Source: a virus | DNA length: 64,000 bases | Direction: 5' to 3' (one strand) | Virus genome (UHGV): UHGV-1378817 | In this document: piece after piece, positions 1 to 64,000 of the stretch | Numbering within the stretch: position 1 is the first letter of the stretch | How the letters are laid out: the number at the start of each line of letters is the position of its first letter | Position numbers and translations under genes: made by a program | Notes under the pieces: model-generated | Told to the model about the DNA's origin: nothing | Databases searched by the model: none | Seen by the model: only the letters and a program-made list of their open reading frames with translations

Positions 1-1414
1 ATCTTTCCCCGTTGAATTTTTCAAGTTCAGTCAGAAATGCTTCCAGAGTATCAGGATGGAAACTGGATTTTACAATCCTCACCATTCCTTGTTGGGCAAG
101 ATTGGCAAAAGGTGAGAACCTTGTCAGTTTAGATTTGTTGGAAGGCATTGGGTCTTCTTCAACCCTAAACCCTTCGGCGAGCAAGGATCTAGAGGAGGTT
201 AAGAACTCACTCTTACCTGCCTGACCTGGGTCCACAGAGAAGACGATTATGCAATCATCACCATCAAACTGCGCCTGTTTCCTGATGATCACATCTCGTT
301 CACCAGCCTTTTTACAGAACTTGCCTTCCAGACCTGTGGAATACCTCCCGTCATCCACGTTCTCAGGACAATAATCACCGGACAGGTAATAAAAGCCGTC
401 GCTATCTTTACTTACCTTAACACTGGCGGTAAAGTCAGGAAACTTATTACCAGAAGTTCTCTCGGTTCCTGCCTTATCCCATGCCCTACAAGATACTGAT
501 CCAAGGGGCACTCTGTCGGCATCACGAAGGAAAGATCTTTGAAAATAGTTTGCACCCTCAGGCTTTGCAAACCAGTTACCATGGAGAAGCTGAGCTTTTT
601 CAAGCTCGGGCAGACCTTCAAGGAAAGCAAGGTATTCTGGGTTGTCTCTTAAGCAGACAGGATTATCGAATATTGTTGCGCCTATAAACGAGAATGACAA
701 CGGTCTTGGCTTGATCTCCACACCCAGTCCGTTAACCGTGGTGTATTTCTCTATCAACTCTTCTTTAGAGTCTCCCCAGATAAATTCACCGTCGCGTCGG
801 ATAAAATATCTTTTCTTACCACATTTCTCCGGATCTGGATACCCTTCATCGTCCAACCACCATCTAACCAGTTTGGCAAGCATGTGTTCTGAATCGGGGT
901 TACAGCTGATAACCATTCTTGATGGATACTTTGACTGAGATCGCAGACGAGACATCAGATAGTCTATCTGCTCCCATTCGAACTGCGTGCCCTCATCGAA
1001 GCAAACCATGGTATACTCAAGCCCTTGATGGTTAAGCTTATCTTGTACATACTCCATGTGGCAGTATTTTACAACAGCTCCCTTTTTGCTTCTATCCCAC
1101 TTGCCAGTGTTCGGATCAAACCGTGGAAAAATGAACTTATGATCCTTCTCTCTGAACTTTGGCTTAATGTTTTCAGGCAGATCACTATAAATAGCTACTG
1201 CTTTAGGCCATAGTCCACCCTCACCTTCCAACTGTGGGGTTGTTCTTCGGAACATAACCACAGAGCTGTGGGGGTCATCAATAATTTTAAGTGGCATCAA
1301 TTGCAAGAGGAACGACTTGCCAGACCCTGCGGCACCGCCGATTACCAAAATATCTGCATCGTTTTCGAGGATCATCTTCTGCTTTTCAGAACACGGTCCG
1401 TAAATCTTAGACAT
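1..1414 (-). CDS. terminase large subunit, N-terminal ~470 codons; C-terminus lies beyond the window start
   Basis: Manual minus-strand translation from ATG at 1412-1414 stays open to position 1; absent from the ORF track because there is no in-window stop. Starts MSKIYGPCSEKQKMILENDADILVIGGAAGSGKSFLL (Walker A), then MVCFDEGTQF (Walker B-like) and NPEYLAFLEGLPELEKAQLLHGNW. Confidence 0.7.
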   Translation of the reverse strand, partial: MSKIYGPCSEKQKMILENDADILVIGGAAGSGKSFLLQLMPLKIIDDPHSSVVMFRRTTPQLEGEGGLWPKAVAIYSDLPENIKPKFREKDHKFIFPRFDPNTGKWDRSKKGAVVKYCHMEYVQDKLNHQGLEYTMVCFDEGTQFEWEQIDYLMSRLRSQSKYPSRMVISCNPDSEHMLAKLVRWWLDDEGYPDPEKCGKKRYFIRRDGEFIWGDSKEELIEKYTTVNGLGVEIKPRPLSFSFIGATIFDNPVCLRDNPEYLAFLEGLPELEKAQLLHGNWFAKPEGANYFQRSFLRDADRVPLGSVSCRAWDKAGTERTSGNKFPDFTASVKVSKDSDGFYYLSGDYCPENVDDGRYSTGLEGKFCKKAGERDVIIRKQAQFDGDDCIIVFSVDPGQAGKSEFLTSSRSLLAEGFRVEEDPMPSNKSKLTRFSPFANLAQQGMVRIVKSSFHPDTLEAFLTELEKFNGER

Positions 1415-1701
1415 TAACCTCTCTCCTTTGGAAACAGTGTTCTAATATAGTCTTGCAAAATGATCAATTTAGCTCTATCATTGCTACAAGACAGATTATT
1501 ATCCCTCATAATGCCAGAATTCACTGCATCTGGAGCACCTTTCTTCAAAGGCATAGCTTTAGCAGGTGGTTTCATGGCACCTTCCGGGGGTTTAACAATC
1601 AACCTTCCTACATCCGGAGGGTCAATCTTGTATTCTCTCTCAACGCTGGTTGCACACCCACATAATAACAAGCACACAATAAACAGTGTAGCAACTCTCA
1701 T
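1414..1701 (-). CDS. o-spanin-like outer-membrane lipoprotein (Rz1-like)
   Basis: N-terminus MRVATLFIVCLLLCGC (signal plus Cys), proline-rich periplasmic region; stop overlaps terminase ATG (TAATG); start overlaps upstream gene. Confidence 0.5.
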   Translation of the reverse strand: MRVATLFIVCLLLCGCATSVEREYKIDPPDVGRLIVKPPEGAMKPPAKAMPLKKGAPDAVNSGIMRDNNLSCSNDRAKLIILQDYIRTLFPKERG

Positions 1702-2096
1702 CGATCCTCCTGATTGATACTCTCATTATAAATATCTATAAGCTGATCAGGGAGTGTTGACTTCTTGCCTTCAGGTGATTGGAGGTAGATAATCTGCTTT
1801 TCTTTACCTGCCCTCTCAGCCATATTTAATTTATCCTGCAGATCAGAAAGAGATTTTTCAAGGTTTTTAACCTCCTCTGCGTGGCCCATTTTAATTTTGT
1901 CGGCCTGCTTTTGTTGCTGATCAAGGATCCGTTCCCACTTTAACTCTGTTGCTGACACACCCTCTTGGTAGGCATCATTAAGCTTGGAGTTAAACCAATA
2001 CACGGCCCCAAGATAAGCTGTACCTATCGCAGCTGCAAAAACTAAACCTTTTATGATCCCTCTATACCTACTCAGCCATGTTAAAACTGAAATCAT
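1698..2096 (-). CDS. i-spanin-like protein (Rz-like)
   Basis: Single N-terminal TM segment (GLVFAAAIGTAYLGAVYWF) followed by a charged, coiled-coil-like region; 4-nt overlap with the downstream lipoprotein gene. Confidence 0.5.
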   Translation of the reverse strand: MISVLTWLSRYRGIIKGLVFAAAIGTAYLGAVYWFNSKLNDAYQEGVSATELKWERILDQQQKQADKIKMGHAEEVKNLEKSLSDLQDKLNMAERAGKEKQIIYLQSPEGKKSTLPDQLIDIYNESINQEDR

Positions 2097-2109
2097 TTTA
2101 AGGCTCCAG

Positions 2110-2141
2110 AAACGAAAAAACCCCGCAGCTATACAGCTAAC
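2110..2141 (-). terminator. putative rho-independent terminator (minus strand)
   Basis: GC stem (CCCCG...CGGGG) around a palindromic loop, followed on the minus strand by a T6 run; downstream of ORF 2202-2471. Confidence 0.4.
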
Positions 2142-2201
2142 GGGGCGGGTTAAAATTGAGTAACCTAAATAGATCGAAACTAACTAAAAGGAGACTAATA
2201 C

Positions 2202-2471
2202 TTATCGAGGCACTCGGTGGATGATTCTAACAGTAACTGCATTTTCATTCATCAAGTATGCATCTACATCTCTGTAAATATAAAACTTCTGCTCACTATC
2301 AACAACACAAGCTACCGCCCCTTCAGAGTTGTCTTCAAAAAAGACCACCACTGCATCGCAGCTGAGTTCATGATATGACTCTCGAAGATTTACAGCCAGA
2401 GGATTGAAATCGTCACGAAAATCTACGGTATGGGTTGGATTTACACGCTCTACAATTTTAAGTGTATACAT
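2202..2471 (-). CDS. hypothetical protein
   Basis: ORF-track ORF 2202-2561 trimmed to the internal Met (MYTLKIV...) because the longer start overlaps tRNA-Pro. Confidence 0.4.
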   Translation of the reverse strand: MYTLKIVERVNPTHTVDFRDDFNPLAVNLRESYHELSCDAVVVFFEDNSEGAVACVVDSEQKFYIYRDVDAYLMNENAVTVRIIHRVPR

Positions 2472-2517
2472 TTTAAAGGTTCCTTTTGTTTGTATATGTT
2501 TAAAGTATAACTGAAAG

Positions 2518-2594
2518 TGGTCTCCACGGAGTGATTCGAACACTCGACCTCCTGATCCCAAATCAGGCGCTCTACCAAGCTGAGCTACGCGGAG
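2518..2594 (-). tRNA. tRNA-Pro (anticodon UGG)
   Basis: Minus-strand cloverleaf: 7-bp acceptor stem, anticodon stem CCUGA/UCAGG with loop UUUGGGA, T-loop GTTCGAATC, encoded CCA. Confidence 0.7.
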
Positions 2595-2605
2595 TATTTA
2601 TTATT

Positions 2606-2680
2606 TGGTGGCCCTGGGTGGAATTGAACCACCGTCTGGCGATTATGAGTCGCTTGCTTGAACCTTCCAGCTACAGGGCC
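2606..2680 (-). tRNA. tRNA-Met (anticodon CAU; could be a lysidine-modified Ile tRNA)
   Basis: Acceptor stem GGCCCUG/CAGGGCC, anticodon loop CUCAUAA, T-loop GGTTCAATTCC, encoded CCA. Confidence 0.6.
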
Positions 2681-2681
2681 A

Positions 2682-2757
2682 TGGTGCTGATAGCAGGACT
2701 CGAACCTGCAACCTATTGATTACAAATCAATTGCACTACCAATTGTGCTACATCAGC
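2682..2757 (-). tRNA. tRNA-Thr (anticodon UGU)
   Basis: Acceptor GCUGAUG/CAUCAGC, anticodon stem AUUGA/UCAAU with loop UUUGUAA, T-loop GGTTCGAGTCC, encoded CCA. Confidence 0.65.
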
Positions 2758-2762
2758 AAAAA

Positions 2763-2861
2763 GGTGCTAGGTGATGGAATCGAACCACCTATGTATTCAA
2801 CGACTACCTCGTCTATTTTCAGGATTAAAAATCCTCGCCCTTGCCAAAGGGCTTACCTAGC
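2763..2861 (-). tRNA. type II (long variable arm) tRNA-like gene, anticodon ambiguous
   Basis: Good acceptor stem (GCUAGGU/ACCUAGC), D-arm and T-arm (GGTTCGATTCC) plus a long variable arm, but the anticodon arm only forms a 4-bp stem with loop UUUUUAA; no encoded terminal A. Confidence 0.4.
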
Positions 2862-2959
2862 TCAGTATGTTGACCATGTTGCTAGTCGGCGATGACGACT
2901 GTAACATTTGATAATCCGGTTCTGCTTCCGGCTTTCGCTTAATTACAAGGTCAACAATA

Positions 2960-3049
2960 TGGCTGAGGGTAATGGAATCGAACCATCATCGAGTCATCCT
3001 CAACGGGACGGTTTTCAAGACCGCTTGAGCACCATTGCTCCCTACCCTC
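2960..3049 (-). tRNA. tRNA-Ser (anticodon UGA)
   Basis: Acceptor GAGGGUA/UACCCUC, anticodon loop CUUGAAA, long variable arm, T-loop GGTTCGATTCC, encoded CCA. Confidence 0.6.
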
Positions 3050-3164
3050 ATTTATAAACAATACTGATAATGACACTGATTTTCGAGCAGTTAGTGACTA
3101 GTATAAACGACGATAAATATCAATGCCATTATCTGTATGATTTATGCATTTAAAACTATAAATT

Positions 3165-3251
3165 TGGTGGGGAGTGGTGGAGTCGAACCACCCGAGTCGC
3201 AATGACAATAGATTTACAGTCTACACCGCTACCTCTACGGGATAACTCCCC
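3165..3251 (-). tRNA. tRNA-Tyr (anticodon GUA)
   Basis: Acceptor GGGGAGU/ACUCCCC, anticodon loop CUGUAAA, long variable arm, T-loop GGTTCGACTCC, encoded CCA. Confidence 0.6.
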
Positions 3252-3255
3252 AATT

Positions 3256-3330
3256 TGGCACCCCGTACTGGACTCGAACCAGTGTCAACGGCTTAGAAGG
3301 CCGCTGCTTTATCCACTAAGCTAACAGGGC
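3256..3330 (-). tRNA. tRNA-Arg (anticodon UCU)
   Basis: Acceptor stem with G-U wobbles, anticodon loop CUUCUAA, T-loop GGTTCGAGTCC, encoded CCA. Confidence 0.65.
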
Positions 3331-3426
3331 ACTGGGTGGCTTTCTTTTACACCTTAGCCGCCAGAAAAGGTGGGAGACCATGTTTACAATATTACACTGT
3401 TAAGCAAAGTTTGTCAAGAAAATATT

Positions 3427-3765
3427 TTAGCTATTGCCAACAGGTTGTATTTCTGTGGTAAATGGCATAAAAGGTGCTGGTTTTTCAGCCTCTTCTACTA
3501 CCACCTCTTCCTCTTCACCAAACATCTCATCATATTCTTCCTGCATTCGGTCTGCCTTATCAAGAACATACTCTGCAATGCTTTGACGAATATTTTGTTT
3601 GGTTTTCGGGTCCAACATCAGCTCTCTTAAAACTTTGTGAGCTTCTGGAACCATCGCTATAAAAGATTCCTTCATATCAAGGATGTTCTTCTCTAGCTGA
3701 ATGGCGTTGGACTCCTCTTTCAGAGGTCTGCCTCTACGGCGACGCTTTTTAGTTGTATCCGCCAT
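3427..3765 (-). CDS. hypothetical protein, basic N-terminus and acidic C-terminus
   Basis: ORF 3427-3918 trimmed to internal Met (MADTTKKRRRRGRP...); minus-strand TTGACA-17-TAAAAT promoter and GGAGGA RBS immediately upstream. Confidence 0.45.
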   Translation of the reverse strand: MADTTKKRRRRGRPLKEESNAIQLEKNILDMKESFIAMVPEAHKVLRELMLDPKTKQNIRQSIAEYVLDKADRMQEEYDEMFGEEEEVVVEEAEKPAPFMPFTTEIQPVGNS

Positions 3766-4113
3766 GTTTCCTCCATTATCACGTGATAGGTGGATTTTAT
3801 CATAGCAAATACTGATTGTCAAGTTCGCCGCAGGGTGGTATTCCCTGCGACTTGCCCAGCGTCCTGGACCAGCAAGACCCAACAAGTGGGTTTTCCAGCT
3901 ATACCCATTACCGCACACAGGCTCGACCTTATTACAGGTTGGCTGGGGTCACATCGTCATGTGCTGGCTGCCCCTACCATTTTAAGTGTGGTGCACTATC
4001 AAGCCCTCTAAGGGGAACTCAGCCTTCTCCGAACCCTGTTTCAAAGCATCCGGAGATAAAGCCATCAAATTCATCTTTAAATTGGATATTCATCATAATA
4101 CACGAAAACAACC

Positions 4114-4356
4114 TCATTGTAAAGCACAAATAAATAAAACATACTTAATTTGTTTGTTATCAGGCTCAGGGTAGAAGTAGAAGATCTTGCTATCACCGAT
4201 CTGAACACCACCATCCCAACAGCATAGCCCATAACCCGTATTCATACAAGCTAAGTCGTTGGCAAAATCTATTGCATCATCCAGTGCACGAAATTCACCT
4301 TCATCTTCTAAATAATCCTCATTCATGGAACGAAAAACGAGCTTAACCTTAAACAT
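4114..4356 (-). CDS. hypothetical protein
   Basis: 80-aa minus-strand ORF in a gene-dense minus block. Confidence 0.35.
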   Translation of the reverse strand: MFKVKLVFRSMNEDYLEDEGEFRALDDAIDFANDLACMNTGYGLCCWDGGVQIGDSKIFYFYPEPDNKQIKYVLFICALQ

Positions 4357-4432
4357 AGCATTACCTGTAGACCTCGTAAGTTAAAATTGTATCACATCAT
4401 ATTGCAGATCTTATCAGGTAACATTATTTTTG

Positions 4433-4642
4433 TCAACAGATTCCGGCCTTATCTCGCCTGTCTGCGTATTCTTTAATCGCAACCTCCTCGGCATGGGTGA
4501 CTAAATCTTCAAAGTAACTCTCAAGCTCCTCGTCAATGTCAGGAAACCAACTCTTTTTCCTGTCAGTGTGAATCGCAGACTTGTTGAATTTATTACAGTT
4601 CTTTGCTACCGGATTGTTCATTAATCGCCCCTCAGCGTTCAT
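4433..4642 (-). CDS. hypothetical protein
   Basis: 69-aa minus-strand ORF; start region overlaps the stop of ORF 4632-5210. Confidence 0.3.
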   Translation of the reverse strand: MNAEGRLMNNPVAKNCNKFNKSAIHTDRKKSWFPDIDEELESYFEDLVTHAEEVAIKEYADRRDKAGIC

Positions 4643-5210
4643 AGTAAATCTTATTTAACATTACCTCATCCTTTGCAGAGAGAATACCGAGATATGCATC
4701 ACCGAACCTACCTGCAACAACCTCTACATGATACATAACTTCGTTAATATCGTCAAGAGTGATAACTGGATGACCGTATCTCTCTGAGTATTGTCTCAGA
4801 GTGCGATGTAGGGAATCATCATCGTAGGCAGACTTTTTAATATCACAAACACGACGAATAGCCTTGATGTCGAAAAACCCTGTGCGATACCAACCAAGAA
4901 AAAGGTTTCGTACAGTGTCAACACCTACATCAACACCGTCAAGAACCTTATCTACAAGATAGCTGTCATCCTTTGGACCTGCTTCCTTAGTTCGAATGTA
5001 GTTGCCATCTTTTCCAGGTGACAGCTCCTTCTCATCACCAACCTGAATGCCATCATTTGGCGGTGTTAACCACTTATCCGGATGCTTACGATCACGAGCG
5101 TTAGAATGATTACGCTGGAAACCTGGCTTCCACTTGAAAGTTTTCTCCATCTGTTCTTCATTCTGATAACGTTTTGCAATCTTTTCACGGTCATCTTTGC
5201 GTGGACTCAT
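4632..5210 (-). CDS. hypothetical protein
   Basis: 192-aa minus-strand ORF; no motif I recognise. Confidence 0.45.
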   Translation of the reverse strand: MSPRKDDREKIAKRYQNEEQMEKTFKWKPGFQRNHSNARDRKHPDKWLTPPNDGIQVGDEKELSPGKDGNYIRTKEAGPKDDSYLVDKVLDGVDVGVDTVRNLFLGWYRTGFFDIKAIRRVCDIKKSAYDDDSLHRTLRQYSERYGHPVITLDDINEVMYHVEVVAGRFGDAYLGILSAKDEVMLNKIYYER

Positions 5211-5713
5211 AACTACCTCCTCTTCAAGTTATAGAAAAACTCACTGTATCGCTTTGTAACGAGCTTTTCTATCAAACTGGTGCGATTGCCTTACCTGGTA
5301 TAGTTTATATAGCTGTGGAGCGATTTAGGTGCCTTCTTGTCCGTTTCCACACATAAACTTCATCCAAGCTCGCGCGGGAGACTCTCAACCGACTCCTTAC
5401 GGCGCTGGCAAGCTTTCGTCGGTGGTCCACATCAGTGCTCGGCCTTTGGCCTGCGCTATCGCTTCGCTCCCACACATGTTAACAGACCTGCATGTATGCA
5501 CTTCTGTTATTGTGTGCACCAGGGAGGCCCGGCATCTCGCCCCTCGTAGGCGAGTGCCAATGAAGGGCCGACACTACCCATAGTAAGTAATAAATTTAAA
5601 ACATGGTACTTAGGATCTAGTATATTCTACATAAGTTAAGTATATGTACTTAGTACCATAAGTACTAGATCTTTTATTTTTTATTATTTAGTTATTTTAG
5701 TTATATTCTTTAT

Positions 5714-5795
5714 GTGTCCGTATCACGGACAGTTAGTGTCCGTATTACGGGCAGATGTGTCCGCGTGACGGACAGTAGTGTCCGTATCACGGACA
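5714..5795. repeat. four tandem copies of a 17-bp palindrome TGTCCGT-N3-ACGGACA (operator- or iteron-like array)
   Basis: Copies at about 5714, 5737, 5758 and 5779; two perfect (TGTCCGTATCACGGACA), two degenerate; spacing 21-23 bp. Confidence 0.6.
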
Positions 5796-5870
5796 GTTAC
5801 TAACCTCTGTTCCATAGCGAACATAAAACATACGAATCCTTATAGTACAGATATTTAAGTTTTTACTGGT

Positions 5871-6221
5871 CTAACCAGTTGTTGACATTCGAATAACCTC
5901 TTCTGGTGGCAAAACTTTGGAAAATGTGCATCTTTTACCTCTCCCTTGTGTGGATATTTCAACCACTCCTGCACATTCTAAAGTTTTAACGCACGCTGCT
6001 GCTTTTGTTTTCTTTATCCCAACATCTGCTGCAATTTTCCTTGTGCTGGGTGTGAAGCGTGAACTTCCTCCAAGCTTATACCAGTTGTGCAGGTAGCAGT
6101 ATACGATCTTGTCATACAAGTCAAGAACAACAACCTCCCCAGTTGTGTCATTCAAAACTTTTGACATAGACAGTATTTCAAGGGGGACTTTAAGATATAG
6201 CAGCTTATCCCCATCTTTCAT
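5871..6221 (-). CDS. putative helix-turn-helix DNA-binding protein
   Basis: 116-aa ORF; C-terminal segment TPSTRKIAADVGIKKTKAAACVKTLECAGVV looks like an HTH/winged-helix; sits next to the palindrome array. Confidence 0.35.
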   Translation of the reverse strand: MKDGDKLLYLKVPLEILSMSKVLNDTTGEVVVLDLYDKIVYCYLHNWYKLGGSSRFTPSTRKIAADVGIKKTKAAACVKTLECAGVVEISTQGRGKRCTFSKVLPPEEVIRMSTTG

Positions 6222-6268
6222 ATCTCCTGATTCTCCTTGTGTGGCAATTTTCTTTAAAATAGCAGGGA

Positions 6269-6823
6269 TTACTCCCCGCTGTCAATAGCAAGACTCATTG
6301 CAATACTGTATGCCTCTTCTAATGGTAAGAGTCTACCCCACACATCCCAACCGACATCAAACTGCCTGCCAAACAACTGTTGTGTGGTTCCGTGAGCATG
6401 ACCGAACAGTTGTACTGATCCGTGAGGCTTTCTGTTCCACTTTGCAAACTGGTAATGGCTCATACAGATCAAATTCTTGTTGTGGCGAAGCTCGTAATAA
6501 TCTACAACCTCATGATAGAACTCTTTCATAATTCTGACAGTCGTCCTTGTGTCATGGTTGCCACGAACAAGAATAATATGTCCGTTCAACATATTTAGAA
6601 TATCTGGAAGTAAGTTGTTGATATTTTTATCAGTAGTGCACGCAATATCTCCCAAGTGGAACACAGTGTCTGCAGGTGACACAACAGAGTTCCACTCGGC
6701 GATGATTCCCGCATTCATACTGTCAAGATTGTGATCATACTGAGATCTGTGTTTTTGACATGAATCAAACTCCATGACCCGCTGGTGGAGAAAGTGTGTG
6801 TCGCTTGTTACAAAGTATTTCAT
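6269..6823 (-). CDS. calcineurin-like metallophosphoesterase
   Basis: Motifs SDTHF (DxH), GDI, GNHD and GHAHG in canonical order; ORF 6269-6928 trimmed to Met MKYFVTSDTHF. Confidence 0.6.
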   Translation of the reverse strand: MKYFVTSDTHFLHQRVMEFDSCQKHRSQYDHNLDSMNAGIIAEWNSVVSPADTVFHLGDIACTTDKNINNLLPDILNMLNGHIILVRGNHDTRTTVRIMKEFYHEVVDYYELRHNKNLICMSHYQFAKWNRKPHGSVQLFGHAHGTTQQLFGRQFDVGWDVWGRLLPLEEAYSIAMSLAIDSGE

Positions 6824-6830
6824 ACATTCC

Positions 6831-7241
6831 TCATTTAAGTTTAATGCAGTTTTTAAGCTGGCGTTCCATACGATCCACAACCCTGTCTGGAACATCATGA
6901 ATGCTTTTATTACCGTGTCGGTTTTCAACCACGATTACGGTATAATTATACCCATGGCTGATTGCCATGTCAACATATTCTTGCACATGTTTTTCTTTTG
7001 TAAACGTATTACTTACCACGATACGGTCGTATCCCATACGCATCATATCTTCTACGTTATCTTTGCACCATTTTGCTGCAAGTGTTACTTTACTTGCATC
7101 CCAGTTGTAATTGCCGTCATCGTCGTACCAGAACATGTCGTTCTCAAAATGTGGATACAGACCTTCTAAAGATAGCGCATTTGCCAGTGTTGATTTGCCA
7201 GACCCTGGTAGACCACGCACGATATATAGCATTTTAGACAT
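6831..7241 (-). CDS. P-loop polynucleotide 5'-kinase-like protein
   Basis: MSKMLYIVRGLPGSGKSTLANAL Walker A; overall pattern resembles the T4 Pnk kinase domain; GGAGGA RBS upstream of ATG at 7241. Confidence 0.55.
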   Translation of the reverse strand: MSKMLYIVRGLPGSGKSTLANALSLEGLYPHFENDMFWYDDDGNYNWDASKVTLAAKWCKDNVEDMMRMGYDRIVVSNTFTKEKHVQEYVDMAISHGYNYTVIVVENRHGNKSIHDVPDRVVDRMERQLKNCIKLK

Positions 7242-7341
7242 AGTAATCCTCCGTTTTAATTTCAAAGATAGTATACCTAACTGTTTTGTTAATTTCAAGT
7301 GTTGACACTAGGTTATTTGTGTGGCAGGATAGACTGACAAA

Positions 7342-8277
7342 ATGACAAATGAGGAACGTATGATGAAGTATTTTAATGCAGACGACCTAGTTGACAAAGG
7401 TCTTGTAACCAGTAGATATTACCCAGATCTTGGGTTAAAGATCTATAAATACGCCAGAAAAGTATTTTACAACAATTTATGGCATTTGTCCCCTCGTTTA
7501 CTGGAGTGCCGAGGCATTGTTGTCGGTAATGAAGGAAATGTTGTGGCATGGCCCTTCACAAAAGTGTTTAACTTGGGAGAAAACTCCACCAACCTGCCTG
7601 ACAATAAGCTTGTGACGGCGGTAGAGAAAAAGAACGGATTCCTTGGTGTGGTATCATCTCATAAAGGTGAACTATTGTTCTCAACAACCGGATCTCTTGA
7701 TTCTCCATATTGTAACCTTGCAAAGGAAACCATCCAGGAGCAATGCGGTAATTTAGATCTTATCAAGAAGGTTATGGGCAATGAAAACATGACATTCATG
7801 TTTGAAATTTGTCACCCTTCAGATCCGCATATTGTTCAGGAAGATCATGGCGCATATTTGATAGGTTGCAGGTATAATGATTCTGGAATAATGCTACCAG
7901 AGGCAGCTTTAGATGGGATTGCCAAATACCTTGGTGCAAAACGTCCTCACACTGTGCGTGAAATTCCGTTCAGCTATGCAAAAGAATTGGCTGCAGAAAC
8001 AAGAGGTGAAGGGTATATGATTCGTAAGCCTTACTATCCTTATGATCTGCAGCTGAAGATCAAGTCTCCATACTATCTGGCACGGAAGGCCGTAATGAGG
8101 GGTAAAGCTTGGAAGATTTGGGATGATGATATCTTTAAACGTGTTGACGAAGAGTTTTACGGCATGGTAAACTTCATTCGCAACAACTACACAGAGGATG
8201 TATGGAACTGCCTCCTGGAGCAGGAACGCCGTGAGATACTTGACTACTATTTCCACAACGAGGACTATATGCAATGA
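7342..8277 (+). CDS. RNA ligase (T4 Rnl1-like)
   Basis: LLECRGIVV, PFTKVFNLGEN and nucleotidyltransferase motif I lysine in VEKKNGFLGVV parallel T4 RnlA (ECRGIMF, PMEKFFNLNEN, LTKEDGSLV). True start may be ATG at 7360 (better RBS). Confidence 0.55.
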   Translation: MTNEERMMKYFNADDLVDKGLVTSRYYPDLGLKIYKYARKVFYNNLWHLSPRLLECRGIVVGNEGNVVAWPFTKVFNLGENSTNLPDNKLVTAVEKKNGFLGVVSSHKGELLFSTTGSLDSPYCNLAKETIQEQCGNLDLIKKVMGNENMTFMFEICHPSDPHIVQEDHGAYLIGCRYNDSGIMLPEAALDGIAKYLGAKRPHTVREIPFSYAKELAAETRGEGYMIRKPYYPYDLQLKIKSPYYLARKAVMRGKAWKIWDDDIFKRVDEEFYGMVNFIRNNYTEDVWNCLLEQERREILDYYFHNEDYMQ

Positions 8278-8624
8278 AGAAGTTGATTGTGTGGCTGGAT
8301 GACTTGAGAGACCCGTCAAATTATGGGCTCCCAGACGCTATTTGGCTAAAGAATTCCTCCGAGTTTATGGATTTTATTAACGATAATAGAAAGCTCTACA
8401 GACGCGTTTCTGAGTGGCATATGGACAACGACCTTGGAGAGGTATTAGAAGGGTACGATTGTCTATCTATGTTGGAGGAAAAATTTGTATTTGGTAAGCC
8501 TCCTGTAGTTGACAACGTGAAGATTTTCGTGCATACTTCTAACCCATCAGCTGCTCGTAAATTCATGCTTGCAGCTGACTCGTTTAAAAAGTTTGGAATA
8601 GAGATTAAACAAAACATCTACTGA
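8274..8624 (+). CDS. hypothetical protein
   Basis: 116-aa ORF translationally coupled to the RNA ligase gene; no motif I recognise. Confidence 0.45.
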   Translation: MKKLIVWLDDLRDPSNYGLPDAIWLKNSSEFMDFINDNRKLYRRVSEWHMDNDLGEVLEGYDCLSMLEEKFVFGKPPVVDNVKIFVHTSNPSAARKFMLAADSFKKFGIEIKQNIY

Positions 8625-8632
8625 GGACACTT

Positions 8633-9394
8633 ATGCGACGACTTATTATTATCTCCGGTGCTGGTTTGAGCGCTGAATCTGGTATTCCCACTTTCCGATC
8701 TGGTAGCACTGCAATGTGGGAGAATTTCAGCATCGATGAGGTGTGCAACATCCACACCTTTGCCAAGAACTACTATAAGGTGCATGACTTTTACAATGCA
8801 CGTCGTGTAGCTCTAGGCAGTGTTGAGCCTAACCTTGCACATCTTCGGATCGCTGAGTGGTATTCCCGCTGGTCTGGTCGTGTGATCAACCTTACCACCA
8901 ATGTAGATGATTTGCTGGAGCGTGCTGGTGTAAAACATGAAGATATTTTACATGTCCACGGGTATTTGCCAGAAATAGTCTATGAGGACGATGAAGGAAG
9001 TGACGTCATTAAGGACATTGGATACTCTGAGGTAGACGCAGGAAAGTATACCTGGGTTAAGCCTAATGTGGTGTTCTTCGGAGAAGTAGCTCCGAAGTAT
9101 ACAGACATGTATGACCTGTTGACTTCTCTTACGAGCAATGATATGGTTATCCTTGTAGGGTGCTCCAACACAGTTATCAATTTTAACTGGGAGCTATTCC
9201 CTGCCTGCAATAAGGGAACAAAACTGCTGATCGTTAACAAATACGACTCACAGCAGCTAGGGGAGAATGGCATTTCACGTAGTGATATTTACCAATATGA
9301 GGATCGCGGCATCCCAGTTTGGTTTAACGGGGCGGTTGATGCTTTCTCTGATAAAACATTCATTGAGACCGTAGAAAACTTTATGGAACTTTAA
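8633..9394 (+). CDS. Sir2 (sirtuin) family NAD-dependent protein
   Basis: N-terminal GAGLSAESGIPTFRSG matches the sirtuin NAD-binding motif GAGISAESGIPTFRG; downstream NxxD...HG pattern (TNVDDLLERAG...HVHG). Confidence 0.7.
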   Translation: MRRLIIISGAGLSAESGIPTFRSGSTAMWENFSIDEVCNIHTFAKNYYKVHDFYNARRVALGSVEPNLAHLRIAEWYSRWSGRVINLTTNVDDLLERAGVKHEDILHVHGYLPEIVYEDDEGSDVIKDIGYSEVDAGKYTWVKPNVVFFGEVAPKYTDMYDLLTSLTSNDMVILVGCSNTVINFNWELFPACNKGTKLLIVNKYDSQQLGENGISRSDIYQYEDRGIPVWFNGAVDAFSDKTFIETVENFMEL

Positions 9395-9407
9395 AAGGAG
9401 ACCTTTA

Positions 9408-10121
9408 ATGCTGAATACCAAATTAATTGACAACCTGGAAAAACTGTCCCAACCTGAAAACTACCTTTGGTCTGCCAACTGGGTGGAAAACTGGAACCGT
9501 GTGGCAGCTAAAGTGAAAAAATCATACACACCATTCGAATTACAGCTTAGCTTCATTGAGGAAGAGTTCAATGAAGTTTTGGAAGAGCTGGAGAAAGGTG
9601 ATGGCGGAGATCACCTGCTAAAAGAGGCCTGCGATCTTCACGTTGTCACAAGTTATGCCGCTTATCTTGTTAATGATAATCACGAAAAGTGGTCAAACCT
9701 GTTTGATAATCCACAGGGTCTTAAGTTCAAGATCGGTGAGTTCTATGATACACTGATCGCTGCGAAAAACACCTCTAAGCAAAAAGCGTCCGCTTACCGC
9801 TTAGCAGAGTTGTCAACAGCTTTGCTGTTCCAGCTTCGCGGCGATGTGTGCGGGATGATGCGTAAGGTTCTCAAATCGAATGACAGCAAGTTTGCACGGG
9901 TCAACCATCTACGGTATTCACACGGTGCCAGTGCAGATATGCCTGCTGAACAACTCATCGAGTTGGAGATTAAAGATCTTGAGCGACGCTTTGATGGTCG
10001 ATATGAAGGTTTTGTTGCTAAGGAAGAATTCTACAACGGTAATAAAGTTATCATATTCCTTGACAGCAAAGGTAAGATCATGAAGCCTTCGAGCTTCAAG
10101 GATGTAACAGAGTATATTTAA
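9408..10121 (+). CDS. hypothetical protein, possibly MazG-like all-alpha NTP pyrophosphohydrolase
   Basis: FIEEEFNEVLEELEKGD...LLKEACDLHVV resembles the MazG EExxE...D acidic motif; weak. Confidence 0.3.
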   Translation: MLNTKLIDNLEKLSQPENYLWSANWVENWNRVAAKVKKSYTPFELQLSFIEEEFNEVLEELEKGDGGDHLLKEACDLHVVTSYAAYLVNDNHEKWSNLFDNPQGLKFKIGEFYDTLIAAKNTSKQKASAYRLAELSTALLFQLRGDVCGMMRKVLKSNDSKFARVNHLRYSHGASADMPAEQLIELEIKDLERRFDGRYEGFVAKEEFYNGNKVIIFLDSKGKIMKPSSFKDVTEYI

Positions 10122-10128
10122 CAACATA

Positions 10129-10147
10129 GCCGGGATTACCCGGCTTT
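10129..10147 (+). terminator. putative terminator hairpin
   Basis: AGCCGGG-att-ACCCGGCT followed by TTT, directly after the stop of ORF 9408-10121. Confidence 0.4.
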
Positions 10148-10154
10148 ACTTGTT

Positions 10155-10493
10155 GTGGAAAGTATGCAAGTGAGGAAGATAGTTATGTACAAGCACTCTA
10201 GAGATCTTGAAAACGATGCTGTGTTTGGGGATCAGATGAAAGAGTTGGTTAAACTCATAGGCAGGATAGAGGATAAGTTTGACACTAAGATCTACATCGA
10301 CAGCAAAGTATTCAACCACAAAATATGGACAAATCTGTGTGTTGGACTACATGGAGATAAAGATGTGGTAAATTTAGTTGTAATTAAGTTCATAGTGTGG
10401 CAGAATAAAACTATAAATTATTACGATCCACACCTGCTTGTTTACCCGATAAAAGACCTATTAGATAAGGAGGACTGCAGTGCCGTTATTTAA
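10155..10493 (+). CDS. hypothetical protein
   Basis: 112-aa ORF in the plus-strand operon. Confidence 0.35.
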   Translation: MESMQVRKIVMYKHSRDLENDAVFGDQMKELVKLIGRIEDKFDTKIYIDSKVFNHKIWTNLCVGLHGDKDVVNLVVIKFIVWQNKTINYYDPHLLVYPIKDLLDKEDCSAVI

Positions 10494-10749
10494 TCTTGCT
10501 AAACCTGTAGAAGCACACCAGTTTGACGGAAGCTCTTCATCAGTATCTGATCTGCAACGGTGGATTGATACAGGTGTGTTTACATCGTCACCTGTTCGTA
10601 CCAGAGATCTTCGTCGCATGTGTGAGCTTGTCGAGCCGTTTGGTAACCTGGTCTTGTACCAGGGAGATTGGTTAGTTGACTTTATGGGAGACTGGTTGGT
10701 AATGAGTAAAGAAGAGATGTTTAACATTTTTAAGGAAGAGGCCGAGTAA
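10480..10749 (+). CDS. hypothetical protein
   Basis: 89-aa ORF; stop overlaps the DNA ligase start. Confidence 0.35.
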   Translation: MPLFNLAKPVEAHQFDGSSSSVSDLQRWIDTGVFTSSPVRTRDLRRMCELVEPFGNLVLYQGDWLVDFMGDWLVMSKEEMFNIFKEEAE

Positions 10750-12032
10750 TGCATCAGATCAAAACAACACTGTACGCACTGAACAAAGATGGCAGCTACC
10801 AACAGTGGAAAGTATTCACGGATGGTGATAAGGTTATCGTAGAGTTTGGCAAGCTTGATGGTAAACTGCAATACAAAGAGACGGTATGCACGCCTAAGAA
10901 CGTAGGTCGTGCCAACGAGACTACCGCTGAGCAACAGGCCGAGCTTGAGGCTATTAGCAAGTGGGAAAAACAAGTCCGTCTTGGGTATGTTGAGAATATG
11001 GAAGATTGCGAGCAGGGTGTTGACCTTTTACCCATGCTGGTGCATGACTACCTGAAGCGTGGCAAGGCTCTTAAATTACCTTGCTGGATCTTGCGTAAGT
11101 TAGATGGCCTTCGTCTACTTGTTGTTTTCCAGAATGGTGAGCCCAAATTTATTTCCCGTGGTAATAAGTCCTACCCTATTCAAGGAAAGCTTCTGGAGCA
11201 ACTTCGCTCTTTCCACCTCACCACTGGGATTAAACAGCTCGACGGAGAGCTCTATATTCATGGTCTGCCTCTGCAGAAAATAGTTTCTCTTGCTAAACGA
11301 TGGCGCACACAGGAAGAAATTCAGGCCGAGATCGATAAAGACTACAAGGCAGATAAAAAACGCCGTCAGGCTGCTATTAAGGCAGGTTTAGCAACATACA
11401 AAAACTTCAATAAGATGGACATTCCTGTTGATGTTGAGCCTGTTCGTGATGATTTGCGTTACGGAGGGTATTGCAGCTACGACTTAGAGTATCATATTTT
11501 CGATATCCCTAGCGATAAGGTGTGGTGGGATCCTGAAACAGAGTCTGGGCGCTGTAAGGATCTTATGGAGGCAAATGGTGCCATTTCTTCTTTGATGCTT
11601 GATCATATTAAGGTTGTTGATGCAGAGCTTGCATATACAGTTGATCGGTGCGAAGAGTCTGTTGGTATATTTATGTCTGAGGGATATGAAGGTACCATTA
11701 TGCGTAACTTCTGTGGTAAGTATGAGTATGGTCAGCGAACATCTGAAGCATTGAAATGGAAAAAGTTCAACGACGCAGAGGTGAAAGTTATTGACGTTGA
11801 GAAAGATAAGAATGATGAAGGTGTTCTTATCTGTGTTGACAAGGAGGGTGTTGTTGTTAAAATGAAGATGAAAGGCACGCACGAGGAGCGTAGCTATGAC
11901 AGGATGCAGGAAATGATCGGCAAGTTTGTCACCTTCAAATATCAAGCAAGGACAGAAGACAACAATTACCAATTCCCTGTCGGTATCTGCGTCCGAAATG
12001 TTAACCCGGACACTTGGGAGGTGCTGGAATGA
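10749..12032 (+). CDS. ATP-dependent DNA ligase
   Basis: Motif I KxDGxR (ILRKLDGLRLLV), motif IV-like SEGYEGTIMRN, motif V-like LKWKKF; 427 aa. Confidence 0.75.
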   Translation: MHQIKTTLYALNKDGSYQQWKVFTDGDKVIVEFGKLDGKLQYKETVCTPKNVGRANETTAEQQAELEAISKWEKQVRLGYVENMEDCEQGVDLLPMLVHDYLKRGKALKLPCWILRKLDGLRLLVVFQNGEPKFISRGNKSYPIQGKLLEQLRSFHLTTGIKQLDGELYIHGLPLQKIVSLAKRWRTQEEIQAEIDKDYKADKKRRQAAIKAGLATYKNFNKMDIPVDVEPVRDDLRYGGYCSYDLEYHIFDIPSDKVWWDPETESGRCKDLMEANGAISSLMLDHIKVVDAELAYTVDRCEESVGIFMSEGYEGTIMRNFCGKYEYGQRTSEALKWKKFNDAEVKVIDVEKDKNDEGVLICVDKEGVVVKMKMKGTHEERSYDRMQEMIGKFVTFKYQARTEDNNYQFPVGICVRNVNPDTWEVLE

Positions 12033-12156
12033 TGTAGTGAGGTTCAGTAGGTAACGGTAGCCAATTGAATGATGGTTTTTCAATTGGCACCTACATAACC
12101 ACACTATGTAGTGTTGTTGATCGGGTTAGTTATGAGTAAACTGGAGAGTATGAAAG

Positions 12157-12627
12157 ATGAAACTTGATAAAAATGTTCAACGAAAAGCTTTCTTGGATAT
12201 GATCGCATATTCGGAAGGCACAGATAATGGTAGACAACCTACCAAGGATCGGGGGTACGATGTCATAGTCGGAGGCAAGCTGTTCAGCGATTACAGCAAG
12301 CATCCCGGTGTTTACGTTAAGCTAAATGCTAAGCTTACCTCCTCCGCTGCTGGGCGTTACCAGGTTTTGGAGAAGTTTGCTAAACACTACATGAAACAGT
12401 TAGGATTACCAGATTTTGGCCCTGCCAGTCAGGACAAGATTGCGTTGCAACTGATCCGTGAGTGCAAGGCTCTCGCCGACATTGACGAAGGGCGTATCCA
12501 CGAAGCTATCCGCAAATGCCGTTCCCGCTGGGCTTCGTTACCCGGTGCCGGATATGGTCAGCATGAACAGAAGATCGAGAAGTTGATCGAGGTGTTTAAA
12601 AAGGCAGGCGGCATTGTTCTGGATTGA
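12157..12627 (+). CDS. endolysin (lambda R-like lysozyme / lytic transglycosylase)
   Basis: QRKAFLDMIAYSEGTDNGRQPTKDRGYDVIVGG closely parallels lambda R (QRKAFLDMLAWSEGTDNGRQKTRNHGYDVIVGG). Confidence 0.75.
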   Translation: MKLDKNVQRKAFLDMIAYSEGTDNGRQPTKDRGYDVIVGGKLFSDYSKHPGVYVKLNAKLTSSAAGRYQVLEKFAKHYMKQLGLPDFGPASQDKIALQLIRECKALADIDEGRIHEAIRKCRSRWASLPGAGYGQHEQKIEKLIEVFKKAGGIVLD

Positions 12628-12690
12628 TCATTGACATAACCACACGGACGTGGTATTGTTACCTCATAAGATGTTCAGGAGGGTTTAACC

Positions 12691-12897
12691 ATGAAAGATT
12701 TTCTGTTGGCAATTTTGTTCATGGCAGCATGTCTGTCCTGTGGTGTCGTGTTTGCAGGTGAAACAGCGTATCTTGTCGATGTGTATCGGGACAATGGTAA
12801 ACGTATTTGCCTTTATGAGACAAGCCAAGGTGAGCTCTACGAGCTTGTGAAACAAGGCGAGGCAGGTTCCTGCCCTCGCACCCATTTCTTTGAATAA
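12691..12897 (+). CDS. small protein with N-terminal signal or membrane anchor
   Basis: MKDFLLAILFMAACLSCGVVFA hydrophobic N-terminus; directly downstream of the endolysin gene. Confidence 0.4.
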   Translation: MKDFLLAILFMAACLSCGVVFAGETAYLVDVYRDNGKRICLYETSQGELYELVKQGEAGSCPRTHFFE

Positions 12898-12906
12898 GGG
12901 GGATAC

Positions 12907-13371
12907 GTGGAAGACGGACGTTTAATGAAGTCTGAACGCAGGCTTATTGTGCAACTGATCCCAGAAACAGCTTGGTATAATAACCTCCGAAACGCTGTGA
13001 AGAAGAGTGAGTGGGATAAGATCCGTAAGAAGTGCTACAGAGAAGCCAACTACACTTGTGAGGTGTGCGGCGGTAAAGGCAGCAAACATCCAGTGGAATG
13101 TCATGAACTTTACACTTTCGAAGAGGGAGTGATCCGGCTTGTCGGACTGATAGCGTTGTGCCCAGATTGTCACACATCTGTGCATCCTGGGTTAGCAAAT
13201 ATCCGTGGAAAGTATGCTCAGGCAGTTAGTCAGTTGGCTAAGGTGAATAAGATCACTAAGGGTATGGCAGAGGCGTATTACCGAGACTGCTTTGCAGAGT
13301 GGCGTGAGCTTAGTAAAGTTCCGGAATGGAAGACTGACTTTTCTTGGATACATCAGTATTTGGAGAGTTAA
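12907..13371 (+). CDS. HNH-family endonuclease
   Basis: Paired Cys/His motifs CEVCGG...HPVECHELY...CPDCHTSVH typical of HNH zinc-binding nucleases. Confidence 0.55.
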   Translation: MEDGRLMKSERRLIVQLIPETAWYNNLRNAVKKSEWDKIRKKCYREANYTCEVCGGKGSKHPVECHELYTFEEGVIRLVGLIALCPDCHTSVHPGLANIRGKYAQAVSQLAKVNKITKGMAEAYYRDCFAEWRELSKVPEWKTDFSWIHQYLES

Positions 13372-14228
13372 GTGTGGTATACTACAATGACAATGATAAA
13401 GATGCAGTTGCTTGGTTGAAGAATCTAATATCTTTAGGACTACTTCCTCAAGGCGAGGTGGATGATCGTTCTATTACAGAGGTTACTGTAGAAGATCTTA
13501 GAGGTTTCACTCAGTGGCACTTCTTCGCTGGCATAGGTGGATGGCCTTTGGCCTTGAAACTTGCTGGCATTCCAGAAACTTGGTCGGTATGCACAGGATC
13601 TCCGTGCTGCCAACCTTTCTCTCAGGCAGGTAAGCAACGTGGAAAATTTGACCCAAGACATCTTGCACCAACATACCTCCGGCTCGTTAAACAGCTTAAA
13701 CCTGAGTTCATGTTTGGAGAGCAGGTTGCAAAAGCGGTTGAATCTGGATGGCTCGACGATATGCAGAATGAAATGGAAAACTCTGGTTACAGCTTCGGGG
13801 CTTCCATACTTAATGCTGCAATCCTCAACGCCCCGCACCGCCGCGAACGACTTTACTTCGGGGCAGTTAGCAACGTGGTTAACCCCTACGGTAACTCAGG
13901 TAGGGTGCAGATCTCAGGAAGCGATGGAAAGGCGCAAGCAACAACGCTTAGCAACTGGCAGGAAGTCATTAAGTCCTGGGAATCTGTGGGAGCAGGTGAG
14001 GATGTATTACGGGTGTGGGAGCATACAAGACAGTATCTATGCCGAGACGGAAAATGGCGTAAACTTCCTGAACCCGGCATTCCCTTGTTGGTTGATGGGC
14101 TATCCACCCCAATGGGATTGTCTCGCCACAAAGGCTTCGGTAACGCTATAGTTCCGCAAATAGGGGCACTTTGGGTGCAAGAGTTTATGAAGTCAGTGGA
14201 TGATTGTGTAAGAGGTGAGTATGGCTAA
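13344..14228 (+). CDS. DNA (cytosine-5)-methyltransferase
   Basis: Motif I FFAGIGGW, motif IV GSPCCQPFSQAG (PCQ catalytic Cys), ENV-like FGEQVAKAV. Confidence 0.6.
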   Translation: MDTSVFGELSVVYYNDNDKDAVAWLKNLISLGLLPQGEVDDRSITEVTVEDLRGFTQWHFFAGIGGWPLALKLAGIPETWSVCTGSPCCQPFSQAGKQRGKFDPRHLAPTYLRLVKQLKPEFMFGEQVAKAVESGWLDDMQNEMENSGYSFGASILNAAILNAPHRRERLYFGAVSNVVNPYGNSGRVQISGSDGKAQATTLSNWQEVIKSWESVGAGEDVLRVWEHTRQYLCRDGKWRKLPEPGIPLLVDGLSTPMGLSRHKGFGNAIVPQIGALWVQEFMKSVDDCVRGEYG

Positions 14229-14511
14229 GAAACCTGTAAAAGAGAAATTTGATAAGACAGCTTTTGTATTCGATACACCTCTGGACGACATCATCAGAGG
14301 TATGCAATCCTTGTATCGGAAGGCTGAATCTGAGCAGTTGTCTGAATCAGAACTTTACTGGCTTGGTTGGTGGGAGTTAAACCTGCCTAAAGCTGAAAGT
14401 TCTTGTCTGAGAACTGTTAAAACGTGCGCCCAAGAAAACGCTGCACTTGGAATCTACCACAAAAGGAAAAGATCAACAAAAAGCTCTCCAAGAAAGACCA
14501 AAAAGTCTTGA
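14215..14511 (+). CDS. hypothetical protein
   Basis: 98-aa ORF with basic C-terminal tail. Confidence 0.35.
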   Translation: MSMAKKPVKEKFDKTAFVFDTPLDDIIRGMQSLYRKAESEQLSESELYWLGWWELNLPKAESSCLRTVKTCAQENAALGIYHKRKRSTKSSPRKTKKS

Positions 14512-14536
14512 CAAAAGTGTTATTAATCTGATATTA
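14508..14536 (+). promoter_or_regulatory. sigma70-like promoter
   Basis: TTGACA-17 nt-ATATTA, upstream of ORF 14571 with AGGAG RBS. Confidence 0.45.
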
Positions 14537-14570
14537 TCGGTCAGATATCTATAAACTAGGAGAACTAGAT

Positions 14571-14879
14571 ATGCTTAAAATTTTTATTGTTGAAGATAAA
14601 GATATTGTCCAGTTGTATGCAAACGAGAATCATAAAGGTATGATTCTGAAGAAGGCAAGCAACCTTCATGAAAACACAATTCAACCTGGCGATGTAATTA
14701 AGATCTGTGGTTATATGATATCAGACTCCTTGATGAAAATAACCCACCACTGGGGGTCTAATCCGTTCCTTTTTGAAAAGTATTGGGATGTTGAGTCACT
14801 TATTGCAGAGAGTGATGATGCATTCCATTACAGCATCCAACCATCTTGCAGAATAACTAACAGGAGGGTCTTTGAGTAG
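14571..14879 (+). CDS. hypothetical protein
   Basis: 102-aa ORF with its own promoter and RBS. Confidence 0.4.
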   Translation: MLKIFIVEDKDIVQLYANENHKGMILKKASNLHENTIQPGDVIKICGYMISDSLMKITHHWGSNPFLFEKYWDVESLIAESDDAFHYSIQPSCRITNRRVFE

Positions 14880-16011
14880 AGAATATCCACTTATTGAGTC
14901 CATAGATTGTCTGGCTGATCTTCTTGAACCTGACGCTATAGTTTATTATGACTTCGATCAAGTTGCATATCAAGCTGCAGCAAGTTGTGAAAAAAGGACA
15001 ATTGAGGTAACACACAAAGCCTCCGGACGTAAGAAGATGTTTAAAACACGAACAGAGTTCTGGGGGCGGCAGAAGAACACCGTTGGTGGTTGGTTAAAAG
15101 CTGAGAATACCAACCGTGAAGCTGCATGTAAAAAGGCTGGCAAGGAGTTTATTCCGTGGACACGAGAAGATTTCGATGTCTTGGATATCCAAACCCCTGA
15201 TCCTGTAGAGAACTGCTTGCACACAATTAAGTGTAAAGCTAATGCAGTCCTTAATTATCTCGGTATTCCGGAAGATCGGTGCGTGGGGGTACTTGGAGGC
15301 ACAGGTAATTTCAGACTAGATCTTCCCATGCCGGAAAGATATAAAGCCAACCGTAACAATACTCTTCGACCACTGCTGCTTGGAGATGCAAGACAGTATC
15401 TCCAAAAGCAGTATAATGCTCAAGTGATCAACGGTATCGAGGCTGACGACTGGTTAGCTATCCAGCAATTTGAAGGTTGGAACCACTACCAAAAAACAGG
15501 TAAGTTCAACAAGTTTATTATCTCTATTGATAAGGACCAAAGAACACTACCGGGGCTTGTGTTCGATCCCATGCGAAACGATAAGGGAGATTTTGTAAGA
15601 GAAACCCCTATGCTGATCGATAACGGTATGGGAAACATCTTCATGAAGCCTAATGGAGAGGTTGGTGGTTACGGAATGCTGTTCTTCGGATACCAAATGC
15701 TGTGTGGTGATTCTGCTGACAACATCAAGCCGTATCAGGGACTTATCGGTAAGGGTAAGTTCGGAGATGCCTCAGCATTCTACCTACTGTCTCAGTGCAG
15801 CACTCCAAAGGAGATGTGGATGGCTATTATTGATCAGTACAAGAAGTGGTTCCCGAAAGGTGTTGTTAAGTATACTGACTTCAATGGTATTGATCGTAGA
15901 ATTTCCGTAGGTCAATGGATGAGTATAATTTTTGACTGTTTGTATATGAAGCGAACATTCAATGATCAAACAAAACTTGTTAACGTTCTTAGAAATGTTG
16001 GAGCAATTTGA
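14872..16011 (+). CDS. 5'-3' exonuclease / flap endonuclease (FEN family)
   Basis: GIEADDWLA and LCGDSADNIKPYQGL match the 5'-nuclease motifs (EADD; GDxSDNIPG). Confidence 0.65.
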   Translation: MSREYPLIESIDCLADLLEPDAIVYYDFDQVAYQAAASCEKRTIEVTHKASGRKKMFKTRTEFWGRQKNTVGGWLKAENTNREAACKKAGKEFIPWTREDFDVLDIQTPDPVENCLHTIKCKANAVLNYLGIPEDRCVGVLGGTGNFRLDLPMPERYKANRNNTLRPLLLGDARQYLQKQYNAQVINGIEADDWLAIQQFEGWNHYQKTGKFNKFIISIDKDQRTLPGLVFDPMRNDKGDFVRETPMLIDNGMGNIFMKPNGEVGGYGMLFFGYQMLCGDSADNIKPYQGLIGKGKFGDASAFYLLSQCSTPKEMWMAIIDQYKKWFPKGVVKYTDFNGIDRRISVGQWMSIIFDCLYMKRTFNDQTKLVNVLRNVGAI

Positions 16012-16343
16012 TGACTAAAAATTCTGTAGATAACGCAATTATGGAAGCTGTTTTTGAGGATGATCACACAACAGGGACACTTAAAACAAAAAATACATTC
16101 GTTGTTGCCACAGGTATGTGGCGGTTGTATGAAGATGACACCATTTCATACATCCTGTACACGGATGATTACGCAGATGACCGTGTATGGTCTGCTGTTT
16201 TAAAAGAGGATTGTGAGCTGATTGAGGGCGAGCGGTTATGCATGTTCACCAGTGTGGAAACAGATGTTAAGCTTTGCTCTCTCGTATTGTTCAAAGATAA
16301 GGCTTATGCTCCTGATGAAGGAGAGGAGGATGAGGAAGCATGA
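16008..16343 (+). CDS. hypothetical acidic protein
   Basis: 111-aa ORF, C-terminal EGEEDEEA. Confidence 0.35.
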   Translation: MMTKNSVDNAIMEAVFEDDHTTGTLKTKNTFVVATGMWRLYEDDTISYILYTDDYADDRVWSAVLKEDCELIEGERLCMFTSVETDVKLCSLVLFKDKAYAPDEGEEDEEA

Positions 16344-16969
16344 GAGAGCGTCTATTATCCATAGACCAGTCGTTGACACACACAGCTTGCGTTGTATGGG
16401 ACGATGGAAAGCCTGTTCATAAGGTTGTGTTACGAACTCAAAGCTCATCTGCAAAAGAGAAGAAACCAGGGACGGTTTCTTTTGCAACAGCTGCTGAGCG
16501 TATTGACTGGATCTGCAAACAGGTCAGATATTATATCCACACGCACGGCGTTGACACCGTAGTTATGGAAGGGCTTTCCTTTGGATCACGCGGGGATGCC
16601 ACACGTGAACTGGCTGGGTTGTTTTACGGTCTTGAAGTTATGCTTTGGGATGCCTTAGCTGATTGTGAAAATGACGGCCTGTTTAAGGTCCACACAGTGA
16701 CACCAACAACTGCCAAAAAGTTTGCTCGTAGTCATCTTCCTGAGGAACTGGCTTTCGAGGAGAAGAAAAAGCTTGACAAAAAGACAGGTAAAGAGCATAC
16801 TGTGAAGAAACCTGTTACAATGGATAAAAAGTTGATGGTTAAGGCCTGCGAAGTATCTGAACCTGGGTTCCTAGATGGGATCAATTTGGTACAAGGTAAG
16901 GCCGATCTCGCAGATGCTTATTGGATAGGCAGGGCGCATCTGGAGGGATTATCGCAAAGCGTAAAATAA
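16340..16969 (+). CDS. putative RuvC-like (RNase H-fold) junction resolvase
   Basis: N-terminal LSIDQSLTHTACVVWD and later VVMEGLSFG resemble RuvC-type catalytic acidic residues; weak. Confidence 0.35.
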   Translation: MRERLLSIDQSLTHTACVVWDDGKPVHKVVLRTQSSSAKEKKPGTVSFATAAERIDWICKQVRYYIHTHGVDTVVMEGLSFGSRGDATRELAGLFYGLEVMLWDALADCENDGLFKVHTVTPTTAKKFARSHLPEELAFEEKKKLDKKTGKEHTVKKPVTMDKKLMVKACEVSEPGFLDGINLVQGKADLADAYWIGRAHLEGLSQSVK

Positions 16970-17526
16970 GAAAGAAAGCTGTCAAAGCCCCCGTTCATAA
17001 CGGGTGGTTAAAAGATTCTAAGGACATAGCCAACTTTCGAAAAGAATTGTCAGAGGAGCAGGATGGTCTTGATCCGATCTTGTGCGAGCCACTTCGTAAG
17101 CCTTGTTTGGATCATGACCATCTGACTGGTCGTTGCAGGGGTGTTTTGTCACAATGCACTAATACCTTTGAGGGGTATGTGCTTAAATACTGGATGAAAT
17201 ACTGTAACGAGTATACAGATTGCAGTTTATCAGAGGCGTTGCGCCGGATGGCTGACTATTTGGAGAAAGACTACAGCGACTTCCCGCTCCACAAAAACTA
17301 CAGAGATGATATGACAAAGTTCTTGAGGAGATGCTCTAAAGCTACGATCATTGCACGAGCAGAATCAGATCTCAATCTTGTCATTAATCCAGAGTGCACC
17401 AAGCATGAGGCTATTGAGTTCTACATGCAGGAGTTTATAAAGAAAACTGAGGAGAGAGATTTCTATGGGGATGAAAAAGGTATTCAATCCTTGCGACTCA
17501 GTCCTGATCAGGATGAAATACCGTAA
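16921..17526 (+). CDS. endonuclease VII-like nuclease
   Basis: CEPLRKPCLDHDHLTGRCRGVLSQCTN matches the Endonuclease_7 pattern (C...C..DHDH.TG..RG.LC..CN). Confidence 0.5.
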   Translation: MDRQGASGGIIAKRKIRKKAVKAPVHNGWLKDSKDIANFRKELSEEQDGLDPILCEPLRKPCLDHDHLTGRCRGVLSQCTNTFEGYVLKYWMKYCNEYTDCSLSEALRRMADYLEKDYSDFPLHKNYRDDMTKFLRRCSKATIIARAESDLNLVINPECTKHEAIEFYMQEFIKKTEERDFYGDEKGIQSLRLSPDQDEIP

Positions 17527-17698
17527 CTGGAAAGGTGTTGTTGCAGATCGCTGCGTTACTGAGCCTAATTTATGGTTTGGCTCTACAGAGTATCATAAAG
17601 AAGAGCAGTGGTTGATGCGTGCCTTCGATGTAGACAAGGGCGAATATCGTGACTTCGCTTTAAAAGACATTCTTCAGTTTTACTAAGGAATCTTAACG

Positions 17699-18682
17699 AT
17701 GATGACAAAGTTAACTCTTGAGCAAATTTTAACACTAAAGCAACAGGGATACACTAATAGACAAATTGCTCGTGAATTTTTAGGCCGTGAGTCACGTGAG
17801 AGCTGGATCCGACTACAGCTTAAACGTGCACAAGAGAATATGTCAGAGATTGTAGGAGAAGCAACGGAGCGCTTCCTTGAAGAGCACAAAGGTGCTAAAG
17901 TTTGGGTGTATGATACAGAGACATCTCCAACAAACGGCTGGTTCTTTGGGCACTATAAGACCAACATTCAAACCTGCGGTATTGAAATTATGCCCTACAT
18001 GCTAACTTTCGCAGGTAAGTGGTTAGACAGTCCTAGTGTGGTTGACTGCGCTCTTCCTGATTACAAAATGTGGGATGAGGATATTCACAATGATCTCGAA
18101 TTGATTCAGGATTTGTGGTATTATCTGGATACATGTGATGTCGCAGTAGCCCACAATTCAGGTTTTGACTGTGGGTGGGCCAACCAACGATTTGCATTTC
18201 ACGGATTGCCTCCAACAAGCCCCTACAAAGAGGTTGACACCCTTAAAATGATCAAGAAGGCATTCCGTTTGAATGCAAACACTTTGGAGTATGCATGCAA
18301 ATACTTCCAACTTGCCCGACAGAAACTGATTGACCACACATTTGAAATGTGGATCAAGTGTGTTCACGGTGATCTTGAGGCGTTTAAACAGATGCGGGAG
18401 TACAATGTTGGCGATATCCTATCTCTGGAAGGCCTGTATTTGCTGGCTCGCCCGTTTGCTAAGCAGCACCCCAACATGTCATTGTACTACCAGGATGAGG
18501 AGCCAAAAGTTCGTTGCCCACGCTGTGGTGGAGAACACCTTCACGAGGAAGAAGCTTTGGCGTATACTCAACTGAGTGCATTTAAAACATACCGCTGCGA
18601 AGGTTGTGGATCTGTTGTTCGTGACCGTAACAACATCCGCACCAGAGAAGAAATGAAAAATACCCTGATTCAGATAATCTAA
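17699..18682 (+). CDS. DEDD-family 3'-5' exonuclease with C-terminal zinc ribbon
   Basis: Exo I VYDTETS, Exo II AHNSGFDCG, Exo III YNVGD; C-terminal CPRCGG...CEGCG. Confidence 0.55.
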   Translation: MMTKLTLEQILTLKQQGYTNRQIAREFLGRESRESWIRLQLKRAQENMSEIVGEATERFLEEHKGAKVWVYDTETSPTNGWFFGHYKTNIQTCGIEIMPYMLTFAGKWLDSPSVVDCALPDYKMWDEDIHNDLELIQDLWYYLDTCDVAVAHNSGFDCGWANQRFAFHGLPPTSPYKEVDTLKMIKKAFRLNANTLEYACKYFQLARQKLIDHTFEMWIKCVHGDLEAFKQMREYNVGDILSLEGLYLLARPFAKQHPNMSLYYQDEEPKVRCPRCGGEHLHEEEALAYTQLSAFKTYRCEGCGSVVRDRNNIRTREEMKNTLIQII

Positions 18683-18690
18683 CAATTATA

Positions 18691-18714
18691 GGGAGGCTTG
18701 CGCCTCCCTTTTCC
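18691..18714 (+). terminator. putative rho-independent terminator
   Basis: GGGAGGC-ttgc-GCCTCCC followed by TTTTCCTTTT, directly after the stop of ORF 17699-18682. Confidence 0.5.
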
Positions 18715-18727
18715 TTTTGGAGGCACT

Positions 18728-19546
18728 TTGAGCAAGAAAGAGTCCAACGACAAATACTACACAAACCCTGAGTATGCAGAATATCTTGTTGGTAAAGTAA
18801 AAGATAAGTATGGGAATTGTGCATACGTTGAGCCTTCTGCTGGAAGGGGTTCTTTTTCAAAACTATTTTCAGAGATACTGTCGTACGATTTAGTACCAGA
18901 TCCTGAATTTGAAGGACCAACACCGTGCATTCAGGCAAACTTCTTGGAGGTGCATCCCAAGGCAGATGTCTTCATAGGTAACCCACCATTTGGCAAGAAT
19001 TCATCCTTAGCTTGCAAATTCTTTAACCATTGTGCATCATTGCTAGAGCTTGGAGGGGCTATAGCCTTCATCTTGCCACGGACATTTGAAAAAATATTTT
19101 TTGCAAACAAACTGGACATGTCGATGCACCTTGTCTACAGCGAAAGGTGCCCTAAGAATTCGTTTTTACTTAATGGCAAACCTTATGACGTGCCATGTGT
19201 TTTCCAAATTTGGGAGAAAAAGGCGTGCAATAGGGATCCTGTAGAGATTGGAGAGAATAAGTTATTTTCTTTTAGCACACCAGATGACTACGACTTCTGT
19301 GTAAGACGTGTTGGGTATAATGCTGGAAAAGTATTGGGGGATGATGACCCAAAATCTGAAGAATCAACATATTTCATAAAATCTTTAGTTAACGGTGTTG
19401 ACAGAGTGTTTGCTGAATGCTATTCTTCTTTTCAAGAAGAAGCAGGTAAGACTGCTGGAATGAAGAGTATAGGTAAGAAAGAACTACAATACATTTTGGA
19501 GACCAGGTATGATCAAAAGCATAGACTTGACCAAAGAACTTACTGA
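18728..19546 (+). CDS. DNA N6-adenine methyltransferase
   Basis: Motif I EPSAGRGSF and motif IV IGNPPFG. ORF-track start at 18698 lies inside the terminator hairpin; a TTG near 18728 with GGAGG RBS is more plausible. Confidence 0.55.
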   Translation: MSKKESNDKYYTNPEYAEYLVGKVKDKYGNCAYVEPSAGRGSFSKLFSEILSYDLVPDPEFEGPTPCIQANFLEVHPKADVFIGNPPFGKNSSLACKFFNHCASLLELGGAIAFILPRTFEKIFFANKLDMSMHLVYSERCPKNSFLLNGKPYDVPCVFQIWEKKACNRDPVEIGENKLFSFSTPDDYDFCVRRVGYNAGKVLGDDDPKSEESTYFIKSLVNGVDRVFAECYSSFQEEAGKTAGMKSIGKKELQYILETRYDQKHRLDQRTY

Positions 19547-19967
19547 TGCAAAAGCTTTTGGTGAGACAGCGGTACAAAGAGGACAGGCGATGGGACTGGC
19601 ACTACCTTTCGTCTTAAAAGAGCACTTTACAGATTTTCAACTTATCAAAGGTGATAAGGGAATGCTTATCCTGGAGCATAAGTTGAGTAAGAAACGCTAT
19701 AAAGTCGTTTTTAATTCTAAAGCTCCAACAAAACTGGGATTCAGAACTTACAATCTTAACCCTTCCTACACTAAGGGTGTTGGAAGGGTAGAACAACAGC
19801 ATTTCAGTGCCAGAGCTTCTTTAGCCCCTTTGATGCTAAATTTCTCAGGGGTGGCTTTAGGATACCTTGATAAGAAAAGGGTTCTTCATGTTCGTTTCAC
19901 AGACTTTGTAACGCTTTTAGCTAACAACGAGGTTGATGAGAAGGGACGTGTAAAAACAAACTTCTAA
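19509..19967 (+). CDS. hypothetical protein
   Basis: 152-aa ORF downstream of the methyltransferase. Confidence 0.4.
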   Translation: MIKSIDLTKELTDAKAFGETAVQRGQAMGLALPFVLKEHFTDFQLIKGDKGMLILEHKLSKKRYKVVFNSKAPTKLGFRTYNLNPSYTKGVGRVEQQHFSARASLAPLMLNFSGVALGYLDKKRVLHVRFTDFVTLLANNEVDEKGRVKTNF

Positions 19968-19982
19968 TAACGCATAGTATGA

Positions 19983-20186
19983 TTGGAGACCGAAATGACA
20001 CTAGAGTTAACAATTCCAGACAGCTTTTCAGAAAACTTTATCCCAGAAATGATGAGTAAGATGCGATCATTGCTTGATCAGATTGAGGAGGCTGTTTGGG
20101 AAGACGATGCTGTAGTGGCTAACGAGCTGGTAGATAAGTGTAAAAGTATTATTGATGCAGTTGAAGAATACCACGGAGGTTTTTAA
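19983..20186 (+). CDS. hypothetical acidic protein
   Basis: 67-aa ORF coupled to the downstream gene. Confidence 0.35.
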   Translation: METEMTLELTIPDSFSENFIPEMMSKMRSLLDQIEEAVWEDDAVVANELVDKCKSIIDAVEEYHGGF

Positions 20187-20800
20187 TGGATATTATTGTT
20201 CTTAACGCCCCACCCAGCAGTGGTAAGGATCACATTGCAGATCTCTTGTTGGAAGCTATTCCTAACTCACACCACCGTGAGGTTAAGGAAATGCTCTTCA
20301 GTGTGGCAATTAAGGCAGCTGGTGTAACTCCTCAACTCTGGAATGCACTTTATGACCGCCACTACAAAGAAGAGCCTTGCCCTTTCTTAATGATAGACGG
20401 CAAGCATGTTTCTCCGCGAGAATGGATGATCCATTGTAGTGAAAATCTGATTAAACCTATCTTTGGTGAAGATGCTTTCGGTAAAGCCGCAGTCGCATCT
20501 TTGAAGAAAGATTTCCCTGAAGGTAAAGGGGTTATTGTTTACTCCGATGGGGGATTCAAAGAGGAGCTGGCATGCCTTAGCGAGTACGCATACAGCACAG
20601 GTGGAGATCTGTTGTTGTTCCGTATTCACCGTGTAGGATATGACTGGGGAAATGATTCCAGAACCTATCTAAGTCTGGAAAAGAACGGAATAAAAGGGGT
20701 TGAGTTTGATGTTGTAAACCCTGAAGGTGCACCTTGGGAGTGTGCATCGGAGATTGTGTGCAAGTATATTGATGCTAAAGAGGCCCAAGAAGAATGTTAA
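20186..20800 (+). CDS. putative deoxynucleoside monophosphate kinase
   Basis: MDIIVLNAPPSSGKDHIADLL resembles the T4 gp1 dNMP kinase N-terminus (MKLIFLSGVKRSGKDTTADFI). Confidence 0.45.
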   Translation: MDIIVLNAPPSSGKDHIADLLLEAIPNSHHREVKEMLFSVAIKAAGVTPQLWNALYDRHYKEEPCPFLMIDGKHVSPREWMIHCSENLIKPIFGEDAFGKAAVASLKKDFPEGKGVIVYSDGGFKEELACLSEYAYSTGGDLLLFRIHRVGYDWGNDSRTYLSLEKNGIKGVEFDVVNPEGAPWECASEIVCKYIDAKEAQEEC

Positions 20801-21387
20801 TCGGAATTGATGTAGATCTGACACTGGTAGATTCAGGAACAGCATGGTGGGAGTGGTTGGAGCGTTTGTATGGTCCAGCCAGTAAGACAGTAGCTAAACC
20901 TTCTAATGGGCTAATGTATTACGATTTGTCAAAGTATTGGCCTGATCGTCCCAAAGAAAACATCATAGGACCTTTTGATTTCTGGAGTGATCCGTTCCTC
21001 TACGACTTCCTTAAGCCTGAAGAGGGGGCTATTGAGGTTATGAAAGATTTGGTGGCTCGTGGTCACAAGCTTGCATTTATCTCGGTATGCAAGAAAGGTC
21101 ACCTTGCATCTAAATCAAGGTTCTTAAAGCGTTGGACCAGTGATTTTATGGACCTGGACGATCACACCCAGGGCCACGGCTTCTACGCCACACATTTCAA
21201 AGGGAATGTGGCTGTAGATGTTATAATTGACGACAGGCATGAATACCTGAACCAATTCGCTTCACGACCTGAAGTTATTAAAATCCTAAAAGATACGCCT
21301 TATGAGCAATTCGAGGAGTTAAAGGTCAGTGTTGACTATACCGCTAATAGCTGGTATAAAATAGGAAAATTTTTAGAAGGTATTTGA
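20794..21387 (+). CDS. HAD-superfamily phosphatase, possibly a deoxyribonucleotidase
   Basis: N-terminal IGIDVDLTL carries the HAD DxDxT motif. Confidence 0.4.
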   Translation: MLIGIDVDLTLVDSGTAWWEWLERLYGPASKTVAKPSNGLMYYDLSKYWPDRPKENIIGPFDFWSDPFLYDFLKPEEGAIEVMKDLVARGHKLAFISVCKKGHLASKSRFLKRWTSDFMDLDDHTQGHGFYATHFKGNVAVDVIIDDRHEYLNQFASRPEVIKILKDTPYEQFEELKVSVDYTANSWYKIGKFLEGI

Positions 21388-21388
21388 A

Positions 21389-21589
21389 ATGGGCAGATGT
21401 TCTAAAGGTGGCGATCCTGTAGTCAGATACGGTGACTGGCTAGAGGTGTATGATCTAGGAGGTAAGCTAGTGTATGCCTCTAGGATCACCCAAGATATGT
21501 GCTCTGACATGTTCAACAGATACCTTGCATTTAAGGCCAACATAAACCCAGACGAAATTTCCAAAATTAAAACAAGGAGAGCTAAATAA
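21389..21589 (+). CDS. hypothetical protein
   Basis: 66-aa ORF between the HAD and thyX genes. Confidence 0.3.
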   Translation: MGRCSKGGDPVVRYGDWLEVYDLGGKLVYASRITQDMCSDMFNRYLAFKANINPDEISKIKTRRAK

Positions 21590-22572
21590 TGCTAAAACTG
21601 TGCACTGCAAAGATTATTGCTGACAGCATTTCCGAGAAAGGTAAGCGTATCACCACTTTTGAACTAGAGTATCCTCGAATTATTCACTCAGAGCTTATGA
21701 CGCACCGAGTGTTCAGCCGAAACGCCATGTCTTCCCGTGCAGTACCTGTCGGCAAGATGCTGCAACAGATTGTGGAGAATCCGGCAATGCCAGTTCGCTT
21801 CGGTGTAAATAAGCGAGGAATGGAAGATGGTGGGGAACACGATCAAAAGATCCGTGTAGAGTACACTGACATGGAGCTAACTCCTGAAGAGTTTTGGAAA
21901 GAAGCTGCAAAAAACGCCGCTTGGCATGCAGAGAAGTTCGCCCTTGCTGGTTACCATAAGCAAGTATGTAACCGCTTAGTGGAGCCGTTCCAGCGCATGA
22001 AAACAGTTGTAACAAGCACCGAGTGGAATAATTTTTTCCACCTCCGTTGCTGGCACGATGCGGATCCTACGATTCAGATGTTAGCTAATTGTATGTGGGA
22101 GGCTCTTGAGAATAGCACTCCTGAAATCCTTAAACCGGGTCAATGGCACACCCCATATGTAGAGCACGTTTATTTGGACGGAGAGTTTAACTACGCTGTA
22201 CGTGACACAGAAGGAAAGCTCTGCATTCTCGATACTAAAGAAGCTCTGTCTATCAGTGCTAGTTGCTGTGCACAAGTATCTTATCGAAATATTGACAGCA
22301 CGTTTGAAAAGGCAGATAGTGTGGCTAAAAAATTGATTGGTGGGGATCGTATTCATGCAAGCCCTTACGAGCACCAGGCAACACCTATGGATCACGATAA
22401 CGCAATGGAACGTTTAAACTACTACCTGTCTTCATGTGAAATCACACAAGACATCAGTACTTGGCAGGAAGGTGTAACCCATCAAGACCGTGATGGTAAA
22501 TTCTGGTCTGCCAACTTTTGTGGGTGGGTTCAGCACAGACAACTGCTTAATAACCACTTCGTGAAAGGTTAA
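21589..22572 (+). CDS. thyX: flavin-dependent thymidylate synthase
   Basis: ThyX signature RHRxxSxxxxSxR present as THRVFSRNAMSSRA. Confidence 0.8.
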   Translation: MLKLCTAKIIADSISEKGKRITTFELEYPRIIHSELMTHRVFSRNAMSSRAVPVGKMLQQIVENPAMPVRFGVNKRGMEDGGEHDQKIRVEYTDMELTPEEFWKEAAKNAAWHAEKFALAGYHKQVCNRLVEPFQRMKTVVTSTEWNNFFHLRCWHDADPTIQMLANCMWEALENSTPEILKPGQWHTPYVEHVYLDGEFNYAVRDTEGKLCILDTKEALSISASCCAQVSYRNIDSTFEKADSVAKKLIGGDRIHASPYEHQATPMDHDNAMERLNYYLSSCEITQDISTWQEGVTHQDRDGKFWSANFCGWVQHRQLLNNHFVKG

Positions 22573-22601
22573 TCCTATCACAGTGATAGGTAACTTTTGT
22601 G

Positions 22602-22630
22602 TTGACTAATAGTATTAGATAATCTATAAT
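22602..22630 (+). promoter_or_regulatory. sigma70-like promoter with an adjacent perfect palindrome
   Basis: TTGACT-17 nt-TATAAT; immediately upstream is the palindrome CCTATCAC-ag-GTGATAGG at about 22573-22589. Confidence 0.5.
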
Positions 22631-22631
22631 A

Positions 22632-23132
22632 ATGGCTCACTTTGTTGGTGAGCCAGAAATGGAGACAGATATGAGTAATGTTATGATTCCTAAAAAGACA
22701 TTTATTTCAGTTACTTTAGATTTTCTATCTACCGTCCCCGGGTTTAACGTTCGCACACGAAACGGTCTCCGAGCTGCACTCTTTGCCGTAGGGTTTGATT
22801 TAAAAAGTATTGATGTTCTTCGTGGAAAAAACGTTCGATGCAAAAATAAGCCAACACATTATCGAAAGGCAGATGTATTTGCTGGTGTCATGCGTGCAGA
22901 CTTTAGATACCCACAAATGTATAACGGTGTAGATATTTTAGATGTAGATAAAGCACCTGGTGAGGCAATGCTTGTTCAAGATCTCCCGTATGATATCCCC
23001 GTAGAGGATCGTGTTAATGTAAGAAAGTATACAAAACAATCTGAAAAGGCTGAAGATATTCATATTGTTGATGAACCTTTCAATTTTGAAGATCTGCATC
23101 GCCTGGAAAAATTATTCGGTATTGAAAGCTAA
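22632..23132 (+). CDS. hypothetical protein
   Basis: 166-aa ORF downstream of the promoter. Confidence 0.4.
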   Translation: MAHFVGEPEMETDMSNVMIPKKTFISVTLDFLSTVPGFNVRTRNGLRAALFAVGFDLKSIDVLRGKNVRCKNKPTHYRKADVFAGVMRADFRYPQMYNGVDILDVDKAPGEAMLVQDLPYDIPVEDRVNVRKYTKQSEKAEDIHIVDEPFNFEDLHRLEKLFGIES

Positions 23133-23373
23133 GGTGGTGAAGATGAATCATAACTCCAAGTGGAAGGATCTTGGTTTTGCAAGTCGGGCAGAATATGTTG
23201 GTTGGCTTTGGTTCAACGGCCTGACAAACGATATTAAAATGTATGATGATGTTTATTATGACGAGTATACAGGTAAAATTATAAATATCTCTGTAGAAGA
23301 GGATACCTTTATCCAGCAAGATACTGATACCTGCCTTGATAAATACGTTAATGAAGTGGAGGAAGCAAATTGA
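23065..23373 (+). CDS. hypothetical protein
   Basis: 102-aa ORF; start likely at a later Met; GGAGGA near its 3' end serves as RBS for nrdA. Confidence 0.3.
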   Translation: MLMNLSILKICIAWKNYSVLKAKVVKMNHNSKWKDLGFASRAEYVGWLWFNGLTNDIKMYDDVYYDEYTGKIINISVEEDTFIQQDTDTCLDKYVNEVEEAN

Positions 23374-25685
23374 TCACCAAGGTAATTAAAAGCAACGGAT
23401 GTGAAGTGGCATTCGATCCAGAACGTTTAAATAAGGCAGCTATTTTCGGTGACGACGGTAACGGCAATTGGTCACACATTGCACTGGATGCATACAAACG
23501 ACTGTATGATGGATGTACAACCAAAGAAGTTAACCAAGCTATCATAGACTCCTGTGTTAGCCGTAAAGACGAAGCACATTCCCGTATGGCTGGTCGTGTT
23601 CTTATTGGTCAGATTTATAAAGAGGCTTTTGGAGGGTTTACAAAGATCCCTTCCTTACCATCATTTTACAATGACATGGTTGAGAAAGGTTATTGGGAGG
23701 ATATGGGTTATAGCTTTACCGAGCTAAACACTTTAGACGCTGTTATTGACCACAGTAAAGATCTCGGTTATGGCTATGCAGTCCTTAAACAGTTTCGCGA
23801 CAAATACGGGATCAAGGATACTCTTAAAGACACCTTGTTTGAATCTCCCCAGATGATGTTTATGGGGATAGCAATGGCTGTCATGAAGAATATGCCGAAA
23901 GAACGTCGTATCAACGATGTTGTAAAATTATACACTTATCTGTCCGACTTAAAGATCAATGCCCCGACACCGTACTTAAACGGGCTACGCACAGGTAAGA
24001 CAGGGTATGCATCTTGTTGTGTAATAAAAGCTGACGATACAGCAAAATCTATCGGTGTGGCACGTGAAGTTGCGTACACAATGACGGTTAACCAAGCAGG
24101 TATCGGCTACTATTTATCATCAAGATCTGCAGGCGATGGTGTTCGTGGTAACACTATTAAACATATGGGTAAGATTCCATATTATCGAGGTATTGATGCT
24201 GGGGTTAAGGAGAACAGACAACAATCACGTGGCGGTTCTGCAACAGTATCATTCCTTGCACTGGACCCGCAGATTGATGAGCTAATCCGTTTGAGAAACC
24301 CTATGACTGTTGCTTCAAAAAGAATCAACACCATGGACTACTCCATCGGTATTAATAGGTCGTTTATCAACCGTGTGGCTAAGAATTTAGATTGGATGCT
24401 TGTTTCTTATAAGCACGCGCCTCAACTGCATGAGGGTATCTTCACCATGTCTATGGAGGAGTTTGATGCAGAGGTTGATCGTATTGCTAAAGATGACAGT
24501 ATTCCTAAAACATGGATCCGAGCTAGAGATCTTGCTGTTGAACTGATCACGCAGCGCACTGAGGTGGGAAGGCTGTACGTATACTGGACAGATGAGATGA
24601 ATAGACATACACCTTTTAAAGATGTGATCTATTCAAGCAACCTGTGTGCAGAAATAGCCCTCCCGACAAAAGGCTATTCAGATATGCGTAATATCTTCAA
24701 GTACGATGCTGATGATGGAGAGGTTGCATTGTGCTTCCTGTCATCTCTTGTAGCTGGGAGGGTTACTCCAGAGGAGTATGAGGATGTTGCATACTATACG
24801 GTGCTTATGATTGACAATGTTATGGAAATCATGACATATCCGTATGAAAATATGGAAAGCACAGTTAAAAAACGCAGATCCATCGGGGTTGGCCTTACCA
24901 ATGTTGCACATTTTATTGCCAGCCACAAGGTTACTTACGGGTCTCCTGAAAGTAAACAGCTCGTTCACGATCTTGCAGAACTTCACAGCTATAGCTTGCA
25001 TAAGGCAAGTTTACGGTTGGCAAAAGAGCGTGGTGTCTGCGAGTGGATGCATAAAACAAAATATCCAGAAGGTTGGTTACCAATCGACACCTATAACAAA
25101 GAGGTCGATAGCGTGGTGAAAGATCCTTCTCTTAAACAGAATTGGGAAGGGTTACGTAAAGAAATCATTGAGAATGGTGGGCTACGTAATAGCGTTCTTG
25201 AAGCATATATGCCTAATGAAAGCTCTTCGCTGGCAACAAACACCACTAACGGGGTTTATCCTGTCCGTGAGCACATTATCTTTAAAAAGTCGCCACAAGG
25301 GCAGGTGCTGTTTATCGTTCCTGACTATGATGAGTTGAAAGAGTATTACACCTCGGCTTGGGACGTTGATACTAACGACATGATCGATATGTATGCCGTG
25401 ATTCAAAAATTCACAGGTCAGGCAATCAGCGCGGATTTATACATAGACTACACCAAGTTGAAAGATGGTAAAATTTCAATGAAGGAGCAGTTAGGGTACC
25501 TTATCCGTGCCACTAAATTCGGGATGAAGACATGGTATTATTTAAACTCTAGGGTTGGTGCTGGTGACTCCTTGGCAGAGGAACTTCATGCCAAGAAACA
25601 GGCTGAAGATGAAACCAGAAAGAACTATCCTTTGATTGCAGATAGTTCAGTTGAAGATCCGTATTGCGAAAGCTGTGCACTATAA
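23370..25685 (+). CDS. nrdA: ribonucleotide reductase class I large subunit
   Basis: 771 aa; ATP-cone-like N-terminus; active-site region NLCAEIALPT; TTG start with GGAGGA RBS. Confidence 0.85.
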   Translation: MITKVIKSNGCEVAFDPERLNKAAIFGDDGNGNWSHIALDAYKRLYDGCTTKEVNQAIIDSCVSRKDEAHSRMAGRVLIGQIYKEAFGGFTKIPSLPSFYNDMVEKGYWEDMGYSFTELNTLDAVIDHSKDLGYGYAVLKQFRDKYGIKDTLKDTLFESPQMMFMGIAMAVMKNMPKERRINDVVKLYTYLSDLKINAPTPYLNGLRTGKTGYASCCVIKADDTAKSIGVAREVAYTMTVNQAGIGYYLSSRSAGDGVRGNTIKHMGKIPYYRGIDAGVKENRQQSRGGSATVSFLALDPQIDELIRLRNPMTVASKRINTMDYSIGINRSFINRVAKNLDWMLVSYKHAPQLHEGIFTMSMEEFDAEVDRIAKDDSIPKTWIRARDLAVELITQRTEVGRLYVYWTDEMNRHTPFKDVIYSSNLCAEIALPTKGYSDMRNIFKYDADDGEVALCFLSSLVAGRVTPEEYEDVAYYTVLMIDNVMEIMTYPYENMESTVKKRRSIGVGLTNVAHFIASHKVTYGSPESKQLVHDLAELHSYSLHKASLRLAKERGVCEWMHKTKYPEGWLPIDTYNKEVDSVVKDPSLKQNWEGLRKEIIENGGLRNSVLEAYMPNESSSLATNTTNGVYPVREHIIFKKSPQGQVLFIVPDYDELKEYYTSAWDVDTNDMIDMYAVIQKFTGQAISADLYIDYTKLKDGKISMKEQLGYLIRATKFGMKTWYYLNSRVGAGDSLAEELHAKKQAEDETRKNYPLIADSSVEDPYCESCAL

Positions 25686-25690
25686 TTTTA

Positions 25691-25711
25691 AAGGGGCTTC
25701 GGCCCCATTTT
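25691..25711 (+). other. GC hairpin between nrdA and nrdB
   Basis: GGGGC-ttcg-GCCCC followed by ATTTT, between the nrdA stop and the nrdB RBS. Confidence 0.35.
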
Positions 25712-25723
25712 AGAGGTAGAATA

Positions 25724-26812
25724 ATGGCTGTATTTAATGCTGAGAACACCGCTCATAAAACTGGTGACTATCCGCTGTTTCTGGGACAGCAAATGGGTAT
25801 GTACGATTCTATCAACAAAAAATATCCACAACTGTTTGAACTATACAAAAAACAAAAAGAGCAAGATTGGGCAGAGGATGAAGTGGATTTGTCGCAATCT
25901 ATTTCAGATTTTGTAACATGCTCAAAGTCAACTTATGACGTGATGGTGCAGACCTTGATGTGGCAATGGGAGGCTGATAGCGTTGCGGCAAGATCGATCA
26001 TCTGCCTCTTTTCACCATTCATCACTAATAGTGAGCTTTTCACTCTATTGATGAAACAGTCGGAGATTGAAGTTCTTCACGCACTAACTTACTCAGAGAT
26101 TGTTAGACAATGCCTCCCCAATGCCCGTGAGATTATAGAAGAGATTCAGGAAAACCAAAACGTTCTGAGCAGATCCGGCGTTATTGTCAAATACATGCAA
26201 GAGCTTGAGGTTATTGGTGCAAAATACCGACTGGATCCTTCTAGTGTTGAAGAAGATGTTGTGCGGAAATGCATTCTTAGAGCGCTTTTTGCACTTTTAG
26301 CTCTGGAAAGTATTGAGTTTATTGCAAGTTTTGCATGCACTTTTGCAGTAGCTGAACAGGGTATCTTTGTTCAGGTGGCGCAGCTTGTTCAAAAAATCAT
26401 GCTTGACGAAATGCTACATTCGAAAGGGGATTTTGCCATCATTGATATCCTGCTTAATGATCCCGCATGGGAGAAAAGCTTCCTTGAGATAAAGGGGGAG
26501 TTAAAAGAGATTCTTGATGAAGTACGAACCAAAGAGTACGGTTGGAGTGACTATATTTTCAGCGAAGGAAGAGCGATTATAGGTCTTAACTCCCCGTTGC
26601 TTAAAGAGTGGGTTGACTATAACTGCTCACCGATTTATGATTACTACGACATCGACAAAGACTTTGTGCCGCCAACAAAGGACCCGCTACCGTTTATGCA
26701 GGTGTGGATGAAACCTTCATTGCAACAGACGGCGAACCAAGAAATGTCGAACACTGACTACCGCGTCAACACAACTGTTAACGACGCTGAAGAAGAAATT
26801 TGGGAGTTTTAA
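25724..26812 (+). CDS. nrdB: ribonucleotide reductase class I small subunit
   Basis: ORF 25664-26812 trimmed to Met MAVFNAENTAHK with RBS; position and size fit a di-iron R2 subunit. Confidence 0.7.
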   Translation: MAVFNAENTAHKTGDYPLFLGQQMGMYDSINKKYPQLFELYKKQKEQDWAEDEVDLSQSISDFVTCSKSTYDVMVQTLMWQWEADSVAARSIICLFSPFITNSELFTLLMKQSEIEVLHALTYSEIVRQCLPNAREIIEEIQENQNVLSRSGVIVKYMQELEVIGAKYRLDPSSVEEDVVRKCILRALFALLALESIEFIASFACTFAVAEQGIFVQVAQLVQKIMLDEMLHSKGDFAIIDILLNDPAWEKSFLEIKGELKEILDEVRTKEYGWSDYIFSEGRAIIGLNSPLLKEWVDYNCSPIYDYYDIDKDFVPPTKDPLPFMQVWMKPSLQQTANQEMSNTDYRVNTTVNDAEEEIWEF

Positions 26813-26815
26813 TAT

Positions 26816-27094
26816 ATGAGCTGCGAAAAATCTTTTTTCATCATCATTTACGGTAAGGATAACTGCCCACATTGTGTCAGAGCAAAAGAATTTGCAATCA
26901 GCAAAGGTCTGCCTTTTGTATATAAGACACTTGGCGAGGGCTACACAAAAGAAGAGCTTATTGAGAAGTGCAGTCCAATTGTCCCTAGAACGTTGCCGCA
27001 GATCTTCTTAGAAAGCGATCTTGACAGTGTCCATATAGGCGGTGCCGACGATTTCATCTCTTTTGTTAAGAATGGTTTTGGAGAGAAAAAGTGA
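26816..27094 (+). CDS. glutaredoxin / NrdH-like redoxin
   Basis: 92 aa with CPHC active-site motif (GKDNCPHCVRAKEF). Confidence 0.55.
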   Translation: MSCEKSFFIIIYGKDNCPHCVRAKEFAISKGLPFVYKTLGEGYTKEELIEKCSPIVPRTLPQIFLESDLDSVHIGGADDFISFVKNGFGEKK

Positions 27095-29214
27095 AAGTTG
27101 TAAAACGGGACGGTAGAGAAGAGTTCTATAACGGAATTAAGGTGATCAAGGCGGCAGAGTCCGCCTTACTTGAGTCTGGGCATACTGAAGAAGAAGCTTA
27201 CCGGATCGCCTGCGCGGTTAATGAAGTTGTTGCTAACAATCTACCAACCGACCAGTGCACGATCTCTGTAAAAAATATCCATATCCTTGTTGAAGATGCT
27301 CTTATGGATATGGGTTTAAAATGTGCAGCCAGAGAATACATCCAGTATAGACAGACAAGAGATAATAACAGAGAGGCAGGTGGAAAACTGCTTGCAGATA
27401 TTAGTGGCTTCTTGGATCGAACTTGTGATGAATTTACAAAAGAAAACGCAAATAAGCCTACTAATCATGTACACACTCATCGCGACCTGCTTGCGGGTAT
27501 TCTTAGCAAACACCTTGCATCAACACAGATCCTGCCAGACCGTGTCTCCGAAGAGCACAATAAGGGCTTCATCCATGTGCATGATCTTGACTACTTGATC
27601 AGTCCGTTAACAAACTGTTGTTTGGTAAACTATCCAGATATGTTGGAAAACGGATTCAACATTGGTAACGCCCATGTCAGTAAGCCGAAGTCAATAGGGG
27701 TTGCAACAACAATCCTTAGCCAAATCTCTAGTGCGGTAGCTAGTGCTCAATATGGTGGTCAGACTATGAGCCATATTGATCATTATCTGGCACAGTATGC
27801 TGAAGCAACCTATGAGAAGAACCTTAAATTTTGCCAGGAACATTGGTTGCCAGATGCTGAGAGTGTTGCAATGCAAATGACAGATAAAGACGTATTTGAC
27901 AGCATGCAGACTTTGCTCTATCAAATCAATACGTTAACTTCTGTCAACGGGCAAACTCCATTCATCACATTGAGTTTAGGACTGGATACCTCGGTCTTTG
28001 GTAGAATGATTACCAAAAACTACCTGAAAGTCCACAAAATGGGTCTTGGTGAAGAACGTATTACACCTGTGTTTCCTAAAGTGCTGTTCTTCCTAGAAGA
28101 GGGTGTCAACATGAACCCTGGGGATCCTAACTATGATTTGAAACGATTAGCTCTGGAATGCTGTGCAGAACGTATCTACCCTGACTTCGTGTCTGTACCA
28201 CTAAATAGAAAAGTGACAGGCTCGACAGATGGCAAAGTAACGAGCATGGGTTGCCGGAGTTTTCTTAGCAAATACAATGACTTGGAAACAGGCGAGGAGA
28301 AATATCTTGGCAGATTTAACTTAGGCGTTGTTAGCCTTAACCTGCCAATGATTGCGGCAAAAGCTAAGACGGAAGGTGTTGATTTCTTTGCAGTTCTTGA
28401 CGAATACTTGGATCTTGCATACGAGGCTCACCTTGTAAGGGTTAATCGTCTAAAAGGAACAAAGGCAGGGCAGAACCCCATCATGTGGTGTGAAGGCGCT
28501 CTTGCTCGCCTGGATCCTGAAGAGAGTATTGATAAACTCTTCTATGACGGGTACGCTTCCATCAGTATTGGGTATATCGGTGTGTATGAAACCTGTCAGA
28601 TTTTGGGTAGAGAGGGTGACAAGGCTTTAGCTCTTGGAATCCTTCAGCACATGAGAGATGCTTGTGAGCGATACAAGAAGGAAAGTAGACTAGCATTTAG
28701 CTTGTACGGCACTCCTTCTGAGAGTCTATGCTATAAAGCTGCAACCTGTCTGGATCGTGAATATCCGGAAGTGTTAAAGCACGATCATGAATATCTCACC
28801 AACAGTTTCCATCAGCCAGTATGGATAAATAGCTCTCCTTTTGATAAGTGGGAGTATGAGGAAGGTTTTGCTATGATCTCCTCTGGTGGCAACATCGGAT
28901 ACGTAGAGACACCTAACCTGAAAAACAACCTGGATGCTTTAGAGGCTCTTGTTGACTTCGGGTATAAACACATTATGTATTTTGGTATTAACCAACCTGT
29001 GGATAAATGTCTCAAGTGCGGTTTCTCTGGTGAGTTCAGTGCAACAGCTAAAGGCTTTGTATGCCCAGAGTGTGGAAACCATGAAGAGGGAACGATCAGT
29101 GTAATTCGACGTGTGTCTGGATACCTTTCCAGTCCTAACTCCCGTCCTTACAATAAAGGTAAGCAAGCGGAAGTTATCGAGCGAGTTAAGCACTACGGAA
29201 GTTGTGGTTGCTGA
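27091..29214 (+). CDS. nrdD: anaerobic ribonucleoside-triphosphate reductase
   Basis: 707 aa, GTG start; C-terminal glycyl-radical motif RVSGYL and Cys cluster CLKCG...CPECG. Confidence 0.85.
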   Translation: MKVVKRDGREEFYNGIKVIKAAESALLESGHTEEEAYRIACAVNEVVANNLPTDQCTISVKNIHILVEDALMDMGLKCAAREYIQYRQTRDNNREAGGKLLADISGFLDRTCDEFTKENANKPTNHVHTHRDLLAGILSKHLASTQILPDRVSEEHNKGFIHVHDLDYLISPLTNCCLVNYPDMLENGFNIGNAHVSKPKSIGVATTILSQISSAVASAQYGGQTMSHIDHYLAQYAEATYEKNLKFCQEHWLPDAESVAMQMTDKDVFDSMQTLLYQINTLTSVNGQTPFITLSLGLDTSVFGRMITKNYLKVHKMGLGEERITPVFPKVLFFLEEGVNMNPGDPNYDLKRLALECCAERIYPDFVSVPLNRKVTGSTDGKVTSMGCRSFLSKYNDLETGEEKYLGRFNLGVVSLNLPMIAAKAKTEGVDFFAVLDEYLDLAYEAHLVRVNRLKGTKAGQNPIMWCEGALARLDPEESIDKLFYDGYASISIGYIGVYETCQILGREGDKALALGILQHMRDACERYKKESRLAFSLYGTPSESLCYKAATCLDREYPEVLKHDHEYLTNSFHQPVWINSSPFDKWEYEEGFAMISSGGNIGYVETPNLKNNLDALEALVDFGYKHIMYFGINQPVDKCLKCGFSGEFSATAKGFVCPECGNHEEGTISVIRRVSGYLSSPNSRPYNKGKQAEVIERVKHYGSCGC

Positions 29215-29217
29215 TTC

Positions 29218-29247
29218 TTGACAAAAGCCACAAGGATGTGGCATATT
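29218..29247 (+). promoter_or_regulatory. sigma70-like promoter
   Basis: TTGACA-18 nt-CATATT just after nrdD; a second TTGACA follows. Confidence 0.35.
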
Positions 29248-29277
29248 ATTGACACACAGTGAGCTAGGAGGTGCAGT

Positions 29278-29391
29278 ATGTCATCAGGTATTTATAAAAT
29301 TTGCAAGTGCGGCTGTAGTTGCAATCTTCGTTGGTGCAAGGCACTAGACGATTTTATTTGGCATTGCCCTAAATGTGATGCGGAGTATCTA
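29278..29391 (+). CDS. small Cys-rich zinc-ribbon-like peptide (~37 aa)
   Basis: MSSGIYKICKCGCSCNLRWCKALDDFIWHCPKCDAEYL; AGGAGG RBS; stop overlaps the nrdG ATG (ATGA); below the ORF-track size cutoff. Confidence 0.4.
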
Positions 29392-29864
29392 TGAACATTG
29401 TCGGATACACAGAAATATCTTACACCGAAGGGCCAGGTATTAGAACTGCCTTGTGGGTATCTGGGTGCCCACACGCTTGCCCTGGTTGCTTTAATCAGGC
29501 ATTTTGGTCAAAAGATAAGGGGAGGGAGTTCACTGAAGAAGACTTGCAAAAAATCTTGTCAGATTTAGATAACCCGTCTGTGTGCGGTATCTCTCTACTG
29601 GGTGGAGAACCCTTAGCATACTATAATGAGCCAGATATTATTAGCCTGATGGAGAAAATTAAGGAAAAATTTGGTGACAAGAAAACTATTCTTGTATATA
29701 CTGGGTTCACATTTGACCATATCTCTAGTGATGTTCTTAAACTGGCTGATATCATCATTGACGGTAAGTATGTAAAAGATTTACCAACCAAGAAACCGTT
29801 CAGAGGCAGTGATAACCAAAGAATGTTTAAAAAAGTATCAGGCGGTTGGGTTCAGGTAGACTAG
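29391..29864 (+). CDS. nrdG: anaerobic ribonucleotide reductase activating protein (radical SAM)
   Basis: CPHACPGCFN radical-SAM CxxxCxxC cluster; directly follows nrdD. Confidence 0.8.
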   Translation: MNIVGYTEISYTEGPGIRTALWVSGCPHACPGCFNQAFWSKDKGREFTEEDLQKILSDLDNPSVCGISLLGGEPLAYYNEPDIISLMEKIKEKFGDKKTILVYTGFTFDHISSDVLKLADIIIDGKYVKDLPTKKPFRGSDNQRMFKKVSGGWVQVD

Positions 29865-29867
29865 TTG

Positions 29868-29897
29868 TTGACAAAGCTTTGTTGAGTTGGTTATAAT
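29868..29897 (+). promoter_or_regulatory. strong sigma70 consensus promoter
   Basis: TTGACA-18 nt-TATAAT, then GAGGAGG RBS and ATG at 29927. Confidence 0.55.
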
Positions 29898-29926
29898 TGC
29901 CGTAATGAAAGCAGAGGAGGTGCAAA

Positions 29927-30040
29927 ATGGCTAAAAAAGCCTTGAAGAAGGCGTACAAGAAAGAGATTGCGCTTGAGCTTAAGAAAAAACACAAGCGTGA
30001 AAAGAAACATCATGAAGATGAAGAGGGGGTGCAACAGTGA
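29927..30040 (+). CDS. small lysine-rich basic protein (~37 aa)
   Basis: MAKKALKKAYKKEIALELKKKHKREKKHHEDEEGVQQ; stop overlaps the GTG start of ORF 30037 (GTGA). Confidence 0.4.
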   Translation: MAKKALKKAYKKEIALELKKKHKREKKHHEDEEGVQQ

Positions 30041-30387
30041 CACAAGAACGTATCGATTTGGCTAATAAGTTTGTAGACCTCATTTTGCCACGGTTAGTTA
30101 CTCAACATGCAGATGCTATTTCTACTAATCTTGATGGCTTACGCCTAATGCTGAATCGCACAGATGACCCTCGTATTCGGGCTGATTTAGAAGCCTCTGC
30201 CAACAAACTGGAAAAGTTCTTGCAAGTAGACACGCAAGAAGCCTTGCACAAGATTATGGTGGAAGGTTTCTCTAAAGAATTTACCATTAAAGAGCTTAAG
30301 GAGCTGATCCACCAAGAAGAGATGAATATCCGAGTTCAGGCTGTTGCAAGCAGCATGGAAGCGGCTATTGAAAAACTGTTGCAGTAA
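30037..30387 (+). CDS. hypothetical protein
   Basis: 116-aa ORF coupled to the upstream small ORF. Confidence 0.4.
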   Translation: MTQERIDLANKFVDLILPRLVTQHADAISTNLDGLRLMLNRTDDPRIRADLEASANKLEKFLQVDTQEALHKIMVEGFSKEFTIKELKELIHQEEMNIRVQAVASSMEAAIEKLLQ

Positions 30388-30425
30388 AAGTACTTGGCAC
30401 ATCTCAATCTGAAAGGAGTCCCAAC

Positions 30426-31214
30426 ATGGGTCGAGCTAAAGAAACAAAACGCATGCGTGATGAAGCTAGAGAGGCTCGCAAATCTGATCGCCTGCGTAAG
30501 GCTGCTGAGAAATTTGCTGACGAACGAGAGCACACTGCTCCAGCTCTCCGACCAATGAATAAGAAGCAGCAAAAGTATCTTGATTATCTAGGGTCACGTA
30601 AGATTATTATTGTAAACGGTGTGTTTGGATCCGGTAAGACATTCATGGCATCTGCATATGCAGGTGATCTTCTGCGTAAGAACGAGATTGATAAGATCAT
30701 TGTTGCACGTCCTTACGTTCAGACAGGAAAGACTTCAGGATTTAAACCTGGAAATGCAATGCAGAAATTGTGGCCCTATCTTCGAAGCATGATGGACACG
30801 ATTTGTCGTCGTGTTGGCAAAGGTGCTTTTGCCGCAATGCTGGGAGACGGTCAGAACAGCCGTATCGAGATTTGTGAAGTTGAAAGCATTCGTGGTCGTA
30901 GTTTCGATGAGCGATGCTTTGTCCTGATTGACGAGGCACAGCAAACTAACCCTGAAGAAATGTTGTCAATTATCACAAGGATCTCTGATCAAGCCACCCT
31001 TGTAATTATGGGTGATAATAGCCAACGTGACATCCCTGGTAAATCTGGCCTTGCATGGGTGACGGATTTCTTTACTCGTCATCCAGATCCTGAGGTTGGA
31101 ATGATCAGCTTTGATAGTCCAGACGATGTCGTTCGTTCCGGGTTGGGTCGTCAGATCGCACTCAATCTTATTGAGGATCGTGCAAATCATATTTGGACCC
31201 CTGTTTCCGAGTAA
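30426..31214 (+). CDS. phoH: PhoH-like ATPase
   Basis: Walker A GVFGSGKTF, Walker B-like VLIDEAQ, overall PhoH layout. Confidence 0.75.
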   Translation: MGRAKETKRMRDEAREARKSDRLRKAAEKFADEREHTAPALRPMNKKQQKYLDYLGSRKIIIVNGVFGSGKTFMASAYAGDLLRKNEIDKIIVARPYVQTGKTSGFKPGNAMQKLWPYLRSMMDTICRRVGKGAFAAMLGDGQNSRIEICEVESIRGRSFDERCFVLIDEAQQTNPEEMLSIITRISDQATLVIMGDNSQRDIPGKSGLAWVTDFFTRHPDPEVGMISFDSPDDVVRSGLGRQIALNLIEDRANHIWTPVSE

Positions 31215-31219
31215 TACAG

Positions 31220-31240
31220 AAGGGTGGTTATTCCACCCTT
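31220..31240 (+). terminator. putative terminator hairpin
   Basis: AAGGGTGG-ttatt-CCACCCTT followed by AAAAT, after phoH. Confidence 0.35.
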
Positions 31241-31259
31241 AAAATGTCTAAAACGGTTG

Positions 31260-31288
31260 TTGACAAATAGGTAAGCTTTAGATATTAT
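31260..31288 (+). promoter_or_regulatory. sigma70-like promoter
   Basis: TTGACA-17 nt-TATTAT upstream of ORF 31317. Confidence 0.5.
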
Positions 31289-31316
31289 TATCGGACAAAA
31301 CAGAGAGAAGGACAGT

Positions 31317-31628
31317 ATGGCTACAATACAAGAGAAACTGAATAAAATATACTGCCTGTTTGTCTATAACGGCGAGACAATTTTGGCAAATAAAGGATCC
31401 AAGAATGTGTGGATCAAGGACAGCGGTGGTAACATAATTAACTTAGCGTTGCTACGTGAGCGCCGACACAGATTCTTTATCGAGTCTCGAATTATTGAAA
31501 GCAGCACTTGCTACAGAACAGGCGATAAAGTAATTGTTGACAATGATACGTGGTATGTGGTAGACTGGCAATCATTGAGTTGTGATGCTTCTGACAATCG
31601 TAAGTATTCCATAGTGATTGCTAAATAA
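31317..31628 (+). CDS. hypothetical protein
   Basis: 103-aa ORF. Confidence 0.4.
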   Translation: MATIQEKLNKIYCLFVYNGETILANKGSKNVWIKDSGGNIINLALLRERRHRFFIESRIIESSTCYRTGDKVIVDNDTWYVVDWQSLSCDASDNRKYSIVIAK

Positions 31629-31688
31629 AGGTAAATGTGAATCAGGTTTAAATAAATAGCTTTCAACTTCCAATATTAAGGATTTCTC

Positions 31689-32738
31689 ATGAATTTAACA
31701 CCTCGCAGCACCATGGTACACGGCATGAAAGAAAAACAGAACGGTTTCGAACCTATGAGTAATAAAATGTTTGGTATGCCGGGCGGTATTATGGAAACAT
31801 ACAGCTACCCAACACCTGTTGTTGACCACGTTCTTTATATCGACGATTTGGAGGACCTGCAGGATCATATGTCTCGTCTGCAGACGATTCGTATGGCTCA
31901 GCCGGAAGAAAGCATTCGCGTGATCATCAATAGCCCCGGGGGTTGCGTGCACATTGCAATGGCTTATCTGCAGGCATTCCGCGAGTCTCAGGCAAGCGTT
32001 GTTGCACATGCTGAAGGGATGTGCTGCTCTGCTGGAACAATCTTATGGCTTGGTTGCAAAGAACGTACTGTGGCTCCGGACACAGAATTTATGTTCCACT
32101 ACTATCAAGGTGGCACTTATGGTAACGGTGTTAACATGAATATTCAGGTCAGCTACTGGAAAAAACGTTTTGAACACCTGATCGAAAAATACTACGGTGG
32201 GGTGCTGACAGAAGATGAGATCGCATCCATCACAGCTGGTGGCGAAGTGTGGTTGGACGGAGAAGAGTTGGCAGCACGTACTGGAGCTATTATTCTGGAT
32301 GAAGGTAACATACAACGCATCCAGAATGGACAAAAACCGAAAAAGCTTCTGGCAAAAGGGGATGAAGAAGGCGTGTTAGGTGAAGCAGGTCTTCCGGAGA
32401 TTCACCAGTGCACCTCTTTAGATGAGTTAGTTCATGCTGTTGAATCTGCAAAAGCGGGTGGTTCGAAAGGTGATGTTCACACTGTGTTCCTGAACCTGCA
32501 GATGGAAAGTGGTGAGACCGTTAAGATTGCCTTAGGTGAGATCACCTCAGAAGATTTGCAGCGATTCTCTGTTGTTGAACTTCAAGACATTCTGTCCCAA
32601 TTGAAGACAACCCTGAACGGCGGTGAAGAGGTTAAGGTAAAAGATAAGACTCGTAAGCGTCTGGTGGACAATATTATTAAAACAGCAAAAGAGCTTAATG
32701 AAAAAATCCTGGGTGCAGGAATTGTCGAAGAAGCTTAA
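31689..32738 (+). CDS. ClpP/S14-family serine protease homolog with long C-terminal extension
   Basis: VIINSPGG and GMCCSAGT match ClpP-type motifs; about 150 extra C-terminal residues. Confidence 0.5.
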   Translation: MNLTPRSTMVHGMKEKQNGFEPMSNKMFGMPGGIMETYSYPTPVVDHVLYIDDLEDLQDHMSRLQTIRMAQPEESIRVIINSPGGCVHIAMAYLQAFRESQASVVAHAEGMCCSAGTILWLGCKERTVAPDTEFMFHYYQGGTYGNGVNMNIQVSYWKKRFEHLIEKYYGGVLTEDEIASITAGGEVWLDGEELAARTGAIILDEGNIQRIQNGQKPKKLLAKGDEEGVLGEAGLPEIHQCTSLDELVHAVESAKAGGSKGDVHTVFLNLQMESGETVKIALGEITSEDLQRFSVVELQDILSQLKTTLNGGEEVKVKDKTRKRLVDNIIKTAKELNEKILGAGIVEEA

Positions 32739-32750
32739 ACATTAATTCTA

Positions 32751-32772
32751 AAGCCCTCTTCGGAGGGCTTTT
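32751..32772 (+). terminator. putative rho-independent terminator
   Basis: GCCCTC-ttcg-GAGGGC followed by TTTT. Confidence 0.5.
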
Positions 32773-32789
32773 ATGATCTGGAGATTTGC

Positions 32790-33323
32790 ATGACTTGTGC
32801 TAGAAAACCTGATGAACAACGTAACGCCTACGACGAGTATGTGACACCGGAGTGGTGTGCAGAAGGGCTGTATGACCTTATTCCGTTCCCAGAAGACTGG
32901 ACCTACTTAGAGCCTTGCAGGAATAGTGCCTCAGGTGTGTTTTACTCCCGTATGCCGTTAGGATCTGCATGGGGAGAAATCCAAGAAGGTGTTGACTATC
33001 TGAATACAGAATACAACCATGTTGACTGTATTATCACCAACCCACCATACAGCCTAGCTCGTGAGTTTGTAGACAAGGCGTTGAAAGATGCTGACGTAGT
33101 TATTATGCTTTTGCGTCTTAATTTTCTGGAAAGCAAAGCCAGATTTGAATGGTGGCTTGATAATGCACCCACTACTGTGATCACAATATCTAAGCGTCCA
33201 TCATTTCAATCAAATGGTAGAACTGACGGGCAAGCATATGCGTATTTTGTGTGGGATAAGAAAAACCGTTTAGGCTTGCCGCCATTTATGTGGTTGGCAC
33301 CACCAGAGGTGGACCTGAAATGA
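32790..33323 (+). CDS. DNA N6-adenine methyltransferase (small)
   Basis: Catalytic motif ITNPPYS; 177 aa. Confidence 0.55.
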   Translation: MTCARKPDEQRNAYDEYVTPEWCAEGLYDLIPFPEDWTYLEPCRNSASGVFYSRMPLGSAWGEIQEGVDYLNTEYNHVDCIITNPPYSLAREFVDKALKDADVVIMLLRLNFLESKARFEWWLDNAPTTVITISKRPSFQSNGRTDGQAYAYFVWDKKNRLGLPPFMWLAPPEVDLK

Positions 33324-33604
33324 AAATGAGTGCTAAGGACAAATTACACCAGTTAGCGCTAAAACGTCCTGTAACGCTCCCTGACGAGCTTAACTCCATT
33401 TATGATGCGATTGTAGGGGAGATACAAAATAAAGCGTTAGCAGGCTTTCTGGGATGCGGATTTTCGATAAATCTACCCTCGCATCTCTCAGACTACTTCC
33501 CGCACATTGTTGGAGATTTAAGGGCAGGAGGTCTGCAGGTAGATGTTGTTGGCATCTCCCCAGAGAAAAATAATACGGTTGCCTACTTGACAGTAACCTG
33601 GTAG
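33320..33604 (+). CDS. hypothetical protein
   Basis: ORF 33290-33604 trimmed to Met MKMSAKD, coupled to the methyltransferase stop. Confidence 0.35.
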   Translation: MKMSAKDKLHQLALKRPVTLPDELNSIYDAIVGEIQNKALAGFLGCGFSINLPSHLSDYFPHIVGDLRAGGLQVDVVGISPEKNNTVAYLTVTW

Positions 33605-33880
33605 TTGTGTATTGTTGTTTTCAACAAGAGGGGGTCATTTATGTACAAGTCATTTTCAATCTACTCAAGACAGGCGAAACACTACACAGAGATCCTGATC
33701 ACTCAGAAAAAATCTGTGGAAGGTGAGTGGGAATATCACCATAAAATGTTGCGTCCAGACTGGGTTTTTGATAGACTTATTGCTATGATCCCTCTCGGAG
33801 AAGTATACCCTCTGACAGCCCATCGCGATGCTTGGGATTTAATTGATTACATAGATTCATTTAAGGAGCCTAGATTATGA
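33605..33880 (+). CDS. hypothetical protein
   Basis: 91-aa ORF. Confidence 0.35.
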   Translation: MCIVVFNKRGSFMYKSFSIYSRQAKHYTEILITQKKSVEGEWEYHHKMLRPDWVFDRLIAMIPLGEVYPLTAHRDAWDLIDYIDSFKEPRL

Positions 33881-34275
33881 AGATTGAGATTACTAAAGAA
33901 GGTAATAAAGTGTCCGGCAACTATGCAACAGTAATTCGGGATTTAATGTTTGAAGCCACCAAGATCGGTACATCTAAAGTTGGTCAAACTGTTAGTGTGA
34001 AAAGTAATATCGCCACAGGAGAGAAGGTATTCATTGTGGTCAAAGGGCAGGATCCCGTGGAAGGAACAGTGGGCCGAGGTGGCTACCTGTGCATTTCTGA
34101 AGAGCCGCGTATGTTAGTGGCTGACGCTACTATGGGTGGGAAACGTGTGTGCGAGGCGGATGAGGTAATGATTATCCAACCTGTTGATCCAGATGACCCA
34201 GCAACTTGGGTGGTAGGAAATGAAATCTTCTCTTTAGAAGAGTTATCCTTCCCAGCACCGCGCTCTGTTCAGTAA
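33877..34275 (+). CDS. hypothetical protein
   Basis: 132-aa ORF, MKIEIT N-terminus. Confidence 0.4.
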   Translation: MKIEITKEGNKVSGNYATVIRDLMFEATKIGTSKVGQTVSVKSNIATGEKVFIVVKGQDPVEGTVGRGGYLCISEEPRMLVADATMGGKRVCEADEVMIIQPVDPDDPATWVVGNEIFSLEELSFPAPRSVQ

Positions 34276-34312
34276 TAATTTATCTTACCAGGGACGGTAG
34301 GTAGGAGGTAGC

Positions 34313-34546
34313 ATGAAAGTTAAATTTCTTACAGATTTAGGGTACCCTTCCTTGGTTGACTGTGTTGGTAAAATTGTGGAAGCAAAACGGCTATCTGCAA
34401 ACGAGAATGTTGTCCTGGTTAAAGGGAAGGATTTACTAGCTGCAGGTGCAGAGTCTGGCAGGATCTCTCCTGATTATATGTATTACCTATCTTTAAGTAA
34501 TCTGCCAGAGCGAGGCGGTAAAGGCCTTGAAGTTGTGGAGGAGTGA
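34313..34546 (+). CDS. small acidic protein, paralog family member
   Basis: MKVKFLTD...KGKDLLAAGAESG...EVVEE; shares N-terminal MKVK-L-D and the (D/K)L(L/I)(A/T)AGA motif with ORFs 37968 and 38185. Confidence 0.45.
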   Translation: MKVKFLTDLGYPSLVDCVGKIVEAKRLSANENVVLVKGKDLLAAGAESGRISPDYMYYLSLSNLPERGGKGLEVVEE

Positions 34547-35076
34547 CAGGTATGCTTCTGATTAACTGGGAAGACCTCTATGGGGACAAAGACCCTGTTG
34601 CGTTTGTTGATCGTAGGTGGAGATACACTGAAGAACAACTGGCGGCAAAAAATTTAACTGCAAAACGCAGAAAGATCATCCAGTGCAAGTACAAATACGC
34701 ACAGTTTGCTGCAAAAGTGTCTCCACAAATCGAGAGCTTTGTGCTTAAATTGTATGACGAGTACCTCAAATTCCAATTGGATTTTGTGCAGGTGTACCGT
34801 GCACAGGTACGACCAGATACCAACATATGTAGATGGAAGGTTGTTTGTGAAGGTAAAGATTTGCCGCTCAGCTTGACAATTGAGTGGCGTTATGGGTATC
34901 ATGAGTGTGGTCTGTATGATATTTGGGATGTCATTGTAGATCCTGCTAAGCATCTGAACACAGAGGAGCTGGAATATATCAATAAGGTTATTCTCGATAT
35001 GTTTTTCAGCTACACACATGAAAACTCTGAGAAAGAACGGGATAATTTTCTTGACACCCTCAGCGACCATTTGTAG
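34543..35076 (+). CDS. hypothetical protein
   Basis: 177-aa ORF. Confidence 0.4.
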   Translation: MTGMLLINWEDLYGDKDPVAFVDRRWRYTEEQLAAKNLTAKRRKIIQCKYKYAQFAAKVSPQIESFVLKLYDEYLKFQLDFVQVYRAQVRPDTNICRWKVVCEGKDLPLSLTIEWRYGYHECGLYDIWDVIVDPAKHLNTEELEYINKVILDMFFSYTHENSEKERDNFLDTLSDHL

Positions 35077-35106
35077 TATACAATTTAACCTACAAAGGGA
35101 GGACCA

Positions 35107-35334
35107 ATGAGTATAAATGTTGTGCTAATAGGTTACCTGGTAATGTCCGTTATAACAGCGGTATTCTTGACAGGTGTATGCATCGTGTCCAGACGAAGGG
35201 TGAAGTTTGATGATTTTATCACCATCATCACTGCTGCACCTTTTTGGCCTGTTGTTATCTTCATCGTAATAATGTGCCTAGTTGATTACTACAAGAATAT
35301 CAGGAAGGAGAGTAGGGATGGAGGCCGCACCTAA
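35107..35334 (+). CDS. small membrane protein
   Basis: 75 aa with two hydrophobic segments. Confidence 0.4.
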   Translation: MSINVVLIGYLVMSVITAVFLTGVCIVSRRRVKFDDFITIITAAPFWPVVIFIVIMCLVDYYKNIRKESRDGGRT

Positions 35335-35535
35335 AACTATCTATACTGTTCTTAAAGAGATTGCGTTCTACGCAGATCTTAGCCAGGCACCTTTATGGGA
35401 AAAGAGCATGTATTTAAAATGGTGCGTTAATTTAGGGAGACCTTCCAGTGTTTCAAGCCATGTTTATTGAGATGCTATCTGGGATATTGTTACTGGTAGC
35501 CATCTTAGGTGGTGCAGTTCTGATGTATAACTATC

Positions 35536-35739
35536 TTGAAAAAGGAGACAGCAATGGTAAAAAATAAATCTTTAGAGCAGGCTGAAAACCTTCTCCACGA
35601 GCTGGTAAAGGAGTGGAAAGTTGAATACTCAGATTTTAATGCACGAGAGGGTGAAGATTATTGGCCTACGGAGCGCTCAGAGGGCGAATGGTATCAAGAT
35701 TTTATAGAGTGGTTATATCAGACGTGCGATGAGGGGTGA
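35536..35739 (+). CDS. hypothetical protein
   Basis: 67-aa ORF with RBS. Confidence 0.35.
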   Translation: MKKETAMVKNKSLEQAENLLHELVKEWKVEYSDFNAREGEDYWPTERSEGEWYQDFIEWLYQTCDEG

Positions 35740-36206
35740 CGATGTTTGTTAAATATGTAAAAACGTGCCTCAACAGTCTTGGCAGAGAGCATTGGTACAC
35801 CTTGCTTGAAAAAGGGGAAATTTTAACAAAATCTGGAAAGATAACTTTGATACCTCTTGATAGTAAAGGTAAAGACCCGTCACGACTTGTTATAGATGAT
35901 TACGTTACAGGTGTGACGTTCGAGGTCTCTGTGGAGAGGTTAATACGCAGAGCTGGCGGCCCTTATGACCGAAGAGAGTATGTTTTCGATTCCGTTACAG
36001 AGATGGGGGAGCATCCGTCTTTAATGTTCAGGATGGTAATCAGAGATATGAGGTCATCTATAGATAGGATCGTAAAGGACATTAAGGAACCTTTTAGAGT
36101 AAAAGTTAAGAAGTTTTTCGATTCTAAGATTAACATACTCGCCGTTGCACTAGGTGTAGTTCAACTTCTGTTAATTTTGCACTATTTTGAACTACTATTT
36201 AAGTAG
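35736..36206 (+). CDS. hypothetical protein with C-terminal TM segment
   Basis: 156 aa; C-terminal ILAVALGVVQLLLILHYF. Confidence 0.4.
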   Translation: MTMFVKYVKTCLNSLGREHWYTLLEKGEILTKSGKITLIPLDSKGKDPSRLVIDDYVTGVTFEVSVERLIRRAGGPYDRREYVFDSVTEMGEHPSLMFRMVIRDMRSSIDRIVKDIKEPFRVKVKKFFDSKINILAVALGVVQLLLILHYFELLFK

Positions 36207-36268
36207 TAGTTGAGATATGGCACAAAGGATGTGCCATAGTGAAATAAACTAAGAAAGAGGTAGAGAGA

Positions 36269-36616
36269 ATGCCAAAGATTAAAACGTTATTACTGTGGGT
36301 AGCTGTTTTAGCTTTTATAGGGTACTGGACTTGGGAAACTGAATTAAAAGATATCGGATATACCAGTCTTGAGAGCAAGGCGTGCATTGGCATAACCGAT
36401 GCGTTCAGGCAAAATGCTATGGATCACGAATGTGTTGATGCAGATATAGATGAGAAACTGTCTAAGGACAAAGATTTTTACCATGGGCATGCTTTACTTG
36501 ATAGTGGTGACACTGTAGAGTTCTGGTCGTGGTTTCGTGAAGATGGAACAATAAAAACAGCAGTAAAGATCTCTAACAAAGAGTTAATGCTGTTGCAGCA
36601 AAAGGAGGCTCAATGA
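36269..36616 (+). CDS. hypothetical protein with N-terminal signal/TM
   Basis: MPKIKTLLLWVAVLAFIGYWTW hydrophobic N-terminus. Confidence 0.4.
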   Translation: MPKIKTLLLWVAVLAFIGYWTWETELKDIGYTSLESKACIGITDAFRQNAMDHECVDADIDEKLSKDKDFYHGHALLDSGDTVEFWSWFREDGTIKTAVKISNKELMLLQQKEAQ

Positions 36617-36900
36617 TCTGGATATCCTATGCTGATGGCACCATGCTGTATACTGCAGGTACCAGATATGAAGTTCAGGAGAACGATAAAAAATTTATCG
36701 TAAAAACATTTGACAAGGACGACAACCTTTTGCTAGAATTGACTTACAAGGTTGGAGAGGTATCCAATATCCAATTGGATTGTGGTCATAAAGATAATCC
36801 ACTCAAAAAACCTGGAATAGGCAAGGCTTCAGAAGAACGTTTGTCTCGTATTGCAGAAAGCGTTTCTACACAAAAATCTAAGAAGGGGACTAGAAAATGA
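36613..36900 (+). CDS. hypothetical protein
   Basis: 95-aa ORF coupled to neighbours. Confidence 0.35.
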   Translation: MIWISYADGTMLYTAGTRYEVQENDKKFIVKTFDKDDNLLLELTYKVGEVSNIQLDCGHKDNPLKKPGIGKASEERLSRIAESVSTQKSKKGTRK

Positions 36901-37390
36901 AAAACTTACGTTTTAACACTTATTACTACAACACATTAAATGATTTGTACTATATTGTTCGAAGTAAAAGTCCTGAAACAGTCCTATTCTGCCGTGAACC
37001 CTTCAAAGGGGAGGAAGTAGAGTCTGAGATGAATGTTAGCCAAATCACCTCTTTGTTGCTCTCAGGCGCAATGGAAGAAGTAATATTCTAAACCAGGCGG
37101 GAGGGTTTTATGAAGCACTATTGCCTGTCTGGTAGAATGGGTGCAGATTGTGATTGGGTTTTCTTAAAACTTGTCAGCATTCGAGAGTTCATCCCAGAGG
37201 AAGAGCAAGAAAGTGAGCTGATGTCATGGATCAACCATTACGGTAACACTTTTCGACATGTTAAGGTAGAAGAGTTGCCAAGCGAGGCTGATTGACTATG
37301 ATTGCATCAATATTAACGTTTATGGGTGGCGTGGCATTCGGATTCATTGTTTGCCTGTTTATAGTGATTATGTCTATGCGAGGCTGAATT

Positions 37391-37687
37391 ATGAAACTTT
37401 TTGAGTGGTTTAAAAAGTTTAAATATAAAGCTGTAGCCATCGTGCCGTGGTCAATTCAGTGGGTTGATGAAGGTGGTCTACCAATACCTGGTGACAAAGA
37501 TACTGGGTACTGGATTATGATGGAGAACGGGTTTGGAAAGCGAAAGTATACGTGCACAAACTCTACTCGATCTGCACTTAATAGAGTGCCTGGTTACAAA
37601 CTTATGGTTGTGTGGAAAATGTCAGGCGTCCCTCCAGCCAATGCTCAATTTCTTACTGACAATCCTACCACGGTAGAGGGAGATTGA
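37391..37687 (+). CDS. hypothetical protein
   Basis: 98-aa ORF. Confidence 0.35.
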   Translation: MKLFEWFKKFKYKAVAIVPWSIQWVDEGGLPIPGDKDTGYWIMMENGFGKRKYTCTNSTRSALNRVPGYKLMVVWKMSGVPPANAQFLTDNPTTVEGD

Positions 37688-37971
37688 TAATGAAAAAGAT
37701 TAACAGTAGTGAAGTCGAGTTTAAACTTGTCGGAAAAGGCACTTACTGGGAAGTTCGTCAAAAGGTATATTTGTTCGGTCTTATTCCTTACTGGTCTAAA
37801 TTCTACTGGGGAGCTAACGAGTGGGGAAGATACGCCACCAAATCAATGGCACTTATTGGTATAGCAGAGTACATTGCAGCCAGAGATAGGGTTGGAGACA
37901 CTTATTACTATACTGCGGACGATATTCGTAACAGTGTTTACGTCCCACAACCACCTGATGGAGACCGTTGA
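37684..37971 (+). CDS. hypothetical protein
   Basis: 95-aa ORF. Confidence 0.35.
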   Translation: MIMKKINSSEVEFKLVGKGTYWEVRQKVYLFGLIPYWSKFYWGANEWGRYATKSMALIGIAEYIAARDRVGDTYYYTADDIRNSVYVPQPPDGDR

Positions 37972-38195
37972 TGAAAGTTAAAGTTTTAGATTCAAGCTTC
38001 TATATTGGTCAGGAGCCCTTAGTGGGGAAAGTGTTTACTGCTGTCCCTAACGAAGATTACCCCGACCTTTTAAAAATAAAAGGGGCAGATCTTATTGCCG
38101 CTGGTGCATCTCAGGAATGCTTTGACAGTCAGTGGACCTACAACTTTGCCCTAGGTGAGGATGTAGAGATAGTGGAGGACAATCATGAAGGTTAA
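37968..38195 (+). CDS. small acidic protein, paralog family member
   Basis: MMKVKVLDSSFYIGQEPLVGKVFTAVP...KGADLIAAGASQE...EDVEIVED. Confidence 0.45.
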   Translation: MMKVKVLDSSFYIGQEPLVGKVFTAVPNEDYPDLLKIKGADLIAAGASQECFDSQWTYNFALGEDVEIVEDNHEG

Positions 38196-38439
38196 AATTC
38201 TTGATTCTAACGTCTACTTGGGACAATCCTTCCTGAAGGGAAAAGTCGTTCCTGCGGTATACTTTGAAGGGTTGCCGTGGGATGATCCTGTTCGGCAACA
38301 TCACAGTTATGTAGGCCACAACGTAGTGTTTATCTTAGGAGCAGACCTGATCACCGCTGGTGCACCTGAATATTATTTCGGGGAAGAGTCCTATTATGCC
38401 TTTGGGGTAGGGTCAGATGCAGATATTGTAGAGCTGTGA
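38185..38439 (+). CDS. small acidic protein, paralog family member
   Basis: MKVKILDSNVYLGQSFLKGKVVPAV...GADLITAGAPEY...DADIVEL; adjacent to paralog 37968. Confidence 0.45.
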   Translation: MKVKILDSNVYLGQSFLKGKVVPAVYFEGLPWDDPVRQHHSYVGHNVVFILGADLITAGAPEYYFGEESYYAFGVGSDADIVEL

Positions 38440-38451
38440 TGGGTAACCGTT

Positions 38452-38850
38452 GTGAAAAATAAACTGTTCAAAGTTACAATGAAAATTCGCGGAGCTTGGA
38501 GCGTAAAGCAAGGGCGTATTCCAGAATTTGAGAAAGACTTCTACGTAGTCTCCACCTCGGAGGAGGCTGCATGCTGGCAAGCTGGCTATGCCTATGCAAG
38601 AACCTGGTACGAAGGATACCAGACTGGGGGCTATGACGGAGAAATTATCAGCAAGAGTGTAGAAGAAATTAATGTGTTGACAAGTGAAAAAGTTTTTGTT
38701 ATAGTGCATCCAGATTCCAGAGTGAAGCATTACTGGAATGCCAGAACAAAAACTTGGACACCGTTTGCAGATTCTGCTACGCCACTTTTAAACCAGAAAG
38801 CTCTTGACTCTGCCCCAAGTTATGGGGTTGTTGAAGAAAAGCTAAACTGA
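38452..38850 (+). CDS. hypothetical protein (paralog of ORF 40661)
   Basis: Shares HP-S...YW......WTP pattern with ORF 40661-41056. Confidence 0.4.
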   Translation: MKNKLFKVTMKIRGAWSVKQGRIPEFEKDFYVVSTSEEAACWQAGYAYARTWYEGYQTGGYDGEIISKSVEEINVLTSEKVFVIVHPDSRVKHYWNARTKTWTPFADSATPLLNQKALDSAPSYGVVEEKLN

Positions 38851-38867
38851 AACAGTGAGGTGCCACT

Positions 38868-39158
38868 ATGATGGATTTAGTTCTGAATATTGATAACGCA
38901 GGAGAGCTTAAAGACGATGGTGTAACAAGTATGGACAAACCCTGCTCTGCCGAGGTTGACTCAAAATGGACCTACAAGTTTGACGGAGAGATCTTCGCAA
39001 ATGATGAGAAGGTTGTAGATGCTGCAGCCATTTTGAACGCTTTAGGGTACGACCCTGTGAATTCTTTGATCAAGGATCCTGTTGAGTTTGCAGAGTATGT
39101 TCGAAAAATGGCAGATCTTGCTGTAGATATTTTAAGAACTATCGACAACAAGCTATAA
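38868..39158 (+). CDS. hypothetical acidic protein
   Basis: 96-aa ORF. Confidence 0.35.
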   Translation: MMDLVLNIDNAGELKDDGVTSMDKPCSAEVDSKWTYKFDGEIFANDEKVVDAAAILNALGYDPVNSLIKDPVEFAEYVRKMADLAVDILRTIDNKL

Positions 39159-39163
39159 AACTG

Positions 39164-39192
39164 TTGACACAACGCTTCGGCTATAGTATTAT
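39164..39192 (+). promoter_or_regulatory. sigma70-like promoter upstream of the HPF-like gene
   Basis: TTGACA-17 nt-TATTAT. Confidence 0.5.
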
Positions 39193-39241
39193 TGTTTTCA
39201 AAGAGAGATAGTTATTCCCTCTTCCTTAAAAGGAACACGTT

Positions 39242-39562
39242 ATGCAAATTGAAATCACTGGCAACAATGTAGAAATCACAGAAGGTATGGTATCTTTTAT
39301 TTCCCGCAAAATGTCCAAGCTGGAGCGTTTACATCCCTCTGTTAACTATGCACGTGTGAGTGTAAAAGTTGAAAATGATCACCAGGAAGTTATGGCGTTC
39401 ATTTTTGACAATTCTGGAAAAGAAGTTATTGCCAAGGCTAAAGGCAGTGATGCTTACGAGGCAACTGACCGTATGGTAGATGTTGCAGCACGTCAGCTGG
39501 CTAAATGCGGTGGAAAGAAAGGTAAGGGGAAAGGCAAAGTAAAGATTGACTTTGGAGAATGA
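39242..39562 (+). CDS. ribosome hibernation-promoting factor homolog (HPF/YfiA/RaiA family)
   Basis: MQIEITGNNVEITEGMVSFISRKMSKLERL... closely parallels E. coli HPF MQLNITGNNVEITEALREFVTAKFAKLEQY...; similar length, basic C-terminus. Confidence 0.7.
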   Translation: MQIEITGNNVEITEGMVSFISRKMSKLERLHPSVNYARVSVKVENDHQEVMAFIFDNSGKEVIAKAKGSDAYEATDRMVDVAARQLAKCGGKKGKGKGKVKIDFGE

Positions 39563-39699
39563 GGTGCTACAATGGGTGTGATTAAGAAATTAGTCCCAAA
39601 TGTAGAGATTGCATGCTTTGAAATTATGTTTGCAATCGCAGTTGTAGTTAATGTGTTAGGTTACGGCTATTAATATCAAATAATTGAGGAGACCTCTAA

Positions 39700-39969
39700 A
39701 TGAAAATTAAATTATTCAAAACTGAGCTGGCAGACAAAAACTGTGGACTGGTTGAAGGCATGATTGTTGAAGCACAACCAGTGGACTATATGAAGGTGGT
39801 TCGTGATGCCCTGGGTGAAGGTTTTGATCTGATGGAGCCAGCTCTGCGAGAAGATGTTATCGAGATGGCTAAAAAGCACACACCTGAAGGTTTGGTGGTG
39901 TTTGTTGCACCGGGTAACGGAGAAGAGTTGATTGTAACTCCTGATGTGTATGAGATTGTAGAGGAATAA
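39700..39969 (+). CDS. small acidic protein (possible distant family member)
   Basis: MKIKLFKTE...YEIVEE. Confidence 0.4.
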   Translation: MKIKLFKTELADKNCGLVEGMIVEAQPVDYMKVVRDALGEGFDLMEPALREDVIEMAKKHTPEGLVVFVAPGNGEELIVTPDVYEIVEE

Positions 39970-40060
39970 TCCTACTTGGATTAGCATACTTCCTCGATAA
40001 GGAAGATCTGTAATTATTTGTGGGAAAGGAATCCCAATCTCTTACCAGAGGTGATACTAT

Positions 40061-40324
40061 ATGATTGTTTATTTTAAAACTTCAGGTGGATACCCTGATT
40101 CTCAAAGTTTGATCGGAAAAACGTGCACAGCATACTCACCTCTTGATGAGGAGGTAAGCGATATTCTACGAAATATGTATCGGATTGACCCACAAGAAGC
40201 CTTTGATCAAAACCTTGTATTTGTCAAGGGCTCAGACATGAAGTCTTTGGGAGCATTCCCTGAAGCAGATGATGATGCCGTTTATTCGTTCATGACCCCT
40301 TTTGAAGCTATGGTTGTTGGGTGA
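40061..40324 (+). CDS. small acidic protein, paralog family member
   Basis: YPDSQSLIGKTCTAYSP and VFVKGSDMKSLGAFPE parallel motifs in ORFs 37968 and 38185. Confidence 0.4.
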   Translation: MIVYFKTSGGYPDSQSLIGKTCTAYSPLDEEVSDILRNMYRIDPQEAFDQNLVFVKGSDMKSLGAFPEADDDAVYSFMTPFEAMVVG

Positions 40325-40328
40325 TAAT

Positions 40329-40661
40329 ATGAAAGTACGCTTTATTGGTGAAACAATTCCTGTGCATCTCCGGTCTCCTGAGGATTCTGCAGATCTTGCA
40401 TCTCAAAAGGCGAGAGGTTATGATAAGAAAGTAACCTCAACCGATGTAGTGCTTGAGGCTACCAGTCTACCTGACCCTGCTGCATTCTTTAATCATTATG
40501 GGTACTATTTCAGCAATCTGATGAATATCGGTGAGCTTGTGTTTATCAGTGGTGGAGAGATTGTTAGCAAGCTTGGCGGCGATCCGGATGTCTTTCATGA
40601 AACCTGTCCTTTTGCATTTGTGGTAGGTTCAGATGTGGAAGTTATTGAGGAGGTGCGGTAA
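40329..40661 (+). CDS. small acidic protein (possible family member)
   Basis: ORF 40302-40661 trimmed to Met MKVRFIGE; ends VVGSDVEVIEEVR. Confidence 0.4.
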   Translation: MKVRFIGETIPVHLRSPEDSADLASQKARGYDKKVTSTDVVLEATSLPDPAAFFNHYGYYFSNLMNIGELVFISGGEIVSKLGGDPDVFHETCPFAFVVGSDVEVIEEVR

Positions 40662-41056
40662 TGGTAAGCCTATACCGTGTTGAGTATAGCTCAGATACTG
40701 TATACAACGTAAGAAGCAAAGATCGCAGCGACAGAGTGCAAGAAATGTATGTTCTTGCCGACAGTCCGTTATCTGCAGCGTTCAAGGCAGGGGCTCTTGC
40801 ATCTCGTTGGAAATTCGAAGGTGGATCTTTCTATGAAGAAACCCTTGAAGATTCTGTTGTTATTTCTTCTGTAGAGGTTTCAGATGACTACGAAGGGAAA
40901 AAGTTCGTAATGCGGCACCCACACAGCAACATTGCGTACTACTGGGATGTTCTGAACAACGAGTGGACCCCAGATCTTCAGAAGGCTACTGTGCTAACAC
41001 CGTTTTTGGCAGATAAGTTCCCACCAGAAGGTAATTTATCCGCACTGTTTCAGTAA
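40661..41056 (+). CDS. hypothetical protein (paralog of ORF 38452)
   Basis: Shares HPHSNIAYYWDVLNNEWTP pattern with ORF 38452. Confidence 0.4.
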   Translation: MVSLYRVEYSSDTVYNVRSKDRSDRVQEMYVLADSPLSAAFKAGALASRWKFEGGSFYEETLEDSVVISSVEVSDDYEGKKFVMRHPHSNIAYYWDVLNNEWTPDLQKATVLTPFLADKFPPEGNLSALFQ

Positions 41057-41074
41057 TTTTCTTGCACACAGGTG

Positions 41075-41103
41075 TTGACAACGCCAACCCTGTGTGAAAT
41101 AAT
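41075..41103 (+). promoter_or_regulatory. sigma70-like promoter
   Basis: TTGACA-17 nt-AATAAT upstream of ORF 41133. Confidence 0.4.
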
Positions 41104-41132
41104 ACCTTCATCTTAACAAGACAGGAGACCGA

Positions 41133-41393
41133 TTGATGAAGATTAAATTGAAAAACCTTGAAACGGCAGAGATTCAGGACGGTGTTGATTTCCGTTCTAA
41201 AGATGGTGACATCTTAGAGGTAAATATTCCAACCTACGAGCTGATTAAAGGTTTTGGCAACGTCCCAGAGGAAGGTATCGCAGACGTTCTTCTAATGTTA
41301 ATCGTTAGTGGGACAGTGTTCTTGGGTGAAGGTGAGAACGCTATTGCAATCCCAAGCCATTTTTATGAAGTAGTTGACGAAGAGGTGCTGTAA
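41133..41393 (+). CDS. small acidic protein
   Basis: MMKIKLKNLE...YEVVDEEVL. Confidence 0.4.
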   Translation: MMKIKLKNLETAEIQDGVDFRSKDGDILEVNIPTYELIKGFGNVPEEGIADVLLMLIVSGTVFLGEGENAIAIPSHFYEVVDEEVL

Positions 41394-41744
41394 ATGAAAG
41401 TAGAAATTACCGGTTTTGATATTAATATGGTTCCGGAAGATATTTTAGCTAAATTGCCGGAAGGTTTTGGTAACGGTGTTGTGGTGGATGCTGTTCCTCC
41501 TACCAAAGACATTCTGCTGCAGTATGGTGTAGCAGAGGAAGATGTCGATAAAGTTCTTACAATGATGGCAATCGATCGTGTTGTCGTTGTTAAAGGTCTC
41601 GATAATTTTGAGAGTGATCCCCTGATTATTCGTGGAGATGACTACAAAATCATCGATAATGAAGGCCAAGAGTTCTATGAGCCTTGTGCAGAAGATATTC
41701 TTAACTTATTACTGGAAGCAGGTACCGAAGAGGAGGACGAATAA
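41394..41744 (+). CDS. small acidic protein
   Basis: MKVEITGFD...; coupled to neighbours. Confidence 0.4.
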   Translation: MKVEITGFDINMVPEDILAKLPEGFGNGVVVDAVPPTKDILLQYGVAEEDVDKVLTMMAIDRVVVVKGLDNFESDPLIIRGDDYKIIDNEGQEFYEPCAEDILNLLLEAGTEEEDE

Positions 41745-42073
41745 TGAAGATTGACCCGTTACTGAAGGCTCGTGCAGAAAAAGCGTACACCATTAAGCTG
41801 ACCAACCTGGTTCCTACTTGTCATCCAGATGTAGGTTGGCCTGAAGGTCTGGTAGAGGGGACTGTAACAGCTGCATACCTCCCTAACATCAAATACCTCA
41901 TGGAGATCTTAGAGATGGATGAGGAAACTGCAGAACAGTTCCAGTTGGACATGAAACAAAGTGGGACTCTGGTTATTCACGGGTGGTACAATACTAAAGA
42001 TGCAGAAGACCCTCTTGTAACTTCTAATCTGGCATATGAAATCTTAGGACCTTTGAACCTGGGGGAAGACTAA
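41744..42073 (+). CDS. small acidic protein
   Basis: 109-aa ORF. Confidence 0.4.
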   Translation: MKIDPLLKARAEKAYTIKLTNLVPTCHPDVGWPEGLVEGTVTAAYLPNIKYLMEILEMDEETAEQFQLDMKQSGTLVIHGWYNTKDAEDPLVTSNLAYEILGPLNLGED

Positions 42074-42360
42074 TGAAAGATCTGGTTAAGATTAAGATTA
42101 AAGATACCAACGGCGAACTCAGCCATTTTGGAATTAATGATGGTGACGAGCTGATCGCACACCTACCTACCAAGGAAGTTGTAAGCAAAGCAGTTGCCGG
42201 AGAAGAAGATGCAATGCAGGCTGCAGGTGTGGATGAAAACTATGTAGCCATGTGTATGTGCCGAGATCAGGTTGTTCTGTATAAAGCGTATCGACCAAAC
42301 GGAGCCACGGAGTGGCTTGTATTCCGACCTGAAGGATATGAAATCCTAGAGGCACTATGA
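42073..42360 (+). CDS. small acidic protein
   Basis: MKDLVKIKIKD...YEILEAL. Confidence 0.4.
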   Translation: MKDLVKIKIKDTNGELSHFGINDGDELIAHLPTKEVVSKAVAGEEDAMQAAGVDENYVAMCMCRDQVVLYKAYRPNGATEWLVFRPEGYEILEAL

Positions 42361-42449
42361 TAAATCTTGCCAAGGTTGCAATGGTCCTGCTAATTATTTG
42401 CTGGTCAGTAACCTTAACACTGTGTCTTGTATTTCAGTAAGGTGCTTAT

Positions 42450-42713
42450 ATGAACATCCTGATGTGGGTTGTAGCAGTGGCGTTTGTTGCATGTTTTTGC
42501 TGCTGGGTTGCGGTGAGGATTTCTGTAGCTACCCTTCGGAAGTTGGGGTTCTCAGAGTGGGATATTAATATTCTTTCTTTTCGCAATGAAACAATCTCAG
42601 CCGCCCTGCTCTGTAAGAAATTCAAGTGGGAACCTTGTGAGGTCATGAGCTATCTAAGAACAGGTGATATCCCTGAAAGATTTAAAAAAGTTCTTGACGG
42701 CGATGATAAATGA
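42450..42713 (+). CDS. small membrane protein
   Basis: MNILMWVVAVAFVACFCCWVAV hydrophobic N-terminus. Confidence 0.35.
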   Translation: MNILMWVVAVAFVACFCCWVAVRISVATLRKLGFSEWDINILSFRNETISAALLCKKFKWEPCEVMSYLRTGDIPERFKKVLDGDDK

Positions 42714-42868
42714 CAGTATAGTGACTAACAAGAGGTGGTGAGTGATTGATTTTACTGAAGCTTTAATGATGGCCTTGTCTGTTTTAGCGCTATCGGTGTG
42801 TTTTGGGGCGTTATTCACATCTCTGGTTAAAGTTTTACATACAGTATTATTACCCAAGGAGCGCAGTA

Positions 42869-43120
42869 ATGACGAAGATTGACTTGAATGCTGGCGACCA
42901 TGTTGTTGTCAAATGCATTGGAGATTATCTTGGATTCACAATCGGCAATACTTACGAAGCGGTAGTGGCGAAGGTTTATCATGATAAAGTCCTCAGTCTT
43001 GTATTTGACTGCGATGATGATGGGGATGACCGATACGTCTGTGAGGTGCTGGCACGAGACGATAGTGAAGACCAGAAATTCCTGGTTATTGAACTGAACG
43101 GTATTTTTGTAGAACGTTAA
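42869..43120 (+). CDS. hypothetical protein
   Basis: ORF 42803-43120 trimmed to Met MTKIDLNAG with AAGGAG RBS. Confidence 0.4.
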   Translation: MTKIDLNAGDHVVVKCIGDYLGFTIGNTYEAVVAKVYHDKVLSLVFDCDDDGDDRYVCEVLARDDSEDQKFLVIELNGIFVER

Positions 43121-43148
43121 TTTAAAACAACATAAGGAGACTCTTACT

Positions 43149-43454
43149 ATGGCTAAATCTAAAGTTGAACTGTTCACCTCTCTTCCTTCTGACACTGCAG
43201 AACGTGATCGCCTTCGCAAAACAATCGAAGAGCTGGTGGAACTCCAGCTTCAGATTAAAGATCTGAAAGATGCCATCAAGGATATCATTCTCGTTGAGAA
43301 GCAGGATCATCTGTATTCTCCTAAATTCATCAAATCTCTGGTGGCTACAGAGTTCGATATTCGCTATGAGGCTGAAAAACGTCGCGCTAAAATCGAAGAA
43401 GAGGTTGAGCACATGTCTGAGGCAGACATTCTGTTCAAACGCTCTGTAGAATAA
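43149..43454 (+). CDS. hypothetical coiled-coil protein
   Basis: 101-aa charged ORF with AAGGAG RBS. Confidence 0.4.
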   Translation: MAKSKVELFTSLPSDTAERDRLRKTIEELVELQLQIKDLKDAIKDIILVEKQDHLYSPKFIKSLVATEFDIRYEAEKRRAKIEEEVEHMSEADILFKRSVE

Positions 43455-43458
43455 TGAC

Positions 43459-43490
43459 AAAGAGAGGGGCCTGGGCCCCTCTTTCACTAT
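43459..43490 (+). terminator. rho-independent terminator
   Basis: AGAGGGGCC-tgg-GCCCCTCT followed by a T-rich stretch, immediately after the stop of ORF 43149-43454. Confidence 0.55.
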
Positions 43491-43835
43491 TTGCAAAAGG
43501 AACCAGCTATGAGAATGCCAATCACTGTGAAAGAGCTAAATGAACGTGATGCAGGTGGTCTATGGCCTGCACGAAAAATCCGCTGCGTCTATATGAAAGA
43601 GAATCTTGAACATCTTGATCAACAGATCAAGGTCGGTGATATTTTTGAGGTCTTCTATTCCAATCGTCGTAACTGGGAAACCATTCAGCCTTCTGGTTTT
43701 GTTCTTGCCAAACTTGACACTGGAGAAGTGATTATCCCTGGGTTGGATATTGTCTTCGAAATTATCCAGGAGTGGGATCCGGATAAGATTAGATACGAAG
43801 AATTATTCGGTAAAGGTATTATCAAACCTGTGTGA
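43491..43835 (+). CDS. hypothetical protein
   Basis: 114-aa ORF. Confidence 0.4.
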   Translation: MQKEPAMRMPITVKELNERDAGGLWPARKIRCVYMKENLEHLDQQIKVGDIFEVFYSNRRNWETIQPSGFVLAKLDTGEVIIPGLDIVFEIIQEWDPDKIRYEELFGKGIIKPV

Positions 43836-44143
43836 GGTGGATTATGTCTACAAAGGCGGCTAAATACTCCTACATGCCATCAACCTCTGCAGAGGTAGAC
43901 TTTAGTTTCGATGTGTTTCCACTGTTTGAGGCGGTTCTGGCATACCCAACAATACTATCTACTCCTGAATCACTTGTGCCTGTTAAGTTGCAGAACGCTA
44001 TGCATTCTATGCACTACAACAATAAATGTAGGCACAGATGGTGTCAGGACGAGGAAAAAGATTTGGACAGTTTGAGAGATTTTGACAGTCACCTTTTGAC
44101 ACCTTTCAGCTACTCCAACCTTGATAAGCCCTCATGGGTATAG
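43832..44143 (+). CDS. hypothetical protein
   Basis: 103-aa ORF. Confidence 0.35.
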   Translation: MRWIMSTKAAKYSYMPSTSAEVDFSFDVFPLFEAVLAYPTILSTPESLVPVKLQNAMHSMHYNNKCRHRWCQDEEKDLDSLRDFDSHLLTPFSYSNLDKPSWV

Positions 44144-44298
44144 CAAAATATCAAATTTAAGACACCTAGGACGCTCTGTGGCGTCCTTTTCTTTATCTGG
44201 TGCACGATTGCATACCTTGGACAGGTAATCTCATTATAGAGCGCTTTAGAAAGAATTTGACTGTTTTCCTAAACCACCAACATCTTGAGGTATCATTT

Positions 44299-44520
44299 AT
44301 GAAAATTGTTCTATACGACGATAACGATATTGCTCTCAGTACTGTATATTTTGAAGATGATGATCTGCCAGATTTTCTACGTGTCTCCACATTTGCTGCA
44401 GAATACGGTGTGAGCCGTCAGGCAATGCATAAGTACCGAGAGTATCAGAATTGCTCATGGGCTGAGACCTTTATGCACTTTATCCAACGTAAGCAGGCTC
44501 TGGACCGCAAAAAGCTTTAA
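44299..44520 (+). CDS. small putative DNA-binding protein
   Basis: ORF 44200-44520 trimmed to Met MKIVLYDDND; FAAEYGVSRQAMHKY looks HTH-like. Confidence 0.35.
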   Translation: MKIVLYDDNDIALSTVYFEDDDLPDFLRVSTFAAEYGVSRQAMHKYREYQNCSWAETFMHFIQRKQALDRKKL

Positions 44521-44620
44521 GTGTATATACTTTTTATTTCGAGCGTAGCGAGAACGCACGTCCGTTTTGACCCAAATCACCATACGCTCGGATTTTAACC
44601 AAACCCTCGCGGCGTTTCTG

Positions 44621-44649
44621 TTGACACATTACCGCTCTCGTGATAGTAT
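44621..44649 (+). promoter_or_regulatory. sigma70-like promoter
   Basis: TTGACA-17 nt-TAGTAT; GGAGAA RBS and ATG at about 44682 downstream. Confidence 0.45.
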
Positions 44650-44681
44650 CCACACATCGTTTGGAGAATATGGGATACACA

Positions 44682-44771
44682 ATGAGAACATTGTCCGAAG
44701 TTTTAGTGGTGATCCTGATGATCATTACGTCCATAGCGGCTGTTGCCGGAATACTCACGGGTGGAACATGA
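44682..44771 (+). CDS. candidate small hydrophobic peptide (~29 aa)
   Basis: MRTLSEVLVVILMIITSIAAVAGILTGGT, single TM-like helix, own promoter and RBS; overlaps two featureless longer ORFs (44567-44980 plus, 44534-44953 minus) so the coding frame here is unresolved. Confidence 0.3.
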   Translation: MRTLSEVLVVILMIITSIAAVAGILTGGT

Positions 44772-45101
44772 TCAACACGCATGCATCTGAAGAGACATCT
44801 GAAGGAGTGACCATATGTCCATTGGCTGATCCAGTGAAAGGGGAAAACTTCGATTCTGAAGATTCTCCATCTTCGCTCCAGATAGATCCTGAGGCTGATG
44901 ACTTGACGTGGGGAGACATCGTAGATATCTGGTTCTCTATTATGCCTGAGCACGAAGAGTTCAGAGGTGGTAGACTATGAAGCACCGAGCCCACACAGGT
45001 TCCTCATGCTAAAGCATGGCCTGAAGAGGCAAACGTGCATAATTCCCGTGCATTGGAACGTATAAAACCCTGTTCACACTCTCATTTCCAGAGGAGATTT
45101 C

Positions 45102-45317
45102 ATGAAGATAGAAATATTTGGTGGGGCTGACAACACTCGTGGCCTGATTTACCTTGAATTTGATGAATCATACCTGCCAGAGGTGTTAAATATAGACTCT
45201 GTTGCTGAGGCTTTGGGAGTAAACCCTAAAGAACTCCACTCTTGTGCTGAGATCGATGGTTGGGAAGAGACCATGAACATTGATTTCAGTGAAGTAGAGG
45301 ACGAACCGCTGGACTGA
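45102..45317 (+). CDS. small acidic protein
   Basis: MKIEIFGG... 71 aa with GGAG RBS; last gene of the plus-strand block. Confidence 0.4.
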   Translation: MKIEIFGGADNTRGLIYLEFDESYLPEVLNIDSVAEALGVNPKELHSCAEIDGWEETMNIDFSEVEDEPLD

Positions 45318-45446
45318 CACACAATTAGCTGCCCGGCTAAAGTGCTGGAAGCGCACCTATAACACATCTTTCAACTAAATTTCCTACCACCACAATCACT
45401 TACCTCCAACACATGACTGTTTGCTTGTTTAGTGAGCAGTCATGCC

Positions 45447-45474
45447 TTGACATTCTTGCCTATCCTGATAAAAT
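45447..45474 (+). promoter_or_regulatory. sigma70-like promoter reading into a GC-rich non-coding segment
   Basis: TTGACA-16 nt-TAAAAT with no ORF downstream; followed by about 270 nt of unusually GC-rich sequence ending in a G-run and T-rich stretch near 45730-45760. Confidence 0.4.
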
Positions 45475-47725
45475 TAAGTTCTTCTCTTTTCTTTTACCGA
45501 GTAATTCGGGTTTTCTGTTCTCTTCGGTTTGAAGGGGTATGGAGATACACCTGAGTGAACAGGGTGAACAACCGAACCATTGGCTATGGCATTAGCATGG
45601 CGAAGCGGACGGGTGACGAAAGAGGGGCCGGAGGACACCAGTCACTGCCATATGATATATGGGTGATAACCTGAAGAGTCTGAATAAGTGTTTAAGTACC
45701 AGTCAGAGGAAAAGGTGAATGGTAGCCGAAGGGGGAGGGGGGTTTCTTGTATCTTTAATTTGTATATTATGTATACACTTGTAAACCAATATCATCTAGA
45801 TCTGTTTACCACACAAAGTGGATAGAGACAAATATTACCTATTAAACTTGAATTATTTATAGAAAATACCACAACACCACTTAAGTCTTTGATTTTACAC
45901 ACAAATCTTACAGATATTCAACCTCCATATTTAACATACCTGTAACATATTCCATACTCTACCTGCCTGATCAATTTCCCCAACTACATCCCTCATATTT
46001 CCCCTGTCTGTACTACCCTGCCCCACCGGGAGTCCCGTCATATCTGGCTTTCCAGCAAATATCACACCCACAAATATCATGCCTGAAGAGGGTTTCATCC
46101 CATAATACCTGCCTTGCCTGAAGAGCGCTTCATACACCACGTAAATTTTTTAATTGACCTCCCCTGCCCCGCCGGAGAGGTTGGCTTTTCCCACACAGAC
46201 CTGAAGAGTCAGCCAGAAATATCTGAATAGGCCCAGTTCTACCACGATTTTGACCTGACCTACAGGAGCGCTGCCAGGCGGACGAAATGGGAATACTTCT
46301 CATTCTTATAACAATTCTCAAATATCGAGGCAGTGAGGCAAATTAATAGGCCAGGCCGTTCACACAGTGGCACAACATTTGCAACCTATCTTGTGGGGGT
46401 GAATGAGAATACCTATCATTGTGAGAACCATTATCATTACGGGCAATTTAACATAATACCCATTATGCGCACCACTGGTGATACATACAGGGATTGATAA
46501 CACGAGTTACAGTTTACGCATATAACAATCATATTTCTTACTATTTGTGTGGGATATAGTTAGCAGCCGATAGATTAGATATTGACCTGTGGACTTCCAA
46601 CCGTCTAGACGTCTAAGCGCCCACACAACAAGGCTTATACATACATTACTGAATGTAAACAGGGCCGCAAAAATGCTACCATACCAGTTTGTAAATTTTC
46701 ATGCAGCACTTGACAAAGAGGAGGAAAACTTGTCTGACACAATGTCACACAATATGACACAATAACGGCTGTTACCATTCCATATCTCACTGTTTACGCA
46801 TAGACTGTTTACGCCTGGATAGTTTACACCTTGACAGTTTACACAGATATGATAAGCCATGACATTCGTTTGCATGAAAACAATTAGCAAGTTAACAATT
46901 AACAAGTTAATAATATATGACATAATATAAAAGCAGGGCAACTATTAGAAGATCTATAGTTGCCTTGCTTGTTATGTCATGATTAACTAAATACAAGGCA
47001 ACTATGATCTGATTAATAGTTTGCAGACAAACTATCACGGGGGTGATGGTTACTGCTTTTATATTATGTCGCGACTCCGTCGCGCCATGCCATTCGTTTG
47101 CATAGTTGCCTTATTGTTACAGATAAAATAATTGTATTGTTAATTATTTCTTATCTTTCTATTAGTCATCTAATGATTCCGGTTAGTATAGTAACGTACA
47201 GTAAACATTAGACGACTAAATATTTCTATGTTTATGATAACCTATCGTGACAATTCCGGACTGTTTACGAAAAATGTTGACACCTGAGCTGATTTATGTT
47301 ATGCAATTTAAACGAATAATTATTTTATGCAGGTATTGACTATTCCGTTATTCTATGGTTGGAATAAATACTTAGCAAGCTATAGAATGGTGAGCGTACG
47401 TAAATTCTGAGATTTGTCGGCTATAGTTATACTCGATTTTTCACGTAGAACACGCTTTTTGGTTTGTGTAAGTGTATGACTTATAAAGATTTTTAGTTGT
47501 TGACAAGATATTGAAGATGTGCATCAGGTTAAATTTTGTGCAATAGCTGCATTACGTGCAATTTTGGAAGGAAAACTGGTAAAAATAGCACCGATACCAC
47601 ACAATGAAAGGTTATGCAATAGCTATTTTATATGTATATTTGTACAGTGTGCAGGATTGATGGCTCGTCAATTATTCCACTTGCCAGGTAGGGCCGTTTA
47701 TGGTAGGGGAAGAGCAGACAAAAAG

Positions 47726-47744
47726 AAAGGGGCCTAAGCCCCTT
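47726..47744 (-). terminator. rho-independent terminator (minus strand)
   Basis: On the minus strand AAGGGGC-ttag-GCCCCTT followed by TCTTTTT, immediately downstream of the stop of ORF 47763-48182. Confidence 0.5.
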
Positions 47745-47762
47745 GATAATTCAGTTAAAAAA

Positions 47763-48182
47763 TTATAATGATTCGTATATTTCAAAAATCCGATTTGCCA
47801 GGTCGTTACGGTAGCGGAATTTTTCCTCACGTTTGATCATCAGATCTTTAAAGCCGTATTCTTTAAGCACTTCATTAACTTTATGGCGGCATACCTTCAT
47901 ATTATCTTGAGCGTCACCAATAAACTTGTTGCTGTGGTGCATTGCTTTAATTTCTTCTTCCAGGACCAGGGCAACTACCCGTACCGGATCAAGCTGGTAG
48001 GCGGTAACATCGATGCGGCATTGTAGACGGCTTTTAACGTCTGCCACCGGATATACTGCAACCTCTTCCCCGTCAACATTGACAATAATTAGTTTACCAT
48101 CGATTTCGAATCCTTTCGCCGCCGGACCGTGACAAAAAGCGTTATCAAAGCTATATGCCGGATTATTAGATTTAATGTTCAT
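47763..48182 (-). CDS. hypothetical protein
   Basis: 139-aa ORF. Confidence 0.45.
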   Translation of the reverse strand: MNIKSNNPAYSFDNAFCHGPAAKGFEIDGKLIIVNVDGEEVAVYPVADVKSRLQCRIDVTAYQLDPVRVVALVLEEEIKAMHHSNKFIGDAQDNMKVCRHKVNEVLKEYGFKDLMIKREEKFRYRNDLANRIFEIYESL

Positions 48183-48326
48183 GGTGTTTTTACCTCTTAG
48201 TTAATTTTCTTACAACTTCCCTTCAAAAAAGAATATAGCAAAACTGCCGATCCCTGTCAACCAAGGATGGCATAATTTTTATGTGATCAAGGGGCTTTAT
48301 TGCCCCTGACCATGTAACTTGTTGTA

Positions 48327-48590
48327 TTATTTGTTATTCATCCAGTTTTCCCAAGCTGCCTGATAATCTGCCTCACTGCGGCGGATCTCTTCTTGCTCTT
48401 CAAGCCGGATCTCTTCTTCTAGGTACCCCAAGATATCGGCTTTTTTGGTCTGGCGTAACATCCAATCATCTTTTTTACGGGTAAAGATCTTATATGCTTT
48501 CTCGCAAACCTCTTTTTTGCTACCTTTTTGGACTTCAAGAACTTTGTAGGCCATGTACTGAACTAGTTTGAGCTGATCAAGACGTTTCAT
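48327..48590 (-). CDS. hypothetical protein
   Basis: 87-aa charged ORF. Confidence 0.4.
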   Translation of the reverse strand: MKRLDQLKLVQYMAYKVLEVQKGSKKEVCEKAYKIFTRKKDDWMLRQTKKADILGYLEEEIRLEEQEEIRRSEADYQAAWENWMNNK

Positions 48591-48653
48591 GATGTTTACC
48601 TCTTTATGGGGTTCTGGTTTGGTGTGGGCCTTTTGGCCCGTGTCATTATCTTA

Positions 48654-48926
48654 TTACTTACGGCGGCAAAATTCAAGTGTTTTTAATTGATAATCTTCCT
48701 CAGCTTGGAGTACAACCGCCTCGATCATTTCGTTGGCATTGGTGAAGCCATACCCTTGAGCGAACTCATCCGCGCCACCTTCGTGATCATGTTCTGCGTT
48801 CATCGCTTCCACAAAATGGAATTCAAGATTATTGAGGTAAGGGCTTGATGTTCCGTCCTCTTTTTCGATGAGATCCCAGATAGCATTAAAACGTGATTCG
48901 ACTTCTTGATTAATCCAGCTTGACAT
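48654..48926 (-). CDS. hypothetical acidic protein
   Basis: 90-aa ORF. Confidence 0.4.
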   Translation of the reverse strand: MSSWINQEVESRFNAIWDLIEKEDGTSSPYLNNLEFHFVEAMNAEHDHEGGADEFAQGYGFTNANEMIEAVVLQAEEDYQLKTLEFCRRK

Positions 48927-49139
48927 AATGTTTTCCTCTCTTCTGGTTGTTGTGTGGGCACTTTTGCCCCTTCAAGATAAATGATACCCCCACCACCTGG
49001 CAGATGTCAACGGTTTTTATAGTTTTTTATATAACAGGCACCCCCGGTGATTGTCTCCCCCCGTCGCCAGGTGCCTGCCGTGAAACAAGTATAACAAAAA
49101 ACAGGACCATTGCAAGCCCTGTTTTGTAGTTTATAAATA

Positions 49140-49331
49140 TTATATTTTTTCGCCTATGTAGTCCGGTCGGTTTTTCTCTGTCATGCGCTTTAGCAATTCT
49201 TGCATGTTGCTTATGGCTTGTAGTGTATCCCCTTCCAGGCTTGAATCGACATAATCAGGATCGTCTATGACCTTTCTATGATTATGATAACGCAGTACCG
49301 CCAATACCTTTCTAACTTGTTCGATATTCAT
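49140..49331 (-). CDS. hypothetical protein
   Basis: 63-aa ORF. Confidence 0.35.
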   Translation of the reverse strand: MNIEQVRKVLAVLRYHNHRKVIDDPDYVDSSLEGDTLQAISNMQELLKRMTEKNRPDYIGEKI

Positions 49332-49480
49332 TTTTACCGCTCTTTAAAACAAGGTGCCAACCGTTTCCAATAGATCACTAACTATCAGGACAATACTGAT
49401 CAGCACATATCTAACCATAAGGGGAAAGAGCGCCAGCGATCCCGCCACAATCCCCAAGGTGATGATTATCTTTCTCATGG

Positions 49481-49765
49481 TTAACGGTTTACGTAAGTTT
49501 TCCCGTTCACGGTTATGGGCAGATCCTCCAGGTCTGGATCTTCCTTAAGGTCGCGAGCAAGCTCACCGCACCGGATACCCTCGAATCCGTAGTACTCTGT
49601 CGTGCCGTCCTTAAAAGTTTTAGCGGCAAGGCATAAGCGATAAGTAACCCCGATTCGATTGACGGCATGAATATCCGTTAGATTAACCTCTTTTGCCAGC
49701 TCTTTAGCCATTACAGGCGCATTAAGTCCAACAACCAGGGCAACCACTGCGATCATCTTTTTCAT
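49481..49765 (-). CDS. small secreted protein
   Basis: MKKMIAVVALVVGLNAPVMAKE signal-peptide-like N-terminus. Confidence 0.45.
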   Translation of the reverse strand: MKKMIAVVALVVGLNAPVMAKELAKEVNLTDIHAVNRIGVTYRLCLAAKTFKDGTTEYYGFEGIRCGELARDLKEDPDLEDLPITVNGKTYVNR

Positions 49766-49856
49766 TGTGTCTATCCTCTTTCTGCTACGTTTAAGGCGGA
49801 GGTAACCGCCTGTTTATGCTTTGTTGGTTAATTTTCGGGTATCGGTATAAATTAAA

Positions 49857-50072
49857 CTATGCTGTACGTTCAACTATAACAACGGTTTGGGGGATCTCAC
49901 CTTCCACCACTAATAAGGCCTTTTTCTGCGTGATGGATATCTTTACCCGTTGCAGCGTGGCGGTGAAGTCTTTCATTTCGTCACGTGGTGTTTTAGTGCA
50001 ATACCAGATCTCAGGCTTGCCGATCTGTAAGTTGCGTAAAAATTCCGTTTTGCCTGTTTTGTTAGTGATCAT
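49857..50072 (-). CDS. hypothetical protein
   Basis: 71-aa ORF. Confidence 0.35.
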   Translation of the reverse strand: MITNKTGKTEFLRNLQIGKPEIWYCTKTPRDEMKDFTATLQRVKISITQKKALLVVEGEIPQTVVIVERTA

Positions 50073-50263
50073 TTGCCAACCTCACCCGATACCGTTGGAA
50101 GACAAGATCACATTAGCCATGGTTGCAATCAGGCCAATACCCAGGGCAATAACCAGGATCACCGCATCAATTAATTTCTGTTTCATGGTGTTTATTCTCT
50201 TCTGTTAGTAACCTTATTCATGGGGCCGCTACTACAGCCCCAGGGTAAGGCGGCTATGTGCTT

Positions 50264-50551
50264 TTAGTGTTTCATTCCAACCATCGCGGCACGGATCGCC
50301 GTAGTGCTGTACTTGAAGCCGTCCGGGGTCTTATCTTGTCCGGTTAGCTCCAGAAAAAGCATCATATCCCGCGCCGCATCATTACGATTAGCATTAGCGT
50401 TAATAAAGCCTTGGGCCAACCGGTACAATGACTCATCGTTATTAATCCAAAGGCTTACATTCCAATGAGTTTTGTTTTTGTAACCGTTATAACCTTTATT
50501 GCTTTTCATGGTGTTTACCTCTTCTTTGTTCCAGGTGGCGGACCATTCCAC
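50264..50551 (-). CDS. hypothetical protein
   Basis: 95-aa ORF. Confidence 0.4.
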   Translation of the reverse strand: MEWSATWNKEEVNTMKSNKGYNGYKNKTHWNVSLWINNDESLYRLAQGFINANANRNDAARDMMLFLELTGQDKTPDGFKYSTTAIRAAMVGMKH

Positions 50552-50602
50552 CGCCTTATGTATTATGCTTTGTTAGATGGTTGTTTGTTGTCAAACTATT
50601 TT

Positions 50603-50782
50603 AACGATAATCATCGTACGCTTTATTAACCTGGCGAATATAACATTCAAAAGCCAGATCAATAGATTTATATTCACGGATATATTCACCATAGGAAACC
50701 ACATACATTTCTATAGCTTCCTCATATGCGAGGAGAATAGAATCTAAGCCTACGATCTCAGTCTTTGCAATAATAGCCATGA
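50603..50782 (-). CDS. hypothetical protein (~59 aa)
   Basis: Manual translation MAIIAKTEIVGLDSILLAYEEAIEMYVVSYGEYIREYKSIDLAFECYIRQVNKAYDDYR; preceded on the minus strand by TTGACA-16-TAGTAT promoter, GC hairpin and AGAGGA RBS. Confidence 0.35.
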
Positions 50783-50855
50783 TTTTTATCCTCTTTGTGG
50801 TTGGTGGGGCTTGTTGCCCCCTTTGATTTATATACTACAGTCTTATATGGTCATG

Positions 50856-51089
50856 TCAACTATTTTCAAAAAATTTTTCTGCTGTAATATTTTTCCCGGT
50901 AGGGTTCGCTACTTTCAAAATTTTATCATGCACTGGACGCCCAAAAGAATAAGCGCCGTACACAGTGCACCAATAATCGCCGTCAGGCTGTACTATTACC
51001 GCCGCATAGGGTACGCCTTTTTCGTTTTTGCTGACAAAATAGATCACGTTGCCATTAATAGCCTCGGCGCGTTTAATTTGTTCCATCAT
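50856..51089 (-). CDS. hypothetical protein
   Basis: 77-aa ORF. Confidence 0.4.
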   Translation of the reverse strand: MMEQIKRAEAINGNVIYFVSKNEKGVPYAAVIVQPDGDYWCTVYGAYSFGRPVHDKILKVANPTGKNITAEKFFENS

Positions 51090-51145
51090 GATGATTTGCC
51101 TCTCTTTATTTTCATAATTGGGGGGCCTTTTCGGCCCAGCCAGGT

Positions 51146-51430
51146 TTATTTATTGATAGCGTGCAGCGGGAAAGGTACGCCAGGTTGATAGATAACTTTT
51201 ACAACCTCATCAGGACAAAAGAAGTTGCAGAACTCACCGCAATAGGCCTCATCCTCTTTCAACTCTTCATCAATATACTCAAAAAAGTAGTCGATGCTTG
51301 GATAATCTTGCCCTGGGTTATAGTCAACCATTGTCAGGACCAGTTCAAGATCGTTGCGTAGGATATGCATACCCGCTTTTAAGTATTTTGCTTCCATTTC
51401 TACTACATCGCCAGCGGTAACAATAGCCAT
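51146..51430 (-). CDS. hypothetical acidic protein
   Basis: 94-aa ORF. Confidence 0.4.
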   Translation of the reverse strand: MAIVTAGDVVEMEAKYLKAGMHILRNDLELVLTMVDYNPGQDYPSIDYFFEYIDEELKEDEAYCGEFCNFFCPDEVVKVIYQPGVPFPLHAINK

Positions 51431-51657
51431 GGTTTTAACTCCTATCTATCCGGTTAATGATTGGGGGCCGCCCCCCTGATGAGTCCTATTATCCATATTG
51501 TAGGGCTTGATGCAAGTACTTATTTAAAAAATTTTTTAAGCGCTCCGTATGCCGTTGTAACGCCAAAATAATAAAGGCCATGCAACCGCATAGCCTTTAT
51601 GTGATTATATCGCTGCAGGCCCTGCCAGGGGCCTTATTTTGCATCATTTTACCGGAA

Positions 51658-51957
51658 CTATACAGAGAAAACATCGTTCACAATAGCGATCACAATGCCG
51701 CCCACCTTGTCACGGTCAACAATGCACAAATCACCATAAATCATGTGGTAGTCTGGATGATCTTTCACGGAATAGTCAATGAGTGTTTTCTTGTCGTCCA
51801 GCTTTGTAACTTCCATTCTCATAACGATATGAGAATCATCAAAGGCATTATTCCGAAAAGTCATAGCCTGACCACCAGGGCACCCAGTGATCTCAACTTC
51901 CACACCGTCTACGATCTGACCATCAAAGAAATAAAGATTATTAGCCGGGATAAACAT
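51658..51957 (-). CDS. hypothetical protein
   Basis: ORF 51658-51966 trimmed to ATG (MFIPANN) with AAGGAG RBS; downstream of palindromic promoter copy 1. Confidence 0.4.
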   Translation of the reverse strand: MFIPANNLYFFDGQIVDGVEVEITGCPGGQAMTFRNNAFDDSHIVMRMEVTKLDDKKTLIDYSVKDHPDYHMIYGDLCIVDRDKVGGIVIAIVNDVFSV

Positions 51958-52001
51958 GTTTATCACTCCTTGTTAACTGCGTGTTATTTTACCACGATTA
52001 A

Positions 52002-52047
52002 AATTTACTTTACCGATGGCCCTGAAGTCAAGGCCATCTAAAAATAA
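52002..52047 (-). promoter_or_regulatory. conserved palindrome-embedded promoter element, copy 1
   Basis: About 46 bp, near-identical to copies at 55714 and 56335; on the minus strand a TTGAC -35 sits inside the inverted repeat GATGGCC...GGCCATC. Confidence 0.55.
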
Positions 52048-52049
52048 AT

Positions 52050-52250
52050 TTACAGGCCTACAATCTCTTTGATTCGTTTTACTGCTGCCTCAGCGCCTTG
52101 GGGGTAGAAATTATGGTAACCGATCACGCGAGTGATACTAATCGCCGTTTGATGATCTTCATAATCGCCCTTGAAGATTTCTTGACCGTCAATCAGCACG
52201 GCAATTTTTTCTTCTTTTTTGAAGTTAATAACGCGGATATTGTTGCTCAT
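52050..52250 (-). CDS. hypothetical protein
   Basis: 66-aa ORF. Confidence 0.4.
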   Translation of the reverse strand: MSNNIRVINFKKEEKIAVLIDGQEIFKGDYEDHQTAISITRVIGYHNFYPQGAEAAVKRIKEIVGL

Positions 52251-52727
52251 TTTGTTTCTCCTTTCTGGTTTTTGTGTTGGTGGGGATTAGCTCCCCGTTG
52301 ATTGTCATTATCCACATTCTGGACCGGATTGCAACACCCCGGAAGAAAAATTTTTTAAAAAGATAGGCCCCATGATCGGGGGCTGTTCTTAGTTACTTAC
52401 TGCGATAAAGTACATCCCTACGCCTAGCAATATTTCAAGGGCGATGATCTCAAGCCATACCATAACCCGGCGCGCCTTATCGGTGCGGGGCTTATCCTTG
52501 GTTGTCATCGTCTCCCCCTTTCCTCCTGGTAGTAGTGACGCGATCTACAATGACCCCCAGGAGTCCTATCACGACACACATCACGAGAAAAATTATCTCC
52601 GCTGTTGTTCGGTCCATTATTATAAAAGTCCTCAAGATCAGGCCTGAAAATAAAGCTTTCGTTATTGAATCCATCACGCCAGGCGGCTGGCTTCAAATCT
52701 TCATTAAAGGGATTAATTAACGTGGTA

Positions 52728-53099
52728 TTATTTAAACGGCTGGCCCACATATTTTCTATTCCTCTCAAATAGGCGATCCGCCTCAGTTAAACATATCTCA
52801 TGGGCTTGATCTCTGGTTTTAGCTTCATCAAAAACCTGTTGCGCCAGGCTGCAACGTAGGGAGACTGGAAGATCACTATAATAGGCGTTGACAAACGTTT
52901 GAGCGTCGTACAGGTCTGAAAATACTTTACCCTTTCTATTATCGCCTTTGTCAACAATTGCAAGGATAACAAGTACAATAGTTGCAACCACCCCCAGGAA
53001 AATAGATATAATAAACCATAAAAAGGCGGATCTACCTATCTTGCCAGCGATCCAGGCGTTGAACAAGGCAACTACTACAGCCAAAATAATAAATTCCAT
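52728..53099 (-). CDS. membrane protein
   Basis: ORF 52728-53132 trimmed to Met MEFIILAVVVALFNAWIAG; two hydrophobic helices; AGAGG RBS. Confidence 0.45.
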   Translation of the reverse strand: MEFIILAVVVALFNAWIAGKIGRSAFLWFIISIFLGVVATIVLVILAIVDKGDNRKGKVFSDLYDAQTFVNAYYSDLPVSLRCSLAQQVFDEAKTRDQAHEICLTEADRLFERNRKYVGQPFK

Positions 53100-53163
53100 T
53101 CTATGTACCTCTTTTGTAGTTCTGTTTAACAATAAGGCGGCAAATATGCCGCCTGTTACCTGA

Positions 53164-53544
53164 TTAAAAATTATCGCCGTAAATCTTTCCGCTTTCTACC
53201 CATACCACCACGCGAGGCATACTATCCCACACGTCTTGTTTTAGATTGAGCGCGTGCAATTCTTCGGTGGTGCTCATACCGGGCACGGGCTGATTGTATA
53301 CTGCAAAACGACCGCCTGCATAATCATAGGCCAGGGTTAAATCACACTGGATCATCTTTTTGATCATGGCATTAAGCATGGCGTTAGCCGCATATTGATC
53401 ACGTTTTAAAGGCAACTCTTTGATTAGTTTGCGATAGTTTTCGATATGGTCGCACACTGTTTCACGAGGAAGATCTTTCATATCTTCACGGAATGTAACC
53501 AGGTTAAACATAACGGTGTCAATAGCCTTGGTAGTGTTTTTCAT
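53164..53544 (-). CDS. hypothetical protein
   Basis: 126-aa ORF. Confidence 0.4.
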   Translation of the reverse strand: MKNTTKAIDTVMFNLVTFREDMKDLPRETVCDHIENYRKLIKELPLKRDQYAANAMLNAMIKKMIQCDLTLAYDYAGGRFAVYNQPVPGMSTTEELHALNLKQDVWDSMPRVVVWVESGKIYGDNF

Positions 53545-53634
53545 GATGTTATCCTCTTTGTTTTGTGTTGGGGCAAACGTCTTGCCCCCTTGAGTTTTAA
53601 TATAGCAGGTTTTTAGGTTATTGCAACACTTTAT

Positions 53635-54258
53635 TTATGAAAAAGTCATCTCACCATATTCATCGACATCAAACCGCCAATCATTGGCCTCGATAAGGCC
53701 GATCAGGTTTTCTGCGGTGAACTGTTCTAGATAGGCCTCCTTCAGGTCTACGTAAACCTTGCGGGATAGCTCCCGTACCGTCTCGGTGATCAGTTCTTCC
53801 AGGTCTTCCACTTTGTTTTCTTGTTTGGCGGTCAGATCTAGCCAAGTGGTATCAATGTACCCGCTTACAGTGTTTTCATGGCTGTAATGGCTGTACTTGT
53901 CGCGTTCAACACTGGCTGATAACTCGCCATCGTGCATTGTGCCGAACAAGTGACGAATTGATCGGAACTTGGTCAGGGCCTTTACTTTACGCAAAAATTT
54001 TTCTAAATCCACGTTTTCAGCACTGATTGACGCGCCGTCACCCTGGCACCAAAAGCCGGACCAATGTACTTCGGTATCTTCAAGGCCGTACTCTGGAAAG
54101 ATATATTCTTTGTAGTGTTCAATTACACTTTCTGCAAAAAAGTTATCCCCGCTGTGTTCTTCTCTTTCGCGGACCATTTCAATAGCTTTTTCTTTTTGTT
54201 CGTCGGTCAGCACGTCGAAAGATAAATTGTAACCTGTGGTAATGTTAACGGTGGTCAT
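53635..54258 (-). CDS. hypothetical protein
   Basis: 207-aa ORF; contains FWCQGDGASIS; no family assignable by eye. Confidence 0.45.
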   Translation of the reverse strand: MTTVNITTGYNLSFDVLTDEQKEKAIEMVREREEHSGDNFFAESVIEHYKEYIFPEYGLEDTEVHWSGFWCQGDGASISAENVDLEKFLRKVKALTKFRSIRHLFGTMHDGELSASVERDKYSHYSHENTVSGYIDTTWLDLTAKQENKVEDLEELITETVRELSRKVYVDLKEAYLEQFTAENLIGLIEANDWRFDVDEYGEMTFS

Positions 54259-54332
54259 GATATTTTCTCCTATTTTCTTTGTTAGTGGCGGGAAAACTTC
54301 CCGCCTGTGTGCTTAAGTATACTTATTGAGAT

Positions 54333-54593
54333 TTACTTGTCAACACTATTTTTTAAATTATTGTGGCGTAAAATATTCAAGATCTCTTCAACGTCATCAA
54401 CACGGCGGCAATTTTTAAACGCTACCAATTGCCCCAGGATTTTAATCACTGGACGGCCTTGCCAGTGCCCTTGGAGAAAGCGCGCTTTAACTTTATCGGT
54501 GGAACTATCACGCCACCAAATAGCCTTGTTGTTGCAGTAGTAAAAATTATTCAGGATAACATCAACTTTATCAAAATTTTTTAATTTACGCAT
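54333..54593 (-). CDS. hypothetical protein
   Basis: 86-aa ORF preceded by a minus-strand TTGACA-16-TATACT promoter. Confidence 0.4.
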   Translation of the reverse strand: MRKLKNFDKVDVILNNFYYCNNKAIWWRDSSTDKVKARFLQGHWQGRPVIKILGQLVAFKNCRRVDDVEEILNILRHNNLKNSVDK

Positions 54594-54997
54594 GGCGTTT
54601 ACTCCTTTCTCTCTTTGATGTGGTTAGTATAGCTAACCTGTTGACGATGTCAATGATATTTTTAACGCCATGAAACGGCCCTGGGCGATGTTTTCAGGTT
54701 AAAGGGGGCGATTGCATAGGTGGGGCCTTTTTGGCGCTTACAGGGCCAACCAGGGGCGCTATTCGTAGGATAGAAATAAAAAGCCCCGCACAATGGCGGG
54801 GCGTTGGTTGTTATTTGCCTTTGTGGCGGTATCGTTCCGCCTGTCGTTCACGTTCCAAAAGCAGGCCCGGTAATTTGCGATCATAATGATTCCGCCAGAT
54901 CTTCCCAAATCTTTTTGGCTTATTCAGTTTATTGTTGCGCTGGCGGCGTTCCGGCAGCTCTTCGGAAGCATGAGATCGCTTTACAATCTTCTCAAAA

Positions 54998-55351
54998 TTA
55001 ATCTTCATATATTCCCCCCTTGCTAACTTCAATATTGGCCTGAATAGCCCGGATACGGCGCTTTATAACTTCCTGATCTGTGTGATCGTATCCCCAAAAG
55101 TCTACGATTTTTGCGCCTCCAGCCTTTAGGCGGTATAGTGTTTCTTGCATCTTGTAAGCCGGGATCGGTCGCGGTGTTACCTGGTCGCCCTTCTCATTCT
55201 TGTACTTGATAATGTAGTCTTCATTGTCGTTGAATACCCAAAATGGGTATTCTGTGAGCGCGTTGCTCTCTTTTTCGTTTTTAGATTGGATCTTGTTTAC
55301 AATTAAAGCCGTAGCAATAGCGCCAATAATAAAACTTGCCCCGCTGATCAT
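54998..55351 (-). CDS. membrane-anchored protein
   Basis: ORF 54998-55414 trimmed to Met MISGASFIIGAIATALIV; AAGGAG RBS. Confidence 0.4.
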   Translation of the reverse strand: MISGASFIIGAIATALIVNKIQSKNEKESNALTEYPFWVFNDNEDYIIKYKNEKGDQVTPRPIPAYKMQETLYRLKAGGAKIVDFWGYDHTDQEVIKRRIRAIQANIEVSKGGIYED

Positions 55352-55426
55352 GTACTTTCTCCTTTCATTGTGTTGATAAACTGTCTTTATAGATGGCCCT
55401 GCTACCAGGACCACCGAAAAAACAGC

Positions 55427-55672
55427 TTATTTGACGATACCGACAAAACAGATCCCGCCTTCCCCTATATAGGCAATATCGGTAATTTTATAATTTGTCA
55501 AGATCCGCGTGTTCAGATCATTAATAAAATCGGTCATCGCGTTGGTGTAGTTGTCTTCCGTGTCTAAGGCATAATCCCAGGTGTAAACCTTTTTACGTCC
55601 GAAGCCTTTTACCATGATACGGGCGCTTTTGGTGTTGGTAGGGGCATAATATTTAGTGATTAGTGCTGCCAT
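55427..55672 (-). CDS. hypothetical protein
   Basis: 81-aa ORF with AGGAG RBS; downstream of palindromic promoter copy 2. Confidence 0.45.
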   Translation of the reverse strand: MAALITKYYAPTNTKSARIMVKGFGRKKVYTWDYALDTEDNYTNAMTDFINDLNTRILTNYKITDIAYIGEGGICFVGIVK

Positions 55673-55713
55673 GGTTTTAACTCCTATGCATTAGTTCAGT
55701 GTTAACAGTATAA

Positions 55714-55759
55714 AGTTTACTTTATTGATGGCCCTAAAGTCAAGGCCATCTAAAAATAA
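55714..55759 (-). promoter_or_regulatory. conserved palindrome-embedded promoter element, copy 2
   Basis: AGTTTACTTTATTGATGGCCCTAAAGTCAAGGCCATCTAAAAATAA on the plus strand; same element as copies 1 and 3. Confidence 0.55.
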
Positions 55760-55761
55760 TC

Positions 55762-56103
55762 TTACTCGTTTTCTTCCAGCTCCGCAAGCTCTTCTTTTGC
55801 TTCTTCCAACCCTGTCTGTAATTCCTGGTATTCTTCATCGTCCTCAATATCCAGGCTGTCGATGTAGTCGCTAAATCCGCAGCGGTAAGCGATAGGATCT
55901 AGCTCCTTGAGGATACGCGACGGAAGAAAAGAAATGTTTCCGATCATAATTTCGCCGTAGATCTCGTCTAACCATTCATCATAGTTTTCGTCGTACTTGT
56001 CCTCGTCGATTTCAAAGTTATCGATCTTATTCTCAAGGTCTGCGATCTGTTTTTTCAGCGCGGCGATCTGCATAGCTTTTTCTGCGGCGGTCATAGTAGT
56101 CAT
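55762..56103 (-). CDS. hypothetical acidic coiled-coil protein
   Basis: 113-aa ORF, highly acidic C-terminus. Confidence 0.4.
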   Translation of the reverse strand: MTTMTAAEKAMQIAALKKQIADLENKIDNFEIDEDKYDENYDEWLDEIYGEIMIGNISFLPSRILKELDPIAYRCGFSDYIDSLDIEDDEEYQELQTGLEEAKEELAELEENE

Positions 56104-56179
56104 GGTGTTTTTCTCCTTTTGTGTGTTCTGGGAAGTTTTCCCGTTTATGTGCTTATTATATCGATTTAAGTTAGCTTGT

Positions 56180-56302
56180 CAATTAAAAGTTTAAGAAAAA
56201 TTTTGCGACACCGTTGGCGCTACCCATCAACATTTGCGCCAGGATGTACCCAATGATGCAAACGATGATGGTTACCTTTGTGTGCTGGCGTGTAGTACTC
56301 AT
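56180..56302 (-). CDS. small hydrophobic membrane peptide (~40 aa)
   Basis: Manual translation MSTTRQHTKVTIIVCIIGYILAQMLMGSANGVAKFFLNF; G-rich RBS; downstream of palindromic promoter copy 3; below the ORF-track cutoff. Confidence 0.35.
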
Positions 56303-56334
56303 CTTTAAGCCCCCTTTTCCGCTCAACTGTGGTT

Positions 56335-56380
56335 AGTTTACTTTATTGATGGCCCTGGTGTCAAGGCCATCTAAAAATAA
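56335..56380 (-). promoter_or_regulatory. conserved palindrome-embedded promoter element, copy 3
   Basis: AGTTTACTTTATTGATGGCCCTGGTGTCAAGGCCATCTAAAAATAA; differs from the other copies mainly in the 3-nt palindrome centre. Confidence 0.55.
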
Positions 56381-56382
56381 GC

Positions 56383-56787
56383 TTAATAAGTTTTCAGTAC
56401 TTTCCCGTCCAATCTGTCAAGCTGGATCTCGATAGCTGCAGAAAACCTATTGTAAACCACATCACCCATAGAATCCAACCAGTCTATGACATTATACACT
56501 TGCTCTTTGTTCTTGCAGGTCCGGATCCGTTTCATGATGTAAGCCGGATCAATATTGGTACTCTCGTTGGTGTTCCCCTGTACCTTGTTTGCCGTATTAG
56601 TTACATCTTTAATGGCCTTTACCACCACCTGGAATGGCTTTAAGGTGCCTTTTGCGTTCATCTCACGCGCTTTTGCGGCGCGGTTGTTATATGTTACACA
56701 ACGGCGGCAAATGTTGATCAAATGCATGTCAATAATTTTTTCATCGTTTGCCAACTCGTTCATGATGCGGCGTACGTTCTTATTCAT
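56383..56787 (-). CDS. hypothetical protein
   Basis: 134-aa ORF; minus-strand TTGACA promoter, GC hairpin and RBS upstream. Confidence 0.45.
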   Translation of the reverse strand: MNKNVRRIMNELANDEKIIDMHLINICRRCVTYNNRAAKAREMNAKGTLKPFQVVVKAIKDVTNTANKVQGNTNESTNIDPAYIMKRIRTCKNKEQVYNVIDWLDSMGDVVYNRFSAAIEIQLDRLDGKVLKTY

Positions 56788-56869
56788 GATCTTTTTCCTT
56801 TGTGCTGGCGGGAAACATTCCCGCCTTTTGTGTCTAGTTTATTTAAATTTTGCAGCGTGTCAATGATTT

Positions 56870-57268
56870 TTATTCGTGGGCGCATGTTACAATGTGCTTT
56901 TTATAGCCCAGGTGGTCAGCAAGTGCCGACAAAAACTCTTCTTCGTAGATCCAGCCGTCGGCAGTGATCCCCATAGCATTTAATGCGCTCTCAAGTGCTG
57001 CGTTAGCTTTATCGTAACCGTGACCGCTCGCCTTGCCGCCAGTATAACCGTACTTATTGTTCTTGTTGTCGTGAATCCAAAACACGCAGTAGTGAGTGTT
57101 ACCACTGGCGGCGGCATAATACCGGATCTCAGCTACTTCGTGCAAATTATTGTCATCGTCCAGGCCCACCAGATTATAAGCCTTGTAAAATCCACGATCA
57201 CGGCGGCAGTTCTTGACATCAGAAAAAGAAAAGTCCGCATTATCAAAATTAAAGGTAGTGGTTTTCAT
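56870..57268 (-). CDS. hypothetical protein
   Basis: 132-aa ORF. Confidence 0.45.
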   Translation of the reverse strand: MKTTTFNFDNADFSFSDVKNCRRDRGFYKAYNLVGLDDDNNLHEVAEIRYYAAASGNTHYCVFWIHDNKNNKYGYTGGKASGHGYDKANAALESALNAMGITADGWIYEEEFLSALADHLGYKKHIVTCAHE

Positions 57269-57332
57269 GATTTTATCCTCTTAGTGTCTTTTGTGCTTTT
57301 AGTGTATTTGGTGTCGGACTATATGTCAATAC

Positions 57333-57530
57333 TTATTTTTTATTAAACCAGTGGTTGATCTGTCCTTTTGTCAGGGCGCAACGATTAAGCTGTTGCCGGG
57401 TATAGCTCTGACCGCGACGGAATTTATAAAGGCCTTGCCCGTTGTTGATGGTTACGTCCACCTGGCAAACCATTTGATCGGTGACCACCTGGCGAGTGTT
57501 GCGACGTACTTTGATCCCGTATGCGTTCAT
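57333..57530 (-). CDS. small basic protein
   Basis: ORF 57333-57608 trimmed to Met MNAYGIKVRRNTRQ with AGAGGA RBS; minus-strand TTGACA-16-TATTAT promoter near 57590-57620. Confidence 0.4.
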   Translation of the reverse strand: MNAYGIKVRRNTRQVVTDQMVCQVDVTINNGQGLYKFRRGQSYTRQQLNRCALTKGQINHWFNKK

Positions 57531-57611
57531 AAATTTATCCTCTTTACTGGTTAGTGCGGTGTTGTTCACCTTGTAGGGTAATAATACCATGATTAACCTT
57601 GTTGTCAACGA

Positions 57612-57752
57612 TTATTTTAAATTATTTTTATGATAGAATCCACCTGCCGCCCCCGCCAGGTTAACCACCATTTTTTCGTACTCTTCTTTATGTTCTCGCG
57701 CTTCTGTATCATTAATCACTACATTTCCCAGGTGAGTAGCATTACCTTTCAT
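57612..57752 (-). CDS. hypothetical small protein (~46 aa)
   Basis: Manual translation MKGNATHLGNVVINDTEAREHKEEYEKMVVNLAGAAGGFYHKNNLK with GGAGGT RBS. Confidence 0.3.
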   Translation of the reverse strand: MKGNATHLGNVVINDTEAREHKEEYEKMVVNLAGAAGGFYHKNNLK

Positions 57753-58766
57753 TTTTGTACCTCCTCTTCAATTGTTTTCCCTACAGCATGGGCCTACCAG
57801 GTTTGCAAGATTTCACCCTCTCCCACCTGGTCAGTTAGGTCCTGCCAGGCTGGCCCCGCCAGGTTGCAACGGTTAGCGCATCAGGTTAGAAAAATTTTTT
57901 GAAAAGGTGTTGACAGCGGCCCCGCCAGGTGGCACAATATACCTATCGAAAGGACGGCAGGCACCGGTGACGGGGGAGACAACCACCGGGGATGGGCGCT
58001 GCATAAAATGAGAACGGTTATCATTATCATTTAAAAATTTATGCAAAAAATCCTTGCCTTCTTTGTCCTGTGTGATACTATAATAACAAGCCGGGGCAAC
58101 AGGGGCCGGGAGACAATCACCGGGCCTGCCCGTTATTCTGCAAACGAGAATGATTATCATTCAAAATTCTAAATGAGAACTCCTCGCATTTAATAAATTT
58201 AATTAGCACGCTAATTACCCTCCGTAACAATTTCCTATAAAATAGTATCCACTAAAATATTCCCATATAGAAATTTTAAAAATCCATTTCTGAAAACGAA
58301 AAATCGATTTCGTCCCCAAAAATTTCAGGTCGAGAGCTGGAACGATTTCCAGAAAATCCGATTCAGAAAACGAAAAACAGATCGAGTACTGAGAAATTTA
58401 TCGAGAAAAATTTTCAGAAAATTCAATCTTTGAAACGAAAAACAGATCGAGTACTTGGAAAGCTGTACCGCAACTTCAAGATAGTGGCTGGATTATTGCC
58501 ATAAAAGGCCAAGGGCGAGTGGGAAAGTTCTGGTAGAAGGGTGTGAGCATACGCGGAAAATCTGGAATGGTAGCCCGGAATATGACGCAAACGATAGGAT
58601 GAGTGGTTCAGCTCATCGTGTCTACCCTGAAAAATCCATTTTAGTTTTCGATCCGTTTTCTGATTTTCTAAGAATTTTAAAATATCTGGCCTGGTGAAAT
58701 ATCAAAAAGGAGGAAATCCATTTTAGAAATCCCCCTTATACTTGATATGCCAGAAATTTTCAAGTA
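57753..58766. repeat. 1-kb ORF-free, repeat-rich intergenic region
   Basis: No credible ORF; GCCCCGCCAGGT(T/G) repeats, two tandem paralogous units, 68-bp-spaced direct repeats, AAATCCATTT motifs; itemised in findings. Confidence 0.55.
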
Positions 58767-59096
58767 TCAGCTATCTTTGTTTTTAGGTTTATACATGCGG
58801 AGAGGTATAGTCTTTGTAACATTCCACTTCCTCAACCCTTCCCAGCTCCAATTGTGGGCGTGGTATCCGGTTATGCATGCACTGCTAGAGTGATCGTAAG
58901 CATAAGAGAACGCTAAGCGCACCAGGTGAGGCCAGTCCTTCCACGGTTGTGGCCCGTAAGCTTTTCTCCAACACCGACACAAACTAAATGTCTCAAGGAT
59001 AGGAAGGATAACAAACCCATACACTGTAACCAAAATAGTCAGTGCAATGATTGTCAGGAACACATACCCTGCAGTTGAAATGATGATCTCTGTCAT
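58767..59096 (-). CDS. membrane protein
   Basis: N-terminal hydrophobic segments (IISTAGYVFLTIIALTILVTVYGFVILPIL). Confidence 0.4.
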   Translation of the reverse strand: MTEIIISTAGYVFLTIIALTILVTVYGFVILPILETFSLCRCWRKAYGPQPWKDWPHLVRLAFSYAYDHSSSACITGYHAHNWSWEGLRKWNVTKTIPLRMYKPKNKDS

Positions 59097-59356
59097 TTGT
59101 CGTCCCCTTTCTTACGGATATAAATGTGAGAACCTGCCTGTATATAAATTTCTCGACCATCTTCTGCAAAGATGTGGAATACACGATCACCTTCGTACTC
59201 GATACGAGATATCTTCATAATTGTCTTTCCGCCTGGGATGCGGATCTCGTCTCCCACAGCGATGTTCCATGCAGATTTAAGCTTAAACATCCGCACCCTC
59301 CTTTGGGAACTCGAATTCTGGCATAGCCATATACGCCACAACAGGGTTGTAATCAA
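59093..59356 (-). CDS. hypothetical protein
   Basis: 87-aa ORF coupled to the downstream gene. Confidence 0.4.
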   Translation of the reverse strand: MITTLLWRIWLCQNSSSQRRVRMFKLKSAWNIAVGDEIRIPGGKTIMKISRIEYEGDRVFHIFAEDGREIYIQAGSHIYIRKKGDDK

Positions 59357-59528
59357 AGTAGAAATGACCGTTAATTATCCCAGTTTTGTGCACATGGTCA
59401 CCAGATCCTGCAAGAACAATCTCGCAAGCTCCGAAATCTACCTTACCATTCTCATCTGCCATGGCTACAATATACTTTCCTAGAGGCATGTTTTCAACGC
59501 CGTCTACAAATGTCCACCCTTTGTTCAT
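59283..59528 (-). CDS. hypothetical protein
   Basis: 81-aa ORF. Confidence 0.4.
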   Translation of the reverse strand: MNKGWTFVDGVENMPLGKYIVAMADENGKVDFGACEIVLAGSGDHVHKTGIINGHFYFDYNPVVAYMAMPEFEFPKEGADV

Positions 59529-59548
59529 ACTTTATCTCCTGCACTTTC

Positions 59549-59884
59549 TTAAGGTAACCAGTAAACAATCTCGCCTTTCAGCTTCATGTCATTTCCAACA
59601 TAAATTTGCCAGCCATCCATCGTTTTGGCAACTGCAGGCCCAAAGTCATCCGCACCCCTTACCTCTTTCCAGGTCCCGTAGTCAGGTTGCCAGATATAAA
59701 ATCCACCTTCTTTGTCCCATGCTCCATACACCACGTTTGACAGGTTTCCCATTGCAACAATAGTGGGCCGTGGGAATAATGCATCTACAGATGCGCCACA
59801 ATATCGGGTATCTTTTAAATTGCAATCCCAAAAGATGTCTGCCAGTGTGGCGGCGATAGCTTTACGTCTTTCCAATGTTACCAT
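59549..59884 (-). CDS. hypothetical protein
   Basis: 111-aa ORF. Confidence 0.4.
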   Translation of the reverse strand: MVTLERRKAIAATLADIFWDCNLKDTRYCGASVDALFPRPTIVAMGNLSNVVYGAWDKEGGFYIWQPDYGTWKEVRGADDFGPAVAKTMDGWQIYVGNDMKLKGEIVYWLP

Positions 59885-59891
59885 ATCATAC

Positions 59892-60083
59892 TCACTTGTT
59901 GTTAAGAAGTTCTAAAACTTTCTGTCTTACTTTGTCAAGGTCTGTGGATTCAAAAACTGTACGGTATCCCCAACTTTGCCCATAGGAGTGACTGCAATCC
60001 CCGTAGCACCATTGCTCAATTTGATAGTATTCAAGGAACGGGTGCTGTCTAACTATGATACCATCTCGGTTAAAAATTACCAT
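59892..60083 (-). CDS. hypothetical protein
   Basis: 63-aa ORF. Confidence 0.35.
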   Translation of the reverse strand: MVIFNRDGIIVRQHPFLEYYQIEQWCYGDCSHSYGQSWGYRTVFESTDLDKVRQKVLELLNNK

Positions 60084-60146
60084 AATACATCGCTCTCTGT
60101 TAGTTTATGCGTATATTATACACTGCAGTTTTCAGATGTCAACCTC

Positions 60147-60398
60147 TTACAGATTGCTCCAGTACAATCGGCATTTACATTTTGGGCAATGAGGTTCTTT
60201 TATATAATAACCATCAGTCTTTGGAACACTTTTTGGTGCAGTTTTAAGATTGTACCTGGTAAAACATCGGAAGCAGGTTACCTCTCCCACCTGTTGATCG
60301 TTGATCCACTCACCAGAGTAAAGTTCTTTCTTGTTTCTCATAATTCTCTCCCAAATCATCTGCAATCTTATACCAAAATCTCCAGCCAGAAAGCACAC
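60147..60398 (-). CDS. small zinc-ribbon protein
   Basis: CFRC...CPKCKC Cys pairs. Confidence 0.35.
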   Translation of the reverse strand: MCFLAGDFGIRLQMIWERIMRNKKELYSGEWINDQQVGEVTCFRCFTRYNLKTAPKSVPKTDGYYIKEPHCPKCKCRLYWSNL

Positions 60399-60592
60399 GG
60401 GAACACTTTGAGGATTGAATCTTTACTTGGCTCGGAAGTTCTTTTTCCGTATGGTAGGTAGAAATACCCTCCTGCAGATTCGAATATAGCTCCTTCGGTT
60501 GTATCTACCACAGCAAGAATTAAGATTTTAGTCTCCACAGTGCTCTCCTCTCTTAGTTGTTGTGGAAACTATATCACCTCAGAAGATGGTCG

Positions 60593-61090
60593 TCAACACT
60601 TTTTGTACTCTACTACAACCACATCAATATCTGTGGTTGCAAGATTAATTACATCTTCTACATGTTTCCACTTTAGACCTCCAATACCGCATCCGATTTT
60701 AGGAATGTAGAACGGCAATGACATACCTTTGAATACCTCGTTGACTCGCTCAAAACCTTTCATGATTGAGAAGTATTCAGCATTGGGCCCTGGGTAGAAC
60801 TGGGTATATAGGTTGATTCCATATACGACCCTGGCCTTGGCAAAATGCTCCCAACAAGAAAACATACCCAGCTTGTCTAGATTACCATAAGCAGTCTCTT
60901 TGTCGGCTGCCAGTGCTTGAGGGAACTCACGGGCAATATCTTTCGCTATACCTGCACCCATTGTGTGAAAGCAGTTACAACCGTGGATCATGTGGCCTGA
61001 CCCTTTCTTGAAAATGGAGATTAGATCTCCCTTTACAGTATCAATAATCACGGTATTCCAGCTCCTCTTCTGCAATTTCCAAAAACTCAT
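60593..61090 (-). CDS. macro-domain protein (ADP-ribose binding/processing)
   Basis: VIIDTVKGDLISIF...HGCNCFHTMGAGIAKDI fits the macro-domain N-terminal pattern. Start uncertain: the longest ORF reaches 61150 and overlaps the upstream gene by about 110 nt; Met at 61090 still overlaps by about 50 nt. Confidence 0.45.
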   Translation of the reverse strand: MSFWKLQKRSWNTVIIDTVKGDLISIFKKGSGHMIHGCNCFHTMGAGIAKDIAREFPQALAADKETAYGNLDKLGMFSCWEHFAKARVVYGINLYTQFYPGPNAEYFSIMKGFERVNEVFKGMSLPFYIPKIGCGIGGLKWKHVEDVINLATTDIDVVVVEYKKC

Positions 61091-61466
61091 CCCAACCCTG
61101 TGGCATATTTGAGTTGCCGAAGTGGCTTTCGTAGTAGAGATTTTTACCACTTGGAAGGTAGAAATCTGTTACCTCATAGAATCCACAATCGTCGCACTCA
61201 CCTTCTTCAAACTTGGCCTCGACCTTAATACCGAGGAAGGTGAAAAGTTTATGGATATCTTCAGTTTCGAACTCCCAGTGAATGTTGTTTTCCGCATCGG
61301 TGTAGAACTGGATCAGCAGACCATTGTCCAGTTTACCAAAATACTCTGTGAAGTAACTTCCTTCCCAGAAATCTTTATGACAAATAATATCCATACGTTT
61401 GCCCATAATAATGGTGTGAGCGTTTTGGGCATCATCACGAATCAGTTTTGGCATTTCATAGATCAT
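61041..61466 (-). CDS. hypothetical acidic protein
   Basis: 141-aa ORF; CDDCG motif. Confidence 0.4.
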   Translation of the reverse strand: MIYEMPKLIRDDAQNAHTIIMGKRMDIICHKDFWEGSYFTEYFGKLDNGLLIQFYTDAENNIHWEFETEDIHKLFTFLGIKVEAKFEEGECDDCGFYEVTDFYLPSGKNLYYESHFGNSNMPQGWDEFLEIAEEELEYRDY

Positions 61467-61534
61467 CTTAGTTCTCCGGGTTCAACAGGTGGTGGTGCTA
61501 CAGGAAGATCATAAAACATGGCTATCACAGTCTC

Positions 61535-61732
61535 TTACACAGGAATTGCTTCAAATAGACCGTTATCTATACCGTCCTTCAGATAGAGATTATATTCTAT
61601 GTCGGTATCTGTATAAAGGGCAGCATCCAGCATTCTATCTGTGAGTCCATCCATCGGGTGGAGAAACCACCACCCACGCCAGTCAAAGTAACAGCCTGGT
61701 GCATCTTCTCTTACACGGATTCGATAAATCAT
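61535..61732 (-). CDS. hypothetical protein
   Basis: 65-aa ORF. Confidence 0.35.
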   Translation of the reverse strand: MIYRIRVREDAPGCYFDWRGWWFLHPMDGLTDRMLDAALYTDTDIEYNLYLKDGIDNGLFEAIPV

Positions 61733-61828
61733 GGGCAGTGGCCTCCTGTTAGTTATACATCCCAGTTTTCTTCGTTCATCACGTCCTCCCGTTCTATGAA
61801 GTTATAATTGCACACCTTTCAACCTGTG

Positions 61829-62245
61829 TCAACAGAAAACTTCAACAAATTCTTCCACAGTTTTAATGTCGTGGGAAAAAGGTTTACGGCTATAACGGGC
61901 AATAGCACTGTCAACCACAGCGCGATACTCTAAATCTTCAGAATATTTCATGAAGCATTGCAGCGTCTCTGGGCAGATAGCTAAATAGCTCCACCACCCC
62001 TCTTCAGATTGGTAGTCGAATCCCATACTCTCCAACCATGAAGCATATACGCCTGCACCCTCAAGCCAGTGAGTATTTTCATCCAGAAACTTGTTAATAG
62101 ACATGTGAGCTTCTAAGCATTTATCCAGCTCTTTTCCGTTAACCAGCCACGCACTGACCGTGGCGCATCCAAAGTCTACAGATTGAGTTGACAGGTTGTA
62201 TTGGTCATAGTTCTCAGGTTTAACAATGATATCTTCTAATGTCAT
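61829..62245 (-). CDS. hypothetical protein
   Basis: 138-aa ORF. Confidence 0.4.
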   Translation of the reverse strand: MTLEDIIVKPENYDQYNLSTQSVDFGCATVSAWLVNGKELDKCLEAHMSINKFLDENTHWLEGAGVYASWLESMGFDYQSEEGWWSYLAICPETLQCFMKYSEDLEYRAVVDSAIARYSRKPFSHDIKTVEEFVEVFC

Positions 62246-62307
62246 TTTTCAGATCTCCTTATACAAAAATGCCCCACCCTTTCGGGCAGGGCTATGTTAA
62301 CTAATTG

Positions 62308-63534
62308 TTAAAAAGGGATGTCATCATCAAAGGCGTACTGTGCTGGATTCTGATCCATTGGGTCATCTTCCTCATCATTTACAGGAGGAGCGTCTACAGT
62401 GTTTTGCTGTGGAGCTGCTTCCTGTTTGGCAGCCTGAGGTTCTTGATGGTCAGTTGACCCAGCACCGTTCTTGATCCAATCGTACAACGGCTCAGCCAGA
62501 TTAGTCAAGACATCTTTTGCTTCTGCAGTAATTGCCGCTGCAAAATCATCAACTTTCGTTTTCTTGTCAATACGGCGACAAGCGTTCAACACCGCATTAC
62601 CGACACTGGCACCTACTTCATCCTCAGTTCGGTTGGTGGCTTGAGCATACTCTTTCTTAAGCTCAATGGTGACTACGTGCAGTGTTTTAGCCACGCTTAG
62701 TGGGTCGTCCACCTTAAACCCGCGATCTAGGATGATTTGCAACGCATTGATGCTATGTCCCGTCTCCACACCAATAGGGTCGTAAGAGGATTTACGCTTG
62801 CCACCAGAGCCTTGGGTGCCGTTCTCTGCCTTAGGTGGATAGGCTTTGAAACCACTGATAATGTTTCCGGTGTCTTTGTCAACAATGGCTGCAACACGAC
62901 CACCTACCACCAGGTCTTTAAGCTGCTCATCAGTGACAACCATGGCACCTTCGCCAATCTTGTGGTCATTAACAGTAACCACGTTGCCAACAATCTGAGT
63001 CACATCGCCATAGATGCGTAAAACGTCCTGATTGGCATTCTGCTGAGGTTTCTGCTTCTGGCCTTGTGATTGTGCACCTTGTTGCTGTTTTTGCTGCTGA
63101 GTCGCTGCTGGAGCCTCTCCTGCACCCAGCTTGACCATCTTAGCTAGTGAGCCTTTGTAATAGGTCTTACCGTTATGCTCGTTTGCCTTCAAAGGGATAT
63201 TTACGATCCATCCCGGCGTTACGGTTTCCCACTTGTCATCAATTTTAACAGAGACAGAGTCTTGATGACCAGGTTTAAGCAGCTTATCACCCATACTGAT
63301 CCAAACTTCTTCACCACCTTGAAGCAGGTTATCAGAGGAATCCAGTTCAGAAATCAGTAAAGAGATGGTGTGGCTGGATTCAATTTTCTTACCTTGCCAC
63401 ACAGTGGTTTTAATACCTGTTGTAGGATCAGCACCTTTGATAGGTTTGATGCTGACACGTTTAATCATGCCGTGAGCCAGTAAAACAGTTTCACGCGGAT
63501 TCATCGGGTTAGCGAATTGTTGAATAACGCTCAT
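62308..63534 (-). CDS. single-stranded DNA-binding protein-like
   Basis: 408 aa ending in DDDIPF, the canonical acidic SSB C-terminal tip; Gln/Gly-rich low-complexity linker before the tail. Confidence 0.5.
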   Translation of the reverse strand: MSVIQQFANPMNPRETVLLAHGMIKRVSIKPIKGADPTTGIKTTVWQGKKIESSHTISLLISELDSSDNLLQGGEEVWISMGDKLLKPGHQDSVSVKIDDKWETVTPGWIVNIPLKANEHNGKTYYKGSLAKMVKLGAGEAPAATQQQKQQQGAQSQGQKQKPQQNANQDVLRIYGDVTQIVGNVVTVNDHKIGEGAMVVTDEQLKDLVVGGRVAAIVDKDTGNIISGFKAYPPKAENGTQGSGGKRKSSYDPIGVETGHSINALQIILDRGFKVDDPLSVAKTLHVVTIELKKEYAQATNRTEDEVGASVGNAVLNACRRIDKKTKVDDFAAAITAEAKDVLTNLAEPLYDWIKNGAGSTDHQEPQAAKQEAAPQQNTVDAPPVNDEEDDPMDQNPAQYAFDDDIPF

Positions 63535-63899
63535 TATTTGTCTCCTTGTTCTTCGTTAGTGTTTGCTGTGTGTGCAAACCCTGCTTGAATTAATTTGTCC
63601 TGAACTTGAGCCAACAGGCCCATTGCAAAACTTGTAGTCCCAGAGAGGGCCATTAGCATATCTCGTTGTTGAGCTACCCAACCTAAGGCATAGTCCAAAC
63701 GACGATATTTTTCTTCTTCACGCAGAGCCTGAAATAATTGTTCAGCCTCCGGTTGTTGTGTGAGCTCCTGAAGTCTTCCCATGAAAGAAGAAAGCACTAG
63801 CAAAAGAGACACTTGATCTTTACTTAACCCTAAGAAAAATTCTTGAGGTTGTTCTTGCTCGTTCATCGCAACCGACGCTTGATCGTTCATTTGTTCCAT
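63534..63899 (-). CDS. hypothetical protein
   Basis: 121-aa ORF whose stop overlaps the SSB-like gene start. Confidence 0.4.
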   Translation of the reverse strand: MEQMNDQASVAMNEQEQPQEFFLGLSKDQVSLLLVLSSFMGRLQELTQQPEAEQLFQALREEEKYRRLDYALGWVAQQRDMLMALSGTTSFAMGLLAQVQDKLIQAGFAHTANTNEEQGDK

Positions 63900-64000
63900 T
63901 ATGGAATCTCCGATTTTATTTGAACAACATAGAAGGAGACACTATTTTAGCATCCCTTCTGTAAATTACAATAGATATTTGTTAGCCAATCACTTCAAAA

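Follow-up and report, generated by a model that had tools for sequence, protein, structure and literature searches.

Two small single-helix membrane peptide genes with their own promoters in an rV5-like coliphage

Layout of the two loci

The window, the whole 64,000-nucleotide stretch of viral DNA that was analysed, belongs to a virulent, rV5-like phage (Vequintavirus) that infects E. coli, and is 95-97% identical at the DNA level to Vequintavirus genomes. Two short genes, ORF1 and ORF2, are positioned in regions of small ORFan genes that are rich in sigma-70 promoters, many of them with consensus sequences (Table 1). The terminal repeat maps to 46277-46734 of the window. A short operon some 1.5 kb from the right terminal repeat has ORF1 as its first cistron; ORF2 belongs to a group of small leftward ORFan genes and is located about 9.5 kb from the left terminal repeat.

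Table 1. Features of the ORF1 and ORF2 loci and of the lysis genes, in window coordinates
Feature	Position	Strand	Description
Terminator-like hairpin	44168..44187	+	8-bp stem, 5 GC pairs, T-run; closes the upstream operon
ORF1 operon promoter, sigma-70-type	44621..44649	+	TTGACA(44621)-17-TAGTAT(44649), extended -10 TG, 10/12
ORF1 (phrog_34195)	44682..44771, stop codon included	+	29-aa single-helix hydrophobic peptide
70-aa acidic protein gene (phrog_16356)	44768..44980	+	Downstream of ORF1; so annotated in BASEL records
Palindromic promoter repeat, third copy	52018-52035		
Palindromic promoter repeat, copy 2	55714..55751	-	Distal boundary of the ORF2+ORF192 cassette
113-aa acidic coiled-coil-like protein gene (rV5 ORF192 homologue, phrog_9294)	55762..56103	-	Second cassette gene, after ORF2
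Sigma-70 promoter, perfect consensus	56155..56182	-	TTGACA-16-TATAAT, 12/12; drives the next gene; annotated P192 in rV5
ORF2 (phrog_16391; rV5 gp193)	56183..56302, stop codon included	-	39-aa single-pass membrane peptide
Palindromic promoter repeat, copy 3	56335..56372	-	Stem GATGGCC..GGCCATC, then TTGACA-18-TAAACT, 10/12; directly upstream of ORF2
Spanins	1414-2096		Lysis genes
Endolysin	12157-12627		Adjacent TM ORF at 12691-12895
rV5 gp129-type putative holin	35107-35334		

ORF1 begins with the ATG at 44682 and ends with the stop codon at 44769-44771. Its 29-residue product, MRTLSEVLVVILMIITSIAAVAGILTGGT, terminates in the tail TGGT and shows 100% identity to Murica gp147 (P0015). If translation began at an in-frame ATG at 44670, the product would have 33 residues. 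The most divergent relative lacks this codon, and the three extra codons that follow it have accumulated only non-synonymous changes, yet are still purine-rich. The region thus looks like the Shine-Dalgarno (SD) sequence and 5' untranslated region of the 44682 start. The SD sequence is weak in the window, in FV3 and in YP-6, and is variable among relatives. The promoter is present in all 15 sequences compared, including the 73%-identical contig L010, with an invariant -35 element and a -10 element of either TAGTAT or TAATAT. The first-pass annotation had described ORF1 with this extent, length, promoter and a ribosome-binding site, all of which stand.

The terminator-like hairpin upstream of the ORF1 promoter is kept in relatives, and the Gotham record has an ARNold-predicted terminator in the same interval; the hairpin sets the ORF1 unit apart as a transcription unit of its own. 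At the other end of ORF1, the stop codon overlaps the ATG of the 70-aa gene (ATGA). The overlap is seen in most relatives and, at the sequence level, suggests that the two genes are translationally coupled.

ORF2 reads from 56302 to 56186, with a TAA stop at 56185-56183. It had been reported as an ORF of about 40 residues at 56180-56302 behind copy 3 of a palindromic promoter. Its existence and its position behind that repeat are upheld, but the gene is on the minus strand, has 39 codons before the stop and occupies 56183-56302. A strong SD sequence (GGGGG/AGGAGG), located 7 nt upstream, is conserved among relatives, as is the promoter in the relatives compared. The -35 hexamer of this promoter, TTGACA, is inside the hairpin loop of repeat copy 3. 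The perfect-consensus promoter of the next gene begins immediately past the ORF2 stop codon. The N-terminus of the peptide is basic (MSTTRQHTK) and its C-terminal tail, ANGVAKFFLNF, has one charge.

ORF2 and the ORF192 homologue make up a cassette that is bounded on both sides by a direct repeat of about 60 bp, composed of a stem-loop and a near-consensus sigma-70 promoter; the window contains three copies of the palindromic repeat in total. On the transcribed strand a T-run precedes the hairpin and the stem is not followed by a U-tract, which makes a terminator function of the repeat, as read from its sequence, doubtful; the repeat is also absent from the terminator-scan list. In the isolated phage ECP32 (L015) and in the IMG/VR contig L007 the cassette is gone and one hybrid repeat copy is left. 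Since ECP32 is an isolated phage, the cassette is dispensable, and this phage represents a natural knockout that can be used for comparison. A natural deletion in P0012 takes out the N-terminal half of ORF2.

Coding status and family membership

Small hydrophobic ORFs are not rare by themselves. Among the 497 ATG-initiated ORFs of 25-60 codons in the window, 21 reach a Kyte-Doolittle 17-residue mean of at least 2.3, and 8 of these 21 have an SD-like motif. Gene status was therefore decided by conservation, and judged in this way ORF1 and ORF2 are genuine genes. The reading frames are open in every examined relative that carries the gene (15/15 sequences for ORF1 and 11/11 for ORF2, window included), at DNA identities as low as about 73-78%. 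In the divergent IMG/VR contig (L010/L006) the encoded peptides are MKTSSEVLIVILMIIVAIAAVAEILYTL and MSKHSYTKITVIACIVSYILAGMLMSSANSFAKFFLNF. The ratio of synonymous to non-synonymous changes is 13-14:10-13 for ORF1 and 15:10 for ORF2, compared to 1-8 : 15-24 in all other frames except one. This is the antisense frame whose third positions coincide with those of ORF1; it too has a good ratio, but belongs to a long ORF that is broken by stops in most relatives. The synonymous bias in the sense frames has p values of ~0.0015 (ORF1) and ~3e-5 (ORF2), calculated from a small data set of 10-15 related sequences and 87-117 nt. At 73% DNA identity ORF1 retains its length and the character of a hydrophobic helix, with conservative changes such as K/R, V/I, A/V and T/A/M/V. 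The strong conservation of the C-terminal codons of ORF2 could be partly due to an A/T-rich stretch immediately upstream of the adjoining 12/12 promoter, possibly an UP element, and not to the function of the peptide.

In the AlphaFold2 predictions each product forms a single helix, with a pLDDT of 89 for ORF1 and 78 for ORF2; the maxima of the 17-residue Kyte-Doolittle profile are 2.83 and 2.39, respectively. The earlier description of both as small hydrophobic single-helix peptides, each with its own promoter-like site and ribosome-binding site, is thus sound. ORF1 belongs to phrog_34195 (HMM E=4.3e-21, residues 5-33 of the 33-residue form aligned to positions 1-29 of the 29-position profile) and ORF2 to phrog_16391 (E=1.8e-31, residues 1-39 aligned to positions 1-39 of 39). 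Both families are listed by PHROGs under 'unknown function'. At least four peptides of the window match full-length PHROG families, namely ORF1, ORF2 and the products of 39572-39673 and 52389-52508. Besides the families of ORF1 and ORF2, the small transmembrane (TM) peptide families of the same genome include phrog_15151 and phrog_13629, and phage MaxTheCat has at least six small TM peptides.

Every homologue found in protein and tblastn searches belongs to a Vequintavirus phage record, and both peptides are present in about 113-114 of about 120 such records. A blastn search of 5,426 complete E. coli genomes yields no match to either ORF. The two peptides are already known and have been annotated or catalogued in relatives without an assigned function. 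Identical 29-residue and 39-residue sequences are in NCBI, and GenBank Murica gp147, BASEL bas50_0136 / bas57_0135, rV5 gp193 (rv5_gp188), HdK5_00024 and bas48_0107 are the same proteins with no structural difference. Table S3 of the rV5 paper lists gp193 as "membrane protein, 1 TMD", and the A51.2 and I29 records call the ORF2 homologue a putative membrane protein. ORF1 was missed or mis-framed in many records, including those of rV5, A51.2, JEP1, Gotham and FV3; in rV5 and several other reference genomes it is missing or replaced by a non-conserved overlapping ORF. The comparative data establish its frame and its likely start, the ATG at 44682 that gives 29 residues; their practical use is above all in correcting such annotations. 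A literature search found no experiments on the transcription timing, translation or localisation of either peptide in rV5-like phages.

Possible roles of the peptides

The products of ORF1 and ORF2 are most likely early accessory peptides of the inner membrane. The more specific reading, in which both are genuine Vequintavirus-restricted genes whose tiny inner-membrane products are early accessory factors of host takeover or exclusion, is given somewhat better than even chances. The host sigma-70 RNA polymerase would transcribe both genes early, each from its own conserved promoter. The authors of the rV5 study found sigma-70-like promoters across the whole genome, so a sigma-70 promoter alone is no proof of early timing. 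Both peptides would then insert into the host cytoplasmic membrane as single-pass helices, that of ORF2 probably with its basic N-terminus toward the cytoplasm (N-in). They may act through helix-helix contacts with a host or phage membrane protein, as takeover or exclusion-type factors that are conditionally useful, not essential. None of the neighbouring genes has an assigned function that would point to such a partner. Neither peptide would belong to the lysis machinery or to a toxin-antitoxin pair.

The best of the alternatives, although improbable, is that the peptides act like type I toxins, oligomerising in the inner membrane and depolarising or permeabilising it, and are used for host shut-off by the phage or are silenced by an antisense RNA. 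The first-pass annotation had pointed to this class. Some early phage products are known to be toxic, and with 29 and 39 residues and one predicted hydrophobic helix both peptides fall among the small (<60 aa) peptides typical of the TisB, Hok or Ldr classes. Moreover, a direct reading of the ORF1 sequence reveals a small-xxx-small motif, AxxxGxxxG. However, the divergent homologue has not preserved the residues of this glycine zipper and has E in place of G. Neither peptide matches a toxin family (Hok, Ldr, TisB, Ibs, ShoB and others) in Pfam and NCBIfam, even at E<=10, and no Rfam RNA family is found in the interval 43000-58000 at E<=1. There is no promoter-like site scoring 9/12 or higher on the opposite strand within about 100 nt of either ORF, a search that a novel small RNA with a weak promoter could escape. 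The predicted fold of the ORF1 mRNA is not unusual (z +0.57), the SD sequences are not masked by predicted mRNA structure, and bacterial or E. coli genomic copies are lacking. The assignment to type I toxins is thus unsupported.

It is still less probable that ORF1 is mainly a leader that delivers ribosomes to the start of the overlapping 70-aa gene, its peptide being incidental. The ATGA overlap of most relatives is what such a function would call for, and the C-terminus of the peptide tolerates change (AEILYTL* in L010; AGICL* in ECP32, where it is altered by a 70-nt insertion). The same two relatives speak against this function: the insertion in ECP32 separates ORF1 from the downstream gene, and L010 has lost the overlap and provides the downstream gene with an SD-like motif of its own, but still keeps ORF1. 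The synonymous bias, the conservative substitutions and the preserved length and hydrophobic helix of ORF1 likewise speak against it.

A part in lysis as a holin, antiholin or other timing peptide, the second class proposed at first, is very improbable. Each peptide has a single TM domain, and a nearby 123-aa protein with two such domains (the rV5 ORF183 homologue), encoded in the same early region, is labelled 'putative holin' in BASEL. Nevertheless, neither peptide has a charged hydrophilic C-terminal domain after the TM domain. At 29-39 residues they are smaller than the candidate holins of rV5 (68-78 aa), and are also shorter than typical holins. Neither of them matches a holin family in PHROGs or Pfam. 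The lysis genes (spanins, endolysin and gp129-type holin candidate) are at a distance of 9-43 kb from the two ORFs, which are located in regions rich in sigma-70 promoters and are not preceded by the late-type motifs reported from rV5. The isolated phage ECP32 lacks ORF2. The holin/antiholin class is likewise unsupported.

Finally, it is hardly credible that the ORFs are spurious and that the true gene at the ORF1 locus is either the long overlapping ORF 44567-44980 or the antisense ORF 44953-44534: both are open in the window and the former is annotated in several GenBank records (rV5 ORF162, A512_106, JEP1_131), but the long sense frame contains stops inside the ORF1 overlap in FV3 and L010, is broken in ECP32, meets stops shortly before ORF1 in four further relatives and has a synonymous to non-synonymous ratio of 6:18-23, well below that of ORF1, while the antisense ORF is interrupted by stops in 12 of 14 relatives.

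Comparison with known systems

Nothing in these genes will surprise a specialist, and the two peptides join the many small membrane proteins of phages that have yet to be characterised. Phages similar to rV5 are used in biocontrol and therapy, and possible roles of small membrane peptides in toxicity, exclusion or counter-defence are therefore relevant.

The proposed role of the ORF1 and ORF2 peptides as accessory takeover or exclusion factors has parallels among small single-TM phage effectors that act on host membrane proteins, such as Gp56 from the host-takeover module of SPO1 and the exclusion proteins Imm and Sp of T4. LysM of levivirus M, a protein of 37 residues, blocks MurJ. In SPO1, too, numerous small early genes that have strong promoters are located close to one end of the genome. 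Gp56, Imm/Sp and LysM share the working model of a short membrane helix, early in several cases, that binds a membrane protein; there is no sequence relationship, and the likeness is by analogy only. The type I toxins of E. coli (TisB, Hok, Ldr, Ibs, ShoB, Zor and DinQ) are likewise shorter than 50 residues and dominated by one hydrophobic helix. Unlike them, ORF1 and ORF2 are carried by a virulent phage with an exposed promoter and SD sequence, and have neither a family match nor an antisense signal nor bacterial homologues.

A broader and speculative proposal, which is on the whole unlikely, is that rV5-like phages deploy a set of unrelated single-helix peptides of 27-44 residues in the host inner membrane as takeover or exclusion effectors, some of which, for example ORF2, would travel on promoter-repeat-flanked cassettes gained and lost by recombination in the manner of the PeSL cassettes discussed below; one or both of the peptides studied here could then be membrane-active host shut-off toxins.

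PeSLs are promoter-early stem-loop repeats that flank ORFan genes in T4-type phages (Arbiol et al. 2010, PMC2839356; Comeau et al. 2014, PMC4122927) and have been described as located in hyperplastic regions adjoining variable ORFans. The palindromic repeat of the window differs from them in its lineage (Vequintavirinae), in its sequence, in the position of the -35 element within the hairpin loop, in the lack of a U-tract and in its low number, three copies in the window. Nevertheless, the ORF2+ORF192 cassette has the organization of the PeSL cassettes. Its ORFans are flanked by direct repeats that combine a stem-loop with a sigma-70 promoter, its presence or absence is bounded by these repeats, and close relatives differ by a precise loss of the cassette that leaves one hybrid repeat, as in ECP32 and L007.

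Two conserved genes for single-helix hydrophobic peptides

Comparison with relatives shows that ORF1 and ORF2 code for proteins and are conserved, each specifying a hydrophobic peptide of a single helix. Small hydrophobic ORFs are by themselves weak evidence for genes: 21 of the 497 ATG ORFs of 25-60 aa in the window are equally hydrophobic, and 8 of the 21 have an SD-like motif. It is the comparative data that, at the level of sequence, settle the question, and both ORFs are very probably real small membrane-protein genes.

ORF1 extends from ATG 44682 to a stop codon at 44769-71 and encodes 29 aa (MRTLSEVLVVILMIITSIAAVAGILTGGT), exactly as the first-pass annotation had it. The promoter proposed there, TTGACA-17-TAGTAT, is present at 44621-44649 and also has an extended -10 TG. 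The frame is open in 15 of 15 aligned sequences (the window and 14 relatives, including an IMG/VR contig that is 73-78% identical in DNA), and its counterpart in the divergent contig is MKTSSEVLIVILMIIVAIAAVAEILYTL. Variant codons in this frame are 14 synonymous versus 10-13 non-synonymous, compared to 4:24 and 6:23 in the other sense frames (binomial p 0.0015 for the synonymous bias, with an expected synonymous fraction of 0.28). The residue substitutions are conservative: K/R, V/I, A/V and T/A/M/V. ATG 44682 is the conserved start, and an in-frame upstream ATG at 44670 is absent in the divergent contig. The three codons that the upstream ATG adds show non-synonymous changes only, yet are purine-rich (GGA, GAG, AGG, GAA, AAA); the stretch between the two ATGs thus appears to behave as expected of an SD and not of coding sequence.

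ORF2 also exists, but its first description, about 40 aa at 56180-56302, was one codon off and omitted the strand. The CDS runs on the minus strand from 56302 to 56186, with the stop codon at 56185-56183, and encodes 39 aa (MSTTRQHTKVTIIVCIIGYILAQMLMGSANGVAKFFLNF). It is preceded by an SD, GGGGG/AGGAGG, 7 nt 5' of the ATG. In an alignment of the window and 10 relatives, again including a divergent IMG/VR contig (73-78% DNA identity), the length of ORF2 is 39 aa in every one of the ten close relatives, and the divergent contig has 38 aa. The synonymous to non-synonymous ratio is 15:10, whereas the remaining sense frames give 7:18 and 2:22 (p 2.6e-5), and each of the five other frames is interrupted by stops in most sequences or in all of them. 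Sigma-70-type promoters and SD-like motifs are conserved for both genes, the SD being strong for ORF2 and variable among relatives for ORF1. Near-consensus sigma-70 promoters abound in the region, and the same promoters were annotated by the rV5 authors.

Two much longer ORFs cover ORF1 (see the table). Versions of the sense ORF are annotated in rV5 (ORF162), A51.2 (A512_106) and JEP1 (JEP1_131). It was rejected as a true gene: within the overlap with ORF1 it contains stops in FV3 and in the divergent contig and is broken in phage ECP32, and just upstream of ORF1 it contains stops in four further phages. The antisense frame also looks synonymous-biased (13:11) because its third positions are common with those of ORF1; stops interrupt this ORF in 12 of 14 relatives, and it was likewise rejected. 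The long-ORF annotations, which hide the 29-aa gene and mis-start a 70-aa gene, are probably mis-annotations. The pattern of substitution supports the two-gene model of the BASEL records, in which an acidic protein of 70 aa, starting from an ATGA overlap at 44768, would come after the small peptide. ORF1 is thus shown to be positioned for translational coupling to the acidic protein. Correction of the ORF1 annotation in reference genomes, along with the natural loss of the ORF2 cassette described below, is the chief value of the analysis.

Coordinates of ORFs, repeats and lysis genes discussed in the text
Feature	Coordinates	Strand	Remarks
Spanins	1414-2096		far from ORF1 and ORF2
Endolysin	12157-12627		with a TM ORF at 12691-12895
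rV5 gp129-type putative holin	35107-35334		far from ORF1 and ORF2
Candidate small TM peptide, SD-like motif	37298-37387	+	hydrophobic ORF
Small TM peptide with SD	39572-39673	+	full-length phrog_15151
Candidate small TM peptide, SD-like motif	42357-42440	+	hydrophobic ORF
Long sense ORF covering ORF1	44567-44980	+	137 codons, open in the window
Long antisense ORF covering ORF1	44953-44534	-	139 codons, open in the window
Palindromic promoter repeat, 3 copies	52018-52035, 55714-55751, 56335-56372	-	~60 bp, TTATTTTTAGATGGCCTTGACnnnAGGGCCATCAATAAAGTAAACT
Small TM peptide with SD	52389-52508	-	full-length phrog_13629 = rV5 gp181 ('membrane protein, 1 TMD')
Candidate small hydrophobic ORF, SD-like motif	52492-52617	-	hydrophobicity

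Genomic setting and distribution

The two ORF regions are 95-97% identical to genomes in the genus Vequintavirus, the rV5-like myophages of E. coli, among them DrSchubert, nimi and the rV5_ev series; about 120 GenBank records match them. Some 17-19 MG0656xx records named 'Campylobacter phage' (host C. jejuni) are >90% identical to rV5-like coliphages here, and their host label looks questionable. Window 46277-46734 corresponds to the terminal repeat of 459 bp that is annotated in phage Gotham, and ORF1 therefore lies ~1.5 kb inside the right genome end. The stretch containing the repeat is ORF-poor and was termed "non-coding" by the rV5 authors (rV5 genome paper). ORF2 is located ~9.5 kb inside the left end, within a leftward unit of small genes. 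Elsewhere, in the tRNA cluster, ARAGORN predicts a 'tRNA-???' of 99 nt whose anticodon has four bases (atcc), at 2763-2861 on the minus strand; it lies within a gap, between tRNA-Thr and tRNA-Ser, that has no annotation in the rV5 record.

The ~85 nt directly 5' of the ORF1 -35 (44536-44620) are near-invariant in all relatives, even in the 73%-identical contig, and are far more conserved than adjacent coding DNA. The element occurs once in the window and its RNA fold is unremarkable (z -0.88). A GTG-started 44-aa CDS annotated across it in BASEL looks doubtful, and the element may serve to regulate the ORF1 promoter. An insertion of ~270-290 nt (~44262-44528), unique to this phage, lies between this element and the upstream terminator; blastn against 50,697 phage records gave no match to it. 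A 73-aa ORF in the insertion (MKIVLYDD...EYGVSRQAMHKYREYQ...DRKKL) has an SD and a motif that looks like a helix-turn-helix, and it matches no Pfam or PHROG family.

In tblastn searches of 50,697 phage records ORF1 was found in 114 and ORF2 in 113, all of them Vequintavirus-like. Neither these searches, nor word-seeded HMMER against 5.8 billion proteins (queries padded to at least 40 aa), nor a full profile search with ORF2 against 1.84 billion representatives returned homologs outside the genus, the hits being Vequintavirus or low-complexity noise. Neither sequence was found in 5,426 complete E. coli genomes, and tblastn of the neighboring proteins, all ORFans, gave no relatives in other Vequintavirinae genera. 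IMG/VR searches anchored on neighbors yielded 2-3 loci each, one of them usefully divergent.

Both genes are already known as annotated genes in public records, and in this respect the finding is ordinary. ORF1 is identical to Murica gp147, both genes are among the BASEL locus tags, and the rV5 2013 genome paper lists gp193 as a "membrane protein, 39 aa, 1 TMD", with promoter P192 next to it. The PHROGs families, phrog_34195 (ORF1) and phrog_16391 (ORF2), are both of "unknown function". Pfam, NCBIfam and PHROGs gave no functional annotation for the two peptides and ten neighbors, and functional data on either were not found in the literature, including EdH4 CRISPRi-ART, BASEL, the rV5 genome paper and a small-phage-protein review. 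The genome holds further small hydrophobic ORFs of 27-41 aa, and the equivalent region of MaxTheCat encodes at least six small TM peptides.

A repeat-bounded cassette carrying ORF2

ORF2 is positioned directly behind a palindromic promoter repeat, as had been noted, and the label "copy 3" was correct, there being three copies in the window, matched at 52018-35, 55730-47 and 56351-68 within the spans of the table. The hairpin has the -35 in its loop and lacks a following U-tract, so the repeat may function as an operator and not as a terminator. ORF2 and the ORF192 homolog (55762-56103) sit between copies 3 and 2. In ECP32 (L015 12373-12602) and an IMG/VR contig (L007 149-378) there is one hybrid repeat, and both genes are missing, which at the sequence level is the pattern left by recombination of one repeat with the other. 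This loss resembles the shuffling of ORFan genes by promoter-early stem-loop (PeSL) cassettes in T4-type phages (PMC2839356, PMC4122927).

ORF2 is thus shown to be dispensable and cassette-borne, and the ECP32 loss is a natural knockout useful for experiments. Two other variants also point to dispensability or to a tolerance of change. The protein P0012, from an 86-kb contig of a Logan assembly, results from a natural in-frame deletion: residues 1-65 of the ORF194 homolog, the upstream gene, are joined to the last 18 of ORF2, and the N-terminal half of ORF2 is lost along with the promoter repeat. In ECP32 a 70-nt insertion inside ORF1 (L015 ~1785-1855, corresponding to window ~44741), flanked by a 13-14-nt direct repeat (TGTTGCCGGAATA), gives a 26-aa peptide with the C-terminus ...AGICL*, which keeps the helix and is uncoupled from the downstream gene.

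Properties and possible roles of the peptides

AlphaFold2 predicts one continuous helix for each peptide (pLDDT 89 for ORF1 and 78 for ORF2). Apart from a short head, MR/KTLSE, ORF1 is little more than a transmembrane segment (VLVVILMIITSIAAVAGIL). In ORF2 the N-terminus is basic (R5, K9), the hydrophobic core spans 19 residues and includes a conserved Gln, and the last 11 residues form a tail, SAN..AKFFLNF; the basic N-terminus and the positive-inside rule suggest an N-in, C-out orientation. The last seven codons of ORF2 (AAATTTTTCTTAAACTTTTAA, 56186-56210, minus strand) are A/T-rich, abut the -35 of a 12/12 promoter (56155-56182) and may double as an UP element. Conservation of the tail may therefore be confounded as a protein constraint, and was downgraded as evidence for a binding surface. 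Paralogy among the small TM peptides was ruled out, as BLASTP gave no alignment between ORF1, ORF2 and the region's other 39-aa membrane peptide.

The first-pass annotation likened the peptides to type I toxins or holin/antiholin proteins. Its observation was real once the coordinate, strand and length of ORF2 had been mended, but its interpretation was only partly right. A depolarizer resembling type I toxins agrees with the size and hydrophobicity of the peptides, and the sequence alone is compatible with pore formation; every other property tested disagrees, and this role is unlikely. Neither peptide matches any family in Pfam or NCBIfam at E<=10, and there are no Rfam RNA matches in 43000-58000 and no promoter-like site scoring at least 9/12 on the opposite strand near the two genes. 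The RNA fold of the ORF1 leader and CDS is not unusual (z +0.57), and bacterial copies of the two genes were not found. A glycine-zipper motif in ORF1, considered as evidence for pore formation, was discarded, not being conserved in the divergent contig. The holin/antiholin resemblance fails on the lack of a charged C-terminal domain in either peptide, the distant lysis genes (see the table) and the absence of ORF2 from ECP32, a plaque-forming isolate.

Known small single-TM phage effectors include SPO1 Gp56 and T4 Imm and Sp. In the proposed model, host RNA polymerase would transcribe ORF1 and ORF2 early, and the peptides would insert into the inner membrane. There they would act on a membrane protein through helix-helix contact, in an accessory role of the host-takeover or exclusion type. 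Real membrane-protein genes combined with such a partner-binding accessory role are considered slightly favored overall, whereas the partner-binding model specifically is put forward tentatively, as something short of an even chance. SPO1 Gp56 and T4 Imm and Sp resemble the peptides as this model would have them, and serve as analogies only.

What the first reader, a model, noticed from the sequence alone, without database searches (positions are those of the whole stretch)
45320..47760. 2.4-kb ORF-free region with several repeat families between convergent gene blocks
Coding density elsewhere is above 90 percent, yet this region has no credible ORF. It carries four CCTGAAGAG copies (about 45670, 46082, 46117, 46200), two CCCTGCCCC(R)CCGG(G)AG copies (46014, 46158), three tandem GACACAAT copies (46735-46768), four GTTTAC(G/A)C iterons at 14-15 bp spacing (46791-46844) with further copies near 45804, 46512 and 47262, duplicated CATG(A/C)CATTCGTTTGCAT boxes (46859, 47087), GGCAACTAT/ATAGTTGCC inverted repeats (46941-47110), and two adjacent GAGAAYNNTTATCATT motifs (46405-46438). 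Iterons, inverted repeats and AT-rich stretches together are what a replication origin or packaging/terminal site looks like.
Basis: seen in the sequence. Interest (0 to 1): 0.75.

Follow-up and report, generated by a model that had tools for sequence, protein, structure and literature searches.

The report
Phage genome ends and terminal repeat
The gene-free 2.4 kb stretch is where the two physical ends of this rV5-like phage chromosome meet: it carries the 458-bp repeat found at both ends of the packaged DNA, plus repeat arrays, a long palindrome and an unusually conserved promoter-driven element, so it is largely a known kind of feature with a few undescribed details.

Summary
The window is an rV5-like coliphage (Vequintavirus). 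The repeats are real and the region has no conserved ORF. It is the "non-coding" box drawn in the 2013 rV5 paper.

What it is: the genome's terminal region (concatemer junction).
- The close relative HdK5 has an identical 459 bp at both ends of its record. Its authors set those ends where PacBio reads stopped.
- The ends map to window 46277 (GGCGGACGAAATGGG...) and 46734 (...GGAAAACTTGTC).
- At least six Vequintavirus records break at these two points.
- The same end sequences occur in two other genera: KPP-1 (514 bp, PhageTerm) and a Hena1-length contig (519 bp).

The "origin" option remains untested.

Anatomy across 18 genomes:
- The GACAYAAT and GTTTACRC arrays start at the first base after the repeat. 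They are hypervariable, with 2 to about 11 iteron copies.
- A 152-nt palindrome follows. Its arms covary across genera, but it is deleted in phage FV3.
- At 45481-45743, a roughly 263-nt element behind a sigma-70-type promoter is 99-100% conserved, against about 91% for the neighbouring gene. It ends in GGGGGAGGGGGG followed by AT-rich DNA. It is an undescribed candidate RNA gene.

Main feature: already known kind. Interest is modest.

The parts
45320..47762 (.). ORF-free terminal region (concatemer junction) between convergent gene blocks. It is the 'non-coding' box of the rV5 genome map.
   Evidence: Curated records annotate nothing here. rV5 paper, Fig. 2 legend.
45447..45474 (+). Sigma-70-type promoter: TTGACA, 16-nt spacer, TG-n-TAAAAT (11 of 12 matches, extended -10).
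   Evidence: In one divergent genome (IMG2) the spacer carries 8 substitutions and a 2-nt insertion, yet both hexamers are intact.
45481..45743 (+). Ultra-conserved element of about 263 nt, a candidate non-coding RNA or cis element. It starts at the predicted transcription start and ends at a G tract.
   Evidence: Identity to the window is 0.99-1.00 across 18 genomes, against about 0.91 for the adjacent gene. It is 97-99.7% identical in 119 records. Only about 14 columns vary. No Rfam, E. coli or other-genus match. The 18-codon mini-ORF loses its ATG in 3 of 18 genomes.
45497..45519 (+). Small hairpin CCGAGTAATTCGG followed by a T run (terminator-like or attenuator-like), about 16 nt after the predicted start.
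   Evidence: Invariant in 18 genomes.
45731..45742 (+). GGGGGAGGGGGG tract marking the 3' edge of the conserved element. The next 100 nt are AT-rich (GC 0.26-0.31) in all 17 genomes where the tract was matched, even where the sequence has diverged.
45840..46276 (+). C-rich, G-poor segment next to the right genome end. It carries CCTGAAGAG (46082, 46117, 46200) and CCCTGCCCC(R)CCGG (46013, 46159).
   Evidence: GC skew reaches -0.48. Motif statistics. CCTGAAGAGTCA, a C5-N-C5 tract and a C-rich stretch also lie left of the terminal repeat in KPP-1 and other genera.
46277..46734 (.). Direct terminal repeat (458 bp). The left genome end starts at 46277 (GGCGGACGAAATGGG). The right genome end stops at 46734 (...TTGACAAAGAGGAGGAAAACTTGTC).
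   Evidence: HdK5's first 459 bp equal its last 459 bp and map here. Korf et al. 2019. Other records break at the same two points. Boundary sequences are conserved in all 18 genomes and in KPP-1 and the Hena1-length contig.
46405..46438 (+). Two adjacent operator-like imperfect palindromes, GAGAAYNNTTATCATT, inside the terminal repeat.
   Evidence: 4 hits in the window against 0.08 expected; the other two are at 58010 and 58146. Related motifs occur in the KPP-1 terminal repeat and flank its palindrome.
46446..46472 (+). Motif conserved across the subfamily inside the terminal repeat: ATTTAACATAAWAC(N3-5)TTATRCGCAC.
   Evidence: Found in 21 IMG/VR loci spanning several Vequintavirinae genera.
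46735..46768 (+). Array of about 10-bp (T/A)GACAYNNT units that begins at the first base after the terminal repeat.
   Evidence: 3-7 units in relatives, sequence hypervariable. The unit equals the first 8 nt of the palindrome arm.
46789..46848 (+). Four 15-bp iterons, ACTGTTTACRC-N4.
   Evidence: Copy number runs from 2 to about 11 in relatives, with 15-bp indels. TTGACAGTTTACAC is shared with KPP-1.
46856..46875 (+). Box GCCATGACATTCGTTTGCAT, first copy of a 20-nt direct repeat.
   Evidence: D10. Conserved in relatives.
46878..46914 (+). Tandem 15-mers AACAATTARCAAGTT (2.4 copies).
   Evidence: Copy number and sequence vary in relatives.
46919..47070 (.). 152-nt palindrome: an 18-bp perfect outer stem enclosing nested GGCAACTAT/ATAGTTGCC arms and a side hairpin.
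   Evidence: I1, I8, I15. Folding z-scores are -10.8 to -11.7 as DNA or as RNA on either strand. Analogous perfect inverted repeats with 13-22-nt arms and different sequences lie right of the terminal repeat in 15 other loci of several genera. The control maximum is 11 nt in 300 windows. The palindrome is deleted in FV3.
47068..47086 (+). GC box GTCGCGACTCCGTCGCGCC directly after the palindrome.
   Evidence: A related ...TCGCGCCA... box follows the palindrome in other genera.
47084..47103 (+). Box GCCATGCCATTCGTTTGCAT, second copy of the 20-nt direct repeat. The FV3 deletion has its end-points in the two boxes.
47105..47726 (.). AT-rich (GC 0.32-0.37) ORF-free stretch between the palindrome and the first gene of the left arm.
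   Evidence: (0.84-0.98 conserved).
47727..47744 (-). Intrinsic terminator that closes the leftward gene block (AAGGGGCTTAGGCCCCTT followed by a T run).
   Evidence: Corresponds to terminator t164 of the rV5 paper's supplement.

Best explanation
The region is the terminal region, or concatemer junction, of a Vequintavirus (rV5-like) genome. Positions 46277-46734 are the 458-bp direct terminal repeat (DTR) that sits at both ends of the packaged linear chromosome.

Shown for relatives, and inferred here from identical boundary sequences: virion DNA has fixed ends. The left end starts at GCTGCCA|GGCGGAC. The right end stops at ...TTGACA-N19, that is CTTGTC|TGACA.

Inferred by analogy with T7-type phages:
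- In the cell the genome forms head-to-tail concatemers that carry one repeat copy per junction.
- The terminase cuts at the two fixed sites.
- The repeat is re-synthesised so that each virion gets two copies.

Both flanking gene blocks are transcribed towards the ends and stop here. This explains the lack of genes and the switch in strand composition.

The sequences flanking the repeat are cis-acting accessory sites whose individual roles are not shown. They comprise the hypervariable GACAYAAT and GTTTACRC arrays that begin exactly at the right boundary, the conserved box-palindrome-GC-box module, and the CCTGAAGAG and C-tract motifs on the left. Most likely they are binding sites for packaging, replication or regulatory proteins.

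A separate unit lies 0.5-0.8 kb left of the repeat: a host-type promoter driving an almost invariant 263-nt element, probably a non-coding RNA.
For: Identity and literature:
- 122 phage records match at 90-96% identity, all Vequintavirus.
- The rV5 paper shows a 'non-coding' box between convergent genes 163 and 164.
- Korf et al. report 458-bp terminal redundancies for HdK5 and EdH4. They set the ends where most PacBio reads 'ended abruptly'.

Mapping to the window:
- The HdK5 record's first 459 bp equal its last 459 bp. The ends map to window 46277 and 46734.
- Records from other laboratories break at the same two points (query positions 958 and 1415). Each of these records matches the query at two places.
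- More than ten records start about 1.5-2.1 kb before the 87-aa gene.

Same ends in other genera:
- KPP-1: a 514-bp repeat supported by two-fold read coverage and PhageTerm, classed as T7-type. It starts GACGGAC and ends TTGACA-N18.
- A 148,842-bp contig has an identical 519 bp at both ends with the same two motifs.
- A motif internal to the repeat is found in 21 loci across the subfamily.

Conservation follows the repeat boundaries:
- It is high inside the repeat and collapses at base 46735, from 0.98 to 0.41-0.67.
- It resumes about 10 nt before 46277.
- In the Mydovirus/Seunavirus alignment the repeat is the best-conserved segment.

The region has no conserved ORF.
Against: - No reads or virion DNA from this isolate were available. 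The ends are inferred by homology.
- One paper reports headful (pac-type) packaging by PhageTerm for a Vequintavirus assembled from a phage cocktail.
- Some records that start at the repeat may simply have been re-oriented to match earlier records, so they are not all independent.
- Nothing here shows which protein binds which repeat.
- The arrays vary greatly in copy number and the palindrome is missing in FV3. Some of these elements are therefore dispensable, and their link to packaging is only positional.
Confidence: 0.85

Rival explanations
1. Iteron-type replication origin. A phage or host initiator binds the GTTTACRC iterons and/or the GGCAACTAT palindromes and melts the neighbouring AT-rich DNA. 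This could hold in addition to the terminal-repeat role.
For: - Four phased iterons, palindromes and 0.32-0.35 GC DNA lie next to each other.
- The strand-composition switch noted in the rV5 paper falls here.
- The box-palindrome-GC-box module is kept in several genera.
Against: - Iteron number ranges from 2 to about 11 among phages that are 90-96% identical, and the iteron sequence drifts.
- The 15-bp spacing is not a whole number of helical turns.
- No initiator-like gene adjoins the region. Flanking proteins have no informative Pfam domain.
- FV3 lacks the whole palindrome.
- The skew switch is equally explained by the change in transcription direction.
Confidence: 0.25
2. Transcription-primed (R-loop) origin. 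Host RNA polymerase starts at the 45447-45474 promoter. The transcript's GGGGGAGGGGGG tract anchors a stable RNA-DNA hybrid at 45731-45742, and the AT-rich DNA downstream opens for leading-strand synthesis.
For: - The promoter hexamers are conserved while the spacer is free to vary.
- Invariance starts at the predicted start site and stops at the G tract.
- The next 100 nt are AT-rich in every genome with the tract, despite sequence divergence.
- From the rV5 paper, the phage has a primase/helicase with T7-gp4-like domains.
Against: - There is no experimental support.
- The element is absent from other genera of the subfamily, so it cannot be the ancestral origin.
- The predicted fold is not unusually stable (z = -1.3).
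- A 263-nt invariant RNA is more than a simple primer would need.
Confidence: 0.12
3. Headful (pac) packaging. The region holds a pac site from which packaging series start, giving permuted, terminally redundant DNA rather than fixed ends.
For: A PhageTerm call of headful packaging for phage BpE1AUH, assembled from a cocktail.
Against: - An identical fixed repeat of 458-519 bp with the same end sequences is found in three genera, from PacBio read ends, PhageTerm plus coverage, and deposited records.
- Conservation discontinuities fall exactly at both boundaries.
Confidence: 0.05
4. Mere transcription-convergence spacer: leftover DNA between two gene blocks, with chance or slippage repeats and no function.
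For: - The gene blocks are convergent and a terminator sits at 47727-47744.
- Part of the region (46740-46920) evolves fast by slippage.
Against: - Several blocks are more conserved than the adjacent gene.
- Motifs and architecture are kept across genera whose flanking genes have diverged to 20-50% identity.
Confidence: 0.03

Closest known systems
Short terminal redundancy of Vequintavirus phages HdK5 and EdH4 (Korf et al. 2019, PMC6563267)
   Same: Same genus, with the same sequence at the two ends. The 458/459-bp repeat maps to window 46277-46734.
   Different: The paper gives only the length. It does not place the repeat in the rV5 'non-coding' box, and does not describe the cut-site motifs, the flanking arrays, the palindrome or the conserved element.
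T7-type direct terminal repeats and concatemer junction
   Same: Fixed ends with a short exact repeat. There is one copy per concatemer junction, and the repeat is re-synthesised at packaging (general description in PMC10438801). PhageTerm classes the relative KPP-1 as T7-type. From memory, not tested here: the T7 repeat is also flanked by arrays of short imperfect repeats, and a hairpin-forming sequence near the junction has been implicated in end processing.
   Different: This is a myovirus of about 137 kb with no phage RNA polymerase. Its genes point outward towards both ends, whereas in T7 they point inward from the left end. The repeat is three times longer. There is no sequence similarity.
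Klebsiella phage KPP-1 514-bp direct terminal repeat (PMC9862379) and other Vequintavirinae
   Same: Same position at the convergent junction. The end motifs (G(A/G)CGGAC...; TTGACA-N18-19), the internal motif, the C tract on the left and the palindrome plus GC box on the right are all shared.
   Different: No multi-copy GTTTAC iteron array (a single TTGACAGTTTACAC) and no counterpart of the 45481-45743 element.
Iteron origins (lambda ori, plasmid oriV)
   Same: Tandem direct repeats next to AT-rich DNA.
   Different: 15-bp period, labile copy number and no adjacent initiator gene.
R-loop primer systems (ColE1 RNA II, T4 oriF/oriG, mitochondrial CSB II); recalled from memory
   Same: A promoter, then a transcript ending at a G-rich tract, then easily melted DNA. 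G5AG6 resembles the G-run/A/G-run form of CSB II.
   Different: The resemblance is only formal. There is no homology and no evidence of hybrid formation.

Membership tests
Short direct-terminal-repeat (T7-type) genome ends | The same sequence is present at both physical ends of the virion DNA. | tested here: met
   Tested on relatives. HdK5's first 459 bp equal its last 459 bp. A 148,842-bp contig has 519 bp identical at both ends. The window carries the single collapsed copy at 46277-46734.
Short direct-terminal-repeat (T7-type) genome ends | Ends are fixed, not permuted (reads stop at defined bases). | not testable with these tools
   No reads were available. The literature supports it: PacBio reads 'ended abruptly' and PhageTerm gave T7-type for KPP-1. 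One contrary headful call exists.
Short direct-terminal-repeat (T7-type) genome ends | About two-fold read coverage over the repeat. | not testable with these tools
   Reported for KPP-1 at 116,316-116,829.
Short direct-terminal-repeat (T7-type) genome ends | Sequence-specific, conserved cut sites. | tested here: met
   The left end starts G(A/G)CGGAC. The right end lies 24-25 nt after the start of TTGACA, and the next bases are T(A/G)(G/A)CA. This holds in three genera with independently determined ends. Both boundary sequences are invariant in 18 Vequintavirus genomes.
Short direct-terminal-repeat (T7-type) genome ends | Terminase belonging to a clade associated with exact-repeat packaging. 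| not tested
   The rV5 supplement lists TerL as Terminase_6 and KPP10-like. No phylogeny was made.
Iteron-type replication origin | Several direct repeats in helical phase that bind an initiator. | tested here: inconclusive
   There are four repeats, but with a 15-bp period, and the copy number runs from 2 to about 11 in relatives. Binding cannot be tested.
Iteron-type replication origin | Adjacent AT-rich unwinding region. | tested here: met
   GC is 0.32-0.35 from 46750 to 47650.
Iteron-type replication origin | Initiator gene at or next to the origin. | tested here: not met
   There is no ORF inside the region. Flanking proteins have no informative domain.
Iteron-type replication origin | Origin activity. 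| not testable with these tools
   Needs an experiment.
Described RNA families (Rfam 15) | Match to a covariance model. | tested here: not met
   No hit with E-value up to 5 in 45200-47900 on either strand. The window contains only tRNAs at gathering score.

The most novel reading that the evidence does not exclude
Positions 45481-45743 encode a Vequintavirus-specific non-coding RNA of about 263 nt that has not been described. It is transcribed by host RNA polymerase from a consensus promoter about 0.8 kb from the right genome end. It is kept almost invariant in more than 100 phages whose neighbouring genes differ by 8-10%. It either acts in trans on host or phage targets, or acts in cis by seeding an R-loop at its G5AG6 end to prime replication near the terminus.
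Probability: 0.3. Interest if true: 0.6.

Novelty: already known. Interest (0 to 1): 0.35.

Why it matters
rV5-like phages are common in E. coli phage-therapy and biocontrol cocktails. Yet most of their database records are opened at arbitrary points and leave this region blank.

Knowing that the blank box holds the true ends and the terminal repeat has practical uses:
- It fixes genome orientation and length.
- It tells engineers which sequences must be kept for rebooting or packaging synthetic genomes.
- It explains the unexplained "non-coding" box of the type phage.

The end motifs conserved across the subfamily give a simple rule for finding the termini of any Vequintavirinae genome from sequence alone.

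The invariant promoter-driven element is a concrete, cheaply testable candidate for a new phage RNA.

Tried and rejected
- Rfam, at gathering score over the whole window and at E-value up to 5 over the region: tRNAs only.
- Protein-coding explanation: rejected by the ORF-intactness and codon-position test, and by the PHROG scan.
- The 18-codon mini-ORF in the conserved element: rejected, because its ATG is lost in 3 of 18 genomes.
- Host mimicry: no E. coli genome matches the conserved element.
- Homologues of the conserved element in other genera: none. A short resemblance I noted by eye to the Certrevirus left-end sequence (GCATGGCGAA) was not backed by that search.
- RNA-structure support for the element: weak. 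The fold z-score is -1.3, and only two or three one-sided pair-preserving changes were seen.
- The 101-aa gene at 43149-43454 as a synteny anchor: failed. In KPP-1 it lies 36 kb from the terminal repeat.
- A 22-mer scan of IMG/VR gave only two loci. A degenerate motif from inside the repeat worked instead.
- Fur-box reading of GAGAAYNNTTATCATT: the best matches have 2 mismatches in 14, so it stays a resemblance only.
- CCTGAAGAG as a -35/spacer element of a promoter class: -10-like hexamers lie about 10 nt downstream at 45020, 46082 and 46200 and at two KPP-1 sites, but not at 45670 or 46117. Unresolved.
- Literature search for Vequintavirus transcriptomes: nothing found. A search for T7 pacB returned PacBio papers.
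Full report
IDENTITY OF THE WINDOW

The 2.4-kb interval matches 122 phage records, and 98 of them cover at least 80% of it at 90-96% identity. All are Vequintavirus, the rV5-like myoviruses of E. coli. The 'Campylobacter phage' entries among them are unverified records that NCBI files under the same genus.

Carefully annotated records (rV5, the BASEL collection phages, FV3) leave the interval empty. A few automatically annotated ones fill it with small ORFs that differ from record to record.

The rV5 genome paper shows it as a grey box 'labeled non-coding [that] contained no ORFs', between convergent genes 163 and 164. [quoted passage not shown]

CHECK OF THE OBSERVATION

The repeats are present as described, with small corrections:
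- CCTGAAGAG: four copies in the interval and a fifth at 45020, all on the + strand. The window holds 8 copies against 0.63 expected, and the other three lie inside long ORFs.
- GTTTACRC: four copies at exactly 15-bp spacing.
- GACACAAT: two exact copies around a TCACACAAT unit.
- The 20-nt CATGMCATTCGTTTGCAT boxes lie 228 bp apart.
- GGCAACTAT: four exact 9-mers in both orientations.
- GAGAAYNNTTATCATT: two adjacent copies.

Its fold is far more stable than shuffled sequence, with z-scores of -10.8 to -11.7 as DNA or as RNA on either strand.

The absence of genes holds up in an alignment of 18 genomes:
- The neighbouring 71-aa gene is intact in 17 of 17, with 4/4/20 variable columns by codon position.
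- The five longest ORFs in the interval (58-80 aa) are intact in 1-3 of 18. Two others are intact in 8-9 of 18.
- Three small ORFs survive only because they lie in the near-invariant block described below.
- None shows any codon-position bias.
- The five ORFs I scanned hit no PHROG family.

WHAT THE REGION IS

The lead came from where database records begin and end. Several independent Vequintavirus records break inside the interval, at just two positions: query 958 and query 1415, which are window 46277 and 46734. Each of those records matches the query at two places.

Korf et al. [quoted passage not shown] I checked the HdK5 record. Its first 459 bases are identical to its last 459. The left end maps to window 46277 (GGCGGACGAAATGGG...) and the right end to 46734 (...GGAAAACTTGTC). 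More than ten further records start 1.5-2.1 kb before the conserved 87-aa gene, which is about where the repeat's left end lies.

The interval therefore contains the direct terminal repeat (DTR) and both physical ends of the chromosome. In a collapsed assembly such as this window, the repeat appears once, between the right arm (genes on +, ending at 45317) and the left arm (genes on -, ending at 47763).

THE SAME ENDS ACROSS THE SUBFAMILY

Klebsiella phage KPP-1 (Mydovirus) has a 514-bp repeat at 116,316-116,829, shown by two-fold coverage and PhageTerm, which classed it as T7-type. It lies at the same convergent junction. It starts GACGGAC and ends TTGACAAGGAGAGAGAATTGTGTT.

A motif inside the repeat, ATTTAACATAAWAC(N3-5)TTATRCGCAC, retrieved 21 IMG/VR loci. 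The 148,842-bp contig has an identical 519 bp at both ends. It starts GACGGACAACC and ends TTGACAGGAAGATAGAAAAGTGTT.

So three genera have independently determined ends, and all follow one rule:
- The left end begins G(A/G)CGGAC.
- The right end lies 24-25 nt after the start of a TTGACA.
- The next bases in the concatemer are T(A/G)(G/A)CA.

Certrevirus-like loci and Septuagintavirus A5-4 carry variant candidates, GCTGCCA|GGCATGGC... and TTGACA-N19. Their ends have not been determined.

In the Mydovirus/Seunavirus alignment the repeat is the best-conserved segment (0.82-0.94), while flanking genes fall to 0.2-0.5.

FINE ANATOMY FROM 18 VEQUINTAVIRUS GENOMES

(a) The terminal repeat is 0.92-0.98 conserved. 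Conservation resumes about 10 nt before the left boundary, after a variable stretch with insertions. At the right boundary it collapses, from 0.98 to 0.41-0.67.

(b) From the first base after the repeat come two copy-number-variable arrays:
- 3-7 units of about 10 bp, (T/A)GACAYNNT.
- 2 to about 11 units of 15 bp, ACTGTTYACRC-N4. The window has 4, rV5 about 11, and C7 has 2.
The alignment shows indels of 15 bp and multiples of it.

(c) A conserved box, GATGATAAGCCATGMCATTCGTTTGCATGA, follows. After it come variable AACAATTARCAAGTT 15-mers and an optional GC-rich hairpin that is absent from this window.

(d) The 152-nt palindrome, a GC box (GTCGCGACTCCGTCGCGCC) and the second copy of the 20-nt box follow.
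- Analogous perfect inverted repeats (arms 13-22 nt, spacer 71-204 nt) lie right of the repeat in 15 other loci from several genera. In most, a GC-rich box related to ...TCGCGCCA... follows.
- The arm sequences differ between genera but stay perfectly complementary. Examples are GACATAATATAAAAGCAG, GACACTATAAAACGAG and AGCGACACAATAACACGGGAG.
- In 300 control windows of 650 nt, the longest perfect inverted repeat never exceeded 11 nt.
- FV3 lacks the whole module. Its deletion has end-points in the two 20-nt boxes. The palindrome is therefore conserved but not essential, if that record is correct.

(e) Left of the repeat lies a C-rich, G-poor stretch (GC skew down to -0.48). It carries CCTGAAGAG and CCCTGCCCC motifs.
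- KPP-1 and other genera have a C5-N-C5 tract 90-145 bp left of their repeat, and the same CCTGAAGAGTCA word.
- In KPP-1 that word overlaps promoter-like TTGACC-N17-TATACT sites. In the window, -10-like hexamers follow three of the five copies. This hints at a promoter class, unproven.

AN UNNOTICED ELEMENT

Positions 45420-45743 are 0.99-1.00 conserved in the 18 genomes, against about 0.91 for the adjacent gene. The element is 97-99.7% identical in 119 records.

A near-consensus promoter lies at 45447-45474: TTGACA, 16 nt, TG-n-TAAAAT. In the most divergent genome its spacer has eight substitutions and a 2-nt insertion, yet both hexamers are untouched. Invariance begins at about 45481, the predicted start site.

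Invariance ends at GGGGGAGGGGGG (45731-45742). After the tract the sequence diverges but stays AT-rich, at GC 0.26-0.31 in the 17 genomes where the tract was matched.

Evidence bearing on what it is:
- The small ORFs inside show no codon-position bias.
- The only ORF with a Shine-Dalgarno-like sequence loses its ATG in three genomes.
- There is no match in Rfam, in 5,426 E. coli genomes or in other genera.
- The predicted RNA fold is not exceptional (z = -1.3). The few variable sites give only weak one-sided support for a + strand structure.

I read this as a probable non-coding RNA gene or transcription-dependent cis element of unknown role.

MECHANISM

Shown for relatives and carried over by sequence identity: fixed ends and a 458-bp exact repeat.

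Inferred from what is established for T7-type phages (summarised in PMC10438801):
- Concatemers carry one repeat per junction.
- Terminase cuts at the two conserved sites.
- The repeat is duplicated by synthesis.

Inferred from position and conservation only: the flanking arrays, boxes, palindrome and operator-like sites are binding sites for packaging, replication or regulatory proteins. The hypervariable arrays are either fast co-evolving or largely dispensable.

An origin function for the iteron/palindrome module or for the promoter/G-tract/AT-rich unit remains possible. It is compatible with the terminal-repeat role, but nothing here demonstrates it.

VERDICT

The kind of feature, and its existence in this genus, are already in the literature, although nobody has tied it to the rV5 non-coding box or described its parts. 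Interest is modest. The invariant promoter-driven element is the one item that could be new.

Noticed in passing
window 57750-58750: A second ORF-poor region holds two tandem units. Each is a sigma-70-like promoter (TTGACA at 57911; TTGCCT...TGTGATACTATAAT at about 58054-58086), then a GC-rich segment of 70-80 nt, then the same GAGAAYNNTTATCATT motif found inside the terminal repeat (58010, 58146). These may be small RNA genes or regulated promoters that share an operator with the terminal repeat.
   Followed up: partly
window 47763-48182 (- strand): The 139-aa gene next to the terminal region is missing from HdK5, FV3 and WM, where the 87-aa gene comes first. It is therefore a variable accessory gene. 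It has no Pfam domain.
   Followed up: partly
L009 (FV3) versus window 46876-47103: FV3 has a 228-bp deletion with end-points in the two 20-nt CATGMCATTCGTTTGCAT direct repeats. It removes the whole palindrome, making FV3 a natural deletion mutant, or else an assembly error in an older record.
   Followed up: partly
window 46912/46913 and 46971 (insertion points in relatives): Most relatives carry an extra GC-rich hairpin (CGCTGGCTATGCCAGGTGACC...GGTCACCCCTTCGGG) just before the palindrome. rV5, C7 and A135 carry a 33-nt insertion inside it. Both are absent from this window.
   Followed up: no
window 2763-2861 (- strand): Within the seven-gene tRNA cluster, ARAGORN reports a 99-nt tRNA of undetermined type with a four-base anticodon (atcc). 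Rfam scores it only 35.5 bits. It may be an intron-containing or degenerate tRNA.
   Followed up: no
window 43149-43454 (+ strand): This 101-aa protein is at least 99% identical in 115 phage records and is variously annotated as a transcriptional regulator or dsDNA-binding protein. In KPP-1 its homologue lies 36 kb from the terminal repeat, so the right-arm gene order is not conserved between genera.
   Followed up: no
phage collection records MG0656xx: About 19 records named 'Campylobacter phage' (several marked UNVERIFIED) are 87-94% identical to this E. coli phage region, and NCBI classifies them as Vequintavirus. The host label is probably wrong.
   Followed up: no

Follow-up and report, generated by a model that had tools for sequence, protein, structure and literature searches.

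The DNA at 45447-45745 of the stretch analysed here is, on balance, best read as an independent transcription unit that would yield a discrete noncoding RNA of ~262 nt specific to the genus Vequintavirus. This stretch, 64,000 nt of virus genome UHGV-1378817 (hereafter the window), comes from an rV5-like coliphage (Vequintavirus, E. coli). The rV5-like phages find wide use in the biocontrol of E. coli O157 and in collections for phage therapy, and the "non-coding" box of 2.4 kb drawn on the rV5 map has, to our knowledge, never been explained. A phage-encoded small RNA had been proposed at this locus in an initial annotation. The class of the promoter, the edges of the conserved block and the noncoding behavior of the reading frames lend this proposal partial support; a length of ~262 nt is long for an sRNA, and the unit lacks a canonical local terminator hairpin. 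The start site (~45481) was inferred from its spacing to the -10 element and the 3' end was placed at the G-run/U3. The features of the locus are as follows:

45412-45444, + strand: conserved hairpin CAUGACUG...CAGUCAUG, lengthened by G-U pairs; 2 nt separate its end from the -35
45447-45474, + strand: σ70 promoter with -35 TTGACA (45447-45452), a 16-nt spacer and extended -10 TGaTAAAAT (45466-45474)
45481-45745, + strand: predicted noncoding RNA of ~262-265 nt, called from its conservation, no Rfam match and no coding-like frame
45481-45497, + strand: 5' polypyrimidine tract CUUCUCUUUUCUUUUAC, predicted to pair with the 3' G-run
45495-45570, + strand: 5' hairpin, long and imperfect, one arm of pyrimidines and the other of purines (-27.2 kcal/mol, z = -3.3)
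45577-45608, + strand: hairpin with a variable internal loop that holds the majority of polymorphic sites
45648-45662, + strand: small hairpin CCAUAU-GAU-AUAUGG with a variable loop
45731-45742, + strand: G5AG6 cluster with TTT after it, at which the invariant block stops on its 3' side, one G off human CSB II
45743-45930, no strand assigned: T-rich tail and then AT-rich DNA (GC 0.29-0.36), a candidate zone for termination or for unwinding of the DNA
45930-46250, + strand: C-rich, G-poor stretch (GC skew to -0.67), rut-like

A near-consensus promoter without a credible reading frame downstream

The promoter had been annotated as TTGACA-16-TAAAAT at 45447-45474, which is exact: TAAAAT occupies 45469-45474 and the TG of the extended -10 falls at 45466-45467. 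With a score of 11/12 it is the top site of a 5-kb scan. It belongs to a real class of promoters used throughout the phage. The window holds 20 sites that score at least 11/12, as against 1.8 ± 1.3 in shuffled sequence; all 20 of these near-consensus σ70 sites share the strand of the local genes, and the one at 45447 is the last in the + strand series. In L004, the most divergent relative, the -35, the TG and the -10 are intact, the spacer has been rewritten and has grown from 16 to 18 nt, and three of the six discriminator bases have changed, with identity returning exactly at CTTCTC, the predicted +1. At 81% identity genome-wide, the spacer and discriminator are altered and the sequence is identical from the predicted start site on.

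Equally correct was the claim that no ORF follows this promoter. Only ORFs of 39-58 aa with GTG or TTG starts lie downstream, none of them with a Pfam or PHROG match, and most relatives annotate nothing there. The locus has the near-consensus σ70 promoter without a credible downstream ORF that is looked for in an sRNA gene. A small protein-coding gene was considered and rejected. The segment might encode one or more very small proteins, from the 18-aa ORF at 45539, the 21-aa ORF at 45720 or a minus-strand 54-aa ORF at 45638-45474. Such short ORFs are present, some depositors have annotated them (HMD-6, Mangalyan), and purine runs resembling Shine-Dalgarno (SD) sequences are common in the segment. 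Against this, G45582A makes a premature stop in the 18-aa ORF in five sequences, G-run indels (+2, +1 and -1) would shift the frame of the 21-aa ORF, six of the nine changes in the 39-aa frame are nonsynonymous, as are most changes in the other frames, and the SD-to-AUG spacings are poor. With no family matches, and with invariance at all three codon positions that is unlike coding sequence, we regard a protein product as extremely improbable. Judged by its sequence, no reading frame of the segment behaves as coding.

Conservation runs from the predicted start site to the G-run

Among 20 distinct sequences, 45481-45742 has 11 variable columns, and identity over the segment is 98.2% or more in 118 of 118 Vequintavirus records. 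Variable sites number 4-5 per 100 nt in the segment versus 17-50 in the flanking genes. The invariance begins at 45481 and stops at 45744, at the G-run, and these sharp edges are seen again in different lineages; the conserved block stops at the G-run even where the downstream DNA has been replaced, as in relatives of the Mangalyan/CYGL type. When the window is compared with two genomes of 92% identity, the segment is among the most conserved 1.3-1.6% of 265-nt windows. The directly adjoining gene drops to 87% amino-acid identity. The segment is 98-99% identical in the relative of 81% overall identity; much of a 2.4-kb gene-free region, at whose edge the unit lies, is likewise 91-99% identical there, so that the conservation could in part stem from a region acting in cis or from a tract of recombination. 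A 262-nt RNA conserved like the most conserved coding windows compared would be expected to serve a core, genus-defining function. The 118 genomes that carry the segment come from many countries and many hosts.

The predicted RNA is an orphan, with no Rfam family and no homolog outside the genus in our searches. At gathering thresholds, Rfam 15 recognized only six tRNAs at 2.5-3.3 kb in the whole window, a permissive scan (E ≤ 10) of 45300-47800 returned nothing in 45447-45760, and ARAGORN found no tRNA or tmRNA at the segment. A blastn search (word size 11, E ≤ 10) of 50,697 phage records returned only the 118 Vequintavirus copies. Exact-pattern scans of IMG/VR, of 185,579 genomes and of a metagenome collection yielded only 4-5 further contigs, all near-identical. 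A 22-nt probe from the segment hits Vequintavirus contigs only in the viral, metagenome and genome collections and would make a practical Vequintavirus marker. No RNA homolog was detected by nhmmer in loci of Seunavirus, Mydovirus, Certrevirus, Phapecoctavirus and A7_1, and synteny traced through the DsbA-like neighbor led to a different context in 4MG, PVP-SE1 and KNP2. For the right-hand neighbor, gp159, Phapecoctavirus and A7_1 have homologs of 87-92% identity that are also followed by gene-free DNA, and that DNA contains neither an RNA homolog nor an analogous layout. Mimicry of a host sequence was rejected, with no match to the segment in 5,426 E. coli genomes.

Composition and the predicted 3' end

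The segment had been described as ~270 nt of GC-rich sequence. Its GC content (49.2% over 45481-45742) does exceed the window average of 42.8%, at the 96th percentile, and the 39% of the gene-free region; the true oddity is its G-richness and strand asymmetry. From 45536 to 45742 the + strand is 35.7% G, 15.9% C and 66.7% purine, and this G content is the maximum among 207-nt windows on either strand of the 64 kb. At its 3' end the segment has GGGGGAGGGGGG (45731-45742), and TTTCTTGTATCTTTAATTTG comes next. This G5AG6 is the sole G4NG4 cluster of the window and its G4Hunter maximum (1.84), and in relatives its length varies (G7AG6, G5ATG6, G5AG5, G5AGAG5). No direct or tandem repeats were found inside 45481-45745, and an internal motif, GGUGA, that occurs four times ~50 nt apart was set aside as not significant after correction (P = 0.28).

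The G-run and T-rich end noted in the annotation are both present here, and the T-rich tail is missing from Mangalyan-/CYGL-type relatives. These carry different sequence immediately after GGGGGGTT, and in Mangalyan-type phages only UU remains past the G-run, with no U-tract. A terminator scan found no local GC-rich hairpin with a U-tract at the RNA 3' end; it returned only a weak 5-bp hairpin at 45497-45509. The last 100 nt of the RNA fold no better than shuffles (z = +1.2), and the only stem predicted to abut the U-tract is a long-range 5'/3' helix rich in G-U pairs. Relatives of the Mangalyan/CYGL type carry other sequence over the first ~85 nt past the G-run, and 45842-45900 is invariant. 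Beyond the AT-rich stretch, 45930-46250 contains the G4Hunter minimum (at 46000) and, among all 207-nt windows in the 64 kb, the one richest in C; its resemblance to a rut site suggests a possible Rho-dependent stop for read-through. A giant hairpin between the G-rich RNA and this C-rich stretch 220 nt downstream was rejected, the fold of 45481-46260 having z = +1.8.

Predicted fold of the RNA

Structure prediction, named in the annotation as a way to check the candidate, gave modest support. With its exact boundaries the whole RNA has z = -1.9, and 8 of 200 shuffles fold equally well. None of 200 shuffles folds as well as the 5' hairpin at 45495-45570, which is invariant in all sequences. The polypyrimidine tract is predicted to form a 15-bp duplex with 45725-45742 (-15.3 kcal/mol), found in both the MFE and the RNAalifold structures; the tract never varies. 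In the fold as a whole, 80 of the 85 predicted pairs never vary; of the other five, one changes in a compensatory way, two by wobble and two are broken, and the RNAalifold covariation term is 0.01.

The variable sites fall mostly in loops and bulges of the predicted fold. Six of them (45577, 45578, 45579, 45582, 45597 and 45608) lie in the hairpin at 45577-45608, where L004 replaces C45577-G45608 by U-A, a compensatory change of a kind reached in 20 of 500 shuffles, and where some sequences lose a pair through changes at 45578 and 45597. In the hairpin at 45648-45662 the variable positions 45654 and 45655 are in the loop, and the A-to-G change at 45657 retains a U-G pair.

How the RNA may be made and may act

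We propose that host RNA polymerase would make the RNA from the start of infection. Pairing of the 5' polypyrimidine tract with the 3' G-run would clamp the two RNA ends together, and this clamp, with the U residues that follow, would help to define and protect the 3' end; read-through would be halted in the downstream C-rich, rut-like stretch and then trimmed back. The purine-rich body, with the 5' hairpin and two small hairpins, would, we infer, act in trans, the likeliest mode being to bind a protein of the host or of the phage. Antisense pairing is probably not the mode, since a search of the 64 kb gave no complementary target: the best matches to a target or paralog are 12 nt and no better than those of shuffled RNA.

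Orphan noncoding RNAs of lytic phages include the stable RNAs C and D of T4 and the pRNA of phi29. The RNA predicted here would resemble these in having a host-type promoter, in being untranslated and in being confined to a single lineage within which it is highly conserved. Many stable RNAs that bind proteins have paired ends, and such pairing is predicted for the 5' and 3' ends here. By sequence or covariance model the RNA resembles no Rfam family, and it adjoins neither tRNA nor packaging genes. If it acts in trans, a new orphan would join the short list of lytic-phage noncoding RNAs.

A precedent for RNA-level functions in the Vequintavirinae is the pseudo-ToxI of phiTE, an rV5-like Pectobacterium phage, which consists of 1.5 tandem 36-nt repeats beside tRNA and structural genes (PMC3475682). 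Both are noncoding RNAs (by prediction here) from an intergenic locus. Unlike pseudo-ToxI, the segment lacks tandem repeats, is not syntenic and is 262 nt long, and it is universal in its genus, whereas pseudo-ToxI is an accessory anti-defence element. A ToxI or pseudo-ToxI mimic was rejected: we found no ~36-nt repeats, no Rfam match, no synteny or homology with phiTE and no E. coli homolog.

Alternative readings of the locus

The main alternative is a transcript that works in cis at an origin. The promoter would read into a non-template strand very rich in G, the RNA would stay on the DNA at G5AG6-T3 in an R-loop or in a hybrid G-quadruplex of RNA and DNA, transcription would stop at the cluster, and the 3' end would prime or open the AT-rich DNA beyond for the phage replisome. 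The models are ColE1 RNA II, the T4 origins oriF/oriG and mitochondrial LSP/CSB II. In ColE1 RNA II and T4 oriF/oriG, a promoter gives a noncoding G-rich transcript with a G-run, followed by an AT-rich region. The predicted layout here is the same, with a 207-nt window whose G content is the highest in the 64 kb (67% purine), a unique G-cluster at the G4Hunter maximum, AT-rich DNA directly after it and no canonical terminator. The unit also borders the only long gene-free, repeat-rich region in that part of the genome, 2.4 kb with three tandem iteron-like arrays and a large palindrome, which outdoes the neighboring genes in conservation in a divergent relative, and the rV5 authors set their GC-skew switch at this locus. 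Unlike ColE1 RNA II, the segment has no identifiable antisense partner resembling RNA I and no RNase H/Pol I switch site; unlike the ColE1 and T4 origin transcripts, it lies at a point of transcription convergence, shows no sequence similarity to them and is followed by DNA not kept in all relatives. The ~85 nt replaced in Mangalyan/CYGL-type phages are the very zone in which priming or unwinding would occur. Two transcription blocks converge at the locus with the skew polarity of a terminus, so that forks leaving it would meet transcription head-on. DnaA boxes are not enriched, and the palindrome is deleted in FV3. Nor does an R-loop need 262 nt of near-invariant sequence beginning exactly at +1. 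We consider a cis-acting primer or R-loop transcript unlikely, with an appreciable chance of being right; if correct, it would locate the rV5-like replication origin and provide a bacterial model for CSB II-type termination.

The resemblance to the mitochondrial element is close in sequence. Human CSB II, GGGGGAGGGGGGGTTTG (G5AG7-TTTG), lies downstream of LSP, where it stops transcription and yields the replication primer (PMC4176368), and GGGGGAGGGGGGTTT at 45731-45745, on the non-template strand ~250 nt from the start site, is one G off it. CSB II termination is K+-dependent and sensitive to 7-deaza-GTP and has been reported only for the mitochondrial and T7 RNA polymerases (PMC4176368); these are single-subunit enzymes, whereas the polymerase here would be the multisubunit E. 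coli enzyme. The likeness covers a motif of 15 nt and could be due to chance or to convergence. We give a rather slim chance to a bacterial-virus counterpart of LSP/CSB II, in which an R-loop or RNA:DNA hybrid G-quadruplex would halt RNA made by the host polymerase at G5AG6-T3 and its 3' end would prime or license phage replication in the AT-rich DNA next to it; if true, the rV5-like origin would be found and G-quadruplex-coupled termination would extend to a multisubunit bacterial RNA polymerase.

The conserved segment could also be a DNA-level cis element, such as a pac/terminase site, an origin component or a platform for phage proteins, with a promoter that is incidental or serves only to open the DNA. 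The gene-free region does hold further conserved blocks (45842-45900, 46500-46700 and 47000-47100), and the motif CCTGAAGAG has 8 copies on the + strand versus 0.63 expected, one of them in the segment and four nearby. The literature on Vequintavirus transcriptomes and termini yielded no RNA-seq or Northern data and described only headful, circularly permuted packaging, which requires a pac site somewhere in these phages. Yet a DNA element has no reason to begin at a transcription start behind a promoter whose hexamers are kept while its spacer drifts. Protein sites are short and usually repeated, whereas here 262 nt of unique sequence is invariant and has no internal repeats; the segment is far from the terminase genes, and substitutions that are loop-biased, wobble or compensatory better match a folded single strand. 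We therefore hold a purely DNA-level role to be improbable. Still less credit goes to the view that the segment has no function of its own and owes its near-identity to recent recombinational spread or to hitch-hiking in a mosaic segment. Phage genomes are mosaic, other 265-nt windows are equally conserved in single pairwise comparisons, and in L025 the high identity spans ~2 kb. This view has to face identity of at least 98.2% in every one of 118 genomes from many countries and hosts, an adjoining gene at 87% amino-acid identity, flanks with 4-10 times more variable sites, and edges that fall sharply at the start site and the G-run in different lineages. A discrete orphan noncoding RNA gene, its ends predicted to pair, remains the reading we prefer.

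Neighboring structured elements

The hairpin at 45412-45444 stands between the RNA unit and the upstream operon. It has a folding energy of -20.8 kcal/mol (z = -5.9; 0 of 200 shuffles as good), is followed by no U-tract and is nearly invariant in relatives, with an A-to-G change in L004 that keeps the pair as G-U. It probably either closes the upstream gp158 operon, as its 3' hairpin or terminator, or serves the RNA promoter as an operator. The segment had also been ranked as the most specific RNA candidate in the window, which is not clearly so: a conserved element at 46930-47065 is far more strongly structured (z = -8.3) and is preceded by a promoter-like site and followed by a T-run.

Genomic setting and promoter

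The window is from a Vequintavirus, an rV5-like coliphage, and 120 phage records match the 600 nt around the candidate RNA at 90-99% identity. The rV5 genome paper marks the locus with a grey "non-coding" box, the literature knows it only as such, and no RNA is named at the locus in any record. The same paper reports a change in GC skew at rV5 104425-105475, equivalent to ~45729-46779 of the window.

Features at the left edge of the gene-free region
Left flank, plus strand: long block of DNA-metabolism and small hypothetical genes; last gene rV5 gp158, ending at 45317
45318-47762: gene-free region, 2.4 kb, candidate RNA at its left edge
45412-45444: conserved, very stable hairpin (z = -5.9), ending 2 nt before the -35
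45447-45474, plus strand: promoter; -35 TTGACA (45447-45452), 16-nt spacer, TG, -10 TAAAAT (45469-45474)
45495-45570, plus strand: 5' hairpin of the candidate RNA (z = -3.3)
45731-45742: G-cluster, GGGGGAGGGGGG, then TTTCTTGTATCTTTAATTTG; end of the segment
Right flank, minus strand: block of small early-type genes; last gene rV5 gp159, 47763-48182

The TTGACA-16-TAAAAT promoter of the initial annotation is present at 45447-45474 exactly as claimed, with a TG in addition; it matches consensus at 11/12 positions and is the top site of a 5-kb scan. Across the window, 20 sites reach at least 11/12 matches, versus 1.8 ± 1.3 in shuffles. All 11 on the plus strand fall inside the plus-strand gene block (11.8-45.4 kb) and all nine on the minus strand inside minus-strand blocks, so near-consensus σ70 promoters are genuine in this phage and follow the strand of the genes; the rV5 authors reached the same conclusion. 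The phage is thereby confirmed to rely on promoters of the host type in both its early and its middle regions. The candidate-RNA promoter is the last of the plus-strand series. The hairpin just upstream probably ends or stabilizes the gp158 operon transcript, or is an operator.

Conservation of the segment

We aligned 17 relatives over 6.2 kb and counted variable sites per 100-nt bin. The segment has 4 and 5, compared with 17-50 in the flanking genes and 20-57 in most of the gene-free region. In 20 distinct sequences, four of them from metagenomic contigs, no more than 11 columns are variable within 45481-45742. Identity over 271 nt is at least 98.2% in every one of the 118 Vequintavirus records and at least 99% in 94 of them; the neighboring gp158 protein falls to 87% amino-acid identity. 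Compared with ECP26 and FV3 (92% identical to the window over ~48 kb), the segment is among the best-conserved 265-nt stretches (top 1.6% and 1.3%, respectively), on a par with the most conserved coding stretches of those two comparisons.

Most telling is a divergent lineage (an IMG/VR and a JGI contig) that is ~81% identical overall and 98-99% identical in the segment. Its promoter retains the -35, TG and -10, while the spacer is rewritten (18 versus 16 nt) and three of six discriminator bases are changed. Identity then returns exactly at CTTCTC (45481), the start site predicted from the -10 spacing, a left boundary based on this single lineage. On the 3' side, conservation ends directly after the G-run: in Mangalyan- and CYGL-type relatives, the ~85 nt from GGGGGGTT on are unrelated. 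The strongest argument is a block that runs from the predicted +1 to the 3' motif behind kept hexamers and a drifting spacer, a pattern that points to an RNA gene and is not expected of a DNA site. That the candidate is a discrete RNA gene is the statement best supported by these comparisons, and for an analysis by computation alone the case for function appears unusually clean.

Eighteen records labeled "Campylobacter phage" (MG0656xx, host C. jejuni) match the segment at 98-100% identity; they are probably mislabeled or contaminant assemblies.

Composition and predicted fold

The segment had been described as GC-rich. Its GC content (49.2%) does exceed that of the window (42.8%) and of the gene-free region (39%), but the striking property is strand asymmetry: 45536-45742 is 35.7% G and 15.9% C, the G maximum among 207-nt windows on both strands of the 64 kb, and its purine content (66.7%) is in the top 0.05%. 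The G-cluster is the sole G4NG4 and the G4Hunter maximum of the window. The G-run followed by a T-rich stretch, also described initially, is found in the window as GGGGGAGGGGGG and TTTCTTGTATCTTTAATTTG; the T-rich stretch is replaced by other sequence in the Mangalyan- and CYGL-type relatives.

With its predicted ends at 45481 and 45745, the RNA folds at -82.2 kcal/mol (z = -1.9; 8 of 200 shuffles as stable), compared with z = -1.0 for the original 290-nt guess and z = -0.2 for the minus strand. The small-RNA proposal is partly supported, by the conserved, noncoding promoter-to-G-run unit. The 5' polypyrimidine tract and the 3' G-run are predicted to form a 15-bp helix (-15.3 kcal/mol) abutting the U residues; no local terminator hairpin was found at the candidate RNA. 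Because the sequence barely varies, 80 of the 85 predicted pairs are uninformative. One change is compensatory (C45577-G45608 to U-A, in the divergent lineage; reached in 20 of 500 shuffles), two are wobble-compatible, two pairs are broken in some sequences, and six more variable columns lie in loops or bulges, notably 45579, 45582, 45654 and 45655. The predicted fold is therefore only compatible with the data.

Sequence features of the gene-free region

Other features of the gene-free region, and copies of a 9-mer
45966-46172, plus strand: C-rich stretch, with the highest C content of all 207-nt windows in the 64 kb
46737-46914: three adjacent tandem arrays (10 nt x 2.8, 15 nt x 3.4, 15 nt x 2.4)
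46919-47070: nested palindrome, core 46930-47065 (136 nt), closing arms an 18-nt perfect inverted repeat
45020, 45670, 46082, 46117, 46200: copies of CCTGAAGAG clustered in or beside the gene-free region
21016, 21883, 28516: distant copies of CCTGAAGAG

Downstream of the candidate, the plus strand is AT-rich (45745-45930) and then C-rich, with the G4Hunter minimum (-1.6) at ~46000-46030. The C-rich stretch looks like a rut site and mirrors the G-rich candidate across the AT-rich center; this symmetric skew could stem from a rut site, from a minus-strand transcript or from decayed genes. Pairing between the two was ruled out (z = +1.8). The 9-mer CCTGAAGAG occurs eight times, always on the plus strand, versus 0.63 expected; one copy lies within the candidate RNA and the three distant ones are Pro-Glu-Glu codons inside genes.

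Within the arrays, four WGTTTACRC iterons are spaced at exactly 15 bp (46791-46844), and a lone copy lies at 46511. The layout looks like an origin or operator array, and nowhere else in the gene-free region do relatives vary as much. The palindrome folds at -51.7 kcal/mol (z = -8.3) on the plus strand and -45.2 (z = -8.1) on the minus strand, with a promoter-like site upstream (46899-46926, 10/12 with TG) and CUGCUUUUAUAUU downstream. It is 99-100% conserved in most relatives and deleted in FV3; possible roles are a second small RNA, a bidirectional terminator and an origin cruciform.

Homologs and proposed mechanism

By the membership tests run, the candidate RNA is not part of any described family. 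Rfam gave no match at gathering or permissive thresholds, nor did ARAGORN. No similar sequence was found in non-Vequintavirus phages, even at E <= 10, in 5,426 E. coli genomes or in 185,579 representative genomes; metagenome copies are near-identical ones only. Synteny did not lead to the RNA in other genera: in Seunavirus and Mydovirus the DsbA-like neighbor has another context. The only ncRNA documented for an rV5-like phage, phiTE pseudo-ToxI, consists of tandem repeats and adjoins tRNA and structural genes, and is neither syntenic with nor similar to the candidate, which appears to behave like an orphan, lineage-specific phage ncRNA.

We propose that the RNA would be made by host RNA polymerase early in infection, that the pyrimidine/G-run helix would clamp its ends, and that its 3' end would form at the G-run/U3 or be trimmed back from a Rho-dependent stop. 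Since neither a complementary site beyond chance within the 64 kb nor host similarity was found, it would act in trans through a protein partner and not by antisense pairing.

Alternative explanations

That the segment encodes small proteins is extremely improbable. As initially noted, no credible ORF follows the promoter; six-frame translation gives short ORFs only, none matching Pfam or PHROGs. An 18-aa ORF at 45539 is interrupted by a stop (G45582A) in five sequences, a 39-aa frame has nonsynonymous changes at six of nine substitutions, a 21-aa ORF spanning the G-run would shift frame with the +2, +1 and -1 indels of relatives, and a 54-aa minus-strand ORF lacks an SD and shows Gly-to-Cys, Gly-to-Asp and Pro-to-Ser changes. 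A coding reading was rejected on these grounds. The segment is also invariant at all three codon positions, unlike the neighboring genes. A function-free segment that merely hitch-hikes is very improbable, and a DNA-only element, of which the promoter-to-motif pattern is not expected, is improbable.

The main rival, which we consider unlikely, is a primer or R-loop transcript acting in cis. The non-template strand is extremely G-rich, AT-rich DNA comes next after the G-run, three tandem iteron-like arrays (46737-46914) and the 136-nt palindrome lie in the gene-free region, and the terminal motif GGGGGAGGGGGGTTT is a single G away from human mitochondrial CSB II (GGGGGAGGGGGGGTTTG). At CSB II, an RNA:DNA hybrid G-quadruplex halts transcription and makes a replication primer (PMC4176368). 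However, 262 invariant nt from +1 are more than such a mechanism requires, some relatives have other DNA right after the G-run, transcription converges on the site and its skew resembles that of a terminus, FV3 has lost the palindrome, and CSB II-type termination is documented for single-subunit polymerases only. A phage analogue of LSP/CSB II priming would be of high interest if true but is distinctly unlikely. We favor the discrete RNA gene.

Neighboring genes

Homologs of the small hypothetical protein gp159 (47763-48182, minus strand) in Phapecoctavirus (subfamily Stephanstirmvirinae) and the A7_1 clade share 87-92% identity with it, far above expectation for phages so distant, and its gene is the last before a 1.5-2 kb gene-free stretch in each clade. 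In the gene-free DNA beyond these homologs, the candidate RNA was not found by blastn or nhmmer. The gp159 gene is directly followed by a good intrinsic terminator (AAGGGGCTTAGGCCCCTT + TCTTTTTG; 47727-47744, minus strand); the rV5 genome paper did not find the terminators it expected between genes 163 and 164. At ~44254-44528, the window phage carries ~275 nt missing from all 17+ aligned relatives, which extends a 106-aa ORF (44200-44520) without a Pfam match and may be an isolate-specific insertion or a deletion in the other phages. Six clustered tRNA genes (2521-3330, minus strand) are ordinary for rV5-like phages.
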